This document shows, piece after piece, positions 1 to 64,000 of a DNA stretch of 64,000 nt. The translations under genes and the position numbers were made by a program. The notes under the pieces were generated by a model. It made no database searches. It was not told where the DNA came from and saw nothing but the letters and a program-made list of their open reading frames with translations. How positions within the stretch are numbered: position 1 is the first letter of the stretch; the number at the start of each line of letters is the position of its first letter. Origin of the DNA: an uncultured Francisellaceae bacterium (GTDB lineage: Bacteria > Pseudomonadota > Gammaproteobacteria > UBA6186 > Azoamicaceae); contig CAMFJH010000002.1 of assembly GCA_945956915.1 (NCBI GenBank), positions 33,842 to 97,841 on the forward strand. Direction: 5' to 3'.

Positions 1-138
1 TTACGAAGATTAACTGCAGAGCATTGTGATATCTTGATGCACATTCCGATGCAGGGTATGGTAGAAAGTTTAAATGTTTCTGTGGCTGCTGCTGTGTGTT
101 TGTATGAAGCTTTTAGACAACGTCTAATGCTGCTTTAG
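1..138 (+). CDS. 3' end of a SpoU/TrmH-family RNA 2'-O-methyltransferase (RlmB-like); 5' part lies outside the window
   Basis: Frame open from position 1 to TAG at 136-138. It translates to [56 protein letters not shown] is the C-terminal SpoU knot motif. Confidence 0.6.
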
Positions 139-263
139 GCAAATGCTTATCTGGCCTGTATTTTTTTATGAGTAATTCAGAAAATAAAGTGCAGATATCT
201 GTATATATAAACAGTTAAAATTCTTGTAGTAACTGCTCAGGTGCCCGCTCGATACCCCCAGAT

Positions 264-483
264 AAAAATCCCCCCGCTAGCTTCGCTATCGACCCCCTTT
301 TGAAAAAGTGGGTAAAGAGCATTGATGTCCGCTACGCTACCATCAATGAGTTTTTTGTTTTTTTACATAAATAAAGTTAAAAACATCAAGAAAAGGTCAT
401 TTATGTAAGCGAAGCGCAACATAAATGTACATTACCCACTTTTTCAAAAGGGGGTCGCTGCCAAGGGCAGCGGGGGGATTTTT
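264..483. repeat. Inverted pair of a ~51-nt double-hairpin module bounding a 117-nt interior (MITE/REP-like element, copy 1)
   Basis: 264-315 and 433-483 are reverse complements, except for a 15-nt internal hairpin that differs between the arms. The same module recurs at 27071-27415. Confidence 0.75.
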
Positions 484-580
484 CCCATTAGAGCATTGCC
501 CTGTTTTAACATAAAACTATTAGTTTACAAAGAGTTCAGGAGCTATATTCTGTTATCTACCTGGGCTGTTACCTCTTGTA

Positions 581-647
581 ATTGGTGCAACTAATATAAA
601 TATGGTGCAATTGGTGCGATTAGTTTATAATGGTGCAATTGGTGCAA
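581..647 (+). promoter_or_regulatory. Five iterated WTGGTGCRA motifs (two 15-nt TGGTGCAATTGGTGC units plus a half unit) directly upstream of the AlbA_2-like gene
   Basis: TGGTGCAATTGGTGC at 603-617 and 631-645, and ATTGGTGCAA at 581-590. The AGGAGG RBS and the ATG at 666 follow. Confidence 0.5.
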
Positions 648-665
648 TTATTAGGAGGACTTGCA

Positions 666-2006
666 ATGAAGCCTATTTATCCCGATAGAGAGTCTAAAAT
701 ATTAGAATTTAAACTTCAATTACCTCATTTAAGTCATCTCGTGAAAACATGTGTGGCCTTTGCTAATGGTGTGGGTGGTAAAATTATTATTGGTGTTAAA
801 GATGGTTCTAGAGAAATTGTAGGTATCGATGATAATATACGAAATCGATTATACGATGAATTTCCCAATTGTCTATATGATTCTACCCATCCAAGTTTAT
901 TAGCTGAAATTTATGAAAAAAATTACTCAGATGATTTAAGCGTTATGATTATTGAAATTTTTCCTAGCATGCAAAAACCCGTTTTTATAAAAAGTGAAGG
1001 CATGCTAAAAGGCGTATATTTAAGAGCAGGAACCAGTACACGTGTAGCGACAGAAGATTATATTAGGGAGCTTAAAAGAGAAAATAAAAGACTTTCATTC
1101 GATGAGAATCCTGTGCATGAAGACATTAATATTTTATCGGATACCCTTTTAGGACAAGCCTTGAATCGATATACAACAGAGCGTCTATTGATGGAAAAAA
1201 TTATATTGCGTTCTACAACCTCTGCATTAAAATACTATCCTACAATAGCTGGCGTATTATTGTTTTGTGAAAATCCCCAGCGATATATACCAGAAGCAAG
1301 CATTTATTGTACCCGTTTTCGTGGAGTAGAAGGGCGAGATATTATTCAAACAGAAGAAATAACAGGATGTTTATTGATACAAGTAGAATCGGTTTTTGAA
1401 TTGTTAAAATCTTGGTTAACAAGGGATTATAAATTAATTGGATCCAAGTTGAAAGGAAAAACTATTATACCAGAAGTCGCAATGAGAGAGGCGATTATAA
1501 ATGCTTTAATTCATAGAAAATATTGGATCCCAGGTGCAGTAAAAATAGCTGTGTATGACAATAGATTAGAAATTTTTAGTCCTGGTAATTTTCCGGGTGC
1601 TGTAGATCTTCAGCATTTAGGTGATGGAACAACTTATTTAAGAAATCCACATCTTGTGAGATTAGCAAGAAGGTTAGGCATGGCGGAAAAATTAGGAACA
1701 GGTATAAGACTTATTTTAGAAAGTTGCAAAAAAGCAAGCATTAGAAGTCCAGAATTTATAGAGGGTGCCGATAGTGTAAAAGTTATTTTTTATTTTTTAC
1801 CTGAAGATAAGAAAGATTTAAAAGACGAAGAGCGTATTCTAGAATTGTTTAAAATGCAAAACGAGTTAAGCTTAGGAAATGTCGAACATTTGTTATCTAT
1901 ATCAAGAAATACAGCGACAAGAAAATTAAATATTTTATTGAGAGAAAATAAAATACTTAGAATAGGCAAAGGACCTGCAGTCAGGTATATTTTAAAAGAC
2001 TCTTAA
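666..2006 (+). CDS. AlbA_2 (Schlafen-like) + HATPase_c_4-type putative DNA-binding / RecG-like regulator with a C-terminal wHTH
   Basis: ORF 630..2006. The preferred start is the ATG at 666, behind AGGAGG. N-terminal ESKILEFK...CVAFANGVGGKIIIGVKDGSREIVGI (AlbA_2 pattern). AMREAIINALIHRKYW...IAVYDNRLEIFSPGNFP (HATPase_c_4 pattern). Confidence 0.7.
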   Translation: MKPIYPDRESKILEFKLQLPHLSHLVKTCVAFANGVGGKIIIGVKDGSREIVGIDDNIRNRLYDEFPNCLYDSTHPSLLAEIYEKNYSDDLSVMIIEIFPSMQKPVFIKSEGMLKGVYLRAGTSTRVATEDYIRELKRENKRLSFDENPVHEDINILSDTLLGQALNRYTTERLLMEKIILRSTTSALKYYPTIAGVLLFCENPQRYIPEASIYCTRFRGVEGRDIIQTEEITGCLLIQVESVFELLKSWLTRDYKLIGSKLKGKTIIPEVAMREAIINALIHRKYWIPGAVKIAVYDNRLEIFSPGNFPGAVDLQHLGDGTTYLRNPHLVRLARRLGMAEKLGTGIRLILESCKKASIRSPEFIEGADSVKVIFYFLPEDKKDLKDEERILELFKMQNELSLGNVEHLLSISRNTATRKLNILLRENKILRIGKGPAVRYILKDS

Positions 2007-2007
2007 A

Positions 2008-3633
2008 TTACATATTGGAATAGTTAGGCCCACCCCCACCTTCTGGGGGTACCCAATTGATATTTTGTTCAGGATCTTTGATATCACAGGTTTTGCAATG
2101 TATGCAATTGGGTGCATTGATCTGAAGTTGAGGTTTTCGCTGGGTATCTTGCACTATTTCATACACCCCAGCTGGGCAATAACGTGTTTCCGGCGAAGCG
2201 TAGACTTCAAGATTAATGGATATCGCAAGAGATGGATTTTTGAGTTGCAAATGCGGCGGTTGATTTTCTTCATGATTCACATTTGTTAATTGCACTGAAG
2301 TCAATTTATCAAAACTGATAATACCATCGGGTTTAGGATAAATAATAGGCTTGCAATCTTTTGCTTTTTTTAAACTCAGATAATCAGCCTTGTTGTGAAA
2401 AGTCCAAGGTGCTTTTCCACGGAATACATAAGTATCCAATGCAGCATAGCTAAGACCCCACAATAATCCTTTCTGAAAAGCTGGACGAATATTGCGCACA
2501 GCTTTTAATTCATCCCAAATCCAGGAAGTTTGAATAGCCTGTTCATAAGTGTGTGATTGTACAGGACTTGAAGGGTGAATCGATTTAAAAATACATTCAG
2601 CTGCAATCATGCCCGATTTCATAGCAGTATGATTGCCCTTTATTTTAGCAACATTTAGAAATCCTGCGCTGCAGCCTATTAATAAGCCACCCGGAAAGCT
2701 AAGTTGAGGAATAGATTGAAAGCCACCTTCATTAATGGCACGTGCACCATAAGCAATGCGTCGCCCGCCTTCGAGCAGTGGTTTGATATGGGGATGATGT
2801 TTGAAACGCTGAAATTCAGAAAAAGGATCCAAATAAGGATTTTGATAATCTAAGCCCACTATAAGACCCAATGACAGTTGATTATTTTCTTGATGGTAAA
2901 TAAAAGAACCTCCATAAGTTTTGTGATCCAAAGGCCAACCCATGGTGTGTGTAACGTGTCCTAATTGGTGTTTGGCAGGATCAATCTCCCATATTTCTTT
3001 AATACCCAATCCGAAAGTTTGAGGATCACAAGAGCGATGTAATTTAAATTTTTCATCTAAAATTTTGGCAAGTGAGCCTCTAGCCCCTTCAGCGATTACA
3101 GTTGTTTTAGCAAAAATATCCATACCGGGCTGATAACTAGAAGTGGGATTATTATTTTTATCCAAACCGGCTTCCCCAGTGCTCACACCAATAACGGTGT
3201 CTTGATCCCATAAAAGTTGGGTTGCTGCAAAACCTGGAAAAATATCTACCCCTAATTTTTCAGCTTCTTGTGCAAGCCAACGACATAATGCCCCTAAACT
3301 GATAATGTAATTACCATCATTACGCATTAAGGGTGGGGTAGGTAAGCGATAAGCATGATCTTTTGTTAAAAACATAAACTTATCTTGGCTTACCTTTGTT
3401 TGTACCGGGGTTTGAAGTTCCGTCCAGTTAGGGAACAATTCTTCAAGTGAACGAGGTTCTAGCACTGCACCTGAAATAATATGAGCGCCAACCTCCGAGC
3501 CCTTTTCTAAAACACCAATACGAATCTTGTGTTTGTATTGGTTGGAAAGTTGTGCCAAACGTATGGCAGCCGATAATCCTGCAGGTCCTGCGCCCACAAT
3601 AATAACATCATATTCCATCGATTCTTTTATCAT
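2008..3633 (-). CDS. Electron transfer flavoprotein-ubiquinone oxidoreductase (ETF-QO)
   Basis: 541 aa. N-terminal FAD fold YDVIIVGAGPAGLSAA. C-terminal 4Fe-4S region CPAGVYE...NCIHCKTCDIKDP. Divergently adjacent to etfBA. Confidence 0.9.
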   Translation of the reverse strand: MIKESMEYDVIIVGAGPAGLSAAIRLAQLSNQYKHKIRIGVLEKGSEVGAHIISGAVLEPRSLEELFPNWTELQTPVQTKVSQDKFMFLTKDHAYRLPTPPLMRNDGNYIISLGALCRWLAQEAEKLGVDIFPGFAATQLLWDQDTVIGVSTGEAGLDKNNNPTSSYQPGMDIFAKTTVIAEGARGSLAKILDEKFKLHRSCDPQTFGLGIKEIWEIDPAKHQLGHVTHTMGWPLDHKTYGGSFIYHQENNQLSLGLIVGLDYQNPYLDPFSEFQRFKHHPHIKPLLEGGRRIAYGARAINEGGFQSIPQLSFPGGLLIGCSAGFLNVAKIKGNHTAMKSGMIAAECIFKSIHPSSPVQSHTYEQAIQTSWIWDELKAVRNIRPAFQKGLLWGLSYAALDTYVFRGKAPWTFHNKADYLSLKKAKDCKPIIYPKPDGIISFDKLTSVQLTNVNHEENQPPHLQLKNPSLAISINLEVYASPETRYCPAGVYEIVQDTQRKPQLQINAPNCIHCKTCDIKDPEQNINWVPPEGGGGPNYSNM

Positions 3634-3702
3634 TTCTAAATGCTATCATGAATATATCTACACTGAGAATACAAAGACCTAGAATAAATGGGAGATGCAT
3701 GA

Positions 3703-4491
3703 ATGTTGTGTTTGGTGCCAGTTAAACGCGTGATAGATTATAACGTTAAAATTCGCGTAAAAGCTGATAATAGTGGAGTTGTAACGGATCATGTGAAAAT
3801 GTCGATGAACCCCTTTGATGAAATCGCCATGGAAGAAGCCATGCGCTTAAAAGAAGCCGGTATAGTCAGCGAAATTATTGCCGTTTCAATAGGCTTAAGT
3901 GCATCGCAAGAAACCTGTAGAATAGCCTTGGCACGAGGGGCTGACAGTGCTATTTTAGTCGAAATAAATCCTGAGTTTGATTTTTTAGAACCCATTCATA
4001 TCGCAAGCATTTTAAAAACCTTGATTGTAGAAGTTTTAGAAAAAAAGCCCGAGTTGGTTATTTTAGGTAAACAAGCCATTGATGATGATTGTAATCAAAC
4101 GGCTCAAATGCTATCTGCTTTATTAGAATGGTCTCAAGGTACGAATGCTTCGCGTTTAGAAATTCAAAAAGAGCAAAACAAAGCCAAGATCACGCGTGAA
4201 GTGGATGGGGGTTTAGAAGTACTTTCCTTAACCTTACCTACGGTGATTAGCACAGATTTACGATTAAATGAACCACGGTATATTTCATTACCCAATGTGA
4301 TGAAAGCAAAGTCAAAGATCTTAAAAACATTGTTGTTGGTAGATTTGATTCAACAATATAATCTTAATATAAAGCCACATTTAAAAACCTTAACAGTAGA
4401 AGCACCCCTATTAAGGCGTTCGGGTCTGACCTTAGGATCAGCACAAGAATTGGTAGAAAAATTACGTCACGAGGCTAAAGTTATTGAATGA
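3703..4491 (+). CDS. etfB: Electron transfer flavoprotein beta subunit
   Basis: VKRVIDYNVKIRV...MNPFDEIAMEEAMRLKE is typical EtfB. It overlaps etfA by 4 nt. Confidence 0.9.
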   Translation: MLCLVPVKRVIDYNVKIRVKADNSGVVTDHVKMSMNPFDEIAMEEAMRLKEAGIVSEIIAVSIGLSASQETCRIALARGADSAILVEINPEFDFLEPIHIASILKTLIVEVLEKKPELVILGKQAIDDDCNQTAQMLSALLEWSQGTNASRLEIQKEQNKAKITREVDGGLEVLSLTLPTVISTDLRLNEPRYISLPNVMKAKSKILKTLLLVDLIQQYNLNIKPHLKTLTVEAPLLRRSGLTLGSAQELVEKLRHEAKVIE

Positions 4492-5444
4492 ATACTATTT
4501 TAGTGTTAGCAGAACATGATAATCTCAACTTAAAAAGCGCTACAGCTAATACGATTCGTGCAGCGTTGGCATTTGAAGGCGAAATACAGGTGCTGGTTGC
4601 TGGGTTTAATTGCCAGGCGATTGCTGAAAAAGTAGCCAGTTTAGAAGGCGTTAAAAAAGTGCTGTTGGCAGATGCAGCTTGTTATGAATATGGCTTGGCC
4701 GAAAATATTTCAGCCTTAATGCATCGTGTAATAACCGGAACAGAAAAGACGTACAATTATGTATTAGCACCCGCAACCACCTACGGAAAAAATATATTAC
4801 CCAGAGTCGCTGCAAAATCAGGGGTGTCACAAATTTCTGACGTGATAAAAATTATTAATAAAAATACCTTTGTAAGACCCATTTATGCCGGCAATGCTGT
4901 ACTAACTTTAGAATCTATCGATCACTTGAAAGTGATGACTGTTAGAACCACGGCTTTTGAAGCCGTATCCAGCAATCAAGCACCCGTAGATATTATTCGA
5001 ATTGCAGAGCAAAGCGATAAAAAATTATCTCAATTTATTAGCCAGGAAGCTCATCAGACTAAAAGACCGGAATTAACCTCTGCGCGTATTGTAATAGCAG
5101 GGGGCAGGGGATTACAAAGTGCCGAAAACTTTAAAATGTTAGAAGCGTTAGCCGATAAATTGAATGCTGCAGTAGGCGCATCACGAGCTGCTGTGGATTC
5201 AGGTTTTGTGCCTAATGATTATCAAGTGGGACAAACGGGAAAAATGGTGGCGCCTGAATTATACATTGCTGTGGGCATATCCGGGGCTATACAGCATTTA
5301 GCAGGCATGAAAGACAGCAAGATCATTGTCGCTATCAACAAAGATCCTGCCGCCCCAATTTTTCAGGTAGCCGATTATGGCATTATTGGCGATTTATTCG
5401 AAATTTTGCCAGAATTTAGCCATGCTTTAGATGCCTTAAACTGA
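4488..5444 (+). CDS. etfA: Electron transfer flavoprotein alpha subunit
   Basis: C-terminal FAD-binding region [46 protein letters not shown]. Confidence 0.9.
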
Positions 5445-7721
5445 GTTTCCAGATTTAGGACTTTTAGGGCTGTTTTCAACCTGCTTATCCTGAATGTGTA
5501 TATTAAGAGCAGTGCTGCTATCTCCAAGGTTTTGAGATGCTGCAGAAAACATCATTGCTAATGCCGGTGTTGCAGCACCTGCTGCTTCCAAACTCTCTTT
5601 TTTATTGGAGAGTAATTTTTGTAACTCGTAATCAAAGCGCAAGCCAATACCTATTTTTCCTTTTTGATTTGCCAAAGCTTCTTCTAAAATAAGTACAGTC
5701 ATCAGCGGATGATTAATCAATTTTACTATGGCATCTTTGTCTCCTAGCCCTGAATAAGTGACTACAATGTTTTTGAAATCCTCTTTAGCGGTTGCTTCTT
5801 GTGAGCTAATATTGAGGTTGTCTAATAATGCCTTTTCTAATGCTAATAATTCAGATGGAAAAGAAGAAACTGTGTATGTGTTTTTGTACGCTACAACTTC
5901 TTTCAGCCCAAAAAGTGGAGATAAAGGTACTTTATCTGTATTGCCAGGATTTTGAGAAAGTATTTCCAATGCACCTTTAAAATCTTGCGAGGAAAGCGCT
6001 AATCTGAATTTTAGTACTAAAGGATGCTCTCGTTTTAATGTTTCAGAAAGGATCCAGTCGATACCTACAAATAACGATCCTGTGACAGCCTGAGCTGCCG
6101 TAGCCAGTGTTCGTTGCCAAGATAAAGAGATTTGTTCAGGGGTTTTGCCCAAATCATTTAAAATATATTTTTTTAAGTCAACATATGTTTGAGCTGTAGT
6201 GCCGAATGACAGAGAGGCGATATATTCACTTAATATGCTGTCTAGTTCGGATAGCAAGGCCTCTCCTATTGTTTGAATCCATATAGGATCATTTTCGTAA
6301 GTCAATATTTCAATCCAGTGATTATAGATTTTTTGTGCAGTTCGTTTTCCGCTTGTAGTGTTTCTTAAATGTTGTACTTTCTCGGAAACTACCAGTATTT
6401 TTTGAGCAAGTTTCGGTACTTCTGAAGGTACATCCGGCGATTGTATGCCTTGAATGAGTTTTTGCATTTTTTCAATATAGTTTTTACTAGCTTCTCGACC
6501 ACTTAGCATTAATGCTACTTTTTCCAATCCTGACAAACCAAAATTTAAGGTTGATATATTCATATCTTGCCCTTGAATAGTTCTGTCTGGGTAAAATTGG
6601 CCTACGCCTTTATCAGAGTTTATCATCAGCGCTTTTACCAAATCTGTAAATGAAGTAGAGGGTTGTGCACTTGCTTTTCTTTCAAAAAGTAAAGTTTCAC
6701 ATTCATCTTTACTATCGACTTTAAAACCTAGGGTGTAGGGGTTAATTTTTTGAGGCTTATTATTACCAATCGCAACTCTGACAAGTTGGGGTTCATTTTC
6801 GCCAAAAAACTGCCCTTGAATTCCATACTTATCCCTACGATCAAAAATATCCATGGGGTAGTTCATACGCATACCGCCATCTGCGAATTGAACGATACCT
6901 CTTTGTTCGCCCATGTCTATGGGGTGTGGTTTGAAAGCAAAAGGAAAGCTCATGGTGGCCCTAAAAGCATCGACTATTTTAACATTCGGTGTGTCGATAT
7001 GTGAAAATATTTGTGTTTCTTTTTTTACAATATCTGTTCCGGTTAGAAATAAATCTTTAAGTGAATTATCATTGTTTGAACGCTTTTCCTTTACAAGCGT
7101 ATGAAGATCGGCAAAAGTCATATCGGGATTGAATCCTTTGTCAATGAGAAAATTTTTTGCTAAGTTAATGCATTCAACACCCTGCCATACATGACTTTCT
7201 TTATAGAAACTGAATGCATCCCCCAAGCCCAATGCTGAGCGCGAACGGATAGTCGCACTCACCACTGCACTGGCAGCAAGACTGGCTGGAATAGAGAGCC
7301 CACCCGATACAACAGCAGCTCCTGCAACAGCAGCACCACTGGTTAATTTACCTACGGTGTTTAAAGTGCTGCTTATTGTAGAACTGTCTTCAAGTAATTT
7401 AAAATCGGTATTCATGATCAATCGAATCACTTCATCAGAGGTGTACCCCAATGCCACCATAAATGCCGTCATACCACCGGCAGAGCTACCCGCAACATTA
7501 TGAACCTCTGATAGAAAATTTTGGGATTCTAAGGTTTTGAGTGCACCTGCAAATAATGCACCTTTTGCACCGCCTCCTTCAAAAACCAAATTAATAGGTT
7601 TAGGATTTTTTAAAACCGCTTCTCTTAAACTATCTTCGTTTGTAAAGCCTTGGTTTTGAAATTCCGAGTTCTCTTTTTGCTCTTGAAGCAGTTTGTTAAC
7701 TTCATTGGTTGGCTTGCTCAC
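5436..7721 (-). CDS. Patatin-like phospholipase with a long C-terminal extension (effector-like)
   Basis: Oxyanion motif GGGAKG (aa 49-54), nucleophile motif G-S-S-A-G (aa 78-82), and a DGG motif (FADGGMRM). About 450 further residues carry no motif I recognise. Confidence 0.8.
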   Translation of the reverse strand: MSKPTNEVNKLLQEQKENSEFQNQGFTNEDSLREAVLKNPKPINLVFEGGGAKGALFAGALKTLESQNFLSEVHNVAGSSAGGMTAFMVALGYTSDEVIRLIMNTDFKLLEDSSTISSTLNTVGKLTSGAAVAGAAVVSGGLSIPASLAASAVVSATIRSRSALGLGDAFSFYKESHVWQGVECINLAKNFLIDKGFNPDMTFADLHTLVKEKRSNNDNSLKDLFLTGTDIVKKETQIFSHIDTPNVKIVDAFRATMSFPFAFKPHPIDMGEQRGIVQFADGGMRMNYPMDIFDRRDKYGIQGQFFGENEPQLVRVAIGNNKPQKINPYTLGFKVDSKDECETLLFERKASAQPSTSFTDLVKALMINSDKGVGQFYPDRTIQGQDMNISTLNFGLSGLEKVALMLSGREASKNYIEKMQKLIQGIQSPDVPSEVPKLAQKILVVSEKVQHLRNTTSGKRTAQKIYNHWIEILTYENDPIWIQTIGEALLSELDSILSEYIASLSFGTTAQTYVDLKKYILNDLGKTPEQISLSWQRTLATAAQAVTGSLFVGIDWILSETLKREHPLVLKFRLALSSQDFKGALEILSQNPGNTDKVPLSPLFGLKEVVAYKNTYTVSSFPSELLALEKALLDNLNISSQEATAKEDFKNIVVTYSGLGDKDAIVKLINHPLMTVLILEEALANQKGKIGIGLRFDYELQKLLSNKKESLEAAGAATPALAMMFSAASQNLGDSSTALNIHIQDKQVENSPKSPKSGNSV

Positions 7722-8020
7722 AATTGTTACTCCTAGTCATATAATCATTTGAATGCTTGATAAATAGACAAATATTATTCAAGTAGGTTCCTAATTTTTG
7801 GACCATGAGCAAAGTATACTTTAGTTAAAAATATAATAACATCGGATAAATAACTTAGTTTTTCATATTAAAAAACAGGAAGAATATTAAAACTGTTTTT
7901 TTATACAGATGTTTATAATGTCGATATTTATATGTATGAAAAATCTTTATTTAGGTTAGAATATCTCATTTAGAAATGAAAAAAATGGTTTAAGCGCAAA
8001 ATAAGGGTGAGGACTGAAAA

Positions 8021-9286
8021 ATGCTCAGTAACAAAACGATAGCAGAGTATGACGAAGTCGTATGGAAAGCCATAGAAGCGGAAGCTAAACGACAAGAAGA
8101 TCACATTGAATTGATTGCTTCAGAAAATTACGTCAGTTCTGCCATTTTAGAAGCCCAAGGATCTATTTTGACTAATAAATATGCTGAAGGTTATCCGGGT
8201 AAACGTTATTATGGCGGCTGTGAATATGTGGATATCATCGAACAATTGGCCATAGATAGGGCAAAACAAGTATTCAATGCAGGGTACGCAAACGTGCAAC
8301 CACACTCAGGATCCCAAGCGAATGCTGCAGCTTATATGGCATTGATTAACCCAGGTGACACGATTTTAGGGATGAGCCTAGATCACGGTGGCCATTTAAC
8401 ACATGGCGCAACGGTCAATTTTTCAGGGAAAATCTACAAAGCTTTTCAATATGGGGTGCAAGCTGAAACCGGTATGATTGATTATGATGCTGTGCTAAGA
8501 TTGGCTAAAACGCATCAACCCAAATTGATTATGGCTGGGTTTTCTGCTTATTCCAGAATTGTAGATTGGTCTATTTTCAGAGAAATTGCTGATGCTGTGG
8601 GTGCTTATTTGGTTGTGGATATGGCACATGTGGCGGGTTTAGTGGCTGCCGGTTTATATCCTTCCCCAGTTAATATCGCAGATGTTACAACCTCTACAAC
8701 CCATAAAACTTTAAGAGGCCCTCGCTCTGGTTTAATTTTGGCACGGTCTAATGAAGAAATAGAGAAAAAACTCAATTCTGCAATATTTCCAGGCTTGCAA
8801 GGCGGACCGTTGATGCATGTGATTGCAGCCAAGGCTATTGCCTTTAAAGAAGCCTTAGCACCTGAATTTAAACAATACCAACAACAAGTGTTGAACAATT
8901 CAAAATTATTTGCAGCGTGTATGATAAAAAGAGGTTATAAAATAGTTTCGGGTGGTACAGATAATCATTTATTTTTAGTGGATTTAATTGATAAAGGCAT
9001 AACTGGTAAAGATGCAAACAATGCTTTAGGTGCAGCCCATATCACGGCCAATAAAAATACAGTGCCCGATGATCCACGTTCTCCTTTTGTAAGCAGTGGT
9101 TTAAGAATAGGCACACCGGCTGTGACCAGTAGGGGCTTTAAAGAAGCAGAAATCCAGCAATTAAGCCAGTGGGTTTGTGATATACTCGATGACATTCAAA
9201 ACCAAACGACAATGGAGCGAGTCAAAAAGCAAGTTTTAGAATTGTGTGGGCGTTTTCCAGTTAGTACGATGGCAGTGGAGACTTAG
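8021..9286 (+). CDS. glyA: Serine hydroxymethyltransferase
   Basis: [10 protein letters not shown]...PLP-lysine region [15 protein letters not shown]. Full-length 421 aa. Confidence 0.95.
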
Positions 9287-9769
9287 ATGCAGTGTCCTTT
9301 TTGTCATGCCCAAGAAACAAAAGTCATCGATTCTCGTTTGGCAGGTGAGGGGGAGCAGGTAAGACGTAGAAGGGAATGTGTACTTTGTGCCGAACGTTTT
9401 ACCACCTACGAGACGATTGAACTTTCCTTGCCAAGATTAATTAAGCGGGATGGTAGTTGTGTACAATTTCAGGAAGAAAAATTAAGAAAAGGGATCTTAC
9501 GTGCTTTAGAAAAACGTCCTGTAAGAACAGAGCAAGTCGATGCTGCGGTCAACCGTATTGTTTATCGTTTACATGGGGCGGGAGAAAGAGAATTAGGAAC
9601 CAGGACGTTAGGTGAATGGGTGATGCATGAGCTTCGTGCTTTGGACGAAATTGCTTATGTCCGTTTTGCTTCGGTCTATCGTCGTTTTCAAGATATCGAT
9701 GAATTTAAAGAAGAAATAGCCTTGTTGCGTGGCACAGATGTAGGGGTAAAAGAATATGAAACAGAATGA
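9287..9769 (+). CDS. nrdR: Transcriptional repressor NrdR
   Basis: [17 protein letters not shown] zinc ribbon plus an ATP-cone. Starts directly after the glyA stop. Confidence 0.92.
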
Positions 9770-10229
9770 TAATACAGATTTAAACAGTCAATCAGTACCA
9801 TTTACGCCTTTTACAGGGGGACGTAAAAAAGCACGCCGTTATGCTATGCAAGCTTTGTACAGTTGGTATATTTCAGAGAACAGTTTAAAGGACATCGAAA
9901 CGCATATTTTCTTGGAACATGGTACTGAACATTTTGATAGAGAGTACTTTAAACAGTTATTACATGAAATTCCTGCACGTCTATCCAATATTTCGGATAC
10001 TTTAAGCCCCCATTTAGCCAGACCATTGGAAGAATTGGATCCTATCGAATTGGCTGTTTTAAGAGTTGCTGTTTTTGAATTAATTTACAGACCTGATATT
10101 CCGTACAAAGTAGTCATTAACGAAGCCTTAGAATTGGTTAAAACCTTTGGTGCTACTGAAAGTCACAAATTTGTTAATGGCGTTTTAGATAAAGTGGCAA
10201 AAGCATGTAGGCCTATTGAAATGCGTTAA
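9756..10229 (+). CDS. nusB: Transcription antitermination factor NusB
   Basis: [11 protein letters not shown]...[27 protein letters not shown] is a typical NusB signature. Confidence 0.9.
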
Positions 10230-10233
10230 TATT

Positions 10234-10728
10234 ATGCAGTTTGATCCTTTTGAACGAGAATATATTCTGGGTGCATTATTATCTTATGCAGAGATGGGGA
10301 ATCCTATTAGTGCAGATATTCATGAGATTTTAACCCAAAAATTAGAAATGCATCCCTTGCAAGCTGTTTATCCCAATCGTCCGCCTATTACCATGTGGAT
10401 CCACACCTCGATATTTTTAGAGGGTATTGGCATGGTATTTAACACACCAGAAACAGTTGCGATTGCATTAAATCCAGCATTTGAAGGTGAGTATTACTGT
10501 ACCTTGAACCCGCTTGATAAAGAACCCTTAAAAAAATGTACGGATGATTATTTGCGCACTGTAGGATCCCCTACTTTTCCTCTAGCACAGGCAATTAAAA
10601 AACGTCAGCAAGAATTAAAAGAAAGACAAGAGGCTCAAAAATCTGAATATAATATTTTTTTTAAAGTTAAAAAACTCTGTTCATTAGCTGAGAAACTAAA
10701 AAAACACAGATTATCCCAATGCGTTTAA
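10234..10728 (+). CDS. Hypothetical protein (no recognisable domain)
   Basis: ORF 10216..10728 (TTG). The first ATG is at 10234. K/E-rich C-terminal tail. Confidence 0.5.
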   Translation: MQFDPFEREYILGALLSYAEMGNPISADIHEILTQKLEMHPLQAVYPNRPPITMWIHTSIFLEGIGMVFNTPETVAIALNPAFEGEYYCTLNPLDKEPLKKCTDDYLRTVGSPTFPLAQAIKKRQQELKERQEAQKSEYNIFFKVKKLCSLAEKLKKHRLSQCV

Positions 10729-10816
10729 AATATTTATTATTTTAGAATTATATTATAAAATACACAATTTAGTAAAAAAAGGATTTCAGTTTGAGAATAA
10801 AATCCTTGCAGAGGAA

Positions 10817-13800
10817 ATGTTTGGTAAATTTGAAATAGAGATCAATAATTTTTTAAAGCTAAGAGAATATCCATCTGCTTTTCATGAAATAATTATAGTG
10901 CTATTTTCTAATTATTTATATGATCGTTTTGTTGCCACACAAATCATAAGCTTTAAAGAAAAAGCTTTTTATTGGTTTAATATACTTTGCACACAAATGG
11001 ATTTAAGGGGTTTGTTTAAACGTTCTTGGATAACAGACCTGCGATTAGCACTCTTTAATTATTACTATGCTTATATTTGTGGTAAAACACAAAAAACTTG
11101 TCCTGAACTTAATATAGCACACAAAGTACATCATTTGTTAGAAATTGAAACCATTGCTCCAGGGATTTTTATTTGGTTAGAGAATATAGAGCTTTTGCCT
11201 AAAAGTGTACCCATATTCTTTGATACTATTTCACTTAAAAAAGATCCTGCAACGCAAAATGCTATAGAATCGGAAACAGCTAGGGCATTATATATGACTA
11301 AACTTCATCAATATATCAGAGCAAAGCATCCTATGGATGCTGGCATTGAAAAAATATTGGTTGAAATTTTTAAAATGTCTAAGATGAAAATAGCCTGTGA
11401 AGATGAATCTTTAGAAATCCCTTTATGGATTAACACTGATATCATTAAAAACAACAGATTATGTATTGATTCAGAAGATAGGCTGGCTAAAATTCTAATA
11501 CCAAGCTATGAAGGCGAAACCTATTTTAGTTTAGAAGAATTGCAAGGGCAGAACGCTCTTTGTACAGCTCGAGCTGTAATGGTATCCCAATGTGAGAATT
11601 ACTTTTTAAGCCAGATTATACAAAATTCTGATGGAGAGAATCTGTTGGAAGAAAAGCTGAGTGTTGAAAATGGAATGAAACTCTCATTCAGCTTGTGTGC
11701 AATAAAAATTGATATGAGACAAATAGAGTTAAAGCGACAAGAACAATTGCTAAAAAGAAAAAAGACTTTAATATCTAATGAACAGGTGGTGATTTATTTA
11801 TTAATTTTAGGTGAGCATGTCTTAGAAAAAATAGAAATAACACAAGGTGTTATCATTTTTTTGATGGAAATTTATTATGAAATATGCACTTATTTTGAGA
11901 AGCTAACTGACCATTCTTCTTTAAAGTTTCGGTGCATGCAAGGGTTGAAAAAATTATTAACGGTATCTGATAAATTTATAACACACCAAGAACTCGTTTA
12001 CATGCTTTTGTGTAGAGTTCTACAAACAGAAAAATACATGAAGGTTCTAAATAATGAAAATCAATTTGATACGGTAGAAAAGTTTTTTGCAAAAGCCATG
12101 ATGCATTATTCCAAGCATAACAATATATTGCCATTTCCTTGGGCTAATATCATTCGTAAATCCGTCTTAGAATCTATGTTAATCAATGATTTCCATGCTG
12201 TGAAATGCACTATGCGAGATATGGCATCGCATTTTCAAGGTTTAGGTAATCAAGCCTGTGAGGAATGGATAAGTAGAAAAGAACATGCTATTTTGCCTAT
12301 CGAACAGCGTTTGAAAGTGGAATTGGCAATACGATATTATACCATTATAGTGTGGATGGCAAATGCACACTTGTTTGTAGAAACACCCAAAAGAGCGGAC
12401 ATTAAGGAATATGCAAAAATTAAAAGAGATCGCTTACAAGAGGACTTAACTAAATCCCACAATGAAGAGAGGCTGCTCCTGCTTACTCCAGGTCTTGCTT
12501 ATATCCAAGCGGGGAATACACCTACAGTTTTGATGACAGCCTTTCTAAATGAACATCCAGACTTTTTAAATCAGGCAGCCTTGCTTTTAAAGAAAAGATA
12601 CAAAAACTCCATTAAAGCAAGTTTAACGGATGTAGAAATTAGATTTTTAGTTGAAATGTATCAGGAGATAAAAGATAAACCGTATGAGCCGCTTTTTAAA
12701 TCAATTTTTCAATTAGATGTTTTGTGGCAAGTTTATAATTGGTTTAGTAAAGCCAAAGCACCGATTTTAATAAATCAAAATCGTATATTTGACTTGTCCA
12801 TGGAAGTGGAAAGTTTTATTGCACAGCAAGAAAAAACCATTTTTTATGAAATAGCCAATATTTTATTATTTAATATACGTCGATATGCTGTAAAACATAA
12901 TTTTTTAACGATATATACACCTCAAAGTACAGGATTTTGTTTTACAACGGCAATCAGTTCTTTGACTACAGTCTTTTTTAAATCATCATGGGCTAACACG
13001 CTTAGAAAAGAGTCATTGTTGGTTTATATGTCAGAATTTTCAAATTTTTCAGTGCCTAAAACCTGCAATACTTTAAAGAAAATAGTTGGTTACTTGACCG
13101 CCACAGAAGTTGTGCAGGAGCATAAAGATATTCTTCAATGGATGCTTAAAACGAATATGGTGACAGAAAAACAAATTGAAGAGAATCGACAAAAACCTAA
13201 AAGCCGAGAGGTGCATTGTATAGAAGAGGCGGTTTTAAGCTTAAATGATATCGTAAAAGATGTGAAACATTCTCCATTGAAGGCAATGGCGCAGGAAATG
13301 CAGAAAGTCATTTTATTGGCTCCTAAAAATAAAACAAAAACTAATATTAAAAAGCAAAATGAAAAAATTAAAAAACCTCCTCAAGCAATTACAATGTCAG
13401 AAACCAGCCTAGAAGAACGAGCTAAATTACATGAGCAAGAGCGTAAAAATAAAATTGAAGAAGAACAAGAAATGGCAGCTCGTAGACAAGCCATTGTATT
13501 GCAAAATGAACGAAACCGAATAGAACAAGAAGCTTTAGATCGCCAAAAAGAATCTGAAGCCTGGCGTGTTAAGCGTGAAGAGCAAGCAAGATTAAGGGCT
13601 GAAAAAGAATCTTTAGCTAGCAGTAAATCTACACAAAATACAAAAATAATAAGAGATAAATTGCGTTTGAAAAGTGAAAAAAAAGAAGAGGAAAATAACA
13701 GGTTAGCAGCAGAAAAAGAAGCCGAATTAAAAGCAAAGCATGAGAGAAAATTAGAAGAGCAAAAAATAGAACGTGAGAAAGAGAGTCTAAGAACACTGCA

Positions 13801-15064
13801 GCAATATAATTTGATGATGCAACAAGCAAAAGAGAGTTCAATTGCTGAGCGATCACTGCGAGCTTTGCGTAATTTTGAGATAGAAGAGTTTACAGCGCAG
13901 GAATTGCCCACAAAAAATAAAAAATTATTAACAGATCTGATAAAAGTTGCCAATGCTCATCATATCCCAGAAATTCAGATATACGGAAGTTATACGGTTT
14001 TTTTAGCCAGTCTTCGCTTAAATTTTCCTATTAAAGATATCAGACGACCAGGCGATTTAGATTTGCGCATTGTGATAGATACACAAGATTTTAAAGAAAG
14101 TTTAAGTTTTATCTCTGATTTACAGAATGCAGGGTATATTTTAAAAGGCTATAATGAAAGTGCAGATCTAACAAAAGGCTTGGCGGATTATGTTTTAGAA
14201 AAAAAAACGAGTGGGTTTCTTAATTTGAGTTTGGCAGCCGATAAAGAGGATGCAGAAACTTATGAAATAGAATTGGCTATTTTGTTTAAGGATCATTATA
14301 TACCCAATCATAATCCTTTTTACTTATTAAGTCATTATATAAAAATTTCAAATAATGAATGTGCTTTTGATGGATCGGATTTAAAAGCAAGAGCCGAATT
14401 GGCTCAAGATGTTATGAATAAAAACTTTAGGATTATTCCTGCTGAACTTTTTAATCCTCATCAATATAATGTGTTTAACTTCTTTCCAAGGCTTTTTAGA
14501 AATATAAAAACATGTAAAGGCTATAAAATAAAAACCAAAGTCATACAGGGATTATTTACAAACTTAGAAACCATCTATAGATTTTTTAGCATACGATTTT
14601 CACTTAAGAAATACAGAGAATGTTATTTGGAGTTAGTAGGTTTAATTAATCAAAATCAATTTAAATTGGCTCTAAGCGCACCTATTATAAAAGGATTTTT
14701 GATGGCTTTGCTTGAAGTGATTAATACAGAAGCATTAGTAAATTTAAACAGAAAAGATTTTTTTTCAAAAGACATAGACTTTGATTCGAATAAAATAACA
14801 CAAAAGCTACAGGAAAAATTCGCGACTCTTATTTGTGTTGTACACGGAGATCAAGATGTTAATAAAACTGCTTTTAAAAAATTTTACAATGGTTTAATGG
14901 ATACATTAGTTGAACATGGTGACAACGAAAAAATAAAGGTATTTTTAAGAAAGAGCCAAGAAAGGAAAGGCAGTGTGCTATACAATAGTTTTAAAAAGCC
15001 TGAAAATATAAAACATCTGCCTGAAGAGCTAAGGCCAACAACTAAAAAATTATCATATAGATAA
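10817..15064 (+). CDS. Giant 1415-aa effector-like protein: helical N-terminal region, K/E/R-rich coiled coil, C-terminal nucleotidyltransferase-like motif
   Basis: Uninterrupted 4.2 kb ORF. Charged low-complexity block at ~13380-13860. G1057-S...D1080-L-D1082 at 13985-14062. Confidence 0.75.
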   Translation: MFGKFEIEINNFLKLREYPSAFHEIIIVLFSNYLYDRFVATQIISFKEKAFYWFNILCTQMDLRGLFKRSWITDLRLALFNYYYAYICGKTQKTCPELNIAHKVHHLLEIETIAPGIFIWLENIELLPKSVPIFFDTISLKKDPATQNAIESETARALYMTKLHQYIRAKHPMDAGIEKILVEIFKMSKMKIACEDESLEIPLWINTDIIKNNRLCIDSEDRLAKILIPSYEGETYFSLEELQGQNALCTARAVMVSQCENYFLSQIIQNSDGENLLEEKLSVENGMKLSFSLCAIKIDMRQIELKRQEQLLKRKKTLISNEQVVIYLLILGEHVLEKIEITQGVIIFLMEIYYEICTYFEKLTDHSSLKFRCMQGLKKLLTVSDKFITHQELVYMLLCRVLQTEKYMKVLNNENQFDTVEKFFAKAMMHYSKHNNILPFPWANIIRKSVLESMLINDFHAVKCTMRDMASHFQGLGNQACEEWISRKEHAILPIEQRLKVELAIRYYTIIVWMANAHLFVETPKRADIKEYAKIKRDRLQEDLTKSHNEERLLLLTPGLAYIQAGNTPTVLMTAFLNEHPDFLNQAALLLKKRYKNSIKASLTDVEIRFLVEMYQEIKDKPYEPLFKSIFQLDVLWQVYNWFSKAKAPILINQNRIFDLSMEVESFIAQQEKTIFYEIANILLFNIRRYAVKHNFLTIYTPQSTGFCFTTAISSLTTVFFKSSWANTLRKESLLVYMSEFSNFSVPKTCNTLKKIVGYLTATEVVQEHKDILQWMLKTNMVTEKQIEENRQKPKSREVHCIEEAVLSLNDIVKDVKHSPLKAMAQEMQKVILLAPKNKTKTNIKKQNEKIKKPPQAITMSETSLEERAKLHEQERKNKIEEEQEMAARRQAIVLQNERNRIEQEALDRQKESEAWRVKREEQARLRAEKESLASSKSTQNTKIIRDKLRLKSEKKEEENNRLAAEKEAELKAKHERKLEEQKIEREKESLRTLQQYNLMMQQAKESSIAERSLRALRNFEIEEFTAQELPTKNKKLLTDLIKVANAHHIPEIQIYGSYTVFLASLRLNFPIKDIRRPGDLDLRIVIDTQDFKESLSFISDLQNAGYILKGYNESADLTKGLADYVLEKKTSGFLNLSLAADKEDAETYEIELAILFKDHYIPNHNPFYLLSHYIKISNNECAFDGSDLKARAELAQDVMNKNFRIIPAELFNPHQYNVFNFFPRLFRNIKTCKGYKIKTKVIQGLFTNLETIYRFFSIRFSLKKYRECYLELVGLINQNQFKLALSAPIIKGFLMALLEVINTEALVNLNRKDFFSKDIDFDSNKITQKLQEKFATLICVVHGDQDVNKTAFKKFYNGLMDTLVEHGDNEKIKVFLRKSQERKGSVLYNSFKKPENIKHLPEELRPTTKKLSYR

Positions 15065-15300
15065 AAATGCAAGGGGAGTTCTAGATGAATGCAAATTATC
15101 GTAGTTTTTCGGCGTATATATTATTAAGGTGAGAAGAATATAATAGAAGAGTATTTGAAAAATTTTATACGAGTTTGACGCTCAAGCAGATCTTAACAAT
15201 CGCCCCAAGACACTGAACTTACTTGAGGTTTAAGTGTAAGTACACACCAATAAGGACATAGGTCAAGCATGGGTGTAATAGAATCAAGGTCGATAATACT

Positions 15301-15329
15301 TTGACATTTTGCATTTTATATGCAATAAT
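15301..15329 (+). promoter_or_regulatory. Candidate sigma70 promoter for the ATPase/RloB cassette
   Basis: TTGACA (15301-15306), a 17-nt spacer, then AATAAT (15324-15329), 29 nt upstream of the ATG at 15358. Confidence 0.4.
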
Positions 15330-15357
15330 TAACATTATTTTCTATAGGTGATCTAAA

Positions 15358-16623
15358 ATGCTTGTTGAGTTTAGAGTAAAGAACTTTCGTTCCATTCGTG
15401 CTGAACAGCGATTTAGCCTTGTAGCAGACAAAGATTCAACTTACTCAGAATCACATATTTCTGAAAGTGAGAATAAAGCTACACCCTCTTTACTCAAATC
15501 AGCAGTGATTTATGGACCTAATGCCAGTGGTAAGTCTAATCTCATCAATGCCTTGGGTTTTATGCGTGAAGTTGTTGCTACCTCAGCCACTCAATTGCGT
15601 GAGGGGCAACAATTTCCTTGTCCTCCTTTTAGGCTTGATGCAAGCTCTAAAGAACAACCTAGTGAATTTGAATTAACTTTTATTGATCAAGGTATACGTT
15701 ACCAATATGGATTCTCTTTAATGCCTGAACGAATTATGGAAGAATGGCTGTTGGTCTATAAAACCTCTAAACCACAAATGTGGTTTCATCGTCGTTTTGA
15801 TCGAAAAAACGAAAAGGATGAATATAGTTTTGGTTCACACTTAACAGGACATAAGGCTTTATGGCAGGAATCTACTCGAGCAAATGCTTTGTTTCTTTCT
15901 AAAGCAGTGGATCTTAATAGTGAACGTTTAAGACCGATTTTTTTATGGATTGTTGAAAAATTGGTCATTTTTAGTGCTGGAAAAAAACCAACCTATCGCT
16001 CAACGATTGCATATGCTCAGACTCAAGAAGGGAAGGCAGCTCTTTTAAGATTTCTTAATGCGGCTGATCTTAGTATAGCTAATCTTTTATTTGAAAATAG
16101 AAAAATTATGCCCGGTCTAACCTTTTTTCGGTCTAATCCTTCAGGAAAGCCCTCTATACTGCATCATGCATTTGAATCTGAAGAAACAATACCTTTGTTT
16201 TTACATGAAGCAGAAGATGGAGCAGCTACTTTCGAAATACAAGATGAATCCACTGGAACACAGCGAATTTTTGCATTTGTGGGACCAGTGCTTTCTGTTC
16301 TTAAAGATGGATTAGTACTTATCGTGGACGAGTTAGATATCAGTTTACATACGCTGATGGTAGAATTTTTAATTACTCAGTTCCATTCAACCCAAAATAA
16401 TCCTAAAGGTGCGCAATTGGTTTTCACAACACATGATACTTCGTTATTAGATAATGAAATTTTTCGTCGAGATCAAATTTGGTTTGTCGAAAAAGATGCA
16501 GCTCACGCCACTACTCTTTATCCTTTAACAGATTTCAGCCCTCGCAAAAAAGAAGCTCTTGGGCGTGGTTACTTAAGGGGTCGTTATGGAGCTTTACCTT
16601 TGTTTACTGATTTTAAGTTGTAA
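15358..16623 (+). CDS. ABC/SMC-type AAA ATPase (AAA_15/AAA_21-like), ATPase partner of the RloB-like protein
   Basis: N-terminal FRVKNFRSI. Walker A GPNASGKSN (15514-15540). Walker B LVLIVDELD. D-loop/H-loop region VFTTHD. Confidence 0.8.
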   Translation: MLVEFRVKNFRSIRAEQRFSLVADKDSTYSESHISESENKATPSLLKSAVIYGPNASGKSNLINALGFMREVVATSATQLREGQQFPCPPFRLDASSKEQPSEFELTFIDQGIRYQYGFSLMPERIMEEWLLVYKTSKPQMWFHRRFDRKNEKDEYSFGSHLTGHKALWQESTRANALFLSKAVDLNSERLRPIFLWIVEKLVIFSAGKKPTYRSTIAYAQTQEGKAALLRFLNAADLSIANLLFENRKIMPGLTFFRSNPSGKPSILHHAFESEETIPLFLHEAEDGAATFEIQDESTGTQRIFAFVGPVLSVLKDGLVLIVDELDISLHTLMVEFLITQFHSTQNNPKGAQLVFTTHDTSLLDNEIFRRDQIWFVEKDAAHATTLYPLTDFSPRKKEALGRGYLRGRYGALPLFTDFKL

Positions 16624-16632
16624 TTAAGTAAT

Positions 16633-17283
16633 ATGGGTAGAGATAGCCAACCTCGCATACGTCAAAAAGAAAAATTGGAACGTAAAGCGGCCACACGTCC
16701 TACTTACAATCGGATACTAATCGTTTGTGAGGGTACAAAAACTGAACCAGGATATTTTTCTGAAATTAGAAAATATTACAGGCTAAGTGGCACTCATATT
16801 AGGATTATGCCTGCCGATGGTACGACACCCATGCAGGTTGTACATTATGCAGAAAAGGAATTAAAAAAAACTTACAAATGGGAACAAGTATTCTGCGTAT
16901 TTGATCGTGATGATCATCATAATTTCAATAATGCATTATACAAGGCGGAAGCGCTTAACAAGAAATTTAAAAATGAAGAAGATGATGAGATTGAATTTAA
17001 AGCTATTGTTTCAAATCCTTGTTTTGAGTTGTGGTTATTGTTACATTTCATCCCTGTCACTAAAGAAACTCATCGCAATCAAGTGTCACATTTGTTACGT
17101 CATACTACCCGCTTACCAAAATATGAAAAAGCTAAGGATGGATTTTTTGCGAAGACACGTGAAAAACTGCATATTGCATTTGATAATGCAAAGCGATTAA
17201 GTAAGGATCCTAATCAGAACCCCCATACTTCTATAGGCCAAATAGTAGAATCATTAATTAATTTGAGAGAACATAAGGATTGA
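16633..17283 (+). CDS. RloB-like (Toprim-type) protein
   Basis: ILIVCEGTKTEPGYF, VFCVFDRDDH and SNPCFELWLLLHF match my memory of the RloB family (E...DxD Toprim core). Starts 9 nt after the ATPase stop. Confidence 0.7.
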   Translation: MGRDSQPRIRQKEKLERKAATRPTYNRILIVCEGTKTEPGYFSEIRKYYRLSGTHIRIMPADGTTPMQVVHYAEKELKKTYKWEQVFCVFDRDDHHNFNNALYKAEALNKKFKNEEDDEIEFKAIVSNPCFELWLLLHFIPVTKETHRNQVSHLLRHTTRLPKYEKAKDGFFAKTREKLHIAFDNAKRLSKDPNQNPHTSIGQIVESLINLREHKD

Positions 17284-17423
17284 TTATTTACACCTGGTCA
17301 TTCATGAAACTAATTTTTTAATGATTTAAAATAAATCTAATCTATAAAAATATCATCTTTCTCAACATTTACGGAACCTAATGAGCCAAGTATACTAATG
17401 CTTTAATTAAAGCCGAGGTTGAT

Positions 17424-18533
17424 ATGGGCAAAAGGACGGTATTGTATCAAGAGCATTTAAAGGCACATGCCTTAATGGTTGAATTTGGGGGATGGGATAT
17501 GCCCTTGCATTACGGTTCACAAATTGCTGAGCATAATCAAGTTAGGCAATCTGCTGGTATGTTCGATGTCTCTCATATGGGTGTTATCGATATCCTAGGT
17601 CCACAAACTCAAGAGTTCTTGCGTTATTTATTGGCCAATAATATTGATAAATTAACAGAACCTGGAAAAGCGATTTACAGCTGCATGTTAAACGACACTG
17701 GTGGCGTGATAGATGATTTAATTGCCTATTTTATATCCCCTGAACATTACCGTTTAGTCGTGAATGCGGCTACGTATGTAAAAGATGTGGACTGGATCCG
17801 CACCCAAACAAAAGCATTCGAGGTTTCGCTTCATGAGATGCAAAACTATGCCATGATTGCAGTACAGGGACCAGAAGCTATCTCGAAAATGGATATGGCC
17901 TTTCCAACATTCAAAAATGCGATTCAAGTATTAAAAGCTTTTCACTTTGTAGAACAAGCCGGATGGTTTATTGCACGCACAGGATATACCGGTGAAGAAG
18001 GTGTTGAGATGATTTTGCCTGCAAAAGATGCCGTTGCTGCTTGGCAGGCATTGGTCGCAGCAGATGTTATGCCCTGTGGATTAGGAGCTCGGGATACACT
18101 GCGTTTAGAAGCAGGATTTAATTTATATGGCCAAGATATGGATGAATCAGTTACACCGCTTGAATCGAATCTAAGCTGGACCCTGGCTTTTAATTCAACA
18201 CAGAGAAATTTTATTGGACGTAGCGCTTTAGAAGCACAAAAAAAACAAGGTATGCCTTCACAATTGATAGGTATCGTTTTAAAGCAAAAAGGTGTGTTAA
18301 GGCATGATCAAAAAATATTTGCCTATACCACGGATATCAATCATAGGAAAGAAGTTGGTTTTGTGACTAGCGGAAGCTTTTCACCTACATTAAAATACGC
18401 TATTGGTTTTGCACGTATTAAAACACCGGCTGTTGAATCAGAAGAACAAATGCGTTATTGTGTGGAAATTCGAGACAAAGCTTTAGAGGTCCATCTGGTG
18501 CAACCCCCATTTTTTAGGAGACAGAACTCATGA
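17424..18533 (+). CDS. gcvT: Glycine cleavage system aminomethyltransferase T
   Basis: EFGGWDMPLHYGSQIAEH...MFDVSHMG...RTGYTGEEGVE. Confidence 0.95.
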   Translation: MGKRTVLYQEHLKAHALMVEFGGWDMPLHYGSQIAEHNQVRQSAGMFDVSHMGVIDILGPQTQEFLRYLLANNIDKLTEPGKAIYSCMLNDTGGVIDDLIAYFISPEHYRLVVNAATYVKDVDWIRTQTKAFEVSLHEMQNYAMIAVQGPEAISKMDMAFPTFKNAIQVLKAFHFVEQAGWFIARTGYTGEEGVEMILPAKDAVAAWQALVAADVMPCGLGARDTLRLEAGFNLYGQDMDESVTPLESNLSWTLAFNSTQRNFIGRSALEAQKKQGMPSQLIGIVLKQKGVLRHDQKIFAYTTDINHRKEVGFVTSGSFSPTLKYAIGFARIKTPAVESEEQMRYCVEIRDKALEVHLVQPPFFRRQNS

Positions 18534-18925
18534 ATAGAATTCCCAACGAATTGCGATACACCCGTACTCATGAATGGGTGCGCGTAGAAGACGATGGCTC
18601 AATCGTAGTGGGAATAACCGATCATGCTCAGGAGACCTTGGGTGAGCTGGTATTTGTTGATTTGCCAGATATTGATTATGTAGGACACGCCAGTGATGAT
18701 GTGTGTGTGGTAGAATCGGTTAAAGCAGCTTCTGATATTTACATGCCTGTTTCTGGAAAAATCATTGCAGTCAATCACGATTTAGAAGAAGCACCGAGCC
18801 TTGTCAATTCAGATCCCTATGGTGATGGTTGGTTATTTAAGTTGCAACCCATAGACACAGATGAGTTTAGTGAATTGTTAGATGCGGATGCTTATAGCGA
18901 AACCACAGAGGAAGATGAAGATTGA
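18530..18925 (+). CDS. gcvH: Glycine cleavage system H protein
   Basis: YTRTHEWV...lipoyl-lysine context VVESVKAASDIYMPVSG. Confidence 0.95.
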   Translation: MNRIPNELRYTRTHEWVRVEDDGSIVVGITDHAQETLGELVFVDLPDIDYVGHASDDVCVVESVKAASDIYMPVSGKIIAVNHDLEEAPSLVNSDPYGDGWLFKLQPIDTDEFSELLDADAYSETTEEDED

Positions 18926-18950
18926 TGCTGATCACTTAAGGAAATAAATT

Positions 18951-20333
18951 ATGCCTTTTATCCCCCATACTGCAGAAGATGTCGCTTCCATGTTAAAGGT
19001 GATAGATGCACCGAGTATAGAAGCCTTATTTGATGAAATTCCCAGTCATTTAAGAATTACCGAATTACCAGAAATGCCTGCAGGCTTATCTTCAATGGCT
19101 TTACTACGCGCCATGCAAGAGCGTGCCAAAATGGATATTGTGGATTTAAATTTCATTGGGGCAGGCGCTTACGAGCATCACATCCCTGCGTCCGTTTGGG
19201 ATATTGCTTCTAGAGGCGAATTTATGACCGCGTATACGCCTTATCAAGCAGAAGCTTCTCAGGGCACCTTACAGTTATTATATGAATATCAAAGCATGAT
19301 GACTAATTTAATGGCCATGGATGTTTCGAATGCCTCTCTTTACGATGGTGCTACCGCATTGGCAGAAGCCATTTTAATGGCGATTCGCATCAAAGGTTCT
19401 GATCAAATTGTATTGCCTTCTACCGTGCATCCTTATTACAGACAAGTGGTTAAAACACTGCTTGAACCTTTAGGTGCCGAATTAATAGAATTGCCCTATT
19501 GTTTAAACACTGGCAAAACATTGGTACAAGATTTAGAGGCATTTAGCAACTGTGCTGCTTTGGTGATTCCTCAACCCAATTTTTTAGGGGTATTGGAAGA
19601 TGTGCATGTGTTAACGAATTGGGCACATGCCGCAGGTGCTTTGGTGATTGGCGTAGTCAACCCTGTTGCGATGGCTTTATTTTCTCCCCCCGGCGAATGG
19701 GGCAATAATGGAGCAGATATTGCTTGTGGAGAAGGCCAGCCTTTGGGCGTACCGATGGCTTCTGGTGGGCCTTATTTTGGATTTTTCTGCTGTAAAAAAG
19801 AATATATTAGACAAATGCCAGGACGTTTAATAGGGCGTACACGCGATGCTGCAGGAAAAATGGGGTTTACCTTGACTTTGCAGGCCAGAGAACAACATAT
19901 AAGACGTGCAAAAGCCAAATCCAATATTTGCACAAATCAAGGCTTATTGGTAACGGCTGCGACTATTTTCATGAGTATAATGGGTGCCCAAGGTTTATAT
20001 AATATCGCAGCAGCCTGCTATACCCAGACTAAAGCCTTAAGTGAATTGTTAGTTCCATTAGAAAAATCTGAAGGCATTCGTATTGTGTTCAAACAAGATT
20101 TTTTTCATGAATTGGTATTAAGCTTTCCCTGCCCAGTAGAAACAATAATTCAAAGCTTAGCAAAACAAGGCATACAAGCCGGTTTTGATCTAACACCTGT
20201 GTATCATGAATTGGGAAATTGTTTACTGGTCTGTGTGACAGAAACCAAAACGCGAGAAGATTTAATGGCTTTTGTTTCTGCTTTAAAAGCCACGATGATT
20301 AAGGGGGCGAAAGTATGTCAAGAGGCCAATTGA
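18951..20333 (+). CDS. gcvPA: Glycine dehydrogenase (decarboxylating) subunit 1
   Basis: Split P-protein N-terminal subunit, followed by the overlapping gcvPB. Confidence 0.9.
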
Positions 20334-21784
20334 TTTTTGAAAAATCGAAACCAGGACGATGTTCTCCTTCTCAGTATCCCGCGGATTCAAGTTTAAACAT
20401 ATCGGATTTAAATCCTGAATTATTAAGAAAAAAAAAGCCAGAATTACCAGAAGTAGATGAACTAAAAGTCGTTAGGCATTATACAAATATATCCCAAGAA
20501 AATTTTGCGATTGATACGGCTTTTTATCCCTTAGGTTCCTGTACCATGAAATATAATCCCAGAGAAGTGCATAGAATGGCCTCTTTACCGGGATTTTTAA
20601 ATCGACACCCTCTTACAGAATTATCACACAGCCAAGGTTTTATGCGTTGTGTGTTTGAATTACAAGAAATGTTAAAAGCGGTGACAGGCATGTCAGGCGT
20701 TTCTTTGTCTCCGATGGCTGGGGCTCAGGGTGAGTTTGCGGGCGTATTAATGATACGGGCTTATCATAAAGCACGGGGTGATGATACTAGAACAGAAATG
20801 TTAGTGCCTGATTCAGCACATGGCACTAATCCGGCTTCTGCGGTGATGTGTGGTTATACGGTGAAAGAATTACCCACAGCGGCAAATGGTGATTTGGACA
20901 TAGAAGCTTTAAAAAAAGCAGTGGGTCCTCAAACAGCAGGGATTATGCTGACCAATCCATCGACTTTGGGTTTATTTGAACGCCAAATTGATAGCATTGC
21001 GAATATAGTTCATGAAGCAGGTGGCTTGTTATATTATGATGGTGCTAATTTAAATGCGATTTTAGGCAAAGTACGACCTGGAAACATGGGCTTTGATGTG
21101 ATGCATATGAATTTGCATAAAACCTTTGCAACCCCGCATGGGGGTGGGGGACCAGGGGCTGGACCCATTGCTGTGAATGATCGATTATTACCCTATTTGC
21201 CTATTCCACGCGCACAAAAACAACAAGAAAAATATTTATGGCTTAGCGAAAAAGACTGCCCAGATACGATTGGGCGTTTATCCACTTTTATGGGAAATGC
21301 GGGTATTTTATTACGCGCCTATTTTTATATGCGTTTATTAGGCAGAAAAGGATTACATCGAGTAGGAGAGTATGCTACCTTAAATGCGAATTATTTATTA
21401 GCGCGTTTTAAAGAAATGGGTTTAACCGCAGCCTATCCGGATAGAAGAGCGACTCATGAATTTATTTTAACATTGAAACCAGAACTCAAGCAGTATCATT
21501 TATCGGCTATGGATTTTGCCAAAAGGTTATTGGATTTTGGGATCCATGCGCCTACCACGTATTTTCCCTTATTGATCCCTGAATGTTGGTTAATAGAACC
21601 CACCGAAACAGAAAGCAAAGATACTTTAGATTATTTTGTTTCTGTGATGCAGGCAATATTAGAAGAGGCAAAAACGAATCCAGAGAAGATAAAAACAGCC
21701 CCTCATACACTGCCTGTTGGGCGCTTAGATGATATTTATGCGGCAAAGATATTGGATGTAAAATATATCCCTGCAGATGCGTAA
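20315..21784 (+). CDS. gcvPB: Glycine dehydrogenase (decarboxylating) subunit 2
   Basis: PLP-lysine region [19 protein letters not shown]. Confidence 0.9.
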
Positions 21785-22547
21785 ATCAATCGATCGTTTT
21801 ACAGATACGGTAAGCAATTATCTGAAATACAGGCCTTCATATCCCTTAGAAATTTTGGACCGGATGCGTAAAGAATGTGATTTGACTGCAGATAGTATTA
21901 TTGCAGATATCGGATCAGGAACAGGCATATTGTCGAAGTTATTTTTAGACGATGGAAATACAGTTTTCGGAGTAGAACCTAATCAAAAAATGCGAGAAGC
22001 TGCAGAACAGGAATTAAAATTGTACCCCCATTTTCACAGCATCAATGGTAGTGCAGAAGCAACAGAGCTTAAAAGTAATAGTATCGATTTAATCACTGCA
22101 GGTACAGCTTTTCATTGGTTTGATTTTGAAAAAACAAAGCTAGAATTTAAACGCATCTTAAGATCCTCGGGTTGGGTATTGTTAGTCTGGAATTTAAGAG
22201 CATTAGAATACTCGCCTTTAATGCAAGAACATGAGAAATTGTTGATCAAATATGGCGTAGGGTATCAGCCTTTAATTGATAATAATGCTTATAAGCTTCA
22301 GTTAAAACCCTTTTTTAGCCCTAATGTTATCCATAGCTTTTCGTTTACACACGCTCAATATTTCGATTGGCCAGGATATCAGGGACGATTATTGTCTACT
22401 TCTTATATTCCAAAAGAACATAATGAAAGATATGAAAACATGATGATAGACTTGAAAAAGATTTTTGATAAATACCAACAGAATAATTTAATAAGATATG
22501 AATATGTTACGCAGTCATATTATGGCAGGTTGATAAGTAAAAAATAA
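21777..22547 (+). CDS. Class I SAM-dependent methyltransferase
   Basis: Motif [13 protein letters not shown] and motif post-I VFGVEPN. Overlaps the gcvPB stop by 8 nt. Confidence 0.75.
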
Positions 22548-22662
22548 GGAATAATAACCGTAATCCAAAGCCATTATGAATTTGTTAACTAACAAAACAT
22601 TTGATTTATGCCTCTTAAAGTAAGACAATGAGATAGTAGTCGTAATGCTTTAGGGGAATACA

Positions 22663-23178
22663 ATGATTGACTCAGATGGTTTTAGACCCAACATCGGAAT
22701 CATTTTAACGAATCACAAGGGTCGTGTATTGTGGGGCAAGCGTATTCATCAAGATGCTTGGCAATTTCCACAAGGTGGCATGATAGAGGGGGAAACGCCA
22801 GAGCAAACCCTATTTAGAGAATTAAGAGAAGAACTAGGCTTAGAGAAAAACCAGGTCTCTATTATCGGCAGAACCCGCCATTGGTTGCGTTATCGCTTAC
22901 CCAAACACATGGTGCGAGACACTTTGCCTATTTGTATTGGACAAAAACAGTTGTGGTATTTATTGCGCATAGAGGTGTCAGATGCCTCGGTACGTTTGAA
23001 TCATACCCCAAAACCTGAGTTCGATGATTGGGCTTGGGTGAATTATTGGTACCCCTTAAGACAAGTGATACTCTTTAAGAGAGAAGTGTATCGCAGAGCT
23101 TTAAGAGAACTGGCCTATTATCACTTCAAAAATTTTCATGGCAGAGGGGAGTCTGTGTTAGATCCCTTATTGTCTTAA
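22663..23178 (+). CDS. rppH: RNA pyrophosphohydrolase (Nudix)
   Basis: [28 protein letters not shown] Nudix box. Position upstream of lgt. Confidence 0.88.
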
Positions 23179-23188
23179 ATGAGTAAGT

Positions 23189-24001
23189 ATGCTTTCATAT
23201 CCCTCTATTAACCCTGTCGCGCTCCAATTAGGCCCTGTATCCATTTATTGGTACGGCATTATGTATTTGATTGGTTTTGCACTGGCTTTTTGGATGCTGG
23301 TGCATCGAGGACCTTATCAAAGACCGCCTTGGACCAGTGCTGCGATTTCCGATTTACTGTGCTATTCAGCCATTGGGGTGATATTTGGCGGTACTTTAGG
23401 AGAACTGTTATTTTACCATATCGATGAGTTGTTTATAAACCCTTTAAAAATATTTCAATTTTGGGAACCTGGACGATCATTTCATGGTGGTTTACTGGGA
23501 GTGATAATTGCAATTTTTGTTTTTTCTAAAATTCACAAAAATCCTAAGTATTCTTTTTTGGAGATCAGTGATTTTATAGCACCTGTGGTACCAATCGGCC
23601 TTTGTGCTGGACGTTTGGGCAATTTTATTAATGCTGAGTTGTGGGGAAAAGTAACGGATTTGCCTTGGGGCATGGTATTTCCAGGAGCAGGTCCTTGGCC
23701 ACGTCATCCTTCTCAATTGTATGAATGTTTATTAGAAGGTGTGTTATTATTTTTTATTTTAAATGCCTATATTTATTATGTTAAACAGCATAAACATCAA
23801 GCTTTAAAAACGGGTATGGTTTCAGGATTATTTTTAATTTTTTATGGCTTATTTAGAATTATCGTTGAATTTGTGCGCGAACCTGAATTTGCACAAGGGT
23901 ATATCGCTTTTGATTGGTTGACCAAGGGACAATTGTTATCATTACCGATGGTGATTGTGGGATTGGGTTTGTGTTTATATGCTAAGAGAAGCTCAAAATG
24001 A
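23189..24001 (+). CDS. lgt: Prolipoprotein diacylglyceryl transferase
   Basis: [12 protein letters not shown]...[13 protein letters not shown]...HPSQLYE. Confidence 0.92.
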
Positions 24002-24792
24002 ATACTTATTTAAATTTGATGCGTCATATTTTGGAAAAAGGACTCACAAAAACAGATAGAACAGGTACAGGCACGCGTAGTGTGTTTGGATATCAAATGC
24101 GATTTAATTTAGCAGAGGGCTTTCCCTTACTGACGACTAAAAAAATGCACACGCGTGCTATTTTTCATGAGTTATTATGGTTTTTAAAAGGCGATACCAA
24201 TATTCGATCTTTGCACGAAGTGGGAGTCACGATTTGGGATGAATGGGCAAATGCTGATGGCGATTTAGGCCCTGTATACGGTAAGCAATGGCGTTCTTGG
24301 GCGAACCCTGCCGGAGGCACCATTGATCAAATTTCTGAAGTCATTCAAGCTATCAAAACAAATCCAGATTCAAGGCGTTTAATTGTGAGTGCTTGGAATG
24401 TGGCCGATTTAGATAAAATGGCCTTAGCGCCTTGCCATTGTTTATTTCAATTTTATGTGGCTAATGGTCGTTTATCTTGCCAATTGTACCAACGCAGTGC
24501 TGATGTGTTTTTAGGCTTGCCATTCAATATTGCTTCTTATGCTTTATTAACGCATATGATTGCTCAAGTGGTGGGTTTAGAAGTAGGAGATTATGTGCAT
24601 ACCATTGGGGACGCACATTTATATACCAATCACTTGGAACAAACCGAAGAACAATTGCAACGCACGCCCTATGTTCTGCCCAAATTGACTTTAAATTCAG
24701 AAGTAAAATCGATTTTTGATTTTCAGTATGAAGATATTCATCTAGAAAATTATCAATACCATCCCCGTATTGTGGCTCCAGTTGCGGTATAA
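23998..24792 (+). CDS. thyA: Thymidylate synthase
   Basis: DRTGTGT...[12 protein letters not shown]...[20 protein letters not shown]. Confidence 0.95.
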
Positions 24793-24795
24793 AAA

Positions 24796-25266
24796 ATGAT
24801 CATTTCTATGATAGCTGCGATGACAGAAGAGGGAGTGATTGGGCGAGATCAAAAATTGCCATGGCAAATACCGGAAGAATTGCAATATTTTAGAGCAATG
24901 ACCCTAAATAAACCGATAGTAATGGGCTCAAGAACTTTTGAATCCATGGGCAGCAGGCCTTTGCCACATCGACCGAATATCATTCTAACACGCGATCAAG
25001 AATTTGTATCGGCAACCTGTACTGTGTTACATTCAATAGAAGCTGTGCTAGACACCCTAAAAGGTTATGAGGAAATTATGATTATCGGAGGTGCGAGTGT
25101 TTATAAGCAATTTCTACCCCTGGCTTCTCGTTTGTATATCACGATTATTCATGAAGCTTATAAAGGTGATACCTATTTTCCAAGTGTGGATTGGAATGAT
25201 TGGGCCTTAAAAAACGAAGATTCAAGACTTTTATTTACGACTAAAGTATATGAAAGGAGAATATGA
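24796..25266 (+). CDS. folA: Dihydrofolate reductase
   Basis: IGRDQKLPWQIPEELQYF...GSRTFESMG...IIGGASVYKQFL. Confidence 0.92.
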   Translation: MIISMIAAMTEEGVIGRDQKLPWQIPEELQYFRAMTLNKPIVMGSRTFESMGSRPLPHRPNIILTRDQEFVSATCTVLHSIEAVLDTLKGYEEIMIIGGASVYKQFLPLASRLYITIIHEAYKGDTYFPSVDWNDWALKNEDSRLLFTTKVYERRI

Positions 25267-26405
25267 GTATGTTATTTCGTGCAGTACTTGAGAAATTAAT
25301 AGCTCTTTTTAACAGCTATGTACCTAGAGATAATGATGTGGGTAAAGCGAAAGCCGAAGAACGAAAGAAGATAGTAGATTTTTTATCAAAACTTACAGCC
25401 AGATGCACACCCTTATCCTGTGTAGACATAAGTACATGTATAAACTTTTTGTCAGCTGAAGTAGGTTTTTTGAAAGACATTAGAAAAAAATTTAAAGAAC
25501 AAAATTCTGCAGAAGATGAATTACCTGCAGCAACTTTAGATGGGTTTACCATGGCATCCATCAAAGTCTTAACGAATCTGTTTGATTATTGGGCGCAATC
25601 AGTATTATCTATTCGACATCAAAAAGAGAGTTTAGCCAAAAACTCACTTCCCGAAAATGCAAGCAGTATTTTGATAAAATCTTTGCAAAATGTCGAGGAA
25701 CAGGAACCCTTAGGGTTTTTACAAGTTCAATTAATTTTATTTATGATTGATGTAGATATACGTTTTGAATCTGATAAAGCATCTAAATCTAAGGTTGATA
25801 GGTTTTACAGTGGTTTTTCAAGCGTCCTTAATCTTACAAATTACAATCATACCGCAGAAGATAATTTAAAACCTGTAGTATATAAGCATTTAGTGAAAAT
25901 GAAAACACTATTGCCAACATCAAAAGGTGATGACGCTAAGTATATGAAATTTATTGATGATGCATTGATCGAAGCTTTAGGGTATGAAGCACAACAAAGT
26001 GGAGGTAAGCTAACACATTTGAAAGAATATTTAAATACAGTTAGTATAAGAATAGCTGATTTTCCATCATTAAAGAAATACAGAGAGAACGTAGTTAACA
26101 TGTGTGATGAGGTTAGAAGATGTAGCGAAGCTTTTGCTAAGGAGTTGGCAAATCAAGAGAAACCAGAAGAATCTAAGAGCGCTTCTATATCTGAAGAGTC
26201 AACAAAAACTTTAGAACCTGAAGTCACGTCTAGAAGCTCCTTATCTGAAACGTATGCGTCAGTGGTTGCACGTGGATCGACGAGCTCATCATATTCTCCA
26301 TCGGCTTCGCCATTTCAAATGATTCCCCACCCTACTCGAAATCCTTCAGTACTGGTATTAGAAGCAGAAACGACGGTCCATATATCAAACAGTAAACTTA
26401 GGTGA
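25263..26405 (+). CDS. Hypothetical 380-aa protein with a Ser/Thr-rich C-terminus, translationally coupled to folA and the DUF374 gene
   Basis: 4-nt overlaps at both ends (25263-25266 and 26402-26405). No recognisable domain. Confidence 0.6.
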   Translation: MSMLFRAVLEKLIALFNSYVPRDNDVGKAKAEERKKIVDFLSKLTARCTPLSCVDISTCINFLSAEVGFLKDIRKKFKEQNSAEDELPAATLDGFTMASIKVLTNLFDYWAQSVLSIRHQKESLAKNSLPENASSILIKSLQNVEEQEPLGFLQVQLILFMIDVDIRFESDKASKSKVDRFYSGFSSVLNLTNYNHTAEDNLKPVVYKHLVKMKTLLPTSKGDDAKYMKFIDDALIEALGYEAQQSGGKLTHLKEYLNTVSIRIADFPSLKKYRENVVNMCDEVRRCSEAFAKELANQEKPEESKSASISEESTKTLEPEVTSRSSLSETYASVVARGSTSSSYSPSASPFQMIPHPTRNPSVLVLEAETTVHISNSKLR

Positions 26406-27037
26406 AAAAGAGGATGAATAAATATCGATTGCTTGGCATTTTGGCTTATTATCTTACCTATTTATTATATAAAACCTTAAGAGTTGAGATAAAATTTGAT
26501 CCAGATTACGATGTGGCAACACAATATCTGGGCGCTTTTTGGCATGGTAAACAATTTTTACCGGTATTTGCCATGTCTAAGCATCAAACTAAACGTGCAG
26601 CATTAGTCAGTGCTTCTAAAGATGGAGAAATTTTAACAGCTTGGCTGGAAAAAATTGGCTATACCGTTATTCGCGGTTCTTCTAGACATCACAATACTCG
26701 AGCCTTAGCACAAATGATCAAAGCACTAAAAGCTGGATATGGTATAGGATACGGAATTGATGGACCCATAGGGCCTATCTATAAAGTCAAACCGGGAATG
26801 ACACACATGGCCAAAAAGTTGGGTTTAGAGATCTTACCTATGGGCACGGCTTTTAGCCGTAAATGGGTAATCCACAAAGCTTGGGATAAATATGAAATTC
26901 CTAAGCCTTTTTCTAAAGCCATTCTCTATATAGGCAAACCGCTGAAAATAGAAAAAGATGCAGATTTAGAACACAGCAATTTATTATTAGAAGAAAAAAT
27001 TCACGAAGCAGAAGCTAAAGCCGCTGCTTATTTGTAA
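26402..27037 (+). CDS. DUF374-family (lysophospholipid acyltransferase-like) protein, usually linked to Kdo transferase genes
   Basis: FWHGKQFLP...SASKDGEILTAWLEKIGYTVIRGSS...IDGPIGPIYKVKPG. Confidence 0.7.
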   Translation: MKKRMNKYRLLGILAYYLTYLLYKTLRVEIKFDPDYDVATQYLGAFWHGKQFLPVFAMSKHQTKRAALVSASKDGEILTAWLEKIGYTVIRGSSRHHNTRALAQMIKALKAGYGIGYGIDGPIGPIYKVKPGMTHMAKKLGLEILPMGTAFSRKWVIHKAWDKYEIPKPFSKAILYIGKPLKIEKDADLEHSNLLLEEKIHEAEAKAAAYL

Positions 27038-27070
27038 AAAAATGATAGTTTTTTAGAGCTTTATTTCCAT

Positions 27071-27415
27071 AAAATCCCCCCGGTGCTGTGCACCGACCCC
27101 CTTTTTCAAAGTGGGTTGTCACTCCGCATTGTGCTCTTCATGAACATTAATGACAAAATACTTTTAAGAATTTGTAATGAATGATTGATTTTTTTGTATC
27201 GCAACAACAATATAATCTAGGAAGTAAATAATCTCCTGTAATTTTTTATCTAATATAAGGGCACCATTGTTATATTTTAAGCTTTGGTTATTGAGCTAAA
27301 AAAGAAATTTACAGCTTCTTTAAAATATATGGTCTTTAACATTCATTAGAAGTATAATTCGGAGTGACAACCCACTTTGAAAAAGGGGGTCGGTGCACGG
27401 CACCGGGGGGATTTT
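27071..27415. repeat. Inverted pair of the ~55-nt double-hairpin module bounding a 233-nt interior (MITE/REP-like element, copy 2)
   Basis: 27071-27126 and 27360-27415 are reverse complements apart from one loop base. They share the C6 / hairpin / GACCCCC / A-T core / GTGGG architecture with 264-483. Confidence 0.75.
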
Positions 27416-27418
27416 AAC

Positions 27419-27763
27419 TTAAAGACGATTCTGATGTTTTTTATGCTCTGTTTGCGTATGATGTGCTTGATTCGGTTGTGTAGGTGAAACTGTGCTTGTA
27501 GTTGTGGTTTTAGTTTGGATGGGTGCTGCATTAACCGTATTCGTTTTTGATGTTGTAGTATTAGCTTTCTTTTTTTGCCAATCTTCTATTTTTTCTTTGA
27601 CATGATCAGCGCCTGCTTTGATTTTGGGTATAACAACATTGATTGTGAAATCTTTAGTGGTATGAAAAGCCTTTAGTAATTTTTCTTTAACAATGGGAGC
27701 GTATTCTTTTGTTTTATCGCTAATGTTGGTTGCGATGGTTTGCATTTTTTCTTTAGCGCTCAT
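27419..27763 (-). CDS. Hypothetical hydrophilic 114-aa protein (amphipathic N-terminal half, Thr-rich basic tail)
   Basis: ORF whose stop lies 4 nt from the palindromic module. Lies downstream on the same strand as the 72-aa ORF. Confidence 0.5.
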   Translation of the reverse strand: MSAKEKMQTIATNISDKTKEYAPIVKEKLLKAFHTTKDFTINVVIPKIKAGADHVKEKIEDWQKKKANTTTSKTNTVNAAPIQTKTTTTSTVSPTQPNQAHHTQTEHKKHQNRL

Positions 27764-27846
27764 TTGATTTCTCCCAATATAAAATACGTCTCAACTGATT
27801 AATAAATACCGAGCAATTGAAAATCAACTGCCCGGTATAGTGTCGA

Positions 27847-28065
27847 TTATTTATTTTTGTTCACAGAACCTGTTTTTCCGGAACCTGCTGGGCTTGCATT
27901 CCAGCCTGTTGAAGGATTTTGCCAATCACCTTTAGTGGTTTGTTTGCGTGATTTGTCATTGTCTTTGCCTGTTTGATGACCGCCTGCAGTTGTTGTCCAC
28001 TGGTTTTGAGAGGTCTTGTTAGGGGTGTTTTTGTCGCCAGGTTTTTGAGTGTTTTGAGTAGTCAT
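27847..28065 (-). CDS. Small (72 aa) basic, Gly/Thr/Asn/Gln/Lys-rich low-complexity protein
   Basis: MTTQNTQKPGDKNTPNKTSQNQWTTTAGGHQTGKDNDKSRKQTTKGDWQNPSTGWNASPAGSGKTGSVNKNK. GGAGAC lies 6 nt upstream of the ATG (RC of 28071-28076). Confidence 0.5.
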   Translation of the reverse strand: MTTQNTQKPGDKNTPNKTSQNQWTTTAGGHQTGKDNDKSRKQTTKGDWQNPSTGWNASPAGSGKTGSVNKNK

Positions 28066-28311
28066 ATCTGTCTCCTAATGCTAGGTTAAGGGTTAAGATG
28101 AGACCCGCAGGGGGTGTATCATCGCGTAGACATTTTAGAATCTAAATCCAAAATGTAATCTAACAAACACAAATATAGCACAGAAAAAATAAAAGTTAGG
28201 TTCACTGGTTAACTAATTAAAAAAGCTCGAAATTTAGTTGAAAATTCGGTAAACTAGCCTGAATAAAGAGGCTAATTATGGGGTAGGGTCACCTAAAAAG
28301 GAGAATGCATT

Positions 28312-28548
28312 GTGCCTAAAAATACCTGTCATAAAAATCAGCGTCATAGCGCCAATCTATCACCTCTGAAGATCATCAAGATCAAGAGTAAAGATTGCCC
28401 TTTGGCCTGCCCTATACCGGATCAAAGCTTATGGAACGCACACCCTAAAGTCTATTTAGCGATAGAAGCACTGGGGAAGGTTAGTTGTCCTTATTGTGGA
28501 ACACATTATGTATTAGAGAAAGATGTAGAAGATACACGTGCAATTTAA
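28312..28548 (+). CDS. Zinc-finger (zf-CHCC / NDUFS6-like) small protein
   Basis: GTG start behind AAAGGAG. C.LAC...HPKVYLAIEALGKVSCPYCGTHYVL. Confidence 0.65.
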   Translation: MPKNTCHKNQRHSANLSPLKIIKIKSKDCPLACPIPDQSLWNAHPKVYLAIEALGKVSCPYCGTHYVLEKDVEDTRAI

Positions 28549-29578
28549 TCAGAATGATCAAACAAAGATACTTATTGTAGCCCCTGCTTGGGTGGGGGAT
28601 ATGGTCATGGCGCAATCCTTGTTTAAAATCCTTAAAAAAAACCAGCCTAATACACAGATTGATGTTTTAGCCCCTGCGTGGACCTACCCACTTTTAGCTT
28701 TGATGCCTGAAGTCAGCCAGGGTATTTTGATGCCTTTAGGCCATGGAGCCTTGGGTTTGGGTGTACGTTATCGTGTTGCTCAGTCTTTAAAACAGGCTCG
28801 ATATGATGAAGCGATTGTTTTAACCAATACTTGGAAATCTGCACTGGTTCCATTTTTTGCACGCATCCCCAAACGTAGGGGTTGGCGTGGAGAGATGCGT
28901 TGGGGTTTATTAACGGATATCCGTAAATTAGATAAACGCGCACGGCCCTTAATGATTGATCGGTACGCGGCCCTAGGTTTAGATAAAAATGCTACGCTAA
29001 GCGATGTACCATGGCCGCAATTGCATGTAAAGCCACAAGTAGTTGAAAGTACGCTCTCTCAATTTTCTTTAGAGAAAAAATCAGAACATCCTATTCTTAT
29101 TTTATGTCCAGGTGCAGAAGGTGGAGATGCAAAGCGCTGGCCCACCGATCATTTTGCCGCATTGGCCAATCAAAAAATAAAAGAAGGATGGCAAGTATGG
29201 ATCTTAGGTTCACCTAAAGATGTTTTGCTTGCAAAAAAGATTCAGGAAAATATACAAGCATCTTATGTAGATCATTGTATTAATTTAACGGGTAAAACAA
29301 GCTTAGATCAAGCCATTCATTTATTGGCTGCGGCTTCGCAAGTTGTTGCCAATGATTCTGGTTTAATGCATGTTGCTGCTGCTTTAAATGTCCCTTTAGT
29401 CGGTATTTTTGGTCCAACCACAGCAACACATACTCCACCCTTGAGCAAAAATGCTAAGGCCGTTTCTTTAGAGTTAGGGTGCAGACCGTGTTTTAAACGC
29501 AGTTGTCCTTTAACACATCATCAATGTATGCAGGGATTAAGTCCAGAAAAAGTTGCTGCAGCATTTTATTCACCTTAA
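28538..29578 (+). CDS. waaF: ADP-heptose:LPS heptosyltransferase II
   Basis: ILIVAPAWVGDMVMAQSLF...NDSGLMHVAAALNVPLVGIFGPT (GT9). Confidence 0.85.
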   Translation: MQFNQNDQTKILIVAPAWVGDMVMAQSLFKILKKNQPNTQIDVLAPAWTYPLLALMPEVSQGILMPLGHGALGLGVRYRVAQSLKQARYDEAIVLTNTWKSALVPFFARIPKRRGWRGEMRWGLLTDIRKLDKRARPLMIDRYAALGLDKNATLSDVPWPQLHVKPQVVESTLSQFSLEKKSEHPILILCPGAEGGDAKRWPTDHFAALANQKIKEGWQVWILGSPKDVLLAKKIQENIQASYVDHCINLTGKTSLDQAIHLLAAASQVVANDSGLMHVAAALNVPLVGIFGPTTATHTPPLSKNAKAVSLELGCRPCFKRSCPLTHHQCMQGLSPEKVAAAFYSP

Positions 29579-29600
29579 GTTGTAGGACCCGAGCAAAGCA

Positions 29601-30680
29601 ATGCGTGTATTAATTATTAAAACTTCTTCTTTAGGTGATATCATTCACACTTTACCGGCATTAACAGAAGCAAAGCATCATTGTCCAGAAATAATCTTTG
29701 ATTGGTTAGTGGATGAATCGTTTGCAGAAATACCCACTTGGCATCCTGCCATTGAAAATGTGATTGCCATTCCTTTAAGGCGCTGGCGTAAGCAATGGAA
29801 AAAAGCTTGGGATCAAGGTGAAATTCAGCAAGTCTTAGAAAAAATCAGAAGCAATACTTACGATAAGATTATTGATGCTCAAGGGTTATTTAAAAGCGCA
29901 TTATTAAGCTGCCTATGCAAAGGTAAAAGTGTAGGCTTATCCTTTTCATCTGCAAGAGAGCCTTTGGCGAGCCTATTGTATAATCAAAAAATTCAAGTGC
30001 CTAATTATAAAAAAGCACATGCAGTCGAGCGTTCAAGAATTTTATTTGCAAAAAGTTTAGGGTATGCAATACAAAGCTTATCTGCAGAATCTTTTGGTAA
30101 AATTTCTTATGGCTTAGAAAATAATCATTTTACCAGTACAGTACAAAATACTAAACCCTATTGCGTGTTTTTACATGGTACGACTTGGACAAGTAAATTA
30201 TGGCCTGAAATCTATTGGATTGCCTTATCGAATTTGTTAAAGCATGAAGGTTTTGAGATAAAATTACCTTGGGGCAATGCAATAGAATATGCTGCAGCAG
30301 AACGAATAAAAGCGAATGCTTCGCATGTAAATATTTTACCCAAATCCACGGTCTCAGAATTAGCTGTCATTTTGAGCGGTGCATCTGCAGTTATATCAAT
30401 GGATACGGGTTTGGGGCATTTAAGTGCTGCTTTAGGGGTACCCACGGTGGCACTTTTTGGTTCGACGGATCCTGTTTTAACAAGACCGATTGGGCAATTT
30501 CAAGAAACCTTAGGCTCCACCTTTAAATGTGCACCCTGTTTAAGTCGGGTGTGTACTTATAAGGGGGGGAAAACCATGGGCCCGCCTTGTTACGCCGAAT
30601 TATCACCGGAACGCGTCATGCGAAGTATTCAGAAACTGGTGGCGTATAAAAAAAAGCAACAGGTGCCTACCTATGATTAA
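29601..30680 (+). CDS. waaC: ADP-heptose:LPS heptosyltransferase I
   Basis: MRVLIIKTSSLGDIIHTLPAL...MDTGLGHLSAALGVPTVALFGSTDP (GT9). Confidence 0.85.
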   Translation: MRVLIIKTSSLGDIIHTLPALTEAKHHCPEIIFDWLVDESFAEIPTWHPAIENVIAIPLRRWRKQWKKAWDQGEIQQVLEKIRSNTYDKIIDAQGLFKSALLSCLCKGKSVGLSFSSAREPLASLLYNQKIQVPNYKKAHAVERSRILFAKSLGYAIQSLSAESFGKISYGLENNHFTSTVQNTKPYCVFLHGTTWTSKLWPEIYWIALSNLLKHEGFEIKLPWGNAIEYAAAERIKANASHVNILPKSTVSELAVILSGASAVISMDTGLGHLSAALGVPTVALFGSTDPVLTRPIGQFQETLGSTFKCAPCLSRVCTYKGGKTMGPPCYAELSPERVMRSIQKLVAYKKKQQVPTYD

Positions 30681-31881
30681 GCATACAATTTTGCAACAAA
30701 AATGCAACACCCTGGCCCATTATTTAGCTGTAGGATTGGCTTGGAGTATCCCTGTTTCTACTGCAGGTACGAATGTTAGTTTATCTTTATTGGTTTTATT
30801 TTGGTTTTTGGGTGGAAATATTAAAGAAAAAGCTCGGATTATTTTTGTAAATCCTATTACGAAAATGATTTTGTGGTTTTTTGGTTTATATGTTATTGGC
30901 AGTTTATATTCAGTAGGCCCTGTAGACGATAGACTGGCTTTATTATCGAAGATGAGCAAATTATTATATATTCCTTTTCTATTACCTCTTTTTACAGAAG
31001 CCAAATGGCGTTTAGCCGCTTATGGTGGTTTTATAGGAATGATGATCTTAACCTTTGTATTGGCTTTATGTAAATATTATCAGTGGATACCTGTGCCTTT
31101 GGGGTTAAGACACACCGAGGCCTGTATTTTTAAAGATCATATTGACACTAATTTATTGATGGCTTTTGTGATTTTCTTATTGGTGCATTGTGCTTTTTCT
31201 AAAACTTTGAGTGCTTCGTTGCGTTATGGCGTTTTAGTATTAGCAGCGTTATTGACTTATTATTTAGGTTTTATGAGCGAAGGGCGCTCAGGACAAGTTG
31301 TATTTGTGGCTTTAATCGTTACATTTTGTATTCAGCGATTTCGTTTAAAGGGCCTGTTCTATGGGTTGTTAACCTTAAGTGTGATAGGCAGTCTGTTTTT
31401 GTGGAATTCTGCGACCTTTCAGAAACGATGGATTTCTCAGGATAAAACTCAAGCAGAATGGGCCCCTGATCATTCTATTAGTCTACGTAAAGAGTTTTTT
31501 AAACACAGCCTAATACTCGCGAATCAGCATCCTTGGTTTGGTTTTGGGACGGGCAGTTTTAAATCGGTTTATGGTGCGTATGTAGAAACGCATCAATTAG
31601 AGAAAAGAGACAATCCGCATGGTGAATATCTGCATACGTATTTTCAGTTAGGCCTAATGGGTGTAGCGGGTTTGCTCTTATTATTTGGCTTATTGTTTAA
31701 AACCAGCTTTCAATTACCTCAATCTGATCGCTTTATTGCACAAGGCTTGTTGGTAGCCATTGGGGTAGGGTGCTTAGGTAATTCCTGGTTGATGGATTTT
31801 ACTGCAGGTTATTTCTTTGTTGTATTTACTGCCCTATGCTTTGGTGCATGGCAAAAAATAATAGGAACTTCAAACATATGA
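30673..31881 (+). CDS. O-antigen ligase / Wzy_C-family polytopic membrane protein
   Basis: About 10-12 predicted TM segments. SEGRSGQVVFVALIV loop. Position inside the core-LPS cluster. Confidence 0.6.
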   Translation: MIKHTILQQKCNTLAHYLAVGLAWSIPVSTAGTNVSLSLLVLFWFLGGNIKEKARIIFVNPITKMILWFFGLYVIGSLYSVGPVDDRLALLSKMSKLLYIPFLLPLFTEAKWRLAAYGGFIGMMILTFVLALCKYYQWIPVPLGLRHTEACIFKDHIDTNLLMAFVIFLLVHCAFSKTLSASLRYGVLVLAALLTYYLGFMSEGRSGQVVFVALIVTFCIQRFRLKGLFYGLLTLSVIGSLFLWNSATFQKRWISQDKTQAEWAPDHSISLRKEFFKHSLILANQHPWFGFGTGSFKSVYGAYVETHQLEKRDNPHGEYLHTYFQLGLMGVAGLLLLFGLLFKTSFQLPQSDRFIAQGLLVAIGVGCLGNSWLMDFTAGYFFVVFTALCFGAWQKIIGTSNI

Positions 31882-33332
31882 ATATTTATGCTTCTGATTT
31901 TGCTTTTTTTTCAGATGCCACTGTTTTGGTGGTGGGTGATGTGATGTTAGATTGTTATTGGCATGGGGCTACCTCCCGTATTTCTCCCGAAGCACCCATC
32001 CCGATTGTGCACCTTAAGAGCGAAGTAGAGCGCCCAGGAGGCGCTGCGAATGTTGCGCTCGGTATTGCTGCCTTAGGTACCAAGGTACATTTATTAGGGA
32101 TAGTGGGGCAGGATAAAGCGGGACATACTTTGAAGCATTTACTTGAAAATGCGAAGGTTCACTCGCACTTAAGCTTTTCAAACGATGTTTCGACCATTAC
32201 AAAATTGCGCGTCTTAAGCCATAGTCAACAAATGATTCGTTTGGATAAAGAGCCAGATTCTACTTTCCTTTCAGGACATGCGGTACAAACAGAATTACAA
32301 GCAGTTTATGATCACTTATTGGCTTCAGGTACTATAGGTGCGGTTGTGATATCCGATTATGGCAAAGGCACTTTAGAGGCGCCTTTTAGATTAATAGAAA
32401 AAGCCAGATCTTATGGTATTCCGGTTTTAGTGGATCCCAAATCCAATGATTTTAGTATTTATCGAGGTGCCACGCTGATAACGCCGAACTTAAAAGAGTT
32501 TGAAGCGGTCGTTGGAAAAGCACAGACTGAAGCAGAAATGGTACATAAAGCGAAAAATTTGATAAGCGATCATGATATCCATACATTGGTGATTACGCGC
32601 TCAGAACAAGGCATGTTAGTTGTGTCAGAGGATGGGGAAGTCGCCAATTTGCCAGCGCTTGCACAAGAAGTACACGATGTTACAGGTGCGGGGGATACCG
32701 TTGCAGCTGTTTTGGGCATCGGTTTGGCTGTAGAGATGGATGTGGTGAAAGCGGCTACATTGAGTAATAGGGCCGCAGGTTTGGTGGTCGGAAAATTAGG
32801 TGCTGCGACTGTTACGCTAGATGAATTAGAGTGTGCCTTTGGTGCAGAACAAGCTTTAACATTAGGTGTACTCACAGAAGATGTTTTGATTGAAAATATC
32901 AAATTAAGTAAAGCACGGGGGGAACGTATTGTTTTTACCAATGGTTGTTTTGATATTTTGCATGCAGGCCATGTCATGTATCTTGAACAAGCAAAAGAGT
33001 TAGGGGATAGAGTTATTATTGGGGTTAATACCGATGCTTCTGTATCAGCACTTAAAGGACCCAAACGCCCCATTAATACTTTGGAAAAAAGAATGCGAGT
33101 TTTAGCGGGCTTAAAGTCTGTGGATTGGGTAGTGCCTTTTAGCGAAAGTACGCCCGAACGTTTGATAAAGAGAATATCACCGCATGTATTAGTAAAAGGT
33201 GGCGATTATGCCTCTCCTGAATCTATCGTAGGGGCCCATCATGTGCTCAGCTATGGTGGGCAGGTAAAAATTTTAGGCCTAGAAGAAGGCTGTTCTACCA
33301 CAGGCACGATTGAAGCTATAACAGCTCTTTAA
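31878..33332 (+). CDS. hldE: Bifunctional D-beta-D-heptose 7-phosphate kinase / heptose 1-phosphate adenylyltransferase
   Basis: ORF 31836..33332. Probable ATG at 31878 (MNIYAS...VLVVGDVMLDCYW). C-terminal cytidylyltransferase motif TNGCFDILHAGH. Confidence 0.9.
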   Translation: MNIYASDFAFFSDATVLVVGDVMLDCYWHGATSRISPEAPIPIVHLKSEVERPGGAANVALGIAALGTKVHLLGIVGQDKAGHTLKHLLENAKVHSHLSFSNDVSTITKLRVLSHSQQMIRLDKEPDSTFLSGHAVQTELQAVYDHLLASGTIGAVVISDYGKGTLEAPFRLIEKARSYGIPVLVDPKSNDFSIYRGATLITPNLKEFEAVVGKAQTEAEMVHKAKNLISDHDIHTLVITRSEQGMLVVSEDGEVANLPALAQEVHDVTGAGDTVAAVLGIGLAVEMDVVKAATLSNRAAGLVVGKLGAATVTLDELECAFGAEQALTLGVLTEDVLIENIKLSKARGERIVFTNGCFDILHAGHVMYLEQAKELGDRVIIGVNTDASVSALKGPKRPINTLEKRMRVLAGLKSVDWVVPFSESTPERLIKRISPHVLVKGGDYASPESIVGAHHVLSYGGQVKILGLEEGCSTTGTIEAITAL

Positions 33333-33395
33333 GCTTTAGGTGCTTTTTTAACAGGCTTAGTATCACTTTCTGGGACTTTATACGCTTCTAACTTG
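33330..33395 (-). pseudogene. 3' remnant of a gene interrupted by the IS4-family element
   Basis: Minus-strand frame reads KLEAYKVPESDTKPVKKAPKA-stop. Its stop overlaps the hldE stop. Confidence 0.35.
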
Positions 33396-35001
33396 TTCAA
33401 CTTTGAAGTAAATTTAGCCAACAGGATGACTTTATTCTCCCGATGTTGCACACTAAAATGATTAAATTTTTTCAAGCAGCCTTCTTTTTGATGGCTTTTG
33501 GGTCTTTTATAATGATGGGGAATCGAGTTCTTCTCTTTTGTTTTGCCCCTTTAAGCCGACCTGGTGGTTTAACTCGGGGTTTTGGTGCATAGGCAGGTGT
33601 TCCAATTTCGGCAGTTATTTGAGTAAAAGACTTTTGAACTTGCCTTGCAGATTTTACTCTCTCATTATTTTTCATTTCGGGCAAATATTTTTCCCATGGG
33701 GTTGGTAAATTGCTTGCCAATTTGCGTGCCATATAAAGTTGTGCATAAGCCAAAGATGAGAGCTTCCAACAGGATTCTTCATGAAGTGTATCGGGTGTTT
33801 GAAATTTATCCATGAGCAATCTCGTTTTACCAAATTTAAAAAAATGCTCTATATCGTAACGTCGCTTATACGATTGCCAAATCTGCATTAGGTTTAACGA
33901 TTGTCTTTGTTTTCCAGAAACCATAAGCCACATAGCTCGTTTATAAACTGGGTTATTGTTTTCATCAGTGATGGTGATTCTAATCAGCCTAAATGGATAT
34001 TTATTTAAGTGTATGTTATTTTTCTGCCGCATTAATAGTTCATCCCAACATTGAATATGTGCTGTAAATTGTTTGGCTTTTCGAGTTTTAAAAATTGCAG
34101 ATAGGGATTCTGCCGGGGTGCACCAGGTGGCATTATCTTTTAAATTAAATTCTTTTCCATACCATAATTCATGGCCTCGTTCACGTCTACCCGTTATTTT
34201 TAGTTTTTTTGGACTGGCTTTATGATTGAAAATACGATTACTTTTCAAGCGTGCAATTAAAATTAAGTTTGTATGATTTTGCATACCATCAATAAATTTT
34301 GGACTGCTATAGGCGGTATCTCCTAAAATGACTGTTAATTCAGAACCAAAAAATGGCATCGCTGTGTTTACTTGTTGTATACCAACAGCAATCCCATTAG
34401 TATGGGTTGCCACACGTTGAGTAGATAACGGTAAGATCCAAGGCACTTGTTCTTCATTTAAATTTTGCTCTGGCAAAAAACCCATAATACTGTATTGGTG
34501 ACCAACCGTAATGGGTTTATTCCCAGGAATGACATTCGGAGCATGAATGATACCTTTATCTGCAAGTGTTTTAGAATATTTGCGAGGTGCTGCAGTACAA
34601 TCTAATACCATTAAACGAAAAGGTTGTCTTTCTGTGATAGAAGAGCAATGCTTAATTAAACAATGTTCTAAGCGCATGCTTTGTTGCGGATCTTTGGCAA
34701 AATGAGTGATAGCATCTCGGATACTTCCATATCTACGCCTGAAAATAGGATTTAAAGATAATTGTACAACTGAAGTAGCATGCGTATTACCAGATAAGAC
34801 ATCTACAAGATCCATAGTGGAATCTGCTCGAAATGAAAAACAATTAAAAATTTGGTCGCGAAATTGTTTAAATTTGTTTACAATGGCTACTTGCATAAGA
34901 GGTGTCCTTCACTTTGGTAAGAGACTGTGACATTACACCTTCTTATGCAATTAATCAAATTATTATATCAGTTGAATTGCTAAATTCACTTCAAAGTTGA
35001 A
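33396..35001 (-). mobile_element. IS4-family insertion sequence (1606 bp) with 23-bp terminal inverted repeats
   Basis: IR TTCAACTTTGAAGT(A/G)AATTTAGC at 33396-33418 and, reverse-complemented, at 34979-35001. Encodes a 474-aa DDE transposase. Confidence 0.85.
33472..34896 (-). CDS. IS4-family DDE transposase
   Basis: VLDCTA (D1), ILGDTAYSS (D2), and YKRRYDIEHFFKFGK, which is the Y-2-R-3-E-6-K (YREK) signature. Confidence 0.85.
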   Translation of the reverse strand: MQVAIVNKFKQFRDQIFNCFSFRADSTMDLVDVLSGNTHATSVVQLSLNPIFRRRYGSIRDAITHFAKDPQQSMRLEHCLIKHCSSITERQPFRLMVLDCTAAPRKYSKTLADKGIIHAPNVIPGNKPITVGHQYSIMGFLPEQNLNEEQVPWILPLSTQRVATHTNGIAVGIQQVNTAMPFFGSELTVILGDTAYSSPKFIDGMQNHTNLILIARLKSNRIFNHKASPKKLKITGRRERGHELWYGKEFNLKDNATWCTPAESLSAIFKTRKAKQFTAHIQCWDELLMRQKNNIHLNKYPFRLIRITITDENNNPVYKRAMWLMVSGKQRQSLNLMQIWQSYKRRYDIEHFFKFGKTRLLMDKFQTPDTLHEESCWKLSSLAYAQLYMARKLASNLPTPWEKYLPEMKNNERVKSARQVQKSFTQITAEIGTPAYAPKPRVKPPGRLKGAKQKRRTRFPIIIKDPKAIKKKAA

Positions 35002-35210
35002 ACGAACAGCTTTTGTATTGAAGGATGCACCTAGCTCTGCTGCTGTTTGCGGTGATTTTTTTGCTAGCTCATCCTGCAATTGTGCTAAATAATTTTTAAA
35101 ATGGTCGACTGTCTCTTCCAATTCTCCAAGCTTTTGTTCAGTCAGATATATTTTTGTAAGTTCTGGATCTGTTCCCTTATCTACGCCGATACATTCATGA
35201 TCTCTTTTGG
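35002..35210 (-). pseudogene. Internal remnant of the same disrupted gene, bounded by the IS4 element and by an IS6 end
   Basis: Minus-strand open frame KRDHECIGVDKGTDPELTKIYLTEQKLGELEETVDHFKNYLAQLQDELAKKSPQTAAELGASFNTKAVR, with no start codon before the IS6 inverted repeat. Confidence 0.35.
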
Positions 35211-35448
35211 TTGTGTTGCAAGAATCCTGTGCTTATGATACTATGCACGTATATTTATGGCGGTGGGTCAAGCAGAATGAGCAATCAAATCAGTTTTAAG
35301 TGGAGGCAGTTTCCAACGGATTTTATTTTATTAATGGTTCGTTGGTATTTATCCTACTCTTTAAGCTACCGTAATATTGAAGAGATGATCTTGGAACTGG
35401 TGATTCATGTTATTCATACAACCATTCATAGCTGGGTATTTTATTGCG
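35209..35448 (+). mobile_element. IS6-family left-end fragment (about 240 bp, degenerate)
   Basis: GGTTGTGTTGCAAGAATCC inverted repeat plus the first ~60 transposase codons (MSNQISFKWRQFPTD...). Similarity to the full copies is lost near 35448. Confidence 0.75.
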
Positions 35449-35457
35449 ACAGAACCT

Positions 35458-35745
35458 TCAAACACGCATTTCATGGCCTGCTGCATACTTGTGTAAGATA
35501 CTCGCGATAAGGGTTTGATAGGGCAACCCTTCATGAGCAGCTTTTTGTTTAATCTGCTGTAAATCAGTCGCTGATATTCTAATATTGATACGCGCTCCTT
35601 TAGAAAAGTAGTTAGTAGCAGCTTTTTTTGATTTAACCCTCTCTCTATTTAAATTTTTAACACTTTTCCATTCTCCACGGTCGAAAGAAACAGATAAGGA
35701 TTTCTCATTTTGATCTAAATTAAAAACTGGTTTTTTAATCATCAT
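35458..35745 (-). CDS. brnA: BrnA-type antitoxin (RHH/CopG-like)
   Basis: RINIRISATDLQQIKQKAAHEGLPYQTLIASILHKYAAG. Overlaps the toxin gene by 11 nt. Confidence 0.7.
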   Translation of the reverse strand: MMIKKPVFNLDQNEKSLSVSFDRGEWKSVKNLNRERVKSKKAATNYFSKGARINIRISATDLQQIKQKAAHEGLPYQTLIASILHKYAAGHEMRV

Positions 35746-36034
35746 AAATTACCTCATTAGTAGAACTTGAATATTGCTTAGTTGCTTTTCTACTCGGAAA
35801 AGCGGTTTTAAGAAAAATTTCACTCTCACTCTCTACAAAAGGAACTAAATACACGTAGCCGTAAAGCTCTAAAACATACATTTTTTGATGTGAATATTTT
35901 TGTGGATTAGGGTGCATAATCACATCTAAAGGCCCCATATTTTCTAAAACAGCTATAATTTCCTCAAAACTAACCCCCCTTAATTCAATAAGTTTTTTGT
36001 TTTTCTCTGGATCAAAGTTGTAAATAAGTGACAT
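35735..36034 (-). CDS. brnT: BrnT-type toxin (DUF497)
   Basis: FDPEKNKKLIELRGVSFEEIIAVLEN...LKTAFPSRKATKQY resembles the DUF497 pattern F.WD..KN..N...HGVSFEEA...ARKA. Confidence 0.65.
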   Translation of the reverse strand: MSLIYNFDPEKNKKLIELRGVSFEEIIAVLENMGPLDVIMHPNPQKYSHQKMYVLELYGYVYLVPFVESESEIFLKTAFPSRKATKQYSSSTNEVIYDD

Positions 36035-36748
36035 GTAAATAATATTAGTACATTGTACGCCTTATGTCAACACACCAGGGTCAATTAGGTTGTGTTGCAA
36101 GAATCCTGCGCTTATGATACTACGCACGTATATTTATGGTGATGAGTCAAGCAGAATGAGCAATCAAATCAGTTTTAAGTGGAGGCAGTTTCCAACGGAT
36201 CTTATTTTATTAATGGTTCGTTGGTATTTATCCTATTCTTTAAGTTATCGTAATATTGAAGAGATGATGTTGGAACGGGGGATTCATGTTGATCACACAA
36301 CCATTAATCGCTGGGTAGTTTATTACGCACCCTTATTAGAAGCTGCATTTAGAAAAAAATTTAAGAGTAATATTGGAAAAAGTTGGCGCATGGACGAAAC
36401 GTACATTAAAATAAAAGGTGTCTGGCATTATTTATATCGCGCAGTTGATAAGAATGGCGATACAGTTGAATTTATGCTATCAGAAAAGCGCGATAAACCT
36501 GCTGCAGAAGCTTTTTTTATAAAAGCAATCGGTTCAAATGATTTGTCAGAAAAAGTAACGATTGATAAAAGCGGTTCAAATTATGCTGGATTAAAATCAA
36601 TCAACGCTACGCTCGCACTCATATTATTACTTGGATTTTCTATTATGGAAATAAAAATACAGCAAATAAAATATTTAAACAATATTGTTGAACAAGATCA
36701 CAGGGGAATTAAAAGAATCACAAGTCCGATGATGGGTTTTAAAAATTT

Positions 36749-37800
36749 GGCTCTTCATGGGTTTCGGGGAGTTTTCATATTAATTAAAATCTGTTACTAT
36801 TCTGGAAATAGTTCAATAACATATGCAAGGTCTATAGTATGTTTACAACACTTGTCAATATAAAAAACCTAGTTGATGATCAAAAATGTTACGACGCTGT
36901 AAGATCATTACGTTGGGCAGATAAATGCTTATGTCCGCATTGTGATTCAACTGATATTATTAAACGTGGTAAAGATGAAATAACACCTGCTAAGCAACGA
37001 TATATCTGTAAATCTTGTGAAAAACACTTTGATGATTTAACGGGCACTCTATTTTCAGGACATCATCAACCACTTAAGGTGTGGGTTTTATGCCTTTATT
37101 TTATGGGGTTAAATCTATCAAATCTTCAAATTTCAAAAGAACTTGATTTAAATAAAGATGATGTTCAGAAAATGACAAGTCAATTGAGAGATGGAATTTA
37201 TATAAGAGCTCCTGAAGTTAAATTATCGGGCGAAGTAGAATTTGATGAAGTTTATGTGGTTGCTGGTCATAAAGGAAATTCCAAGGTTATAAAAAAAAGG
37301 ACGTCTTGGTAGACGAAATCGTTTCAAAGGTGCTAGAGGGCGTGGGACTTTAGAAAAAGAAAAACCGCCTATTTTTGGAATGATTCAAAGAGGTGGCCAG
37401 GTTGTAATCAGAATGTTATCAGATGTAAAACAAGCTACAATAGAACTCATAATTAAAAATGTTGTTAAGATGGGCAGCAGAATTTTTACTGATGAGTATG
37501 ACATTTATGCTCGATTAACCCTATGGGGTTATGAACACAAAACTGTTTGTCATGGCTCGTATGAATATGCCAGAGACGAAGATGGTGATGGATTTCACGA
37601 AGTGCATGTAAATAGCATAGAAGGTTTTTGGTCTTTATTGCGATCATGGTTGAGACCACATCGAGGGATCTCGCAGGAAAAACTACCTATTTATTTGGGG
37701 TTCTTCGAGTTCATTCATAATGTTAAAAAACGTGGGAAAGCCGTGCTTTTGTCACTGTTGGAGAATTTATTGTGTATCTCCCCAAAACACATATAGAGCC
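36749..37800 (+). mobile_element. IS1595-family (ISXO2-like) insertion sequence, 1052 bp, with a perfect 8-bp target-site duplication
   Basis: Imperfect IRs GGCTCTTCATGGGTTTCGGGGAG and GGCTCTATATGTGTTTTGGGGAG (reverse complement). AAAAATTT at 36741-36748 and at 37801-37808. Confidence 0.85.
36839..37796 (+). pseudogene. IS1595-family transposase, in two frames separated at an A8 run
   Basis: Zinc ribbon CPHCDS...CKSCEKHF. DDE motifs EFDEVYV, IFTDEYDIY and NSIEGFWSLLRSW. ORF 36839..37312 and ORF 37380..37796 are in frames differing by +1. The A8 run is at 37291-37298. Confidence 0.75.
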
Positions 37801-37963
37801 AAAAATTTTTATTCTGCGGAATCTACATTAGCAGGCATCGAACTGTGGCGCATGCTTAAAAAAGGTCAACATATTGATGCGGCAAACTCTTCAATCTTTG
37901 AGCAGTTTTATGCGCTCGCTGCTTAACCTCGTCTAGGAAAAATACGTTTACAATTTGTGAGTG

Positions 37964-38290
37964 TCAGATAATTTTTTTGCAACACAACCTATGAATCTGA
38001 ATAGGCTCTATGGGATCGAGTCTCTCCCTGATTTGAGTGTCACAAGGTATTTGCTGGATACCATATAAAGTCCTTAGGTTATGTTTAAGCGCTTTATCTT
38101 CCATTCGGCCTTGGTCAAACTGAAGTAAAGAAGGGTATTTAAGACTAAAAATCGCTAGACCCGACATAAGACAATCGGCCAATGAAAAATTGCACACACG
38201 TTTTCTAGCCGGCTCAGTTATTTTTTGAAATTTTCGATACGCCAATTTATACAAAAATTCTGCTGAGAAAGCCTTTCTTAACTTAGCCAT
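37964..38290 (-). pseudogene. Truncated ORF running into the IS6 right inverted repeat; possibly the N-terminal part of another transposase (tentative)
   Basis: The 108-aa ORF has its last ~9 codons inside the IS6 IRR (37964-37989), so the native 3' part is missing. The FSLADCLMSGLAIFSLKYPSLLQFD motif looks transposase-like to me, but this is unverified. Confidence 0.35.
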
Positions 38291-38671
38291 TTTGTAATCC
38301 TCCCATAACAGTTAATTACTCAGCTAAATAATGAAAGTCTGCGAAAAATATTTTTTTCACTGGCTTACAACCTTGATTATACCTGGGTTAAATCGATGGC
38401 GGGAATCCCTGACTATTTTTTTATTTCAATATGAAGCACACGGAAAGGTGTGCGAAATAGTCTGAGTAGTTACACAAAAAGTATATATCTATTTTAATAT
38501 TCCAACTGCCGACTCTTAGGATGAAACATAACATAACGGGTTTTATGGCTAGTGACCCCAATTCTCCTGCTTTATTGAGAACTTACGGTTAGTACTAGCT
38601 CCATAATAGAGGAATGTGTGCTAGGATGTGGTGATAGGTAAAAGCAAAGAAATCACAAGGAGGAATAATAT

Positions 38672-47002: not shown

Positions 47003-48385
47003 TTACAATTTTAACCAGCTGTTCACATGGCAAATATCTTGAGGGCTTAATATACCGGCATAAAGCTTTAAGGTTAAGCTTTGAATGATATAAGCATATC
47101 GAGCTTTTGCATAACTTTGCTGCGCTAAAATAAGATTCGTTTGGGAGTTTAGCACGTCTACAATAGTTCGTGTGCCCACATTAAAGGAAGCTTGAGTTGC
47201 ATCTAAAGCACTTTGGTTGGATACAATGGCTTGCTTTAAAGCTTCAATTTGTGCAATTTGAGAAAGAACTCCTAAATAAGCTTGTCGTGTTTGGCTTTCT
47301 ACATTTCGATAAACCACTTCGGCTCTTTTACTGTCTTGTTCATATAAATAAGCGGCTTGTCGCGTTTTAGAAACCACAGCTCCACCACTGAAAATAGGTA
47401 CCGATAATTGTACACCCAGGGTCGATGTTTTTGCTGGTAAAGGGTTAAGCAGCAAGGTATCTGTGTTAACAGCAGAAGCTCCTGCAGAGATAGAAGGATA
47501 GTTATTGCTACTGACATTGCCCACCATATTCACAGTGGGTAAATGACCTGCTGCTTGTAATTCGATATTTTGCTGAGAGACTCGCGCATTGTACTCAGCC
47601 GCTTTTAATCCCCAATTGTTTTGCAAGGAATAATCAACCCATCGTTGAATGTTAAAAGGATCAGGAGGGGGCAATTTGAGTACATCTTTTAGAGGCACTA
47701 CTTTGTCTACTTTCTGGCCAATAATTTGTTGTAAAATTTGTTTTTTATTTTCCACATCATTGGCCGCTGCAATCACCAATGCATTAGAGTTGTCATGACT
47801 GGCTTTTGCAATTTGAACATCGGTAATCGCAATAAGACCCACATTAAAGCGTTGTTGGGTTTGATCTAGGAATTTTGCAAAAGCATCTCTTTGAGCGGTA
47901 GCGTATTTTAGGGCATCTTCTGCTTGTAAAATATCAAAATAGGCTTGGGCTGTTCGTAAAATAAGGGTCAGTTCAACATCCGCATAGGTTGCACAGGCGC
48001 CCTTATCTATGTTTTTAGATTGTGCATATTGCACCCAGTTCTGATAATTAAAAATAACTTGATTCAAAGATAAGGTATAAATATTGTTCGTAAAACCTTG
48101 TAATTGATTTTGGTTAGTGTGCGTGGCCAGTTTTGAAGCCGTGCCAGAAAGCGTGGGTAAAAAATTAGCCAGTGCTTGATATCGGTTTTCAAAGGCTCCC
48201 AACTCTGTACCTCTTGCCGCTTGTAATGCGGGATCATTATCTTCTGCCATTTGATAAACAGTCAATAAATCAAAAGCACGGGGAGTAGCAGCATATCCCA
48301 TAGGACTGAGCAGTGTACTGATACAGACTGTGAGAGTCACACTGATTTTGTGTAATCTTTTGCGTCCAGGCTTCACTTTTTTCAT
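47003..48385 (-). CDS. tolC: Outer membrane efflux channel TolC
   Basis: Two-repeat OEP architecture. LLTVYQMAEDNDPALQAARG...; the ORF extends to 48409, and the ATG at 48385 (MKKVKPG) follows AAGGA. Confidence 0.85.
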   Translation of the reverse strand: MKKVKPGRKRLHKISVTLTVCISTLLSPMGYAATPRAFDLLTVYQMAEDNDPALQAARGTELGAFENRYQALANFLPTLSGTASKLATHTNQNQLQGFTNNIYTLSLNQVIFNYQNWVQYAQSKNIDKGACATYADVELTLILRTAQAYFDILQAEDALKYATAQRDAFAKFLDQTQQRFNVGLIAITDVQIAKASHDNSNALVIAAANDVENKKQILQQIIGQKVDKVVPLKDVLKLPPPDPFNIQRWVDYSLQNNWGLKAAEYNARVSQQNIELQAAGHLPTVNMVGNVSSNNYPSISAGASAVNTDTLLLNPLPAKTSTLGVQLSVPIFSGGAVVSKTRQAAYLYEQDSKRAEVVYRNVESQTRQAYLGVLSQIAQIEALKQAIVSNQSALDATQASFNVGTRTIVDVLNSQTNLILAQQSYAKARYAYIIQSLTLKLYAGILSPQDICHVNSWLKL

Positions 48386-48395
48386 ATTGCGTTCC

Positions 48396-49067
48396 TTAAA
48401 TGAAATCAAAGTAATTTAGATGGGGCGCGTTTATTAAAACAGGAATTTCTGTTTCAAACAAGGCTTGTTCTCTAAACCTATCTTGACTAAGACGAGTGAT
48501 TAAAAAAGCAGTCATGATAGAAGATTCTCCTACCACTGCAAATAAGCGACCATTAATAGATAACTGCTCTCTTAATGCTTTGGGTAAAACGGGGACGGAG
48601 CCGCTTAAAACAATGGCATCAAAAGGCGCTTTAGCAGCAAATCCATGAATACCATCGTCTACTTCAAGTTCTGCATTGCAGACATTAAAAGAACGAAGGT
48701 TTACCTTAGCTTGACAACTAAGTTCTTGAATAATTTCTAGACTGATAACTTTGCGGCAAAGCCGAGCGAGCAAAGTAGTTAAATAACCAGTTCCCGTGCC
48801 TACTTCTAATACAGTTTCGTGTCCATGCAATTTAAGCGCTTGCAGTAATCGACCGACTATTTTAGGGGGTAATGTAAGCTGATCATAGCCAATCGGTAAA
48901 AGCGTATCACTATAGGCCAAATGCTGGTATTCCTCGAGTATAAAGGGTTCGCGGGGTACAGACAACAATAATTCTAGAATATTGGGATCGAGCACGTGCC
49001 ATGGACGTATTTGTCTTTGCACCATGTTCAGCTGTTTAGCACTCGCACTTTTCATCGGATTTTCCAA
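48396..49067 (-). CDS. Protein-L-isoaspartate O-methyltransferase-family protein
   Basis: VLEVGTGTGYLTTLLARL SAM motif. PCMT-like length. Located upstream of tolC. Confidence 0.75.
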   Translation of the reverse strand: MENPMKSASAKQLNMVQRQIRPWHVLDPNILELLLSVPREPFILEEYQHLAYSDTLLPIGYDQLTLPPKIVGRLLQALKLHGHETVLEVGTGTGYLTTLLARLCRKVISLEIIQELSCQAKVNLRSFNVCNAELEVDDGIHGFAAKAPFDAIVLSGSVPVLPKALREQLSINGRLFAVVGESSIMTAFLITRLSQDRFREQALFETEIPVLINAPHLNYFDFI

Positions 49068-49133
49068 TCATCTATGGGCTTCTTCCTTGATTTTGAAGGC
49101 TGTTTTGAGTATAGAGCTAAAAAAAACACTTGT

Positions 49134-50042
49134 CTAATGAGTCGTCTCTTCTCGCTTGCCCACATTTTCTTCAATAAAATGTAAAATGGCATGTGCAATA
49201 TCGATTTCACAAACTTTTTCAATGGTTTCAAAACTAGGAGAAGGGTTAACATCTAAAATTAAGGGTCCTTGTTTAGATCGTATCAGGTCGACGCTGGCCA
49301 AGTTTAATTTTAAGGCTTTTGCAGCTTTAATCGCAAGTTTCTTTTCCTGTAAAGTCATCTTGATAGGGCAGGTTTTATCCGAGCGATTAGAAGCTTCATA
49401 GTGTCCATGAATACTTGATTCCGTTGCGGTTCGTTGAATAGCACCCACCACTTTAGTACCAATGACCAGACATCGTATATCCACACCCCTTGCTTCATCC
49501 ACAAATTGTTGCACAAGAATATTTGCTTTTAATTGTTTGAAAGCATTAATCACACTTAAAGCAGCTTGCTGTGTTTCTGCAAAAATAGTGCCTTTTCCTT
49601 CTGTACCATCTAGTATTTTTACAATCAAGGGAGGACCGCCTACCACTTCAATTAATTTTTCCGATTCTTGTGGGGAATCCGCAACCCCTGTAATGGGTAA
49701 GGGTAATCCTCTTTTGGCTAAAATTTGTAAAAGACGTAGCTTATCTCTTGACCAAGCAATCGCTACGGCACTGTTGGGTGTGTACACATCTTGCATTTCA
49801 AATTGTCTTAAAATCGCTGTGGCATAGAAGGTATGTTTTGGGCTTATACGGGGAATAATCGCATCTAAGTTTTCAAAGGTTTCTGGATATCTATAATAGA
49901 CTTCAGGTTCTGTGGCTGAGATTTTCATATAACAGTAAGAAGTAGAAATCATTTGCACATCATGGCCGCGTTCAGCACCCGCTTGTGCTAAACGCGTATG
50001 ACTATAAGCGCCTGGATTATGCGTTAAGATACCAATTTTCAT
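49134..50042 (-). CDS. rimK: RimK-family alpha-L-glutamate ligase (ATP-grasp)
   Basis: MKIGILTHNPGAYSHTRL...GGPPLIVKILDGTEGKG...DIRCLVIG. Confidence 0.85.
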   Translation of the reverse strand: MKIGILTHNPGAYSHTRLAQAGAERGHDVQMISTSYCYMKISATEPEVYYRYPETFENLDAIIPRISPKHTFYATAILRQFEMQDVYTPNSAVAIAWSRDKLRLLQILAKRGLPLPITGVADSPQESEKLIEVVGGPPLIVKILDGTEGKGTIFAETQQAALSVINAFKQLKANILVQQFVDEARGVDIRCLVIGTKVVGAIQRTATESSIHGHYEASNRSDKTCPIKMTLQEKKLAIKAAKALKLNLASVDLIRSKQGPLILDVNPSPSFETIEKVCEIDIAHAILHFIEENVGKREETTH

Positions 50043-50524
50043 GGATATTCTGTACCATATAAACGAGTAATTTGGCGCTTGGAATATTTACCTTGGTACA
50101 GTTTTTTCCCAGGTTCGATTAAAAAATGATGTGCGAGCGCATCTCTACCTAATAGCATACGAAAAGCTAAGGGTTCTCTATTGGTAAGTGAAATATCAAT
50201 CTCCCATTTTAAGGTGCCTAACAGAATATCGGTACGAATCACATAACGCAGTTCTTTGTATCCACCCGAATTCATAATCACACGGTGATCAATCACATGT
50301 GCAGTACATTCTATTTCCAGATCCTCTCTTCGTTGCAAGGGATGCACTTTAAAGTGTGCAAATAATTCTCCATGCCGATGAAAAGGTCTAATATCGTATG
50401 CATGAAGGGCAGAAGTTTTAGCGCCGGTATCAATTTTGGCTTTAATAGCCGGTAAATGTAATTTAGGTAAAGCACACCACTCTTGCCATCCAATTAATAT
50501 ATCAGAATCCTGCTGTAAATTCAT
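50039..50524 (-). CDS. RimK-associated retropepsin-like / 'ATP-dependent zinc protease' family protein (DUF785)
   Basis: IGWQEWCALPKLHLPAIKAKIDTGAKTSALHA. 4-nt overlap with rimK. Confidence 0.75.
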   Translation of the reverse strand: MNLQQDSDILIGWQEWCALPKLHLPAIKAKIDTGAKTSALHAYDIRPFHRHGELFAHFKVHPLQRREDLEIECTAHVIDHRVIMNSGGYKELRYVIRTDILLGTLKWEIDISLTNREPLAFRMLLGRDALAHHFLIEPGKKLYQGKYSKRQITRLYGTEYP

Positions 50525-50732
50525 AAATTTAACTTAAGTAATCCGGCTATCCTATGTTATTAAACCTTGTAAGCAAATCTTAGGTTATTTTTTAGGGTTA
50601 TGCAATCCTTTTATCTGTTTCAAATAGAAAGAGGTATTTGTTGATTAAAAAAGTATTTACCTTTTCATTCTTTTGATTTATGATTGGTCTTCGAACTTAG
50701 AAGCTATACAATTAAAGTGGTTGGAGATAGTT

Positions 50733-51395
50733 ATGAATAAAAAGTTAGTTAGTATTGTTATGTCAGCTGCTACTCTATTAAGTGGTGTGGCTTTTGCAGA
50801 TTTTGATCCACAATTTTATGTGGGTGCCGAAGTTCAAGCAGGTCATAAAAAAGGTGAAAAAAATGTTCCTGCAAAATTAGGCAAGACGCCTGTAACCCTT
50901 TATGGAAAATCTAAAAATGGTTCTGCACAGAGCCCACTCCATCATTCAGCAACTGGCGGAAGTTTGTTTGTAGGTTCTCGTGTGAATGAAAATTTTGGTG
51001 TGGAAATAGGGGCTTCTGCCTTAAGAACTGAAAAGAGTAAAAACATTAGTTTAAACAATAATGTTTTACCAGGTTCTGAAATCTCCATCAAAAATAGCAA
51101 TATTTATGCAGATGCCATGGGCTATTTACCCGTTGATTGCGCACTTGATTTGATTGGTTCAGTGGGTGTTGGCCAACTTTCTACTAAAATCAGTGGAAAA
51201 GCAGTATCATCAACAACCAATGCTAATGAAAAATTTTCAGGTAAATCAAGCAAAGCTGGAGTTCGTGCAGGTTTGGGTGCTCAATATAAAATCACCGATA
51301 ATCTCAGTACTCGTTTGATGGTACGCTACCAAAAAGGTAATAGAATGGTGAATAACACCATGTCTACTGCCCTTGGTATGTTTTATCAATTTTAA
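50733..51395 (+). CDS. Small beta-barrel outer membrane protein, paralogue 1
   Basis: Signal peptide MNKKLVSIVMSAATLLSGVAFA. Alternating beta pattern. C-terminal GMFYQF. GGAG RBS. Confidence 0.75.
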   Translation: MNKKLVSIVMSAATLLSGVAFADFDPQFYVGAEVQAGHKKGEKNVPAKLGKTPVTLYGKSKNGSAQSPLHHSATGGSLFVGSRVNENFGVEIGASALRTEKSKNISLNNNVLPGSEISIKNSNIYADAMGYLPVDCALDLIGSVGVGQLSTKISGKAVSSTTNANEKFSGKSSKAGVRAGLGAQYKITDNLSTRLMVRYQKGNRMVNNTMSTALGMFYQF

Positions 51396-51427
51396 TTAAA
51401 ATAAAATACTATTTTTCTTGTATAGCG

Positions 51428-51452
51428 AAGGGCCCTTAGGGGCCCTTTTTTT
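51428..51452 (+). terminator. Rho-independent terminator
   Basis: GGGCCC-TTAG-GGGCCC followed by T7. Confidence 0.75.
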
Positions 51453-51543
51453 GTAAATACTTTTTTATTTACCTTTTTATTTTTTTGAGTTATCATCGGC
51501 CTACATAAGTAGAAATTAGACAATAATATCATTGGAGATAGTT

Positions 51544-52122
51544 ATGAATAAAAAATTAGTTAGTGTTCTTGTTTCAGCTGCTACGCTATTAAGCGGTACA
51601 GCATTTGCGGATTTTGATCCACAATTTTATGTGGGTGCTGAAGCACAAGCAACGCATCTACATTTTAAAAATAAAAAAAATACGCTAAAGCTTGTAAAAA
51701 AAGCATGGTGGGGTGGCGGTGCATTCTTGGGTTCACGCTTTAATGAGAACCTGGGTGTTGAGCTGGGCTATGCTTTAATAGGTAAAAAAACTGCAACAAA
51801 TGCACAAAACACATTTAGAGCTAGCTCGAAGAGGAAAAATGCTTATTTTGATATCATGGGTTATTTGCCAATAGACTGTGCAATGGATTTAATTGCTTCT
51901 GTAGGGGCAGGGCATACCACAGTGCATAAAAAGTCAAAGTTCTGGCAGGGGAATACGTCTTGTCAAAATAAGGATTATTCGACTAAGGTTCGTGTGGGTG
52001 TAGGTGCGCAGTATAAAGTTACTGACAATATCGGTGCACGTCTTATGTTGAATTATCAACCGATTAAAGGCGAAGTGAAGTATTTGACCTCTGCTAGATT
52101 AGGTATGTTTTACCAATTTTAA
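51544..52122 (+). CDS. Small beta-barrel outer membrane protein, paralogue 2
   Basis: MNKKLVSVLVSAATLLSGTAFADFDPQFYVGAE... and a C-terminal GMFYQF. The ends are shared with paralogue 1 and the middle is divergent. Confidence 0.75.
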   Translation: MNKKLVSVLVSAATLLSGTAFADFDPQFYVGAEAQATHLHFKNKKNTLKLVKKAWWGGGAFLGSRFNENLGVELGYALIGKKTATNAQNTFRASSKRKNAYFDIMGYLPIDCAMDLIASVGAGHTTVHKKSKFWQGNTSCQNKDYSTKVRVGVGAQYKVTDNIGARLMLNYQPIKGEVKYLTSARLGMFYQF

Positions 52123-52156
52123 TAAGTTTAATACTAAAATTTTTCCTTCAATAAAA

Positions 52157-52181
52157 CAAAAGGGCCCCTAAGGGCCCTTTT
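52157..52181. terminator. Bidirectional Rho-independent terminator (OMP gene / hppA)
   Basis: AAAA-GGGCCC-CTAA-GGGCCC-TTTT between convergent genes. Confidence 0.7.
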
Positions 52182-52202
52182 AAATTTCGCAAATAAAGCT
52201 TC

Positions 52203-54299
52203 TTAGGCCTGATGTGCAAGTATTGCTAACAACAACAGCGCTACAATATTGATGATTTTAATCATCGGATTGATAGCAGGGCCTGCGGTATCCTTGTAAG
52301 GATCGCCAACGGTATCCCCGGTAATAGCAGCTTTGTGGGCTTCTGAACCTTTACCACCATGATGACCATCTTCGATATATTTTTTAGCATTGTCCCATGC
52401 GCCACCACCAGAGGTCATGGATATCGCAACGAATAGGCCCGTTACAATGGTGCCCAATAACATAGCGCCTAAGGCTGTAAAGGCTTCGGCTTTTCCTGCA
52501 ATGTGGAAAATCACAAAGTACAGAACCACAGGGGCTAACACGGGTAGTAAAGAAGGTAAAATCATTTCACGTATGGCTGTTTTTGTCAGTAAATCAACTG
52601 CAACGCCATATTGAGGTTTTGCTGTTCCTTCCATAATGCCGGCAATTTCTTTAAACTGACGTCGCACTTCAACCACGACTTGCCCACCTGCACGCCCTAC
52701 AGCCATCATGCCAAAAGAAGAGAATAGATAAGGGAGTAAGCCACCTACAAATAATCCCACAATCACAAAAGGATCTTGAAGTGTAAATGTGATGTCTAAA
52801 GAAGGGAAGTAATGGCTAAGATCCCCAGTGTACGCAGTAAAGAGCACTAAAGCAGCCAGTCCTGCAGAACCAATAGCATAGCCTTTGGTGACGGCTTTAG
52901 TGGTGTTGCCCACTGCATCTAGCGCATCGGTGACAACACGTACTTCTTTGTCTAGATTAGACATTTCTGCAATACCACCGGCATTATCTGTAACTGGACC
53001 ATAAGCATCCAAAGCTACAATCATACCCGCAAGCGCTAACATGGTGGTTGCGGCAATCGCAACGCCAAATAAACCGGCTGTGATATAGGTAAACAAAATG
53101 CCACCGCAAATGATAAACACCGGTAAAGCGGTAGATTCCATAGAGATAGCAAGACCCTGAATAATATTAGTCGCATGTCCTGTGAGAGAAGCTTTTGCTA
53201 TGCTGTGTACAGGTCTATAAGCCGTAGAAGTGTAGTACTCGGTTACCCAGACTAAAAGGCCTGTGATCGCCAAGCCTGCTAAGCTACAGTAAAAAAATGA
53301 AGTACCGTTCAAGGCTAGGCTACCTACATGTAAGGTTTCATTCATGCCGAATAGGGCTTTGGTGACTCCCCAAATAAGGCCAGCTGATAAAATACCTGTT
53401 ACAAATAAGCCTTTATAGAGTGCCGCCATAATATTTTTGCTTGCCCCTAAGCGCACAAAAAAAGTACCGACGATAGAACCCACAATACACACCGCTCCAA
53501 TGAGCAAGGGGTAAAGCATCAATTTTTCTTTAATCGCTGCTGAGGCTAACAATCCAGCCAATACCATCGTTGCTACGATAGTTACCGCATAGGTTTCGAA
53601 TAAATCTGCAGCCATACCTGCACAATCACCTACGTTGTCGCCTACGTTATCGGCAATCACTGCTGGGTTACGTGGATCATCCTCTGGAATACCGGCTTCA
53701 ATTTTACCCACAAGATCAGCACCTACATCCGCACCTTTGGTAAAAATACCACCGCCCAGACGCGCAAAAATGGAAATTAAAGAAGCGCCAAAGCTTAAGG
53801 ACAATAAAGCTTCTAAAATAGTGCGTTCGGGTAATGCCAGTTCTTGTAAAACAAAAAAGTATAAAGCAACGCCTAAAAGCGCAAAACCCACTACCAGCAG
53901 GCCTGTCACAGCACCCGCTTTAAAGGCAATATTTAAAGCAGGAGAGATACCTTGTCGTGCGGCTTCAGCTGTGCGTACATTGGCTCTTACAGAAACATTC
54001 ATGCCAATATACCCTGCAAGCCCTGAAAGCACGGCGCCAATGGCAAAACCGATAGCTGCATATAACCCTAAAACCCAATAAAGACCTAGCCCGATGAGAA
54101 TACCCACGAGCGCTATCGTTTTATATTGCCTATTTAAGAAAGCAGTCGCACCTTCTTGAATGGCCCGTGCAATTTCGCGCATACGATCGTTACCGGTAGG
54201 TGCTTGAAAAATAATTCTGGCTGCATAGACACCATAAGCTAAGGCAAGTAAACTACCCAGAAGAATAAACAATTGAATTCCAAAGAGACTTTCGAACAT
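52203..54299 (-). CDS. hppA: Membrane-bound proton-translocating pyrophosphatase
   Basis: 698 aa, polytopic. [48 protein letters not shown]. Confidence 0.93.
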
Positions 54300-54377
54300 G
54301 TGTATACCTCAATTCACAAACAAAAAAAATAGATGATCACTGGATTGTGATCCTTCACTTACTATACACTGTTTCCT

Positions 54378-54944
54378 ATGTTAGCACGAGTCTTTTTCAC
54401 ACTGCATATGGCTTGGCGCCAACGTTCTACGCTTCGAGACTATAATCGAGAGGTATCACTTCAAGTTGAAGAACTGAAATATCTCAATATTATGGGTTTA
54501 AAGGCAGAAGGTGTGCAAATTTTAGTCTTAGATTTTGATGGAGTCTTAGCGGCACATGGAGAAAATACACCCTCAAATAAATTATTTGACTGGCTAAAAA
54601 ATTGTGTTCATCTGTTTGGAAAAGAGCGTGTTTTTATTTTATCAAACAAACCTACCGATCTTCGTGCAGATTATTTTAGAAATTATTTTCCAGATATTGT
54701 TTTCATGCCTATCGCCAAAAAAAAACCATATCCAGATGGCTTAGAACAGGTGGTTGCTAAAACAGGCTTGTCGGCAAAAGCAGTCTTGATAGTGGATGAT
54801 CGTTTGTTAACGGGTATTTTAGCTGCCATTTTGGCTGGGACTCAAGCACGCTTACTCACAAGACCCATGATAAATTTTAGAAAAAATCCCATGGCTGAGC
54901 TGTTTTTTTGGTGTGTCAGAAAAGGAGAGCGGTGGCTTTTTTAA
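54378..54944 (+). CDS. HAD-superfamily (IIIA-like) phosphatase
   Basis: LVLDFDGVLA (DxD motif I), ILSNKP (motif II), IVDDRLLTGI (motif IV). Confidence 0.6.
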   Translation: MLARVFFTLHMAWRQRSTLRDYNREVSLQVEELKYLNIMGLKAEGVQILVLDFDGVLAAHGENTPSNKLFDWLKNCVHLFGKERVFILSNKPTDLRADYFRNYFPDIVFMPIAKKKPYPDGLEQVVAKTGLSAKAVLIVDDRLLTGILAAILAGTQARLLTRPMINFRKNPMAELFFWCVRKGERWLF

Positions 54945-55084
54945 GTTTTTTAGCTTGCAACTTAGCTATGGTCGCTGCTCCTAGAATAAATAAAAAATGT
55001 ACTATATAATAAAAAAAGAAAAAAAGTATCTAAAACATGCCTAGCACTTGATCATGGAAAAGCAAAGAAAAGAGGAGAAAAAAA

Positions 55085-55423
55085 GTGCCTTTTGTAGTGA
55101 CTGAAAATTGTATTCGTTGTAAATTTACCGATTGTGTAGAAGTGTGCCCAGTCGATTGTTTTAGAGAAGGTCCAAATTTTCTGGTTATTGATCCGGATGA
55201 ATGTATCGATTGTGCTTTGTGCGAACCAGAATGTCCTGCTAATGCAATTATGTCTGATAGTGATGTGCCTGCAGAACAAGAAGAATTTATTGCTTTAAAT
55301 GCCACTTTGTCTAAAGAGTGGCCGATGATTAACACCAACAAGGGTGGATTAGCAGATGCAGAGCGTTGGAAAGGCGAAGCAAACAAGCGACAATATTTGG
55401 AGCACAGCTGGGAAAAGAAATAA
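55085..55423 (+). CDS. fdxA: 7Fe (Azotobacter-type) ferredoxin
   Basis: [57 protein letters not shown] start. Confidence 0.9.
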
Positions 55424-55433
55424 ATTATTTGCT

Positions 55434-55895
55434 TTATTTTATAGCTTGTGTGAGCTTAAAATAGGTTTGGAGCAATTGATCTTCCCACTCCAGGCGATGC
55501 GCTAACTGTTCACCAAGCTCTGAGAGGGCTTTGGACAGTCCATATACAGAGGGATTGTCTGCATAATTATCATTAAAATCTAAAGCAGTGAGCGTGGTTT
55601 TAGAAATTTTTTCCAATAAAGTTACATCTAAGCCGGGTTGATCTGGGGTGCAAATTTCTTTAGCTTGGGCAAGTTTTTCAAAAATTTCAAAATGTCCTGC
55701 AGAAATATAATCGACTAAAATTTGGCAAAATCGTTCTAAAAGGGTTGAATTTTCGCTGGCTTGGGTATAGAGTACGAGTAATTCTTGGCGCTCTTTAAGC
55801 CATGTATAAATAATGGCATCTATTTTTAACCACCGAGTACGTTCTATCTGGGTACTGGGTTCACTGTGTTGTTGGCTTGCTAATTGGGTAGTCAT
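55434..55895 (-). CDS. rsd: Rsd/AlgQ-family regulator of sigma D
   Basis: FCQILVDYISAGHFEIFEKL matches the Rsd core FCQSLVDYLSAGHFSIYE. Confidence 0.75.
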   Translation of the reverse strand: MTTQLASQQHSEPSTQIERTRWLKIDAIIYTWLKERQELLVLYTQASENSTLLERFCQILVDYISAGHFEIFEKLAQAKEICTPDQPGLDVTLLEKISKTTLTALDFNDNYADNPSVYGLSKALSELGEQLAHRLEWEDQLLQTYFKLTQAIK

Positions 55896-56239
55896 ACAAT
55901 TCAGTTAAAGCCAGAAGCGAGAGTAAGTCAAGGCTCTTGGCTTGTTTTATGATCAAAAAAAGAGAATGACTTCTTTTCTTTAGAGATAATGCTTAGGGTT
56001 CCTCCCAGATATCTCTTAAATTATTATAAGAAAAAAGCGATTTTCAAAACCAAATTATCTCTAAGACTTTGATAAATCTTTTTTATTCTGAATCTAGCCC
56101 TTTAGAAGGGGGTATACCTAAAATATTTTCGAAAATTAAGGGCTTGTGCTTTTTTTTTAGTTTGGATAAGCTGAAATTGTACCTAAGGAGTAGGTACAAG
56201 GATCAAGCTACAGGAACACAGCTGACAGGGATTGTCGAC

Positions 56240-56770
56240 TTAACTTTTAGGCATCGTTTGCCTAGCATTATTCTTCTTTTGTAAGGCGATGGCCCAAATA
56301 CTGCCTAAGGTTAGTACCGCGAAGCTGATTAAAGATGCTTCTGCAAGAGATAGGCCAAGAATGGTAAAGTTGACGATCGAGCACTCGCCCGAAGAAGAGT
56401 ATATCATTTTTAAAACATCTAACACCGGATAAACTTCTAACAGTCGATCTAAACCGGCTGTGCAAGAGGGAACTTCGCCCATAGGTAAATGTTGTAGCCA
56501 GATTTGCCTAGCACTGAGTAATATACCCATTAGGCCTAGTATTAAAGCACTCACGCTATAAAAATACCGGACAATCGTTTTAGAATTGTGGCAAGCGCCT
56601 AAAAGACACACTACAGCCATCCCCCAATAGACGATACGTTGCAAAACACACAAAGGGCAAGGCTCTATGTCGTAAAGGTTCTCTATCGCATAAGCGCTCG
56701 CCAGCACAGCTAGACAGCTAAACAAACCCAATGCGAAAATAAATTTTGGATTTAGAAAACGACTTGGCAT
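56240..56770 (-). CDS. dsbB: Disulfide bond formation protein B
   Basis: Four TM segments. EPCPLCVLQRI first-loop CxxC. Second Cys pair in the periplasmic loop. Confidence 0.85.
   Translation of the reverse strand: MPSRFLNPKFIFALGLFSCLAVLASAYAIENLYDIEPCPLCVLQRIVYWGMAVVCLLGACHNSKTIVRYFYSVSALILGLMGILLSARQIWLQHLPMGEVPSCTAGLDRLLEVYPVLDVLKMIYSSSGECSIVNFTILGLSLAEASLISFAVLTLGSIWAIALQKKNNARQTMPKS

Positions 56771-64000: not shown

Follow-up and report, generated by a model that had tools for sequence, protein, structure and literature searches.

The 220-nt palindromic module at positions 264-483 of the analysed 64-kb stretch of DNA (hereinafter the window) is a closed foldback that contains no gene, and it is on balance best explained as a non-autonomous module, similar to BoxC and REPINs, that is genetically coupled to nucleases of the DUF559 family and would spread by an inferred mechanism. 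Comparison of the module with its relatives suggests a partnership between a nuclease and a repeat that seems not to have been described previously; a search of the literature for papers linking BoxC or any other repeat to DUF559 found none. Dispersed palindromes of small size, BoxC among them, have been on record in Escherichia coli for three decades but are not known to have an origin or a partner protein, and DUF559 is a large family for which we know of no function despite a solved structure.

The module (copy 1; 264-483, without assigned strand) is located between the 3′ end of rlmB (stop codon at 136-138) and an AlbA_2/HATPase_c_4 gene (666-2006), and the whole element is predicted to fold with a free energy of -110.4 kcal/mol (z = -12.5). 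Its left arm (264-315) has the layout given in the initial annotation, AAAAATCCCCCC/GCTAGCTTCGCTATC/GACCCCC/TTTTGAAAAA/GTGGGTA, and shares 45 of its 52 nucleotides with the reverse complement of 432-483; all seven differences fall inside a 15-nt segment, so that the arms are, as had been claimed, the same outside the hairpin. The 15-nt segments themselves form small hairpins, one of which is perfect (GCTGCC-CTT-GGCAGC) and the other of which (GCTAGC-TTC-GCTATC) contains one C.T mismatch at the second pair. Within the left arm, the outer run AAAAATCCCCCC (264-275, plus strand), which pairs with 472-483, is followed by the variable hairpin, denoted hp (GCTAGC-TTC-GCTATC; 276-290, plus strand), and by the inner hairpin GA-CCCCC-TTTTGAAAAA-GTGGG-T (291-313, plus strand), the loop of which is inverted with respect to the consensus of the family, TTTTTCAAA. 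The right arm consists of the inner hairpin ACCCAC-TTTTTCAAAA-GGGGG-TC (434-456, plus strand), which is part of the L-type end, the perfect hp GCTGCC-AAG-GGCAGC (457-471, plus strand), and the outer run GGGGGGATTTTT (472-483, plus strand). The latter sequence is also found directly upstream of the ATG in the DUF559 cassettes described below, and AAAAATCCCCCC of the left arm recurs in their downstream (R-type) end, where it makes up the part nearest to the gene. The AT-rich interior, or cargo (314-433, without assigned strand), is partly palindromic and contains the previously noted hairpins CATTGATG-N13-CATCAATG (320-348) and TTACATAAAT/ATTTATGTAA; no similarity between this interior and other loci or DUF559 was found. 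No ORF of 40 or more amino acids is present across 138-629, and a tRNA/tmRNA search gave no match, in agreement with the initial assessment that the region contains no credible ORF and is not tRNA-like. Two occurrences of the 22-nt core were counted in the window, compared to 0.00 expected from 100 shuffles.

The second copy (27071-27416, without assigned strand) is a 346-nt foldback module that occupies the convergent gap between a DUF374 gene (26402-27037) and an ORF on the minus strand (27419-27763). Its arms extend over 108 nt and are 85% complementary (fold z = -16.7), with the left arm (27071-27116, plus strand) reading AAAATCCCCCC/GGTGC-TGT-GCACC/GA-CCCCC-TTTTTCAAA-GTGGG-T and the right arm (27370-27416, plus strand) reading ACCCAC-TTTGAAAAA-GGGGG-TC/GGTGC-ACG-GCACC/GGGGGGATTTTA. 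The only coding content is a mechanically called ORF of 61 amino acids (27346-27531, minus strand) that clips the right arm. The interior is not conserved between the two copies, and the arm is present in the window only four times, that is, in these two elements. At the orthologous site in relatives (DUF374 amino acid identity 76-83%), a 26-nt gap or overlapping genes are found in place of the 346-nt element; therefore, copy 2 was either inserted here or lost there. In the corresponding search for an empty site of copy 1, the neighboring AlbA_2 gene was found not to be syntenic in the relatives. The flanks of either copy share no direct repeat; the A/T-rich palindromic tips blur the boundaries of the elements, and at 76-83% amino acid identity, the relatives that have an empty site are too distant for an exact junction to be drawn. 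An exact-protein look-up of the window genes matched only an identical 4.3-kb contig.

Across the family to which these elements belong, an arm comprises the outer run AAATCCCCCC, the hp, and the inner hairpin GACCCCC-TTTTTCAAA-GGGGGT, with the outer C-run reading AAATCCCCCC on one arm and GGGGGGATTT on the other. The inner hairpin is invariant (CCCCC-T4-5-N-A3-5-GGGGG), the hp is optional and only its fold is conserved. A genome scan with an exact pattern detected the arm at a minimum of 116 loci, and about 110 of these also show a palindromic hp and a closing G-run, neither of which was demanded by the pattern. The hosts among the matches listed include Nostoc, Spirulina, Coxiellaceae, Xanthomonadales, Cellvibrio, Glaesserella and Betaproteobacteria, with cultured isolates represented, among those listed, by Nostoc, Spirulina, Glaesserella, Pseudoxanthomonas, Thiospirillum and Cellvibrio; in the same scan, single MAGs carried the family at no fewer than 9-12 loci. 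The arm is not organism-specific and defines a dispersed repeat family that extends from cyanobacteria to gammaproteobacteria. The units occupy the 3′ ends of genes and the gaps between convergent genes, often abutting the stop codon as TAAATCCCCCC, in mixed orientation relative to the genes, and many of them are single units, not inverted pairs. A plasmid BLAST search with the arms returned nothing relevant, and a literature search with sequence strings gave unrelated primer matches only. Because the scan of viral contigs yielded a single match, the element is not considered phage-borne. At one locus (L115), two units located 1.6 kb apart were considered as a candidate autonomous copy; they bracket only coiled-coil and toxin-antitoxin-like ORFs, and the candidate was rejected.

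Within this family, the flanks are invariant and the hp stem strongly co-varies. When 72 distinct hairpins of other genomes were examined, the positions predicted to pair did so in 83% of cases, compared to a mean of 44% and a maximum of 51% in shuffled controls, and in a formal covariation count over 12 units, four of the five hp pairs changed on both sides, the observed score being reached in none of 500 shuffles. The initial observation that the structure is kept while the stem sequence is replaced is thus borne out beyond the window, and covariation in both sets supports the proposal that the small hairpin is under selection for its fold. The opposite picture that had been considered, namely that only these copies exist, with neither polymorphic sites nor covariation, is clearly at odds with the presence of at least 110 loci, the empty sites of copy 2 and the covariation of the hp.

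The connection to DUF559 comes from the neighborhoods of the repeats. An unbiased all-vs-all comparison of the ORFs located within 2.5 kb of the units (117 sources) revealed a single ORF family that is flanked by the motif, in three genomes; this family was assigned to DUF559 in Pfam (E = 1e-35) and matches the endonuclease-like protein of PDB entry 3HRL (E = 4e-16). The arm sequence directly brackets this gene, the product of which has about 118 amino acids (PF04480; a Vsr-like PD-(D/E)XK nuclease), in a cassette with the layout hairpin-linker-GGGGGGATTT, gene, AAATCCCCCC-linker-hairpin. When 80 DUF559 loci (GC content 32-65%; 53-66% protein identity to the query) were retrieved from the protein side, by peptide patterns alone, the upstream end was found in 60 of 79 (76%), the downstream end in 63 of 76 (83%) and both ends in 49 of 75; these loci are the ones most similar to the motif-found seeds and represent one DUF559 subfamily. 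The background expectation is approximately 1%, and the background frequency is 0.12 per kb per strand. All four window arms fit both end patterns (outer run AAATC5-6, linker with or without hp, inner hairpin C5-6-T/A loop-G5-6), and their flanks are identical to the cassette ends at two DUF559 loci (L116 and L129). The DNA ends of the cassettes are better conserved than the DUF559 protein itself (53-66% identity). In one MAG (JABDBA01), the cassette ends carry the hp GCCTCGCTTGGCGCTCGGC, and the same hp is present in the dispersed units of that MAG (L029, L033, L050, L063, L113 and L114). More distant DUF559 genes (on plasmids of Pseudanabaena and Synechocystis; ycjD of E. coli, 40% identical) adjoin modules of the same layout.

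No DUF559 gene was found within the 64-kb window, and the two elements there order their ends R...L, with the outer runs outermost, whereas the cassettes are arranged as L-gene-R, that is, in the opposite, inside-out order. Because of this reversal, the window elements are not simple internal-deletion derivatives of the gene cassette. Copy-specific concerted evolution of the cassette ends is weak, given that ends of the same cassette resemble each other at 0.85 and ends of different cassettes at 0.815; the idea that the linker and loop co-vary between the two ends of one cassette has been largely withdrawn on these values, the downstream linkers being mostly TAA/TAG/TGA. The upstream end was also inspected by eye as a possible sigma-70 promoter, with TTGAAA in the loop, and this interpretation was abandoned: no adequate -10 element is present, and insertion of the hp would break the spacing.

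The counterpart of this arrangement in E. coli involves ycjD. The repeat adjacent to this DUF559 gene is a dispersed one: over 5426 genomes, 3346 of which contain the ycjD region, the median number of places at which it could be detected is 16 per genome. On one strand, it consists of an outer C-rich run (CCCCTCACCC), TAA and an inner hairpin (CCCTCTCCCC-AGA-GGGGCGAGGGG), the same layout as AAATCCCCCC-linker-CCCCC..GGGGG; however, no hp arm is seen, and the runs (CCCTCTCCC/GGGTGAGGG, compared to C6/G6 in the window family) cannot be aligned by BLAST. This repeat is probably BoxC, which was reportedly first described next to envM (fabI); the size and copy number are consistent with this assignment. 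BoxC of E. coli, for which no function is known, is about 56 bp long and present in about 32 copies (PMC2267715, PMC5172473). Both BoxC and the window family are short, extragenic, imperfectly palindromic dispersed repeats rich in C- and G-runs. An E. coli strain lacking ycjD was examined as a clean empty site and discarded, a different island being present there instead.

Several established types of elements resemble the window modules. As in a conventional MITE, that is, a deletion derivative of an IS with a DDE transposase that recognizes the arms of about 46 nt as terminal inverted repeats, the modules are small and non-coding, possess long terminal inverted repeats (arm length 52 nt for copy 1, 108 nt for copy 2), occur twice in the window, and are missing, in the case of copy 2, at the orthologous site of relatives; furthermore, a module of Nostoc is nested in a genuine MITE (terminal inverted repeat CAATACGGTTCGGTTAA, target duplications of 8-11 bp). 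A MITE origin is nevertheless quite improbable. No transposase-like ORF recurs near the units of 116 loci, no autonomous IS with the same ends was found there, and DUF559 is the only gene that shares them, albeit in the opposite order. The window copies show no target duplication, many units are solitary rather than inverted pairs, and the Nostoc module sits within the MITE instead of forming its ends. A transposase binding double-stranded DNA would, in addition, fail to explain a self-complementary hp that undergoes compensatory changes within ends that are otherwise invariant. With no definable target-site duplication, a PD-(D/E)XK nuclease instead of a transposase as the partner and an inside-out order of the ends, the element is not a classical MITE. 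The Nostoc motif GATCCCCCC-GCCTGCGGC-GACCCCC-TTTTTAAGGGGG is nested inside MITEs and itself carries further nested insertions. The small dispersed repeats (SDR) of Nostoc in the 2008 work of Elhai et al. are said to be very small nested hairpin repeats, reportedly with no extension to proteobacteria or DUF559, and the nested motif fits this account, the comparison being one of descriptions only. Known MITEs such as Correia/NEMIS, Nezha and QMITE1/2 of Coxiella are similarly small and ORF-less, with terminal inverted repeats, long hairpins and locations near or overlapping gene ends; in contrast to these, the window family showed no target duplication or transposase partner, and its ends are inside-out relative to the coding relative. 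Identity with the Coxiella elements was rejected: the QMITEs are different elements, and the GTAG REP that defines QMITE2 (PMC5896051) is missing in the window family.

Closer in organization are REP/REPIN elements mobilized by RAYT, an IS200-like Y1 HUH transposase that acts on single-stranded hairpins. Both systems include a small hairpin with conserved flanks and a variable stem, non-autonomous inverted doublets located outside genes and at gene ends, and a gene flanked by hairpin sequences that are dispersed in the same genome (one genome being comparable in the present case). That the window modules are themselves of this type is nonetheless highly unlikely. The hairpin is adjoined not by GTAG/CTAC but by ATCCCCCC and GACCCCC, the only small ORF recurrently flanked within 2.5 kb of the units (117 sources) is DUF559, so that the partner is a Vsr-like PD-(D/E)XK nuclease and not a Y1 HUH transposase, and the motif is nearly identical across phyla, whereas REP families are usually species-specific. 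Free-standing homing endonuclease genes, which include the Vsr-like EDxHD family (I-Bth0305I), are similar in that a small nuclease gene of the Vsr/DUF559 clade (PMC3424549) lies in the middle of a palindrome (GGGGGGATTT followed by AAATCCCCCC), a candidate for its own interrupted target, and in that the ycjD region is found in only part (3346) of the 5426 E. coli genomes; however, the DUF559 cassettes have no intron or intein context, and numerous gene-less copies are atypical of homing genes.

The units are nearly without exception located at the 3′ end of a gene or in the gap of a convergent pair, 0-40 nt from stop codons, and this is also what would be expected of a structural signal serving the host, either a bidirectional transcription terminator or a stabilizer of mRNA 3′ ends, which would persist owing to its usefulness, with the link to DUF559 being incidental or only historical. 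The closed module has the outline of an A-tract, a GC stem and a T-tract (AAAAATCCCCCC...GGGGGGATTTTT), and a terminator scan made one weak call (455-473 plus the tail GGGGATTTTT). However, there was no terminator-like call at copy 2, known intrinsic terminators do not resemble a stem that closes 220-350 nt, and in single units the last hairpin is not followed by a T-tract. A terminator role would also leave unexplained why the flanks are identical at the nucleotide level in different phyla and why the ends are present upstream of the start codons of DUF559 genes; we consider this possibility unlikely. An inserted element can later come to serve the host, and in this respect a terminator role is compatible with the preferred explanation. 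A structured non-coding RNA gene or a cis-regulatory RNA, to which the very stable predicted folds and the co-varying hp helix might point, is very improbable: both strands fold equally well, as is the case for a DNA palindrome, the interior differs between the copies and the orientation relative to genes is mixed. When the window was searched against Rfam 15 together with seven loci, using the gathering threshold as well as permissive ones, 0 matches were obtained at gathering, and because the best hits, to generic long-hairpin miRNA models, reached only 20-30% of the thresholds, an RNA gene finds no support. The interpretation in the initial annotation, which named a recombination site and a structured RNA besides a MITE/REP/BIME-like element, is partly supported. 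The last of these comes closest: the module is a dispersed multi-genome repeat that shows insertion polymorphism and has a coding relative with the same ends, but it is neither a classical MITE nor a REP/BIME.

Under the explanation favored here, a module coupled to DUF559 nucleases, the modules would be non-autonomous relatives of the DUF559 cassette, in the same way as REPINs are to RAYT or, possibly, E. coli BoxC is to ycjD. The nuclease would recognize the invariant sequences of the C- and G-runs, possibly as the palindromic junction of GGGGGGATTT and AAATCCCCCC or in the form of extruded hairpins. After it has cleaved or nicked the DNA, templated repair or hairpin-primed synthesis would place copies of the ends at new sites, for the most part 3′ ends of genes, and would convert solo ends into long foldbacks such as the two window elements. 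The hp would constitute a third arm at the junction, forming a local hairpin on single strands, and may diverge rapidly, possibly by template switching within quasi-palindromes. Alternatively, the modules may be expression or termination signals of DUF559 that were spread by another route. A more general proposal, which we put forward tentatively and with somewhat less than even confidence, is that DUF559 genes together with the nested-palindrome ends built of C-runs and G-runs could constitute an unrecognized selfish or domesticated element that crosses phyla, a nuclease-based counterpart of RAYT-REPIN. E. coli BoxC, the nested small repeats seen in Nostoc and both window modules would then be among its gene-less offspring, with the nuclease recognizing GGGGGGATTT/AAATCCCCCC or extruded hairpins and driving the copying of the modules.

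The finding connects palindromes of the BoxC type with DUF559. If this link is functional, it would give DUF559 a role that can be tested and provide an origin for BoxC-like repeats, possibly also for the small nested repeats found in cyanobacteria, and a second partnership between a nuclease and a repeat, based on a different enzyme fold, would stand beside RAYT-REPIN. If the link concerns gene expression only, the family would still represent a striking example of a non-coding sequence that is nearly unchanged across phyla and contains a hairpin conserved in its fold alone.

The two arms of the foldback element at positions 264-483 of the window (copy 1) were described in the initial annotation as nearly identical, and indeed 45 of 52 positions are shared by 264-315 and the reverse-complemented 432-483, with all seven differences confined to the 15-nt segment between the C-runs. 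Each arm consists of an outer part (AAAAATCCCCCC), a variable small hairpin of 15 nt, either GCTAGC-TTC-GCTATC with one C.T mismatch or the perfect GCTGCC-CTT-GGCAGC, and an inner hairpin, GA-CCCCC-TTTTGAAAAA-GTGGG-T. The interior hairpins named in that annotation were found as described, and ORF and tRNA searches of the region detected neither an ORF of 40 aa or longer nor a tRNA. Copy 1 has the 3' end of rlmB on one side and an AlbA_2/HATPase_c_4 gene on the other, and its fold is a single long hairpin (-110.4 kcal/mol, z -12.5); its 22-nt core yields zero matches across 100 shuffles. The feature is genuine, and chance is excluded.

A scan of the whole 64 kb window detects four arm copies and no more. 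The second element (copy 2, 27071-27416) has the same arm design, with GGTGC-TGT-GCACC as the small hairpin of one arm and GGTGC-CGT-GCACC as that of the other, and its 108-nt arms are 85% complementary (fold z -16.7). The inner-hairpin loop of copy 1, TTTTGAAAAA (293-312), is flipped in both arms relative to copy 2 (27097-27115) and to the family consensus TTTTTCAAA, which is consistent with loop inversion followed by copying onto the other arm.

The window is part of a low-GC (~37%) Gram-negative chromosome that includes, among the neighboring genes, rlmB, ETF-QO/etfBA, waaF and waaC, and an identical metagenome contig of 4.3 kb is available (ENA ERZ12289969). At the protein level, the closest relatives are uncultured Gammaproteobacteria of Legionellales or Francisellaceae type. 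In relatives, the gene order folA - 358/380-aa ORF - DUF374 - convergent small ORF - zf-CHCC - waaF - waaC is kept. Copy 2 fills the gap between two convergent genes, DUF374 to its left and a 114-aa ORF to its right. In two relatives, with 83% and 76% amino acid identity of DUF374, these genes overlap or are separated by 26 nt, and there is no vestige of the 346-nt copy 2. In a third relative (91% identity), which has another downstream gene, copy 2 is likewise missing. At least this copy differs from the relatives by an insertion or deletion, with no readable target duplication, the tips being A/T-rich and palindromic and the relatives too distant to define the junction.

Several further features of the window deserve mention. 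At 255-263, 4 nt ahead of copy 1's left tip, there is an additional C5 run (ACCCCCAGAT), perhaps left over from another end. The stretch 592-652, directly upstream of the AlbA_2 (Schlafen-like) and HATPase_c_4 gene (666-2006), contains five interleaved TGGTGCAAT(T) repeats that look like an operator array for the HTH-type product of that gene itself. Synteny of this gene (compared at loci L118-L120) is not kept in relatives, and elsewhere it adjoins a PIF1-type helicase or AbiEii gene, which together suggest that it is mobile or belongs to a defence island. At 40610-40798, a 9-nt unit (GAAGCTAAA / GAAGCTAAT / GAAGCCAAT) is repeated in tandem about 20 times and would encode an E-A-K/N repeat if in frame, and segmental duplications of 180-300 nt with 80-99% identity at 35209-41868 (35209/36088/41048, 36463/41402, 37807/41686) indicate recent duplication within a gene family. 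Inverted, 93% complementary copies of a GC-rich hairpin (AAGGGCCCTTAGGGGCCCTT) at 51428-51455 and 52152-52179, adjoining direct duplications of 143 and 59 nt at 50654-51674, are a second small repeat unrelated to the arm family.

Beyond the window, a scan with the pattern ATCCCCCC-N9-19-GACCCCCTTTT in one representative genome per species yields at least 116 matching loci (denoted by L-numbers), ~110 of which display features that the pattern did not require, namely a gap that is itself a hairpin and a T-run followed by N-A2-3-GGGGG(T) that closes a second hairpin. The hosts among the matches listed include cyanobacteria (many species of Nostoc, Spirulina, Chroococcidiopsis, Stigonema), Coxiellaceae and other low-GC gammaproteobacterial MAGs, Francisellaceae, Lysobacter, Pseudoxanthomonas, Thermomonas, Cellvibrio, Thiospirillum, Glaesserella and Betaproteobacteria; the presence of several cultured isolates in this list means that the spread does not stem from faulty binning. 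The window feature is a member of a cross-phylum repeat family.

The units of this family occur singly, as closed modules in which AAATC6 pairs with G6ATTT and encloses the small hairpin and one or two inner hairpins (e.g., L027, L112 and the Spirulina loci), as inverted pairs that enclose 50-250 nt of AT-rich, unrelated DNA (both window copies, L043, L055, L047, L078), and as tandem arrays (L049, L084, L088, L031). The 3' ends of genes and the gaps between convergent genes are where they sit, frequently in direct contact with the stop codon, as TAAATCCCCCC. In Nostocales (L035, L042, L046, L053, L071, L013), the module resides inside a genuine MITE (TIR CAATACGGTTCGGTTAA, 8-11-bp target duplications); in Nostoc it itself holds further nested insertions, and at one orthologous locus, an extra nested insert of ~45 nt is present in L080 and absent from L045, L060 and L092. 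In Spirulina sp. CCNP1310 (L031), a 34-nt repeat made of a hairpin, CCCCCCTTTTCAAGGGGGT, and a spacer, AGTTTTCTTAAA, forms a tandem array after one unit.

The proposal that the fold of the small hairpin is constrained while its stem sequence is replaced is upheld by both pairing and covariation. Among 72 distinct sequences of 9-19 nt, paired from the outside in, 83% of pairs are standard, compared to 44% (maximum 51%) after shuffling; several Watson-Crick pair types are in use at positions 2-7, the first pair is nearly always G-C, and TGC is the most frequent loop. When 12 units whose small hairpin is 13 nt long are aligned without gaps, 93% of the cells pair and four of the five pairs show changes on both sides, with an invariant inner hairpin and flanks; neither any of 500 shuffles nor any slid register comes near the observed covariation score. 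The small hairpin is under structural constraint. Mismatches of the C.T, T.C or C.A kind are frequent at its second pair (21 of 72). In the inner hairpin, GTGGG often takes the place of GGGGG as the G-run (window 308-312 and 27111-27115; many loci, L022, L041, L044, L047, L049, L066, L091, L093, L100, L106), creating a C.T mismatch at the identical stem position in distant taxa. Such recurrent mismatches might serve a mismatch-type nuclease as recognition features.

Clustering of all ORFs within 2.5 kb of the units reveals one small ORF family with the motif immediately on its flanks in three unrelated genomes: Cellvibrio (L049), Cellvibrionaceae (L066) and the gamma MAG JABDBA01 (L116). This is DUF559 (PF04480, E ~1e-35), a Vsr-like PD-(D/E)XK family whose nearest solved structure is PDB 3HRL (E 4e-16). 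In L116, the upstream end reads ...CCCCC-TTTGAAAAA-GGGGG-C-[hp]-GGGGGGATTT-GCG-ATG and the downstream end TAA-ATCCCCCC-[hp]-GA-CCCCC-TTTTTCAAA-GGGGG, hp being the small hairpin; the flanks match those of the window arms exactly, and the small hairpin at both ends (GCCTCGCTTGGCGCTCGGC) is that of dispersed units in the same genome (L029, L033, L050, L063, L113, L114).

The association holds from the protein side. Peptide patterns of the three proteins alone retrieved 80 metagenome loci (GC 32%-65%, protein identity to query 53-66%), in which an upstream end ([C-run hairpin]-linker-[G-run ATT], no more than 110 nt from the start) is present in 60 of 79, a downstream end ([AAT C-run]-linker-[hairpin] at the stop or just past it) in 63 of 76, and both in 49 of 75; elsewhere in these loci the patterns occur at 0.12 per kb per strand, that is, ~0.013 expected per 110-nt window. 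The layout is unchanged in CCTCCC/GGGAGG run variants, and closed modules account for ~30% of the ends. The linker is usually 1-4 nt, downstream mostly TAA, TAG or TGA, and because it is a hairpin in L129, L197 and L207, the small hairpin is an optional insert at the junction. The DNA ends are more conserved than the protein, and similarity between the two ends of one cassette is only marginally above that between cassettes (0.85 vs 0.815), so concerted evolution is weak. The coupling of the arm sequence to DUF559 genes is tight and specific.

More distant DUF559 genes have comparable surroundings. The gene on a Pseudanabaena plasmid has closed modules on its flanks that share the layout and differ in the loop (AATTCTG), and a Synechocystis plasmid copy is similar. 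Escherichia coli K-12 ycjD, 40% identical to the L116 protein, adjoins fabI; its stop codon TGA lies between CACCCTCTCCC and a G-rich run, and ~150 nt downstream is CCCCTCGCCCCTCTGGGGAGAGGGTTAGGGTGAGGGG, which on the other strand reads as outer C-run, TAA and inner hairpin. This 61-nt stretch is a dispersed repeat detectable at a median of 16 and a maximum of 29 places per genome across all 5426 complete E. coli genomes. BoxC was reportedly first described adjoining envM (fabI). With 56 bp and 32-33 copies (PMC2267715, PMC5172473), BoxC fits the repeat beside ycjD in size and copy number. The ycjD region is found in 3346 of the 5426 genomes, and in others a different island occupies the site. 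In K-12 (1351000-1351830, L211), a partial second copy of the 3' end of ycjD comes after the gene, as does the BoxC-like repeat; the sapF-fabI interval is a variable hotspot, with an RND-efflux/TetR island in at least one genome lacking ycjD (L212).

Rfam returns no family at gathering threshold, only generic miRNA-precursor hairpins well below it; the GTAG of REP elements is missing; and no RAYT or transposase recurs among the ORFs clustered around the loci. A plasmid BLAST and viral-contig scan for the element gave essentially nothing. A simple terminator scan flags only 455-473 at copy 1 and nothing at copy 2; a host role of inserted copies as terminator or stabiliser is possible and compatible with the main explanation, a putative partnership with DUF559.

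The window feature is a palindromic, BoxC/REPIN-like module that carries no gene. The reading that it stands for a distinct nuclease-repeat system is tentative, and we consider it somewhat less probable than its opposite. Cassettes have the order L-gene-R (L and R being the upstream-type and downstream-type ends), with the outer runs facing the gene, and the L-short-R form expected of a simple deletion derivative is seen in L041, L049 and L082; the window modules have the order R-cargo-L, with the outer runs outermost. As a conjecture, a solo end made palindromic by hairpin-primed synthesis may give rise to the window-type module, an origin that would fit the extension of arm complementarity into non-conserved AT-rich DNA. 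In the surveyed papers mentioning DUF559, as judged mainly by titles and abstract openings, no link to repeats is apparent, and the family link of the module to DUF559 nuclease genes appears to be new. We infer that the modules are non-autonomous partners of the DUF559 nuclease, which would recognise the invariant runs or hairpins and promote copying of the modules.

Follow-up and report, generated by a model that had tools for sequence, protein, structure and literature searches.

The closest known system to the locus described here is AbiL (AbiLi/AbiLii), which is borne on plasmid pND861 of Lactococcus lactis and is represented by models in PADLOC and DefenseFinder. It is a plasmid-borne abortive-infection system and is grouped with PARIS as a combination of an ATPase of the ABC type with a TOPRIM protein (PMC11464382, PMC13064643, PMC10440598). 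The mechanism of AbiL has no settled account in the literature (PMC13064643) and an abortive-infection phenotype requiring both genes is known solely for the lactococcal prototype (Deng et al. 1999, as cited in PMC13064643). The name RloB ('R-linked ORFs') derives from type I restriction-modification (RM) loci (PMC10440598, PMC13064643), such as those with RloA/RloB in Campylobacter jejuni. In PARIS (AriA/AriB), the ATPase sequesters the nuclease, which is released by a trigger (PMC11464382).

The window, i.e., the whole 64-kb stretch of DNA that was analyzed, contains two co-directional ORFs on the + strand, ORF1 at 15358-16623 (421 aa) and ORF2 at 16633-17283 (216 aa), which form a compact unit of 2 kb with a gap of 9 nt between the stop codon of ORF1 (16621-16623) and the ATG of ORF2 (16633). 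Non-coding stretches of 293 nt (15065-15357) and 140 nt (17284-17423) flank the pair, and its neighbors are an ORF of 1415 aa (10817..15064) on one side and gcvT (17424..18533) on the other. ORFs, spacing, motifs, flanks and neighbors were all re-read in the sequence and its translations and are as the initial annotation had given them, while its label 'effector-like' for the 1415-aa neighbor is a guess; this ORF has no match in Pfam, PADLOC or PDB sequences.

Upstream of ORF1, a sigma-70-type promoter-like site, TTGACA-17-AATAAT, is located at 15301..15329 (+ strand; 11/12 match, TG extended -10), and a Shine-Dalgarno-like AGGTGAT at 15344..15350 (+ strand) precedes the start codon (TATAGGTGATCTAAAATG). 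Since six promoter-like sites were found overall vs. 10.2 ± 2.8 expected in shuffles, their count alone is not significant. No other site in the region is strong. The TTGAC and TGCAAT cores of TTGACA-17-AATAAT do not vary between the window and three homologous loci (L089, L091, L084), and blastn nucleotide homology to L089/L090 begins at approximately 15295 of the window, about at this site. Judged by its 11/12 match and such conservation, the site appears to be the cassette's own promoter, conserved along with the cassette, as the initial annotation had suggested.

Within the window the pair is solitary: neither an RM system nor a defence island was found, and hsd genes or HsdR/M/S domains are absent from the ORFs scanned, which were 44 out of 52 non-overlapping ones with a length of 120 aa or more. 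Neither a tRNA nor an Rfam family was found anywhere in the window, hence a tRNA as integration site is lacking and gcvT is not preceded by a glycine riboswitch. Direct or inverted repeats flanking the pair as insertion marks were limited to short, chance-type matches. IS debris is present in the window. The GC content of both genes is ordinary for the window (z -0.3 and -0.9), with GC3 also within its range, so that base composition does not show a recent acquisition.

ORF1 comprises the motifs FRVKNFRSI (residues 5-13), GPNASGKSN (53-61; nt 15514-15540), LVLIVDELD (319-327) and FTTHD (356-360), corresponding to an ABC/SMC-like ATPase with Walker A G53-S60 (nt 15514-15537), a signature-like E297-S-x-G-T-Q302, Walker B with the catalytic Glu (D324-E325) and the H-loop H359. 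Residues G53/K59, S298-G300-T301-Q302, D324-E325 and H359 are invariant across 65 homologues. ORF2, a protein of 25 kDa, reads ILIVCEGTKTEPGYF, VFCVFDRDDH and SNPCFELWLLLHF in translation; E33 follows strand 1, D91-x-D93(-x-H95) strand 3, and S127/P129/F131/E132/W134/H138 strand 4. E33, D91, D93, H95, E132 and H138 are conserved in 113 diverse representatives of RloB, motif conservation that was also seen in an alignment of 64 homologues, and a conserved basic helix occupies the N-terminal residues 1-27.

The profile searches proposed by the initial annotation gave AAA_21 (PF13304; E 7.3e-42, 144.9 bits vs. a cut-off of 27) and AAA_15 for ORF1, and RloB (PF13707; E 6.6e-40, 137.8 bits vs. 31.5, profile positions 1-195/195) for ORF2, and given these margins over the cut-offs the family matches are not due to chance. 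PADLOC assigned ORF1 to AbiLi (PDLC02335; E 4.8e-98, 326 bits, residues 1-420) and ORF2 to AbiLii (PDLC02337; E 7.9e-30, 102.7 bits, residues 12-214). ORF1 also matched the PADLOC 'AriA' profile (PDLC02980; E 2.9e-40), yet this match looks generic rather than AriA-specific, since residues 49-365 and profile positions 2-304/304 are also those covered by the Pfam AAA_21 match. Neither ORF has a specific model in NCBIfam, and PDB sequence searches with both proteins and the RloB profiles delivered nothing relevant. A look-up of the exact RloB sequence returned a single ENA contig of 5.4 kb, identical to the window. The AF2 model of ORF1 (pLDDT 88.3) resembles Rad50, SMC and PtuA heads in Foldseek (E 1e-11 to 1e-9); its C-terminal tail (395-421) is conserved, yet predicted with low confidence.

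The initial annotation had read a glutamate plus DxD Toprim core in ORF2. RloB HMM, motifs and topology agree with that reading, whereas the structural match to OLD/Toprim is not significant. The AF2 model of ORF2 (pLDDT 90.1) has the order beta-alpha-beta-alpha-beta-alpha-beta, its strands 28-32, 56-60, 85-91 and 121-128 alternating with helices, with E33 after the first strand and D91-R-D93 at the end of the third. This model is consistent with Toprim in motif and topology, which is no proof of homology. Foldseek of this high-confidence model yielded no PDB match reaching E ≤ 1e-3, with 6nk8 (OLD C-terminal region) in 18th place (E 0.09, TM 0.33-0.36, not significant), and against BFVD solely another RloB-like phage protein was retrieved. 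An hmmsearch of RloB profiles against PDB sequences found no Toprim protein. By hhalign, RloB matched P2 Old weakly (E 0.025, probability 1.9 %), and its residues 25-62 aligned over 36 columns at the Glu motif with an OLD core of three sequences (E 6e-4, probability 28 %), while a shallow RloB alignment gave nothing against P2 Old. For a more diverse OLD profile, the Toprim region of P2 Old was run by tblastn against plasmids and retrieved nothing. Among RloB family members, weak matches to OLD-like_TOPRIM, Toprim and DUF4276 recur, with 3/113 matching PF20469 and 3/113 matching PF01751 at E ~0.05. Motif and topology and these weak profile signals hint at a Toprim fold, which is supported by the literature (PMC10440598, PMC11464382, PMC13064643), and ORF2 is a putative Toprim-like, metal-dependent nuclease.

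Compared with the named systems, the pair most resembles AbiL. Both comprise two co-directional, close genes, an AAA_21 ABC ATPase of ~410-420 aa followed by an RloB-family protein of ~190-220 aa, and the window pair shows every element of the PADLOC AbiL definition (AbiLi, AbiLii, adjacency, strand and order). Its proteins align over their full length with an AbiL-like pair of a Lactococcus prophage at 28-29 % identity. That pair, annotated as 'abortive phage resistance protein', reaches E 4.4e-76 and 4.7e-18 on PADLOC AbiLi/AbiLii and is outscored by the window pair (4.8e-98 and 7.9e-30). In contrast to plasmid-borne AbiL, the window pair is located on the chromosome of a Gram-negative, low-GC gammaproteobacterium between housekeeping operons, and the lactococcal and E. 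coli-plasmid RloB homologues do not align to the basic helix of ORF2. RloA/RloB share the Pfam RloB family and an AAA ATPase, and close homologues of the window pair lie between hsdR and hsdS/M, whereas the window pair is free-standing with no hsd gene nearby; an RM-embedded RloAB was consequently rejected, as the scanned ORFs of the window hold no type I hsd locus. With PARIS, the pair has in common the split of an ABC ATPase (AAA_15/21) from a separate Toprim-type nuclease, putative in the case of ORF2. However, AriB is a DUF4435 protein of ~35 kDa, and neither ORF2 nor its homologues matched DUF4435 (PF14491) or the AriB profile in Pfam and PADLOC, which sets ORF2 apart from the PARIS effector. 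For AbiL, moreover, neither an Ocr-type trigger nor a tRNA target is known. OLD (P2 Old, class 1) and Gabija GajA (class 2) likewise join an ABC ATPase to a Toprim nuclease, and RloB aligns weakly with their EG..E motif behind beta1. In these proteins, however, a single polypeptide carries both domains and GajA depends on the GajB helicase, while the window has two separate ORFs, with the 1415-aa gene and gcvT as neighbors and no helicase; both systems were rejected. The ATPase fold of Septu PtuA and retron-associated PtuA is among the best Foldseek matches (E ~1e-10 to 1e-9), but the partner nuclease of PtuA is an HNH protein (PtuB) instead of RloB.

The locus is thus a member of the AbiL family with catalytic motifs that are intact and genes that evolve under purifying selection; its operon architecture and promoter are conserved, and its distribution is that of an accessory, mobile unit. 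The initial annotation had proposed a split ATPase plus Toprim-like defence module of the AbiL/PARIS kind; family matches and motifs agree with this, and its activity in defence is suggested by analogy. We consider it probable that the pair is a functional AbiL-type module under its own promoter, with an ATPase sensor and an RloB nuclease effector directed against phage. PARIS is likely the model for how it works, and it is by analogy that we infer the defence phenotype, trigger and substrate as well as an ATPase that sequesters the nuclease. ORF1 would most likely oligomerise, bind ORF2 and hold it inactive, acting as sensor and antitoxin, while the small, divalent-metal-dependent ORF2 would be effector and toxin. 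Phage infection, or another foreign element entering the cell, would then alter the state of the ATPase, upon which the nuclease would be released or activated and cut nucleic acid. Its substrate could be RNA, for instance tRNA as in PARIS, or else DNA, the substrate in OLD/Gabija. The infected cell would be sacrificed to stop phage production.

The ATPase and RloB genes occur as a pair, with the ATPase first, in every homologous locus that was examined. Such pairs adjoin HigB/HipA in L085 and L089 and IS21/integrase/HicAB in L084, Phd/YefM genes are also among the neighbors of close homologues, and the pair is found at a prophage end in L179 and as the only cargo on 3.9-kb ColE1-type plasmids (L180). 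Its distribution is accessory and mobile, and the proposal that it was acquired as a two-gene unit holds insofar as homologues travel as a pair in RM loci, in TA/IS surroundings and on plasmids and prophages, while composition gives no sign of recent acquisition. The toxin-antitoxin neighbors and the solitary plasmid cargo would also fit a selfish addiction module, in which the ATPase neutralises an RloB toxin and the pair is maintained through post-segregational killing or lends stability to the variable nusB-gcvT region, with no meaningful anti-phage benefit. Pairs of AAA-ATPase and OLD_TOPRIM/RloB are part of the NetFlax TA network, and related AAA/TOPRIM pairs acted as toxin and antitoxin in neutralisation assays (PMC10440598). 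However, TA behavior and defence are compatible, PARIS being both (PMC13064643), and lactococcal AbiL as well as the frequent placement of the family in type I RM loci favor defence. We therefore regard a purely selfish role as rather unlikely.

The window pair and its nearest relatives (74-79 % ATPase identity) are found on low-GC contigs with Sel1 and Rickettsia-17-kDa-type genes, and their promoter is conserved. One might speculate, at a low probability, that they make up an AbiL subfamily adapted to a lineage of host-restricted gammaproteobacteria associated with amoebae. As its subfamily-specific parts, the conserved basic N-terminal helix of RloB and the unstructured, conserved C-terminal tail of the ATPase would then constitute a docking/release switch unlike PARIS, responding to threats of the intracellular niche (Legionella-type podophages, conjugative elements or the elements of co-resident symbionts) instead of classical phages.

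In L082 and L086-L088, the homologous pair is located between hsdR and hsdS/hsdM (hsdR…hsdS-hsdM loci). Given these loci, from which RloB takes its name, the window pair might be an orphaned accessory of a type I RM system (RloA/RloB) that normally acts with Hsd proteins and, having lost its partner, is inactive or relies on a distant hsd locus. This is quite improbable: the scanned ORFs of the 64-kb window include no hsd gene, a free-standing pair with a conserved promoter of its own is seen in many homologues, and both genes are intact and under purifying selection. Compared with the nearest relative, pN is 0.12 for the ATPase and 0.29 for RloB, while pS is 0.73-0.78 and saturated.

The same values bear on whether the pair is a relic in decay that no longer has a function in a host-restricted genome. 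Such cassettes can decay in these lineages, since the RloB orthologue of the close relative L091/L092 is truncated after the DxD motif, and the IS debris in the window would fit as well; yet both ORFs are full length with every motif present, promoter and Shine-Dalgarno sequence are intact and pN is far below pS, which makes a relic very improbable.

In the syntenic relative L176/L177, reached through GlyA homologues, the order is glyA-nrdR-nusB-[unrelated gene]-gcvTHP and the pair is absent. Named GlyA matches (73-76 %) belong to several gammaproteobacterial orders and thus point to no single one. It is likewise missing from all of the ~160 gcvT-anchored loci of more distant genomes (GTDB species genomes and JGI metagenomes; relatives ≤ 55 % identity). 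The comparison of the gcvT junction, as the initial annotation had recommended, thus indicates that the pair is accessory at the nusB-gcvT position, because a syntenic relative has this interval without it, and the interval is a variable site with lineage-specific genes in this lineage. A housekeeping factor of DNA repair or recombination, built from a Rad50/RecF-like ATPase and a Toprim nuclease, could account for Rad50/SMC heads being the best PDB matches of the ATPase model and for a weak RecF match, but is hardly credible with a RecF score of 20 bits vs. a cut-off of 172, the pair missing from the syntenic relative and the distant gcvT loci, a patchy distribution linked to mobile genetic elements and neither a long coiled coil nor an Mre11-like partner.

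Taken together, the window pair belongs to the known AbiL/RloAB kind, is found by standard defence finders and is not a new type of system; AbiL-type modules are a widespread, already catalogued predicted anti-phage system. Poorly described defence repertoires in Legionellales-type organisms, on which the initial annotation had based part of its interest, are weak ground for it, because PADLOC/DefenseFinder surveys of these repertoires already exist, as does an isolated Legionella phage (PMC12407071; bioRxiv 10.64898/2026.04.11.717937). Hundreds of further members of the family offer all that this locus does; at E ≤ 1e-3, RloB is matched by 5273 clusters built at 50 % identity. Nevertheless, since AbiL/RloAB is without an established mechanism, any well-behaved member that has clear motifs, spans a compact 2 kb and carries a conserved promoter of its own is a usable candidate for biochemistry. 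The importance of the locus is modest: one more intact module of the AbiL type joins the defence inventory of a gammaproteobacterial lineage that is under-sampled and probably host-associated.

By every testable criterion, the ATPase gene ORF1 (15358-16623, + strand, 421 aa) and the RloB gene ORF2 (16633-17283, + strand, 216 aa) belong to AbiL/RloAB, AbiL being an abortive-infection system of an AbiLi ATPase and AbiLii. ORF1 matches Pfam AAA_21 (E 7.3e-42) and AAA_15, as the initial annotation had expected, and among the PADLOC defence profiles it matches AbiLi (E 4.8e-98), with all other defence ATPase profiles far behind. ORF2 matches Pfam RloB across the whole model (E 6.6e-40) and PADLOC AbiLii (E 7.9e-30). 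The AbiL-like defence module proposed from the sequence alone was thus recovered. On the AbiL profiles the pair scores above a counterpart from a Lactococcus prophage, whose annotation reads 'abortive phage resistance protein' and with which it aligns over the full length at 28-29% identity. The pair is not PARIS, because it lacks the DUF4435 found there, and it falls into neither class 1 nor class 2 of OLD systems, because its genes are unfused and GajB is missing.

The AbiL/RloB family is highly abundant. At E <= 1e-3, RloB is matched by 5273 clusters (50% identity), and of 8000 candidate clusters (90% identity) scored against the ATPase, over 7900 match it at E <= 1e-10. In all homologous loci inspected, an AAA_21 gene (~415-425 aa) precedes RloB, spaced 9-10 nt or overlapping. 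Such pairs are mobile. On mobilizable E. coli plasmids of 3.9 kb (L180) they are the sole cargo; elsewhere they occur 3' of a lysin gene in a Lactococcus prophage (L179), beside IS21, integrase and HicAB (L084), near HigB (L085), near ruvCAB and genes for HigB-like and HipA proteins (L089), and near Phd/YefM and umuDC-like genes (L091). The latter two loci hold the nearest relatives (ATPase identity 79% and 74%), in neighbourhoods unrelated to that of the window, on contigs of equally low GC (0.375-0.396 vs. 0.375). A purely selfish toxin-antitoxin module might keep similar company and travel on similar plasmids; lactococcal AbiL and the many family members lodged in type I restriction-modification loci favor defence. 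At other loci (L082, L086-L088) the pair lies between hsdR and hsdS/hsdM, as an orphaned restriction-modification accessory might once have done; in the window, no restriction-modification genes were found among the 44 ORFs scanned, out of 52 non-overlapping ones of >= 120 aa.

In the window, the pair is located between a 1415-aa ORF (10817-15064) and gcvT (17424-18533), which is followed by gcvH, gcvPA and gcvPB. The species-representative and JGI collections held no close genome (GcvT identity <= 55%), and the pair was absent from all ~160 gcvT-anchored loci found there. Closer contigs were obtained with GlyA homologues. One relative (L176/L177; GlyA 83%, GcvT 68%, GcvPB 82% identity) retains etfQO-etfBA-glyA-nrdR-nusB and gcvT-H-PA-PB, and its nusB-gcvT interval consists of a lone, unrelated gene of 695 aa in opposite orientation, without AbiL pair, 1415-aa gene or orf170. 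In a second, closer relative (L174; GlyA 88%), orf170 and the N-terminal part of the 1415-aa gene have homologues 3' of nusB, where the contig then ends; in the window, orf170 (170 aa) and the 1415-aa ORF fill 10216-15064 between nusB and the pair. This 1415-aa ORF has the lowest GC of the window (0.319) and no match in Pfam, PADLOC or PDB sequences. Since its contents differ between these relatives and the window, the stretch from nusB to gcvT is variable, and the pair does not act as a conserved housekeeping partner of gcv. The junction comparison suggested in the initial annotation, reached through GlyA, finds the pair missing at the syntenic position in L176/L177, an absence in one informative relative that is compatible with gain or loss. 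The composition of both genes lies inside the window range (GC 0.373 and 0.355, z -0.3 and -0.9), and flanking repeats, tRNA or integrase were not found around them.

ORF1 keeps all ABC-ATPase motifs that are invariant among 65 aligned homologues: Walker A G53/K59, S298-G300-T301-Q302, Walker B D324 with the catalytic E325, and H359. Its AlphaFold2 model (pLDDT 88.3) resembles the head domains of Rad50 and SMC as well as PtuA, the defence ATPase of Septu and retron systems (E 1e-11 to 1e-9). The Rad50 likeness might suggest a repair factor, an unlikely reading given the patchy distribution of the pair and its links to mobile elements.

In RloB, residues D91, E132, W134 and H138 are invariant among 113 representatives of 50%-identity clusters, and E33, G34, E38, D93, H95, S127, P129 and F131 are conserved in at least 90% of them. 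In the AlphaFold2 model (pLDDT 90.1), four strands alternate with helices, E33 follows immediately after strand 1 and D91-R-D93 ends strand 3. A glutamate after strand 1 and a DxD at the end of strand 3 define the Toprim arrangement, as Aravind, Leipe and Koonin reportedly described in 1998. Motif and strand order are consistent with the Toprim core initially claimed for ORF2, but the structure and profile searches of the PDB gave no significant Toprim match: Foldseek returned nothing at E <= 1e-3 and ranked the C-terminal region of OLD (6nk8) only 18th (E 0.09), and the PDB sequences retrieved with RloB profiles included no Toprim protein. By hhalign, a diverse RloB profile matched P2 Old only in the Toprim glutamate segment (LLVEGKTE…), weakly (E 0.025), and an OLD core of only three sequences (P2 Old, Thermus OLD and GajA) over 36 columns (E 6e-4, probability 28%). 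Weak matches among the 113 family members were to OLD-like_TOPRIM (3), Toprim (3) and DUF4276 (19), and the best BFVD structural match of the model is a phage RloB-like protein (E 2e-8, TM 0.68).

Two segments are strongly conserved at low model confidence: the ATPase tail 395-421 (nt 16540-16620), with R396, E399, Y405, G408, R409, A412 and P414 invariant and its motif G-x-x-G-A-x-P retained as far as the Lactococcus homologue, and the basic N-terminal helix of RloB (residues 1-27, nt 16633-16713). One might speculate that they are candidate docking elements between both proteins.

ORF, spacing and promoter scans reproduced the initial annotation exactly: ORF2 starts 9 nt after the ORF1 stop, non-coding flanks measure 293 nt upstream and 140 nt downstream (17284-17423), and a promoter-like TTGACA-17-AATAAT site (15301-15329; 11/12 match, TG preceding the -10) lies upstream. 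All quoted peptides were found as well, including Walker A GPNASGKSN (residues 53-61, nt 15514-15540). A Shine-Dalgarno AGGTGAT precedes ORF1. Nucleotide homology to the nearest relatives starts at ~15295, and the promoter cores TTGAC and TGCAAT show no variation among four cassettes with 62-79% identical ATPases (window 15301-15329; L089 ~1120-1150; L091 ~5838-5868; L084 ~195-225), which argues that the two-gene unit brings its own predicted promoter. A search for an intrinsic terminator 3' of ORF2 on the + strand found none, so transcription from this promoter could run on into the gcv operon; 17284-17423, upstream of gcvT, is without glycine riboswitch or other Rfam family. Between -35 and -10 of the window cassette lies a palindrome, TTGCAT-N5-ATGCAA, partly kept in the other three, which could be an operator.

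Compared with L089, non-synonymous differences amount to 0.12 per site in the ATPase and 0.29 in RloB vs. saturated synonymous sites (0.73-0.78), which shows purifying selection on both genes. RloB evolves ~2.5x faster (dN 0.37 vs. 0.13; protein identity 53% vs. 79%). In the second-closest relative of the cassette (L091 7160-7486, L092 8320-8646), RloB is shortened to 108 aa, stopping right after DRDDH with loss of the C-terminal half, whereas the ATPase, with 74% identity to that of the window, is intact. This cassette is either a pseudogene case or a natural variant that does without its effector. Decay thus does take place in this group, but the window copy is intact and under selection, which makes a relic unlikely there.

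The pair is a genuine cassette of the defence type, intact but ordinary, and is best read as a putative AbiL-type abortive-infection, toxin-antitoxin-like module. Its family, its motifs, the two-gene architecture, the selection on both genes and the mobility of such pairs are shown. The ABC ATPase would sense infection and control a small Toprim-like nuclease; by analogy with PARIS, OLD and Gabija, the nuclease may be held and then released by the ATPase, and the metal-dependent cleavage and the nature of its target would follow the same systems. According to a 2026 review of lactococcal Abi systems, a PARIS-like working of AbiL and RloAB is still an open question (PMC13064643).

The remainder of the window carries housekeeping genes (etf, lgt, thyA, folA, LPS core genes, H+-PPase), together with a gene for a patatin-like phospholipase, one for a Schlafen/AlbA_2 protein and an IS-fragment cluster. 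The Schlafen AlbA_2 + HATPase_c_4 protein (630-2006, + strand, 458 aa) matches PADLOC pAgo-associated (Aga/pAgo) profiles over part of their length (E 1e-16 to 1e-18) and is possibly a stand-alone gene for defence or regulation. The phospholipase (5436-7721, - strand, 761 aa) adjoins glyA and is kept at the same place in L174 (4635-6899, 57% identity), with a Sel1-repeat gene beyond; both types are frequent in amoeba-associated bacteria. Transposase genes and fragments at 33472-41805 comprise DDE_5 (474 aa), two IS240/IS6-type pieces and an IS1595 split into Zn-ribbon and DDE parts on separate ORFs, and suggest IS decay typical of host-restricted genomes. Amid them lies a 767-aa protein with weak GTPase and His-rich matches only.

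The initial annotation considered defence and phage pressure poorly described in Legionellales-type hosts. However, PADLOC and DefenseFinder surveys of Legionellales defence repertoires exist, as does an isolated Legionella phage (PMC12407071; bioRxiv 10.64898/2026.04.11.717937), and therefore the host-based argument for special importance is weak. Standard defence-finding tools would detect the pair, which adds an intact representative to the already known and widespread AbiL/RloAB kind.

Follow-up and report, generated by a model that had tools for sequence, protein, structure and literature searches.

The 345-nt element at 27071 to 27415 of the window (the whole 64-kb stretch of DNA analysed here) appears to be a variant of the BoxC/PIT/TMECO kind of repeat, one whose nuclease partner has apparently gone undescribed. 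We read it as a gene-less copy of a widespread repeat, built of a foldable module upon which a DUF559 nuclease would act; taken as a whole, this explanation has in our estimation an even chance of being correct. As far as the literature can be searched, the sequence family, its linker hairpin, the insertion and above all the consistent bracketing of DUF559 genes by modules seem not to have been described; we found no account of the module sequence or of a link between DUF559/YcjD and repeats. The features of the element and its surroundings are:

262–485, no strand: copy 1 of the same element type, with modules at 262–318 (+) and 429–485 (-) (sequence, model and fold)
26402–27037, + strand: DUF374 gene, left neighbour (Pfam PF04028, E 7e-20)
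27071–27081, + strand: left head AAAATCCCCCC, a pyrimidine run unpaired in the fold, candidate third strand
27082–27094, + strand: left hairpin 1, GGTGC-TGT-GCACC, variable, linking head to hairpin 2 (fold; family covariation)
27096–27116, + strand: left hairpin 2, ACCCCC-TTTTTCAAA-GTGGGT (sequence and fold)
27117–27177, + strand: left sub-terminal arm extension, an imperfect inverted repeat with 27309–27359 (85% complementary 108-nt arms)
27178–27308, no strand: unique A/T-rich centre, without a protein or Rfam match
27309–27359, - strand: right sub-terminal arm extension (inverted-repeat comparison)
27370–27390, - strand: right hairpin 2, top strand ACCCAC-TTTGAAAAA-GGGGGT (sequence, covariance model and fold)
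27392–27404, - strand: right hairpin 1, top strand GGTGC-ACG-GCACC (sequence and fold)
27405–27415, - strand: right head, top strand GGGGGGATTTT, a purine run (sequence and fold; family-level mirror rule)
27419–27763, - strand: convergent gene for a small hydrophilic protein of 114 aa, right neighbour (open reading frame; orthologues in relatives)

The two arms, 27071–27126 and 27360–27415, are inverted copies of each other that differ solely in one loop base of hairpin 1 (T vs C), as an earlier sequence-only reading of this DNA had stated. The left arm is composed of AAAATCCCCCC / GGTGC-TGT-GCACC / G / ACCCCCTTTTTCAAAGTGGGT / TGTCACTCCG. While the 56 nt given in that reading are correct for these copies, the inverted repeat of the element is longer, pairing 27070–27177 with 27309–27416 (108 nt at 85%), so that the truly unique interior amounts to about 131 nt. 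Hairpin 2 comprises a conserved C-arm, an A/T loop and a G-arm, with one C.T mismatch. Computed two-state hairpin folding gives two adjacent DNA hairpins in each arm and leaves the C6/G6 run unpaired; the purine run of the right head could come to rest against the G-arm of hairpin 2. For the element as a whole the folding energy is -93.8 kcal/mol (z = -13.7). I-motif and G-quadruplex structures were set aside, each strand of an element having just three C-tracts or three G-tracts. A search of the window against Rfam gave no family at gathering score, and chance-level matches only (up to E 10).

Within the window, AAATCCCCCC-N8-30-GACCCCC is found at four positions (266, 481-, 27072 and 27414-), which form two inverted pairs; in 100 shuffles the pattern never appears. 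A covariance model likewise gives only four full module matches in the 64 kb (53–66 bits, E 1e-13 to 1e-17). Copy 1 (262–485) has different hairpin-1 stems and carries a third hairpin in each arm; its hairpin-2 loop is flipped. The differing stems had been pointed out before, as had the dissimilar interiors, which by alignment are unrelated. The A/T core is indeed inverted between the two copies, but the flipped one is that of copy 1: the loop TTTTTCAAA of copy 2 is the family consensus.

The element begins 33 nt past the DUF374 stop codon (27037) and fills the 381-nt gap between this gene and the convergent one, as had been proposed, ending 3 nt (not 4) ahead of the stop codon of the latter (27419–27421). 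Four relatives (L201–L204), in which the DUF374 protein is 74–76% identical, share the gene order Lgt, ThyA, DHFR, DUF374, convergent small MSAKEKM protein (75–87 aa), zf-CHCC and heptosyltransferases. In all four the stop codons of DUF374 and the convergent gene overlap or abut (gap of -6 to +1 nt), and no modules are present at this locus in the 6.6 kb covered. Since the stop codons of the relatives touch, with no intergenic DNA between them, the whole element is an insertion. The sequence-only reading had allowed for an interior of ordinary intergenic sequence kept in relatives that lack the modules, and for a lack of further copies; further copies exist, and the relatives without modules are also without the interior. 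Judged by these comparisons the interior is not old intergenic DNA, and modules and interior would have come together, or stepwise, in this lineage. The assembly of a sister sample breaks within the element, as is expected of a repeat. At about 75% amino-acid identity the relatives are too diverged to place the junction to the base, and no insertion polymorphism was found between close strains, which leaves the exact ends and target undefined. Among named relatives, the one closest to the DUF374 protein comes from a Francisellaceae MAG (60% identity).

The exact pattern AAATCCCCCC-N8-30-GACCCCCTTTT, scanned against one genome per species, was found at no fewer than 113 loci in at least about 50 genomes. 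Among the matches listed most belong to Gammaproteobacteria (Lysobacteraceae, Coxiellaceae and Francisellaceae MAGs, Cellvibrionaceae and other MAGs), with some Beta- or 'Delta'-proteobacteria and two Nostoc. For the family the consensus reads AAATCCCCCC-G(variable hairpin)C-GACCCCCTTTTTCAAAGGGGGT. The module is about 55 nt long: an AAAT-C6 head precedes a conserved hairpin 2, with or without a variable hairpin 1 in between. At the loci among the matches listed the covariance model recognizes 196 modules in 746 kb. The covariance analysis suggested in the sequence-only reading places the variable hairpin under pairing constraint. In hairpin 1, which the search pattern had left free, 82.5% of the cells are paired, and pairing over the whole structure is 87.8% as against 29–56% when the partners are slid. 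Nine of the ten hairpin-1 pairs change on both sides (168 cells do so), a covariation score reached by 0 of 500 shuffles. G-T pairs are almost absent, so the constraint is on DNA folding, on either strand, rather than on RNA.

The last point bears upon the idea that the element is a resident regulatory or structural element without mobility, be it a bidirectional terminator, a transcript-stabilising hairpin or a structured RNA. Its exact position between convergent genes and its very strong fold (z = -13.7) would suit such a role, and the short '-' modules upstream of DUF559 genes (see below) carry a promoter-like arrangement of TTGAAA, 17 nt and TTTAAA. The near absence of G-U pairs from hairpin 1 and the equal use of both strands argue against an RNA-only structure; furthermore, a T-tract terminator was not found in the element, there is no Rfam match, and the relatives do without it. 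Earlier tests of PIT/TMECO repeats, as cited in PMC4666352, showed neither promoter nor terminator activity. We regard a purely resident role as improbable.

Neighbouring modules are arranged as '+ then -' in 73 cases, at inner distances of -20 (sharing hairpin 2) to about 270 nt, and as '- then +' in 31 cases, mostly 14–56 nt apart. Solo modules are common, direct pairs are rare, arrays are also present, and certain partner modules do not have hairpin 1 (C6-TG-C6). The interiors are unrelated between genomes and in Lysobacteraceae contain tandem repeats. No target-site duplication was seen among about 60 paired elements, the flanks of which just extend the palindrome outward without direct repeats. 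As far as sequence comparison can tell, the conserved unit is the module of about 55 nt and not the whole element. This is in keeping with the sequence-only reading, which had singled out a module of about 50 nt; the module recurs in at least about 50 genomes with unrelated interiors.

That reading had also preferred a REP/BIME-like arrangement to a classical MITE, a preference with which the solos, the '+-' and '-+' pairs, the arrays and the missing target duplication agree. A classical MITE would be a deletion derivative of an IS with a DDE transposase, having hairpin-containing terminal inverted repeats and being mobilised in trans. The element does have the terminal inverted repeats (56–108 nt), the small size (345 nt) and the lack of coding capacity of a MITE, comparison with related genomes shows it to be inserted, and an IS with a DDE_5 transposase lies within the same window (33396–35001). 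It also resembles the bacterial MITEs Correia and Coxiella QMITE1/2 (PMC5896051) in its size class (100–400 bp), long terminal inverted repeats, fold into a long hairpin and insertion beside gene ends. Unlike these (QMITE being set apart by its description), it shows no target duplication and has no partner IS; the 23-bp ends of the IS in the window are unrelated to the modules. Moreover, unlike in MITEs, the conservation of the ends extends across orders and phyla, and no relationship is seen between the interiors of different copies, even within one genome; the modules also occur alone and in both pair orientations. Autonomous elements were sought between distant inverted modules; in loci such as L006, L036, L080 and L110 the module pairs lie 1.4–2.6 kb apart and enclose ordinary genes (permeases, an aminopeptidase etc.), not transposases. 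The modules also bound the DUF559 unit described below, though facing the opposite way, and no IS with these ends was found. In our view a MITE origin is very unlikely.

The similarity to BoxC/PIT/TMECO lies in the relation between the head and hairpin 2. In modules with a T in their C-runs the head is the mirror image of the 5' arm of hairpin 2, and neither a direct nor an inverted copy of it. Four arm variants are seen, giving the mirror pairs CTCCCC/CCCCTC, CCTCCC/CCCTCC, CCCTCC/CCTCCC and CCCCCT/TCCCCC. Of the 33 hairpins that are informative, the head is a mirror image in 23 and missing in 10; there is no case of a direct-repeat head. This disposes of the idea of alternative hairpins, in which the G-arm would pair with either C-run, because that arrangement needs a direct repeat. 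Copying processes never make mirror repeats, and mirror heads are what isomorphic triplets require. The corresponding sets are G.G-C with A.A-T or T.A-T on the G-rich strand, and C+.G-C with T.A-T on the C-rich strand. Where the arm contains a T it is faced by T or A in the head (L050, L207), which fits G.G-C, A.A-T and T.A-T triplets.

The mirror blocks of a BoxC/PIT/TMECO-type motif can thus be recognized in the sequences at the level of the family. In the window the blocks are C6/C5/G5 homopolymers, which obey the mirror rule trivially and include one hairpin-2 mismatch; the candidate triplex of this variant would have only 5–6 triplets, one of them over a mismatch. That the C-run and hairpin 2 make up a mirror repeat of the BoxC/PIT triplex type had escaped the sequence-only reading.

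BoxC, PIT and TMECO are names for the same repeat, of which there are 23 copies in K-12 and 3610 in 262 proteobacterial genomes (PMC4666352; see also Hoyne et al. 2000, cited therein). It is intergenic, found in either orientation and sometimes in inverted pairs of unlike types, and located at variable loci (PMC4666352). By CD and NMR, Holder et al. (2015, PMC4666352) demonstrated triplex formation in vitro for this analogous motif of E. coli; they saw none in duplex DNA and none in vivo. The modules share with it a C-rich arm, a loop, a G-rich arm, a short linker and a second G-rich block mirroring the first, as well as a strictly intergenic location in either orientation, inverted pairs frequently made up of two unlike types, many copies per genome, a patchy distribution among relatives and no transposase nearby. 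They differ from it in that they have no similarity to its consensus, CCCTCNCCC-N3-6-GGGNGAGGG-N3-GGGNGAGGG, which the window module does not match. The latter can be written as AAATC6-(13-nt hairpin)-GAC5-T5CA3-GTGGG, with blocks of 5–6 nt rather than 9, a loop 1 of 9 nt (an A/T stretch which extends the stem) and a loop 2 of 15 nt, in which a 13-nt covarying hairpin takes the place of 3 nt; a conserved AAAT also flanks the head. As the published TMECO search was restricted to loops of 1–6 nt, it probably missed the present family.

A RAYT was expected from the sequence-only reading. None was found by tblastn in about 1.1 Mb comprising the loci and the window, using an approximate YafM query, and no integrase occurs among the recurrent neighbour genes of the loci listed (at least 113). 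The attC analogy of the same reading does not hold up either: there is no core site, integrase or array of cassettes in the same orientation. Unlike integron attC sites, the modules do not have R''/L''-L'/R' core sites (GTTRRRY) and are mostly in inverted pairs. All-versus-all clustering of the ORFs at the (at least 113) loci gave syntenic housekeeping genes only, apart from one cluster, that of DUF559, and it is this gene that holds the 'RAYT position'.

Among the matches listed, the small protein was present at the pattern-selected loci of four unrelated genomes, every gene abutting modules, and corresponds to Pfam DUF559 (E 1e-35). DUF559 is the YcjD family, with a Vsr-like PD-(D/E)XK fold (PMC1189080). 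The closest solved structure, PDB 3HRL, is one without an assigned function.

An unbiased test set was composed of 80 metagenome loci picked by similarity to the DUF559 protein alone. The covariance model revealed 253 modules in these 265 kb, and an independent fuzzy pattern 220 against 3 in shuffled sequence. A '-' module (...CCCCCCTTTGAAAAAGGGGGG-NN-GGGGGGATTT) ends no more than 80 nt upstream of the start codon in 58 of 77 loci, at a median of about 14 nt, and a '+' module (AAATCCCCCC-NN-CCCCCCTTTTTCAAAGGGGGG) starts at or just past the stop codon in 66 of 75; the TAA stop of the gene is frequently part of TAAATCCCCCC. Both flanking modules are present at 49 of 72 loci and neither at 2 of 72, the commonest layout being '- gene +', and in most heads AAAT is followed by a C-run. 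The module forms the terminal inverted repeats of a unit of about 450 bp, which reads (hairpin 2 - G6ATTT) - DUF559 gene - (AAATC6 - hairpin 2). Although the proteins encoded at these loci share only 56–69% identity with the query, the modules beside the genes have remained conserved, which marks them as a selected part of the gene unit.

Gene-flanking and dispersed modules can be compared within single genomes. In JABDBA, the one genome that allowed hairpin 1 to be compared, those flanking the gene nearly share this hairpin with the dispersed copies; solos are also present in this genome, as are gene-less '-+' pairs whose 21-nt centre is conserved. At a Lysobacter locus the short-form module beside the DUF559 gene matches those dispersed in related genomes. 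A Pseudanabaena plasmid carries a DUF559 gene (47% identity) flanked by modules of the same architecture and other sequence: CCCCCC-AGAATT-GGGGGG-CTA-GGGGGG / gene / CCCCCC-TAG-CCCCCC-AATTCT-GGGGGG. In Photobacterium the DUF559 gene is followed by three related modules. The 64-kb window contains no DUF559 gene. Its elements are '+-', with the heads pointing outward, while in the gene unit ('- gene +') they point toward the gene; on account of this opposite orientation, a simple deletion within the gene unit would not give the window element.

These relationships parallel REP/BIME/REPIN systems, in which the unit is also a short structured module that occurs as solos, inverted doublets and clusters, is extragenic and makes no target duplication, and in which, at orthologous loci of different species, a small gene is likewise bracketed by inverted copies of the repeat type native to that genome. 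The modules differ from these in having no GTAG-type 5' head (the consensus being AAATCCCCCC-hairpin-GACCCCCTTTTTCAAAGGGGGT), in including a mirror repeat in the DNA signal, and in flanking a PD-(D/E)XK Vsr-like DUF559 gene and not one for an HUH Y1 protein (RAYT/TnpA-REP).

Two options are left by the association of gene and module: the nuclease drives the repeats, or it merely homes into them. Free-standing homing endonuclease genes with a Vsr-like fold are known (the EDxHD family, I-Bth0305I), and these too are small PD-(D/E)XK nuclease genes embedded in specific repeated DNA. By analogy, the module context around the DUF559 gene could serve as target and homology arms. The classical homing target is a unique site in a gene or intron, and not a dispersed intergenic repeat. 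We know of no cleavage data on record for DUF559.

According to the second option DUF559 is a passenger, either a free-standing homing-type endonuclease gene or just a small gene that lands in these repeats or is kept between them. No dedicated enzyme would be needed: the repeats would arise and spread as the host replicates and repairs non-B DNA, through fold-back synthesis, slippage or gene conversion. Holder et al. (PMC4666352) found transposases and integrases 'never' near TMECO and put the local variability down to replication and repair, and they make no mention of ycjD or any endonuclease. Solo modules are common, the nested layout '- - gene + +' looks like a cassette inserted into the centre of an existing '-+' pair, and strains of E. 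coli without ycjD keep 1–4 detectable BoxC copies. It is difficult to reconcile with a mere passenger that the register is fixed, the head abutting start and stop codons in most of the 72–77 loci, that the modules are conserved as DNA while the proteins have diverged to the extent given above, and that in Pseudanabaena the module sequence has changed along with a distant protein. Taken together, these three observations argue that the modules belong functionally to the gene unit, and we consider the passenger explanation rather unlikely.

In E. coli K-12, ycjD has no match to the module covariance model. Its last codons and stop lie within a CCCTCTCCC-TGAAA-GAGCGAGGG hairpin, a duplicated 3' fragment of ycjD follows the gene, and about 170 nt downstream of this DUF559 gene is a type-A TMECO (CCCTCGCCC-CTCT-GGGAGAGGG-TTA-GGGTGAGGG). 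Given 23 copies in a genome of 4.6 Mb, a TMECO would fall by chance within 200 nt of the only DUF559 gene of K-12 with a probability of about 0.002. The gene is present in phylogroups A, B1 and C, with eefRABCD instead in B2 and others (PMC12817139), and TMECO copies number 29 in strain 55989 and 1 in IHE3034 (Holder et al., PMC4666352). Among 60 complete E. coli genomes sampled, those with ycjD have 3–6 megablast places for a BoxC-containing query and those without it mostly 1, with 3 in O157. This trend fits the hypothesis of a driving nuclease and is confounded by phylogeny.

In the gene-less window element the two inverted modules enclose A/T-rich filler, and the 345-nt unit, or its precursor, was inserted between convergent genes whose stop codons once touched. 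Under the explanation that we favour, hairpin 2 would form on the G-rich strand and the G6 head would fold back on the G-arm as a third strand, with hairpin 1 acting as the linker between hairpin 2 and the folded-back head. This fold would be of the kind of intrastrand purine-motif triplex known in vitro for the E. coli BoxC/PIT/TMECO repeat. The most likely mechanism is that the DUF559 nuclease, as a YcjD-family protein with a Vsr-like PD-(D/E)XK fold, recognizes the folded module and nicks or cuts it. Repair of the break by copying another copy, or fold-back synthesis, could then spread and homogenise the modules, in a manner that would resemble REP/REPIN-RAYT systems or an intragenomic homing endonuclease.

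DUF559 (YcjD in E. coli) is a widely occurring protein of nuclease fold to which, to our knowledge, no role has been given, and the BoxC/PIT/TMECO repeats, known for some 30 years and marking unstable loci, have been assigned no origin, function or enzyme. We tentatively put forward a broader reading, which is possible though it may well prove wrong: DUF559/YcjD nucleases together with G/C-run triplex-hairpin modules might constitute an unrecognised class of selfish or domesticated elements that spreads through recognition of the fold. Such a class would take in the E. coli BoxC/TMECO repeats, the proteobacterial AAATC6 family and the cyanobacterial variants; its nuclease would see the intrastrand triplex or hairpin and would make, spread or maintain hundreds of intergenic copies, as the structural and enzymatic counterpart of the REPIN-RAYT partnership.

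For annotation, the family explains strongly folding intergenic insertions which break assemblies and are absent from Rfam. In many Gammaproteobacteria a sister repeat family has modules that consistently bracket DUF559 genes, and the same pattern, with other module sequences, is seen in cyanobacteria, Photobacterium and E. coli. Should the link between the two prove functional, DUF559 would gain a substrate and the triplex repeats a mechanism, and both would be directly testable in E. coli K-12.

At the 80 metagenome loci picked by DUF559 protein similarity (L116-L195), short modules in the minus orientation precede the DUF559 start codons by about 10-50 nt and hold TTGAAA and TTTAAA separated by 17 nt, the former being the loop of hairpin 2 and the latter the head. 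By its sequence, this arrangement is a putative sigma-70-like promoter directed into the DUF559 gene. In modules bearing hairpin 1 the two hexamers would not be correctly spaced for such a promoter.

DUF559 genes associated with repeats were also found outside the window family:

L196, E. coli K-12 NC_000913.3, 1351150-1351790: ycjD (DUF559) locus
L206, Pseudanabaena plasmid, 150-910: distant DUF559 gene with modules
L207, Photobacterium chromid, 700-1088: distant DUF559 gene with modules

The 3' end of E. coli K-12 ycjD lies within a C-arm/G-arm hairpin, and downstream of the gene are a duplicated fragment of that 3' end and a BoxC/TMECO type-A triplex motif. The ycjD locus is present in 3377 of 5426 complete E. 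coli genomes; genomes without ycjD tend to have fewer BoxC matches, a trend confounded by phylogeny. The Pseudanabaena and Photobacterium modules flank or follow their DUF559 genes, with the same grammar and other loops (AGAATT; TTGAAAA). In Photobacterium, the half made up of G-run-TTA-G-run, GGGGAGGG-TTA-GGGTGGGG, is closely similar to E. coli BoxC.

Copy 1 carries a further structure, and an insertion sequence lies elsewhere in the window:

320-348 and 398-427: third hairpin, one per arm of copy 1
33396-35001: insertion sequence with 23-bp terminal inverted repeats TTCAACTTTGAAGTAAATTTAGC
33472-34896, minus strand: its DDE_5-type transposase, 474 aa

The third-hairpin stems show a compensated change between the arms (CATTGATG/CATCAATG versus CATTTATG/CATAAATG). 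The loop is similar to a CGCTTCGC motif inside elements of a Coxiellaceae MAG. The insertion sequence has ends unrelated to the modules. In the sister metagenome assembly (L200 1-53) the contig ends within the copy 2 element, whose head reads GGGGGGCTTTT in place of GGGGGGATTTT; the assembly break is repeat-induced, and the head shows one strain difference.

Beside copy 2, the convergent small protein (27419-27560 region) has 114 aa versus 75-87 aa in relatives, its extra C-terminal tail being T/S/Q/K-rich and directly adjoining the inserted element. Part of the ancestral gene end may survive as the 33 nt on the element's left side. Between the DHFR and DUF374 genes lies a 380-aa ORF (25263-26405) with no Pfam match. 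It has a 358-aa counterpart in one relative (L201) and is missing from two others (L203 and L204), in which DHFR directly adjoins DUF374. The ORF seems to be a gene insertion specific to this lineage and may be effector-like.

Element interiors in Lysobacteraceae are tandem repeats (L085 2080-2200, L014 3200-3300, L046 3280-3420) whose units measure about 15, 18 and 47 nt, and orthologous elements vary from 164 to 248 nt among species. In L110 a module pair encloses genes:

L110 3177-5839: inverted modules, 2.6 kb apart, around two genes

The enclosed genes encode 340 aa and 382 aa (the latter YhcG/PDDEXK-like, judged by eye), and the segment is located between rluD-like and mpg-like genes. 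It may be a small defence-type island with the modules as its boundaries.
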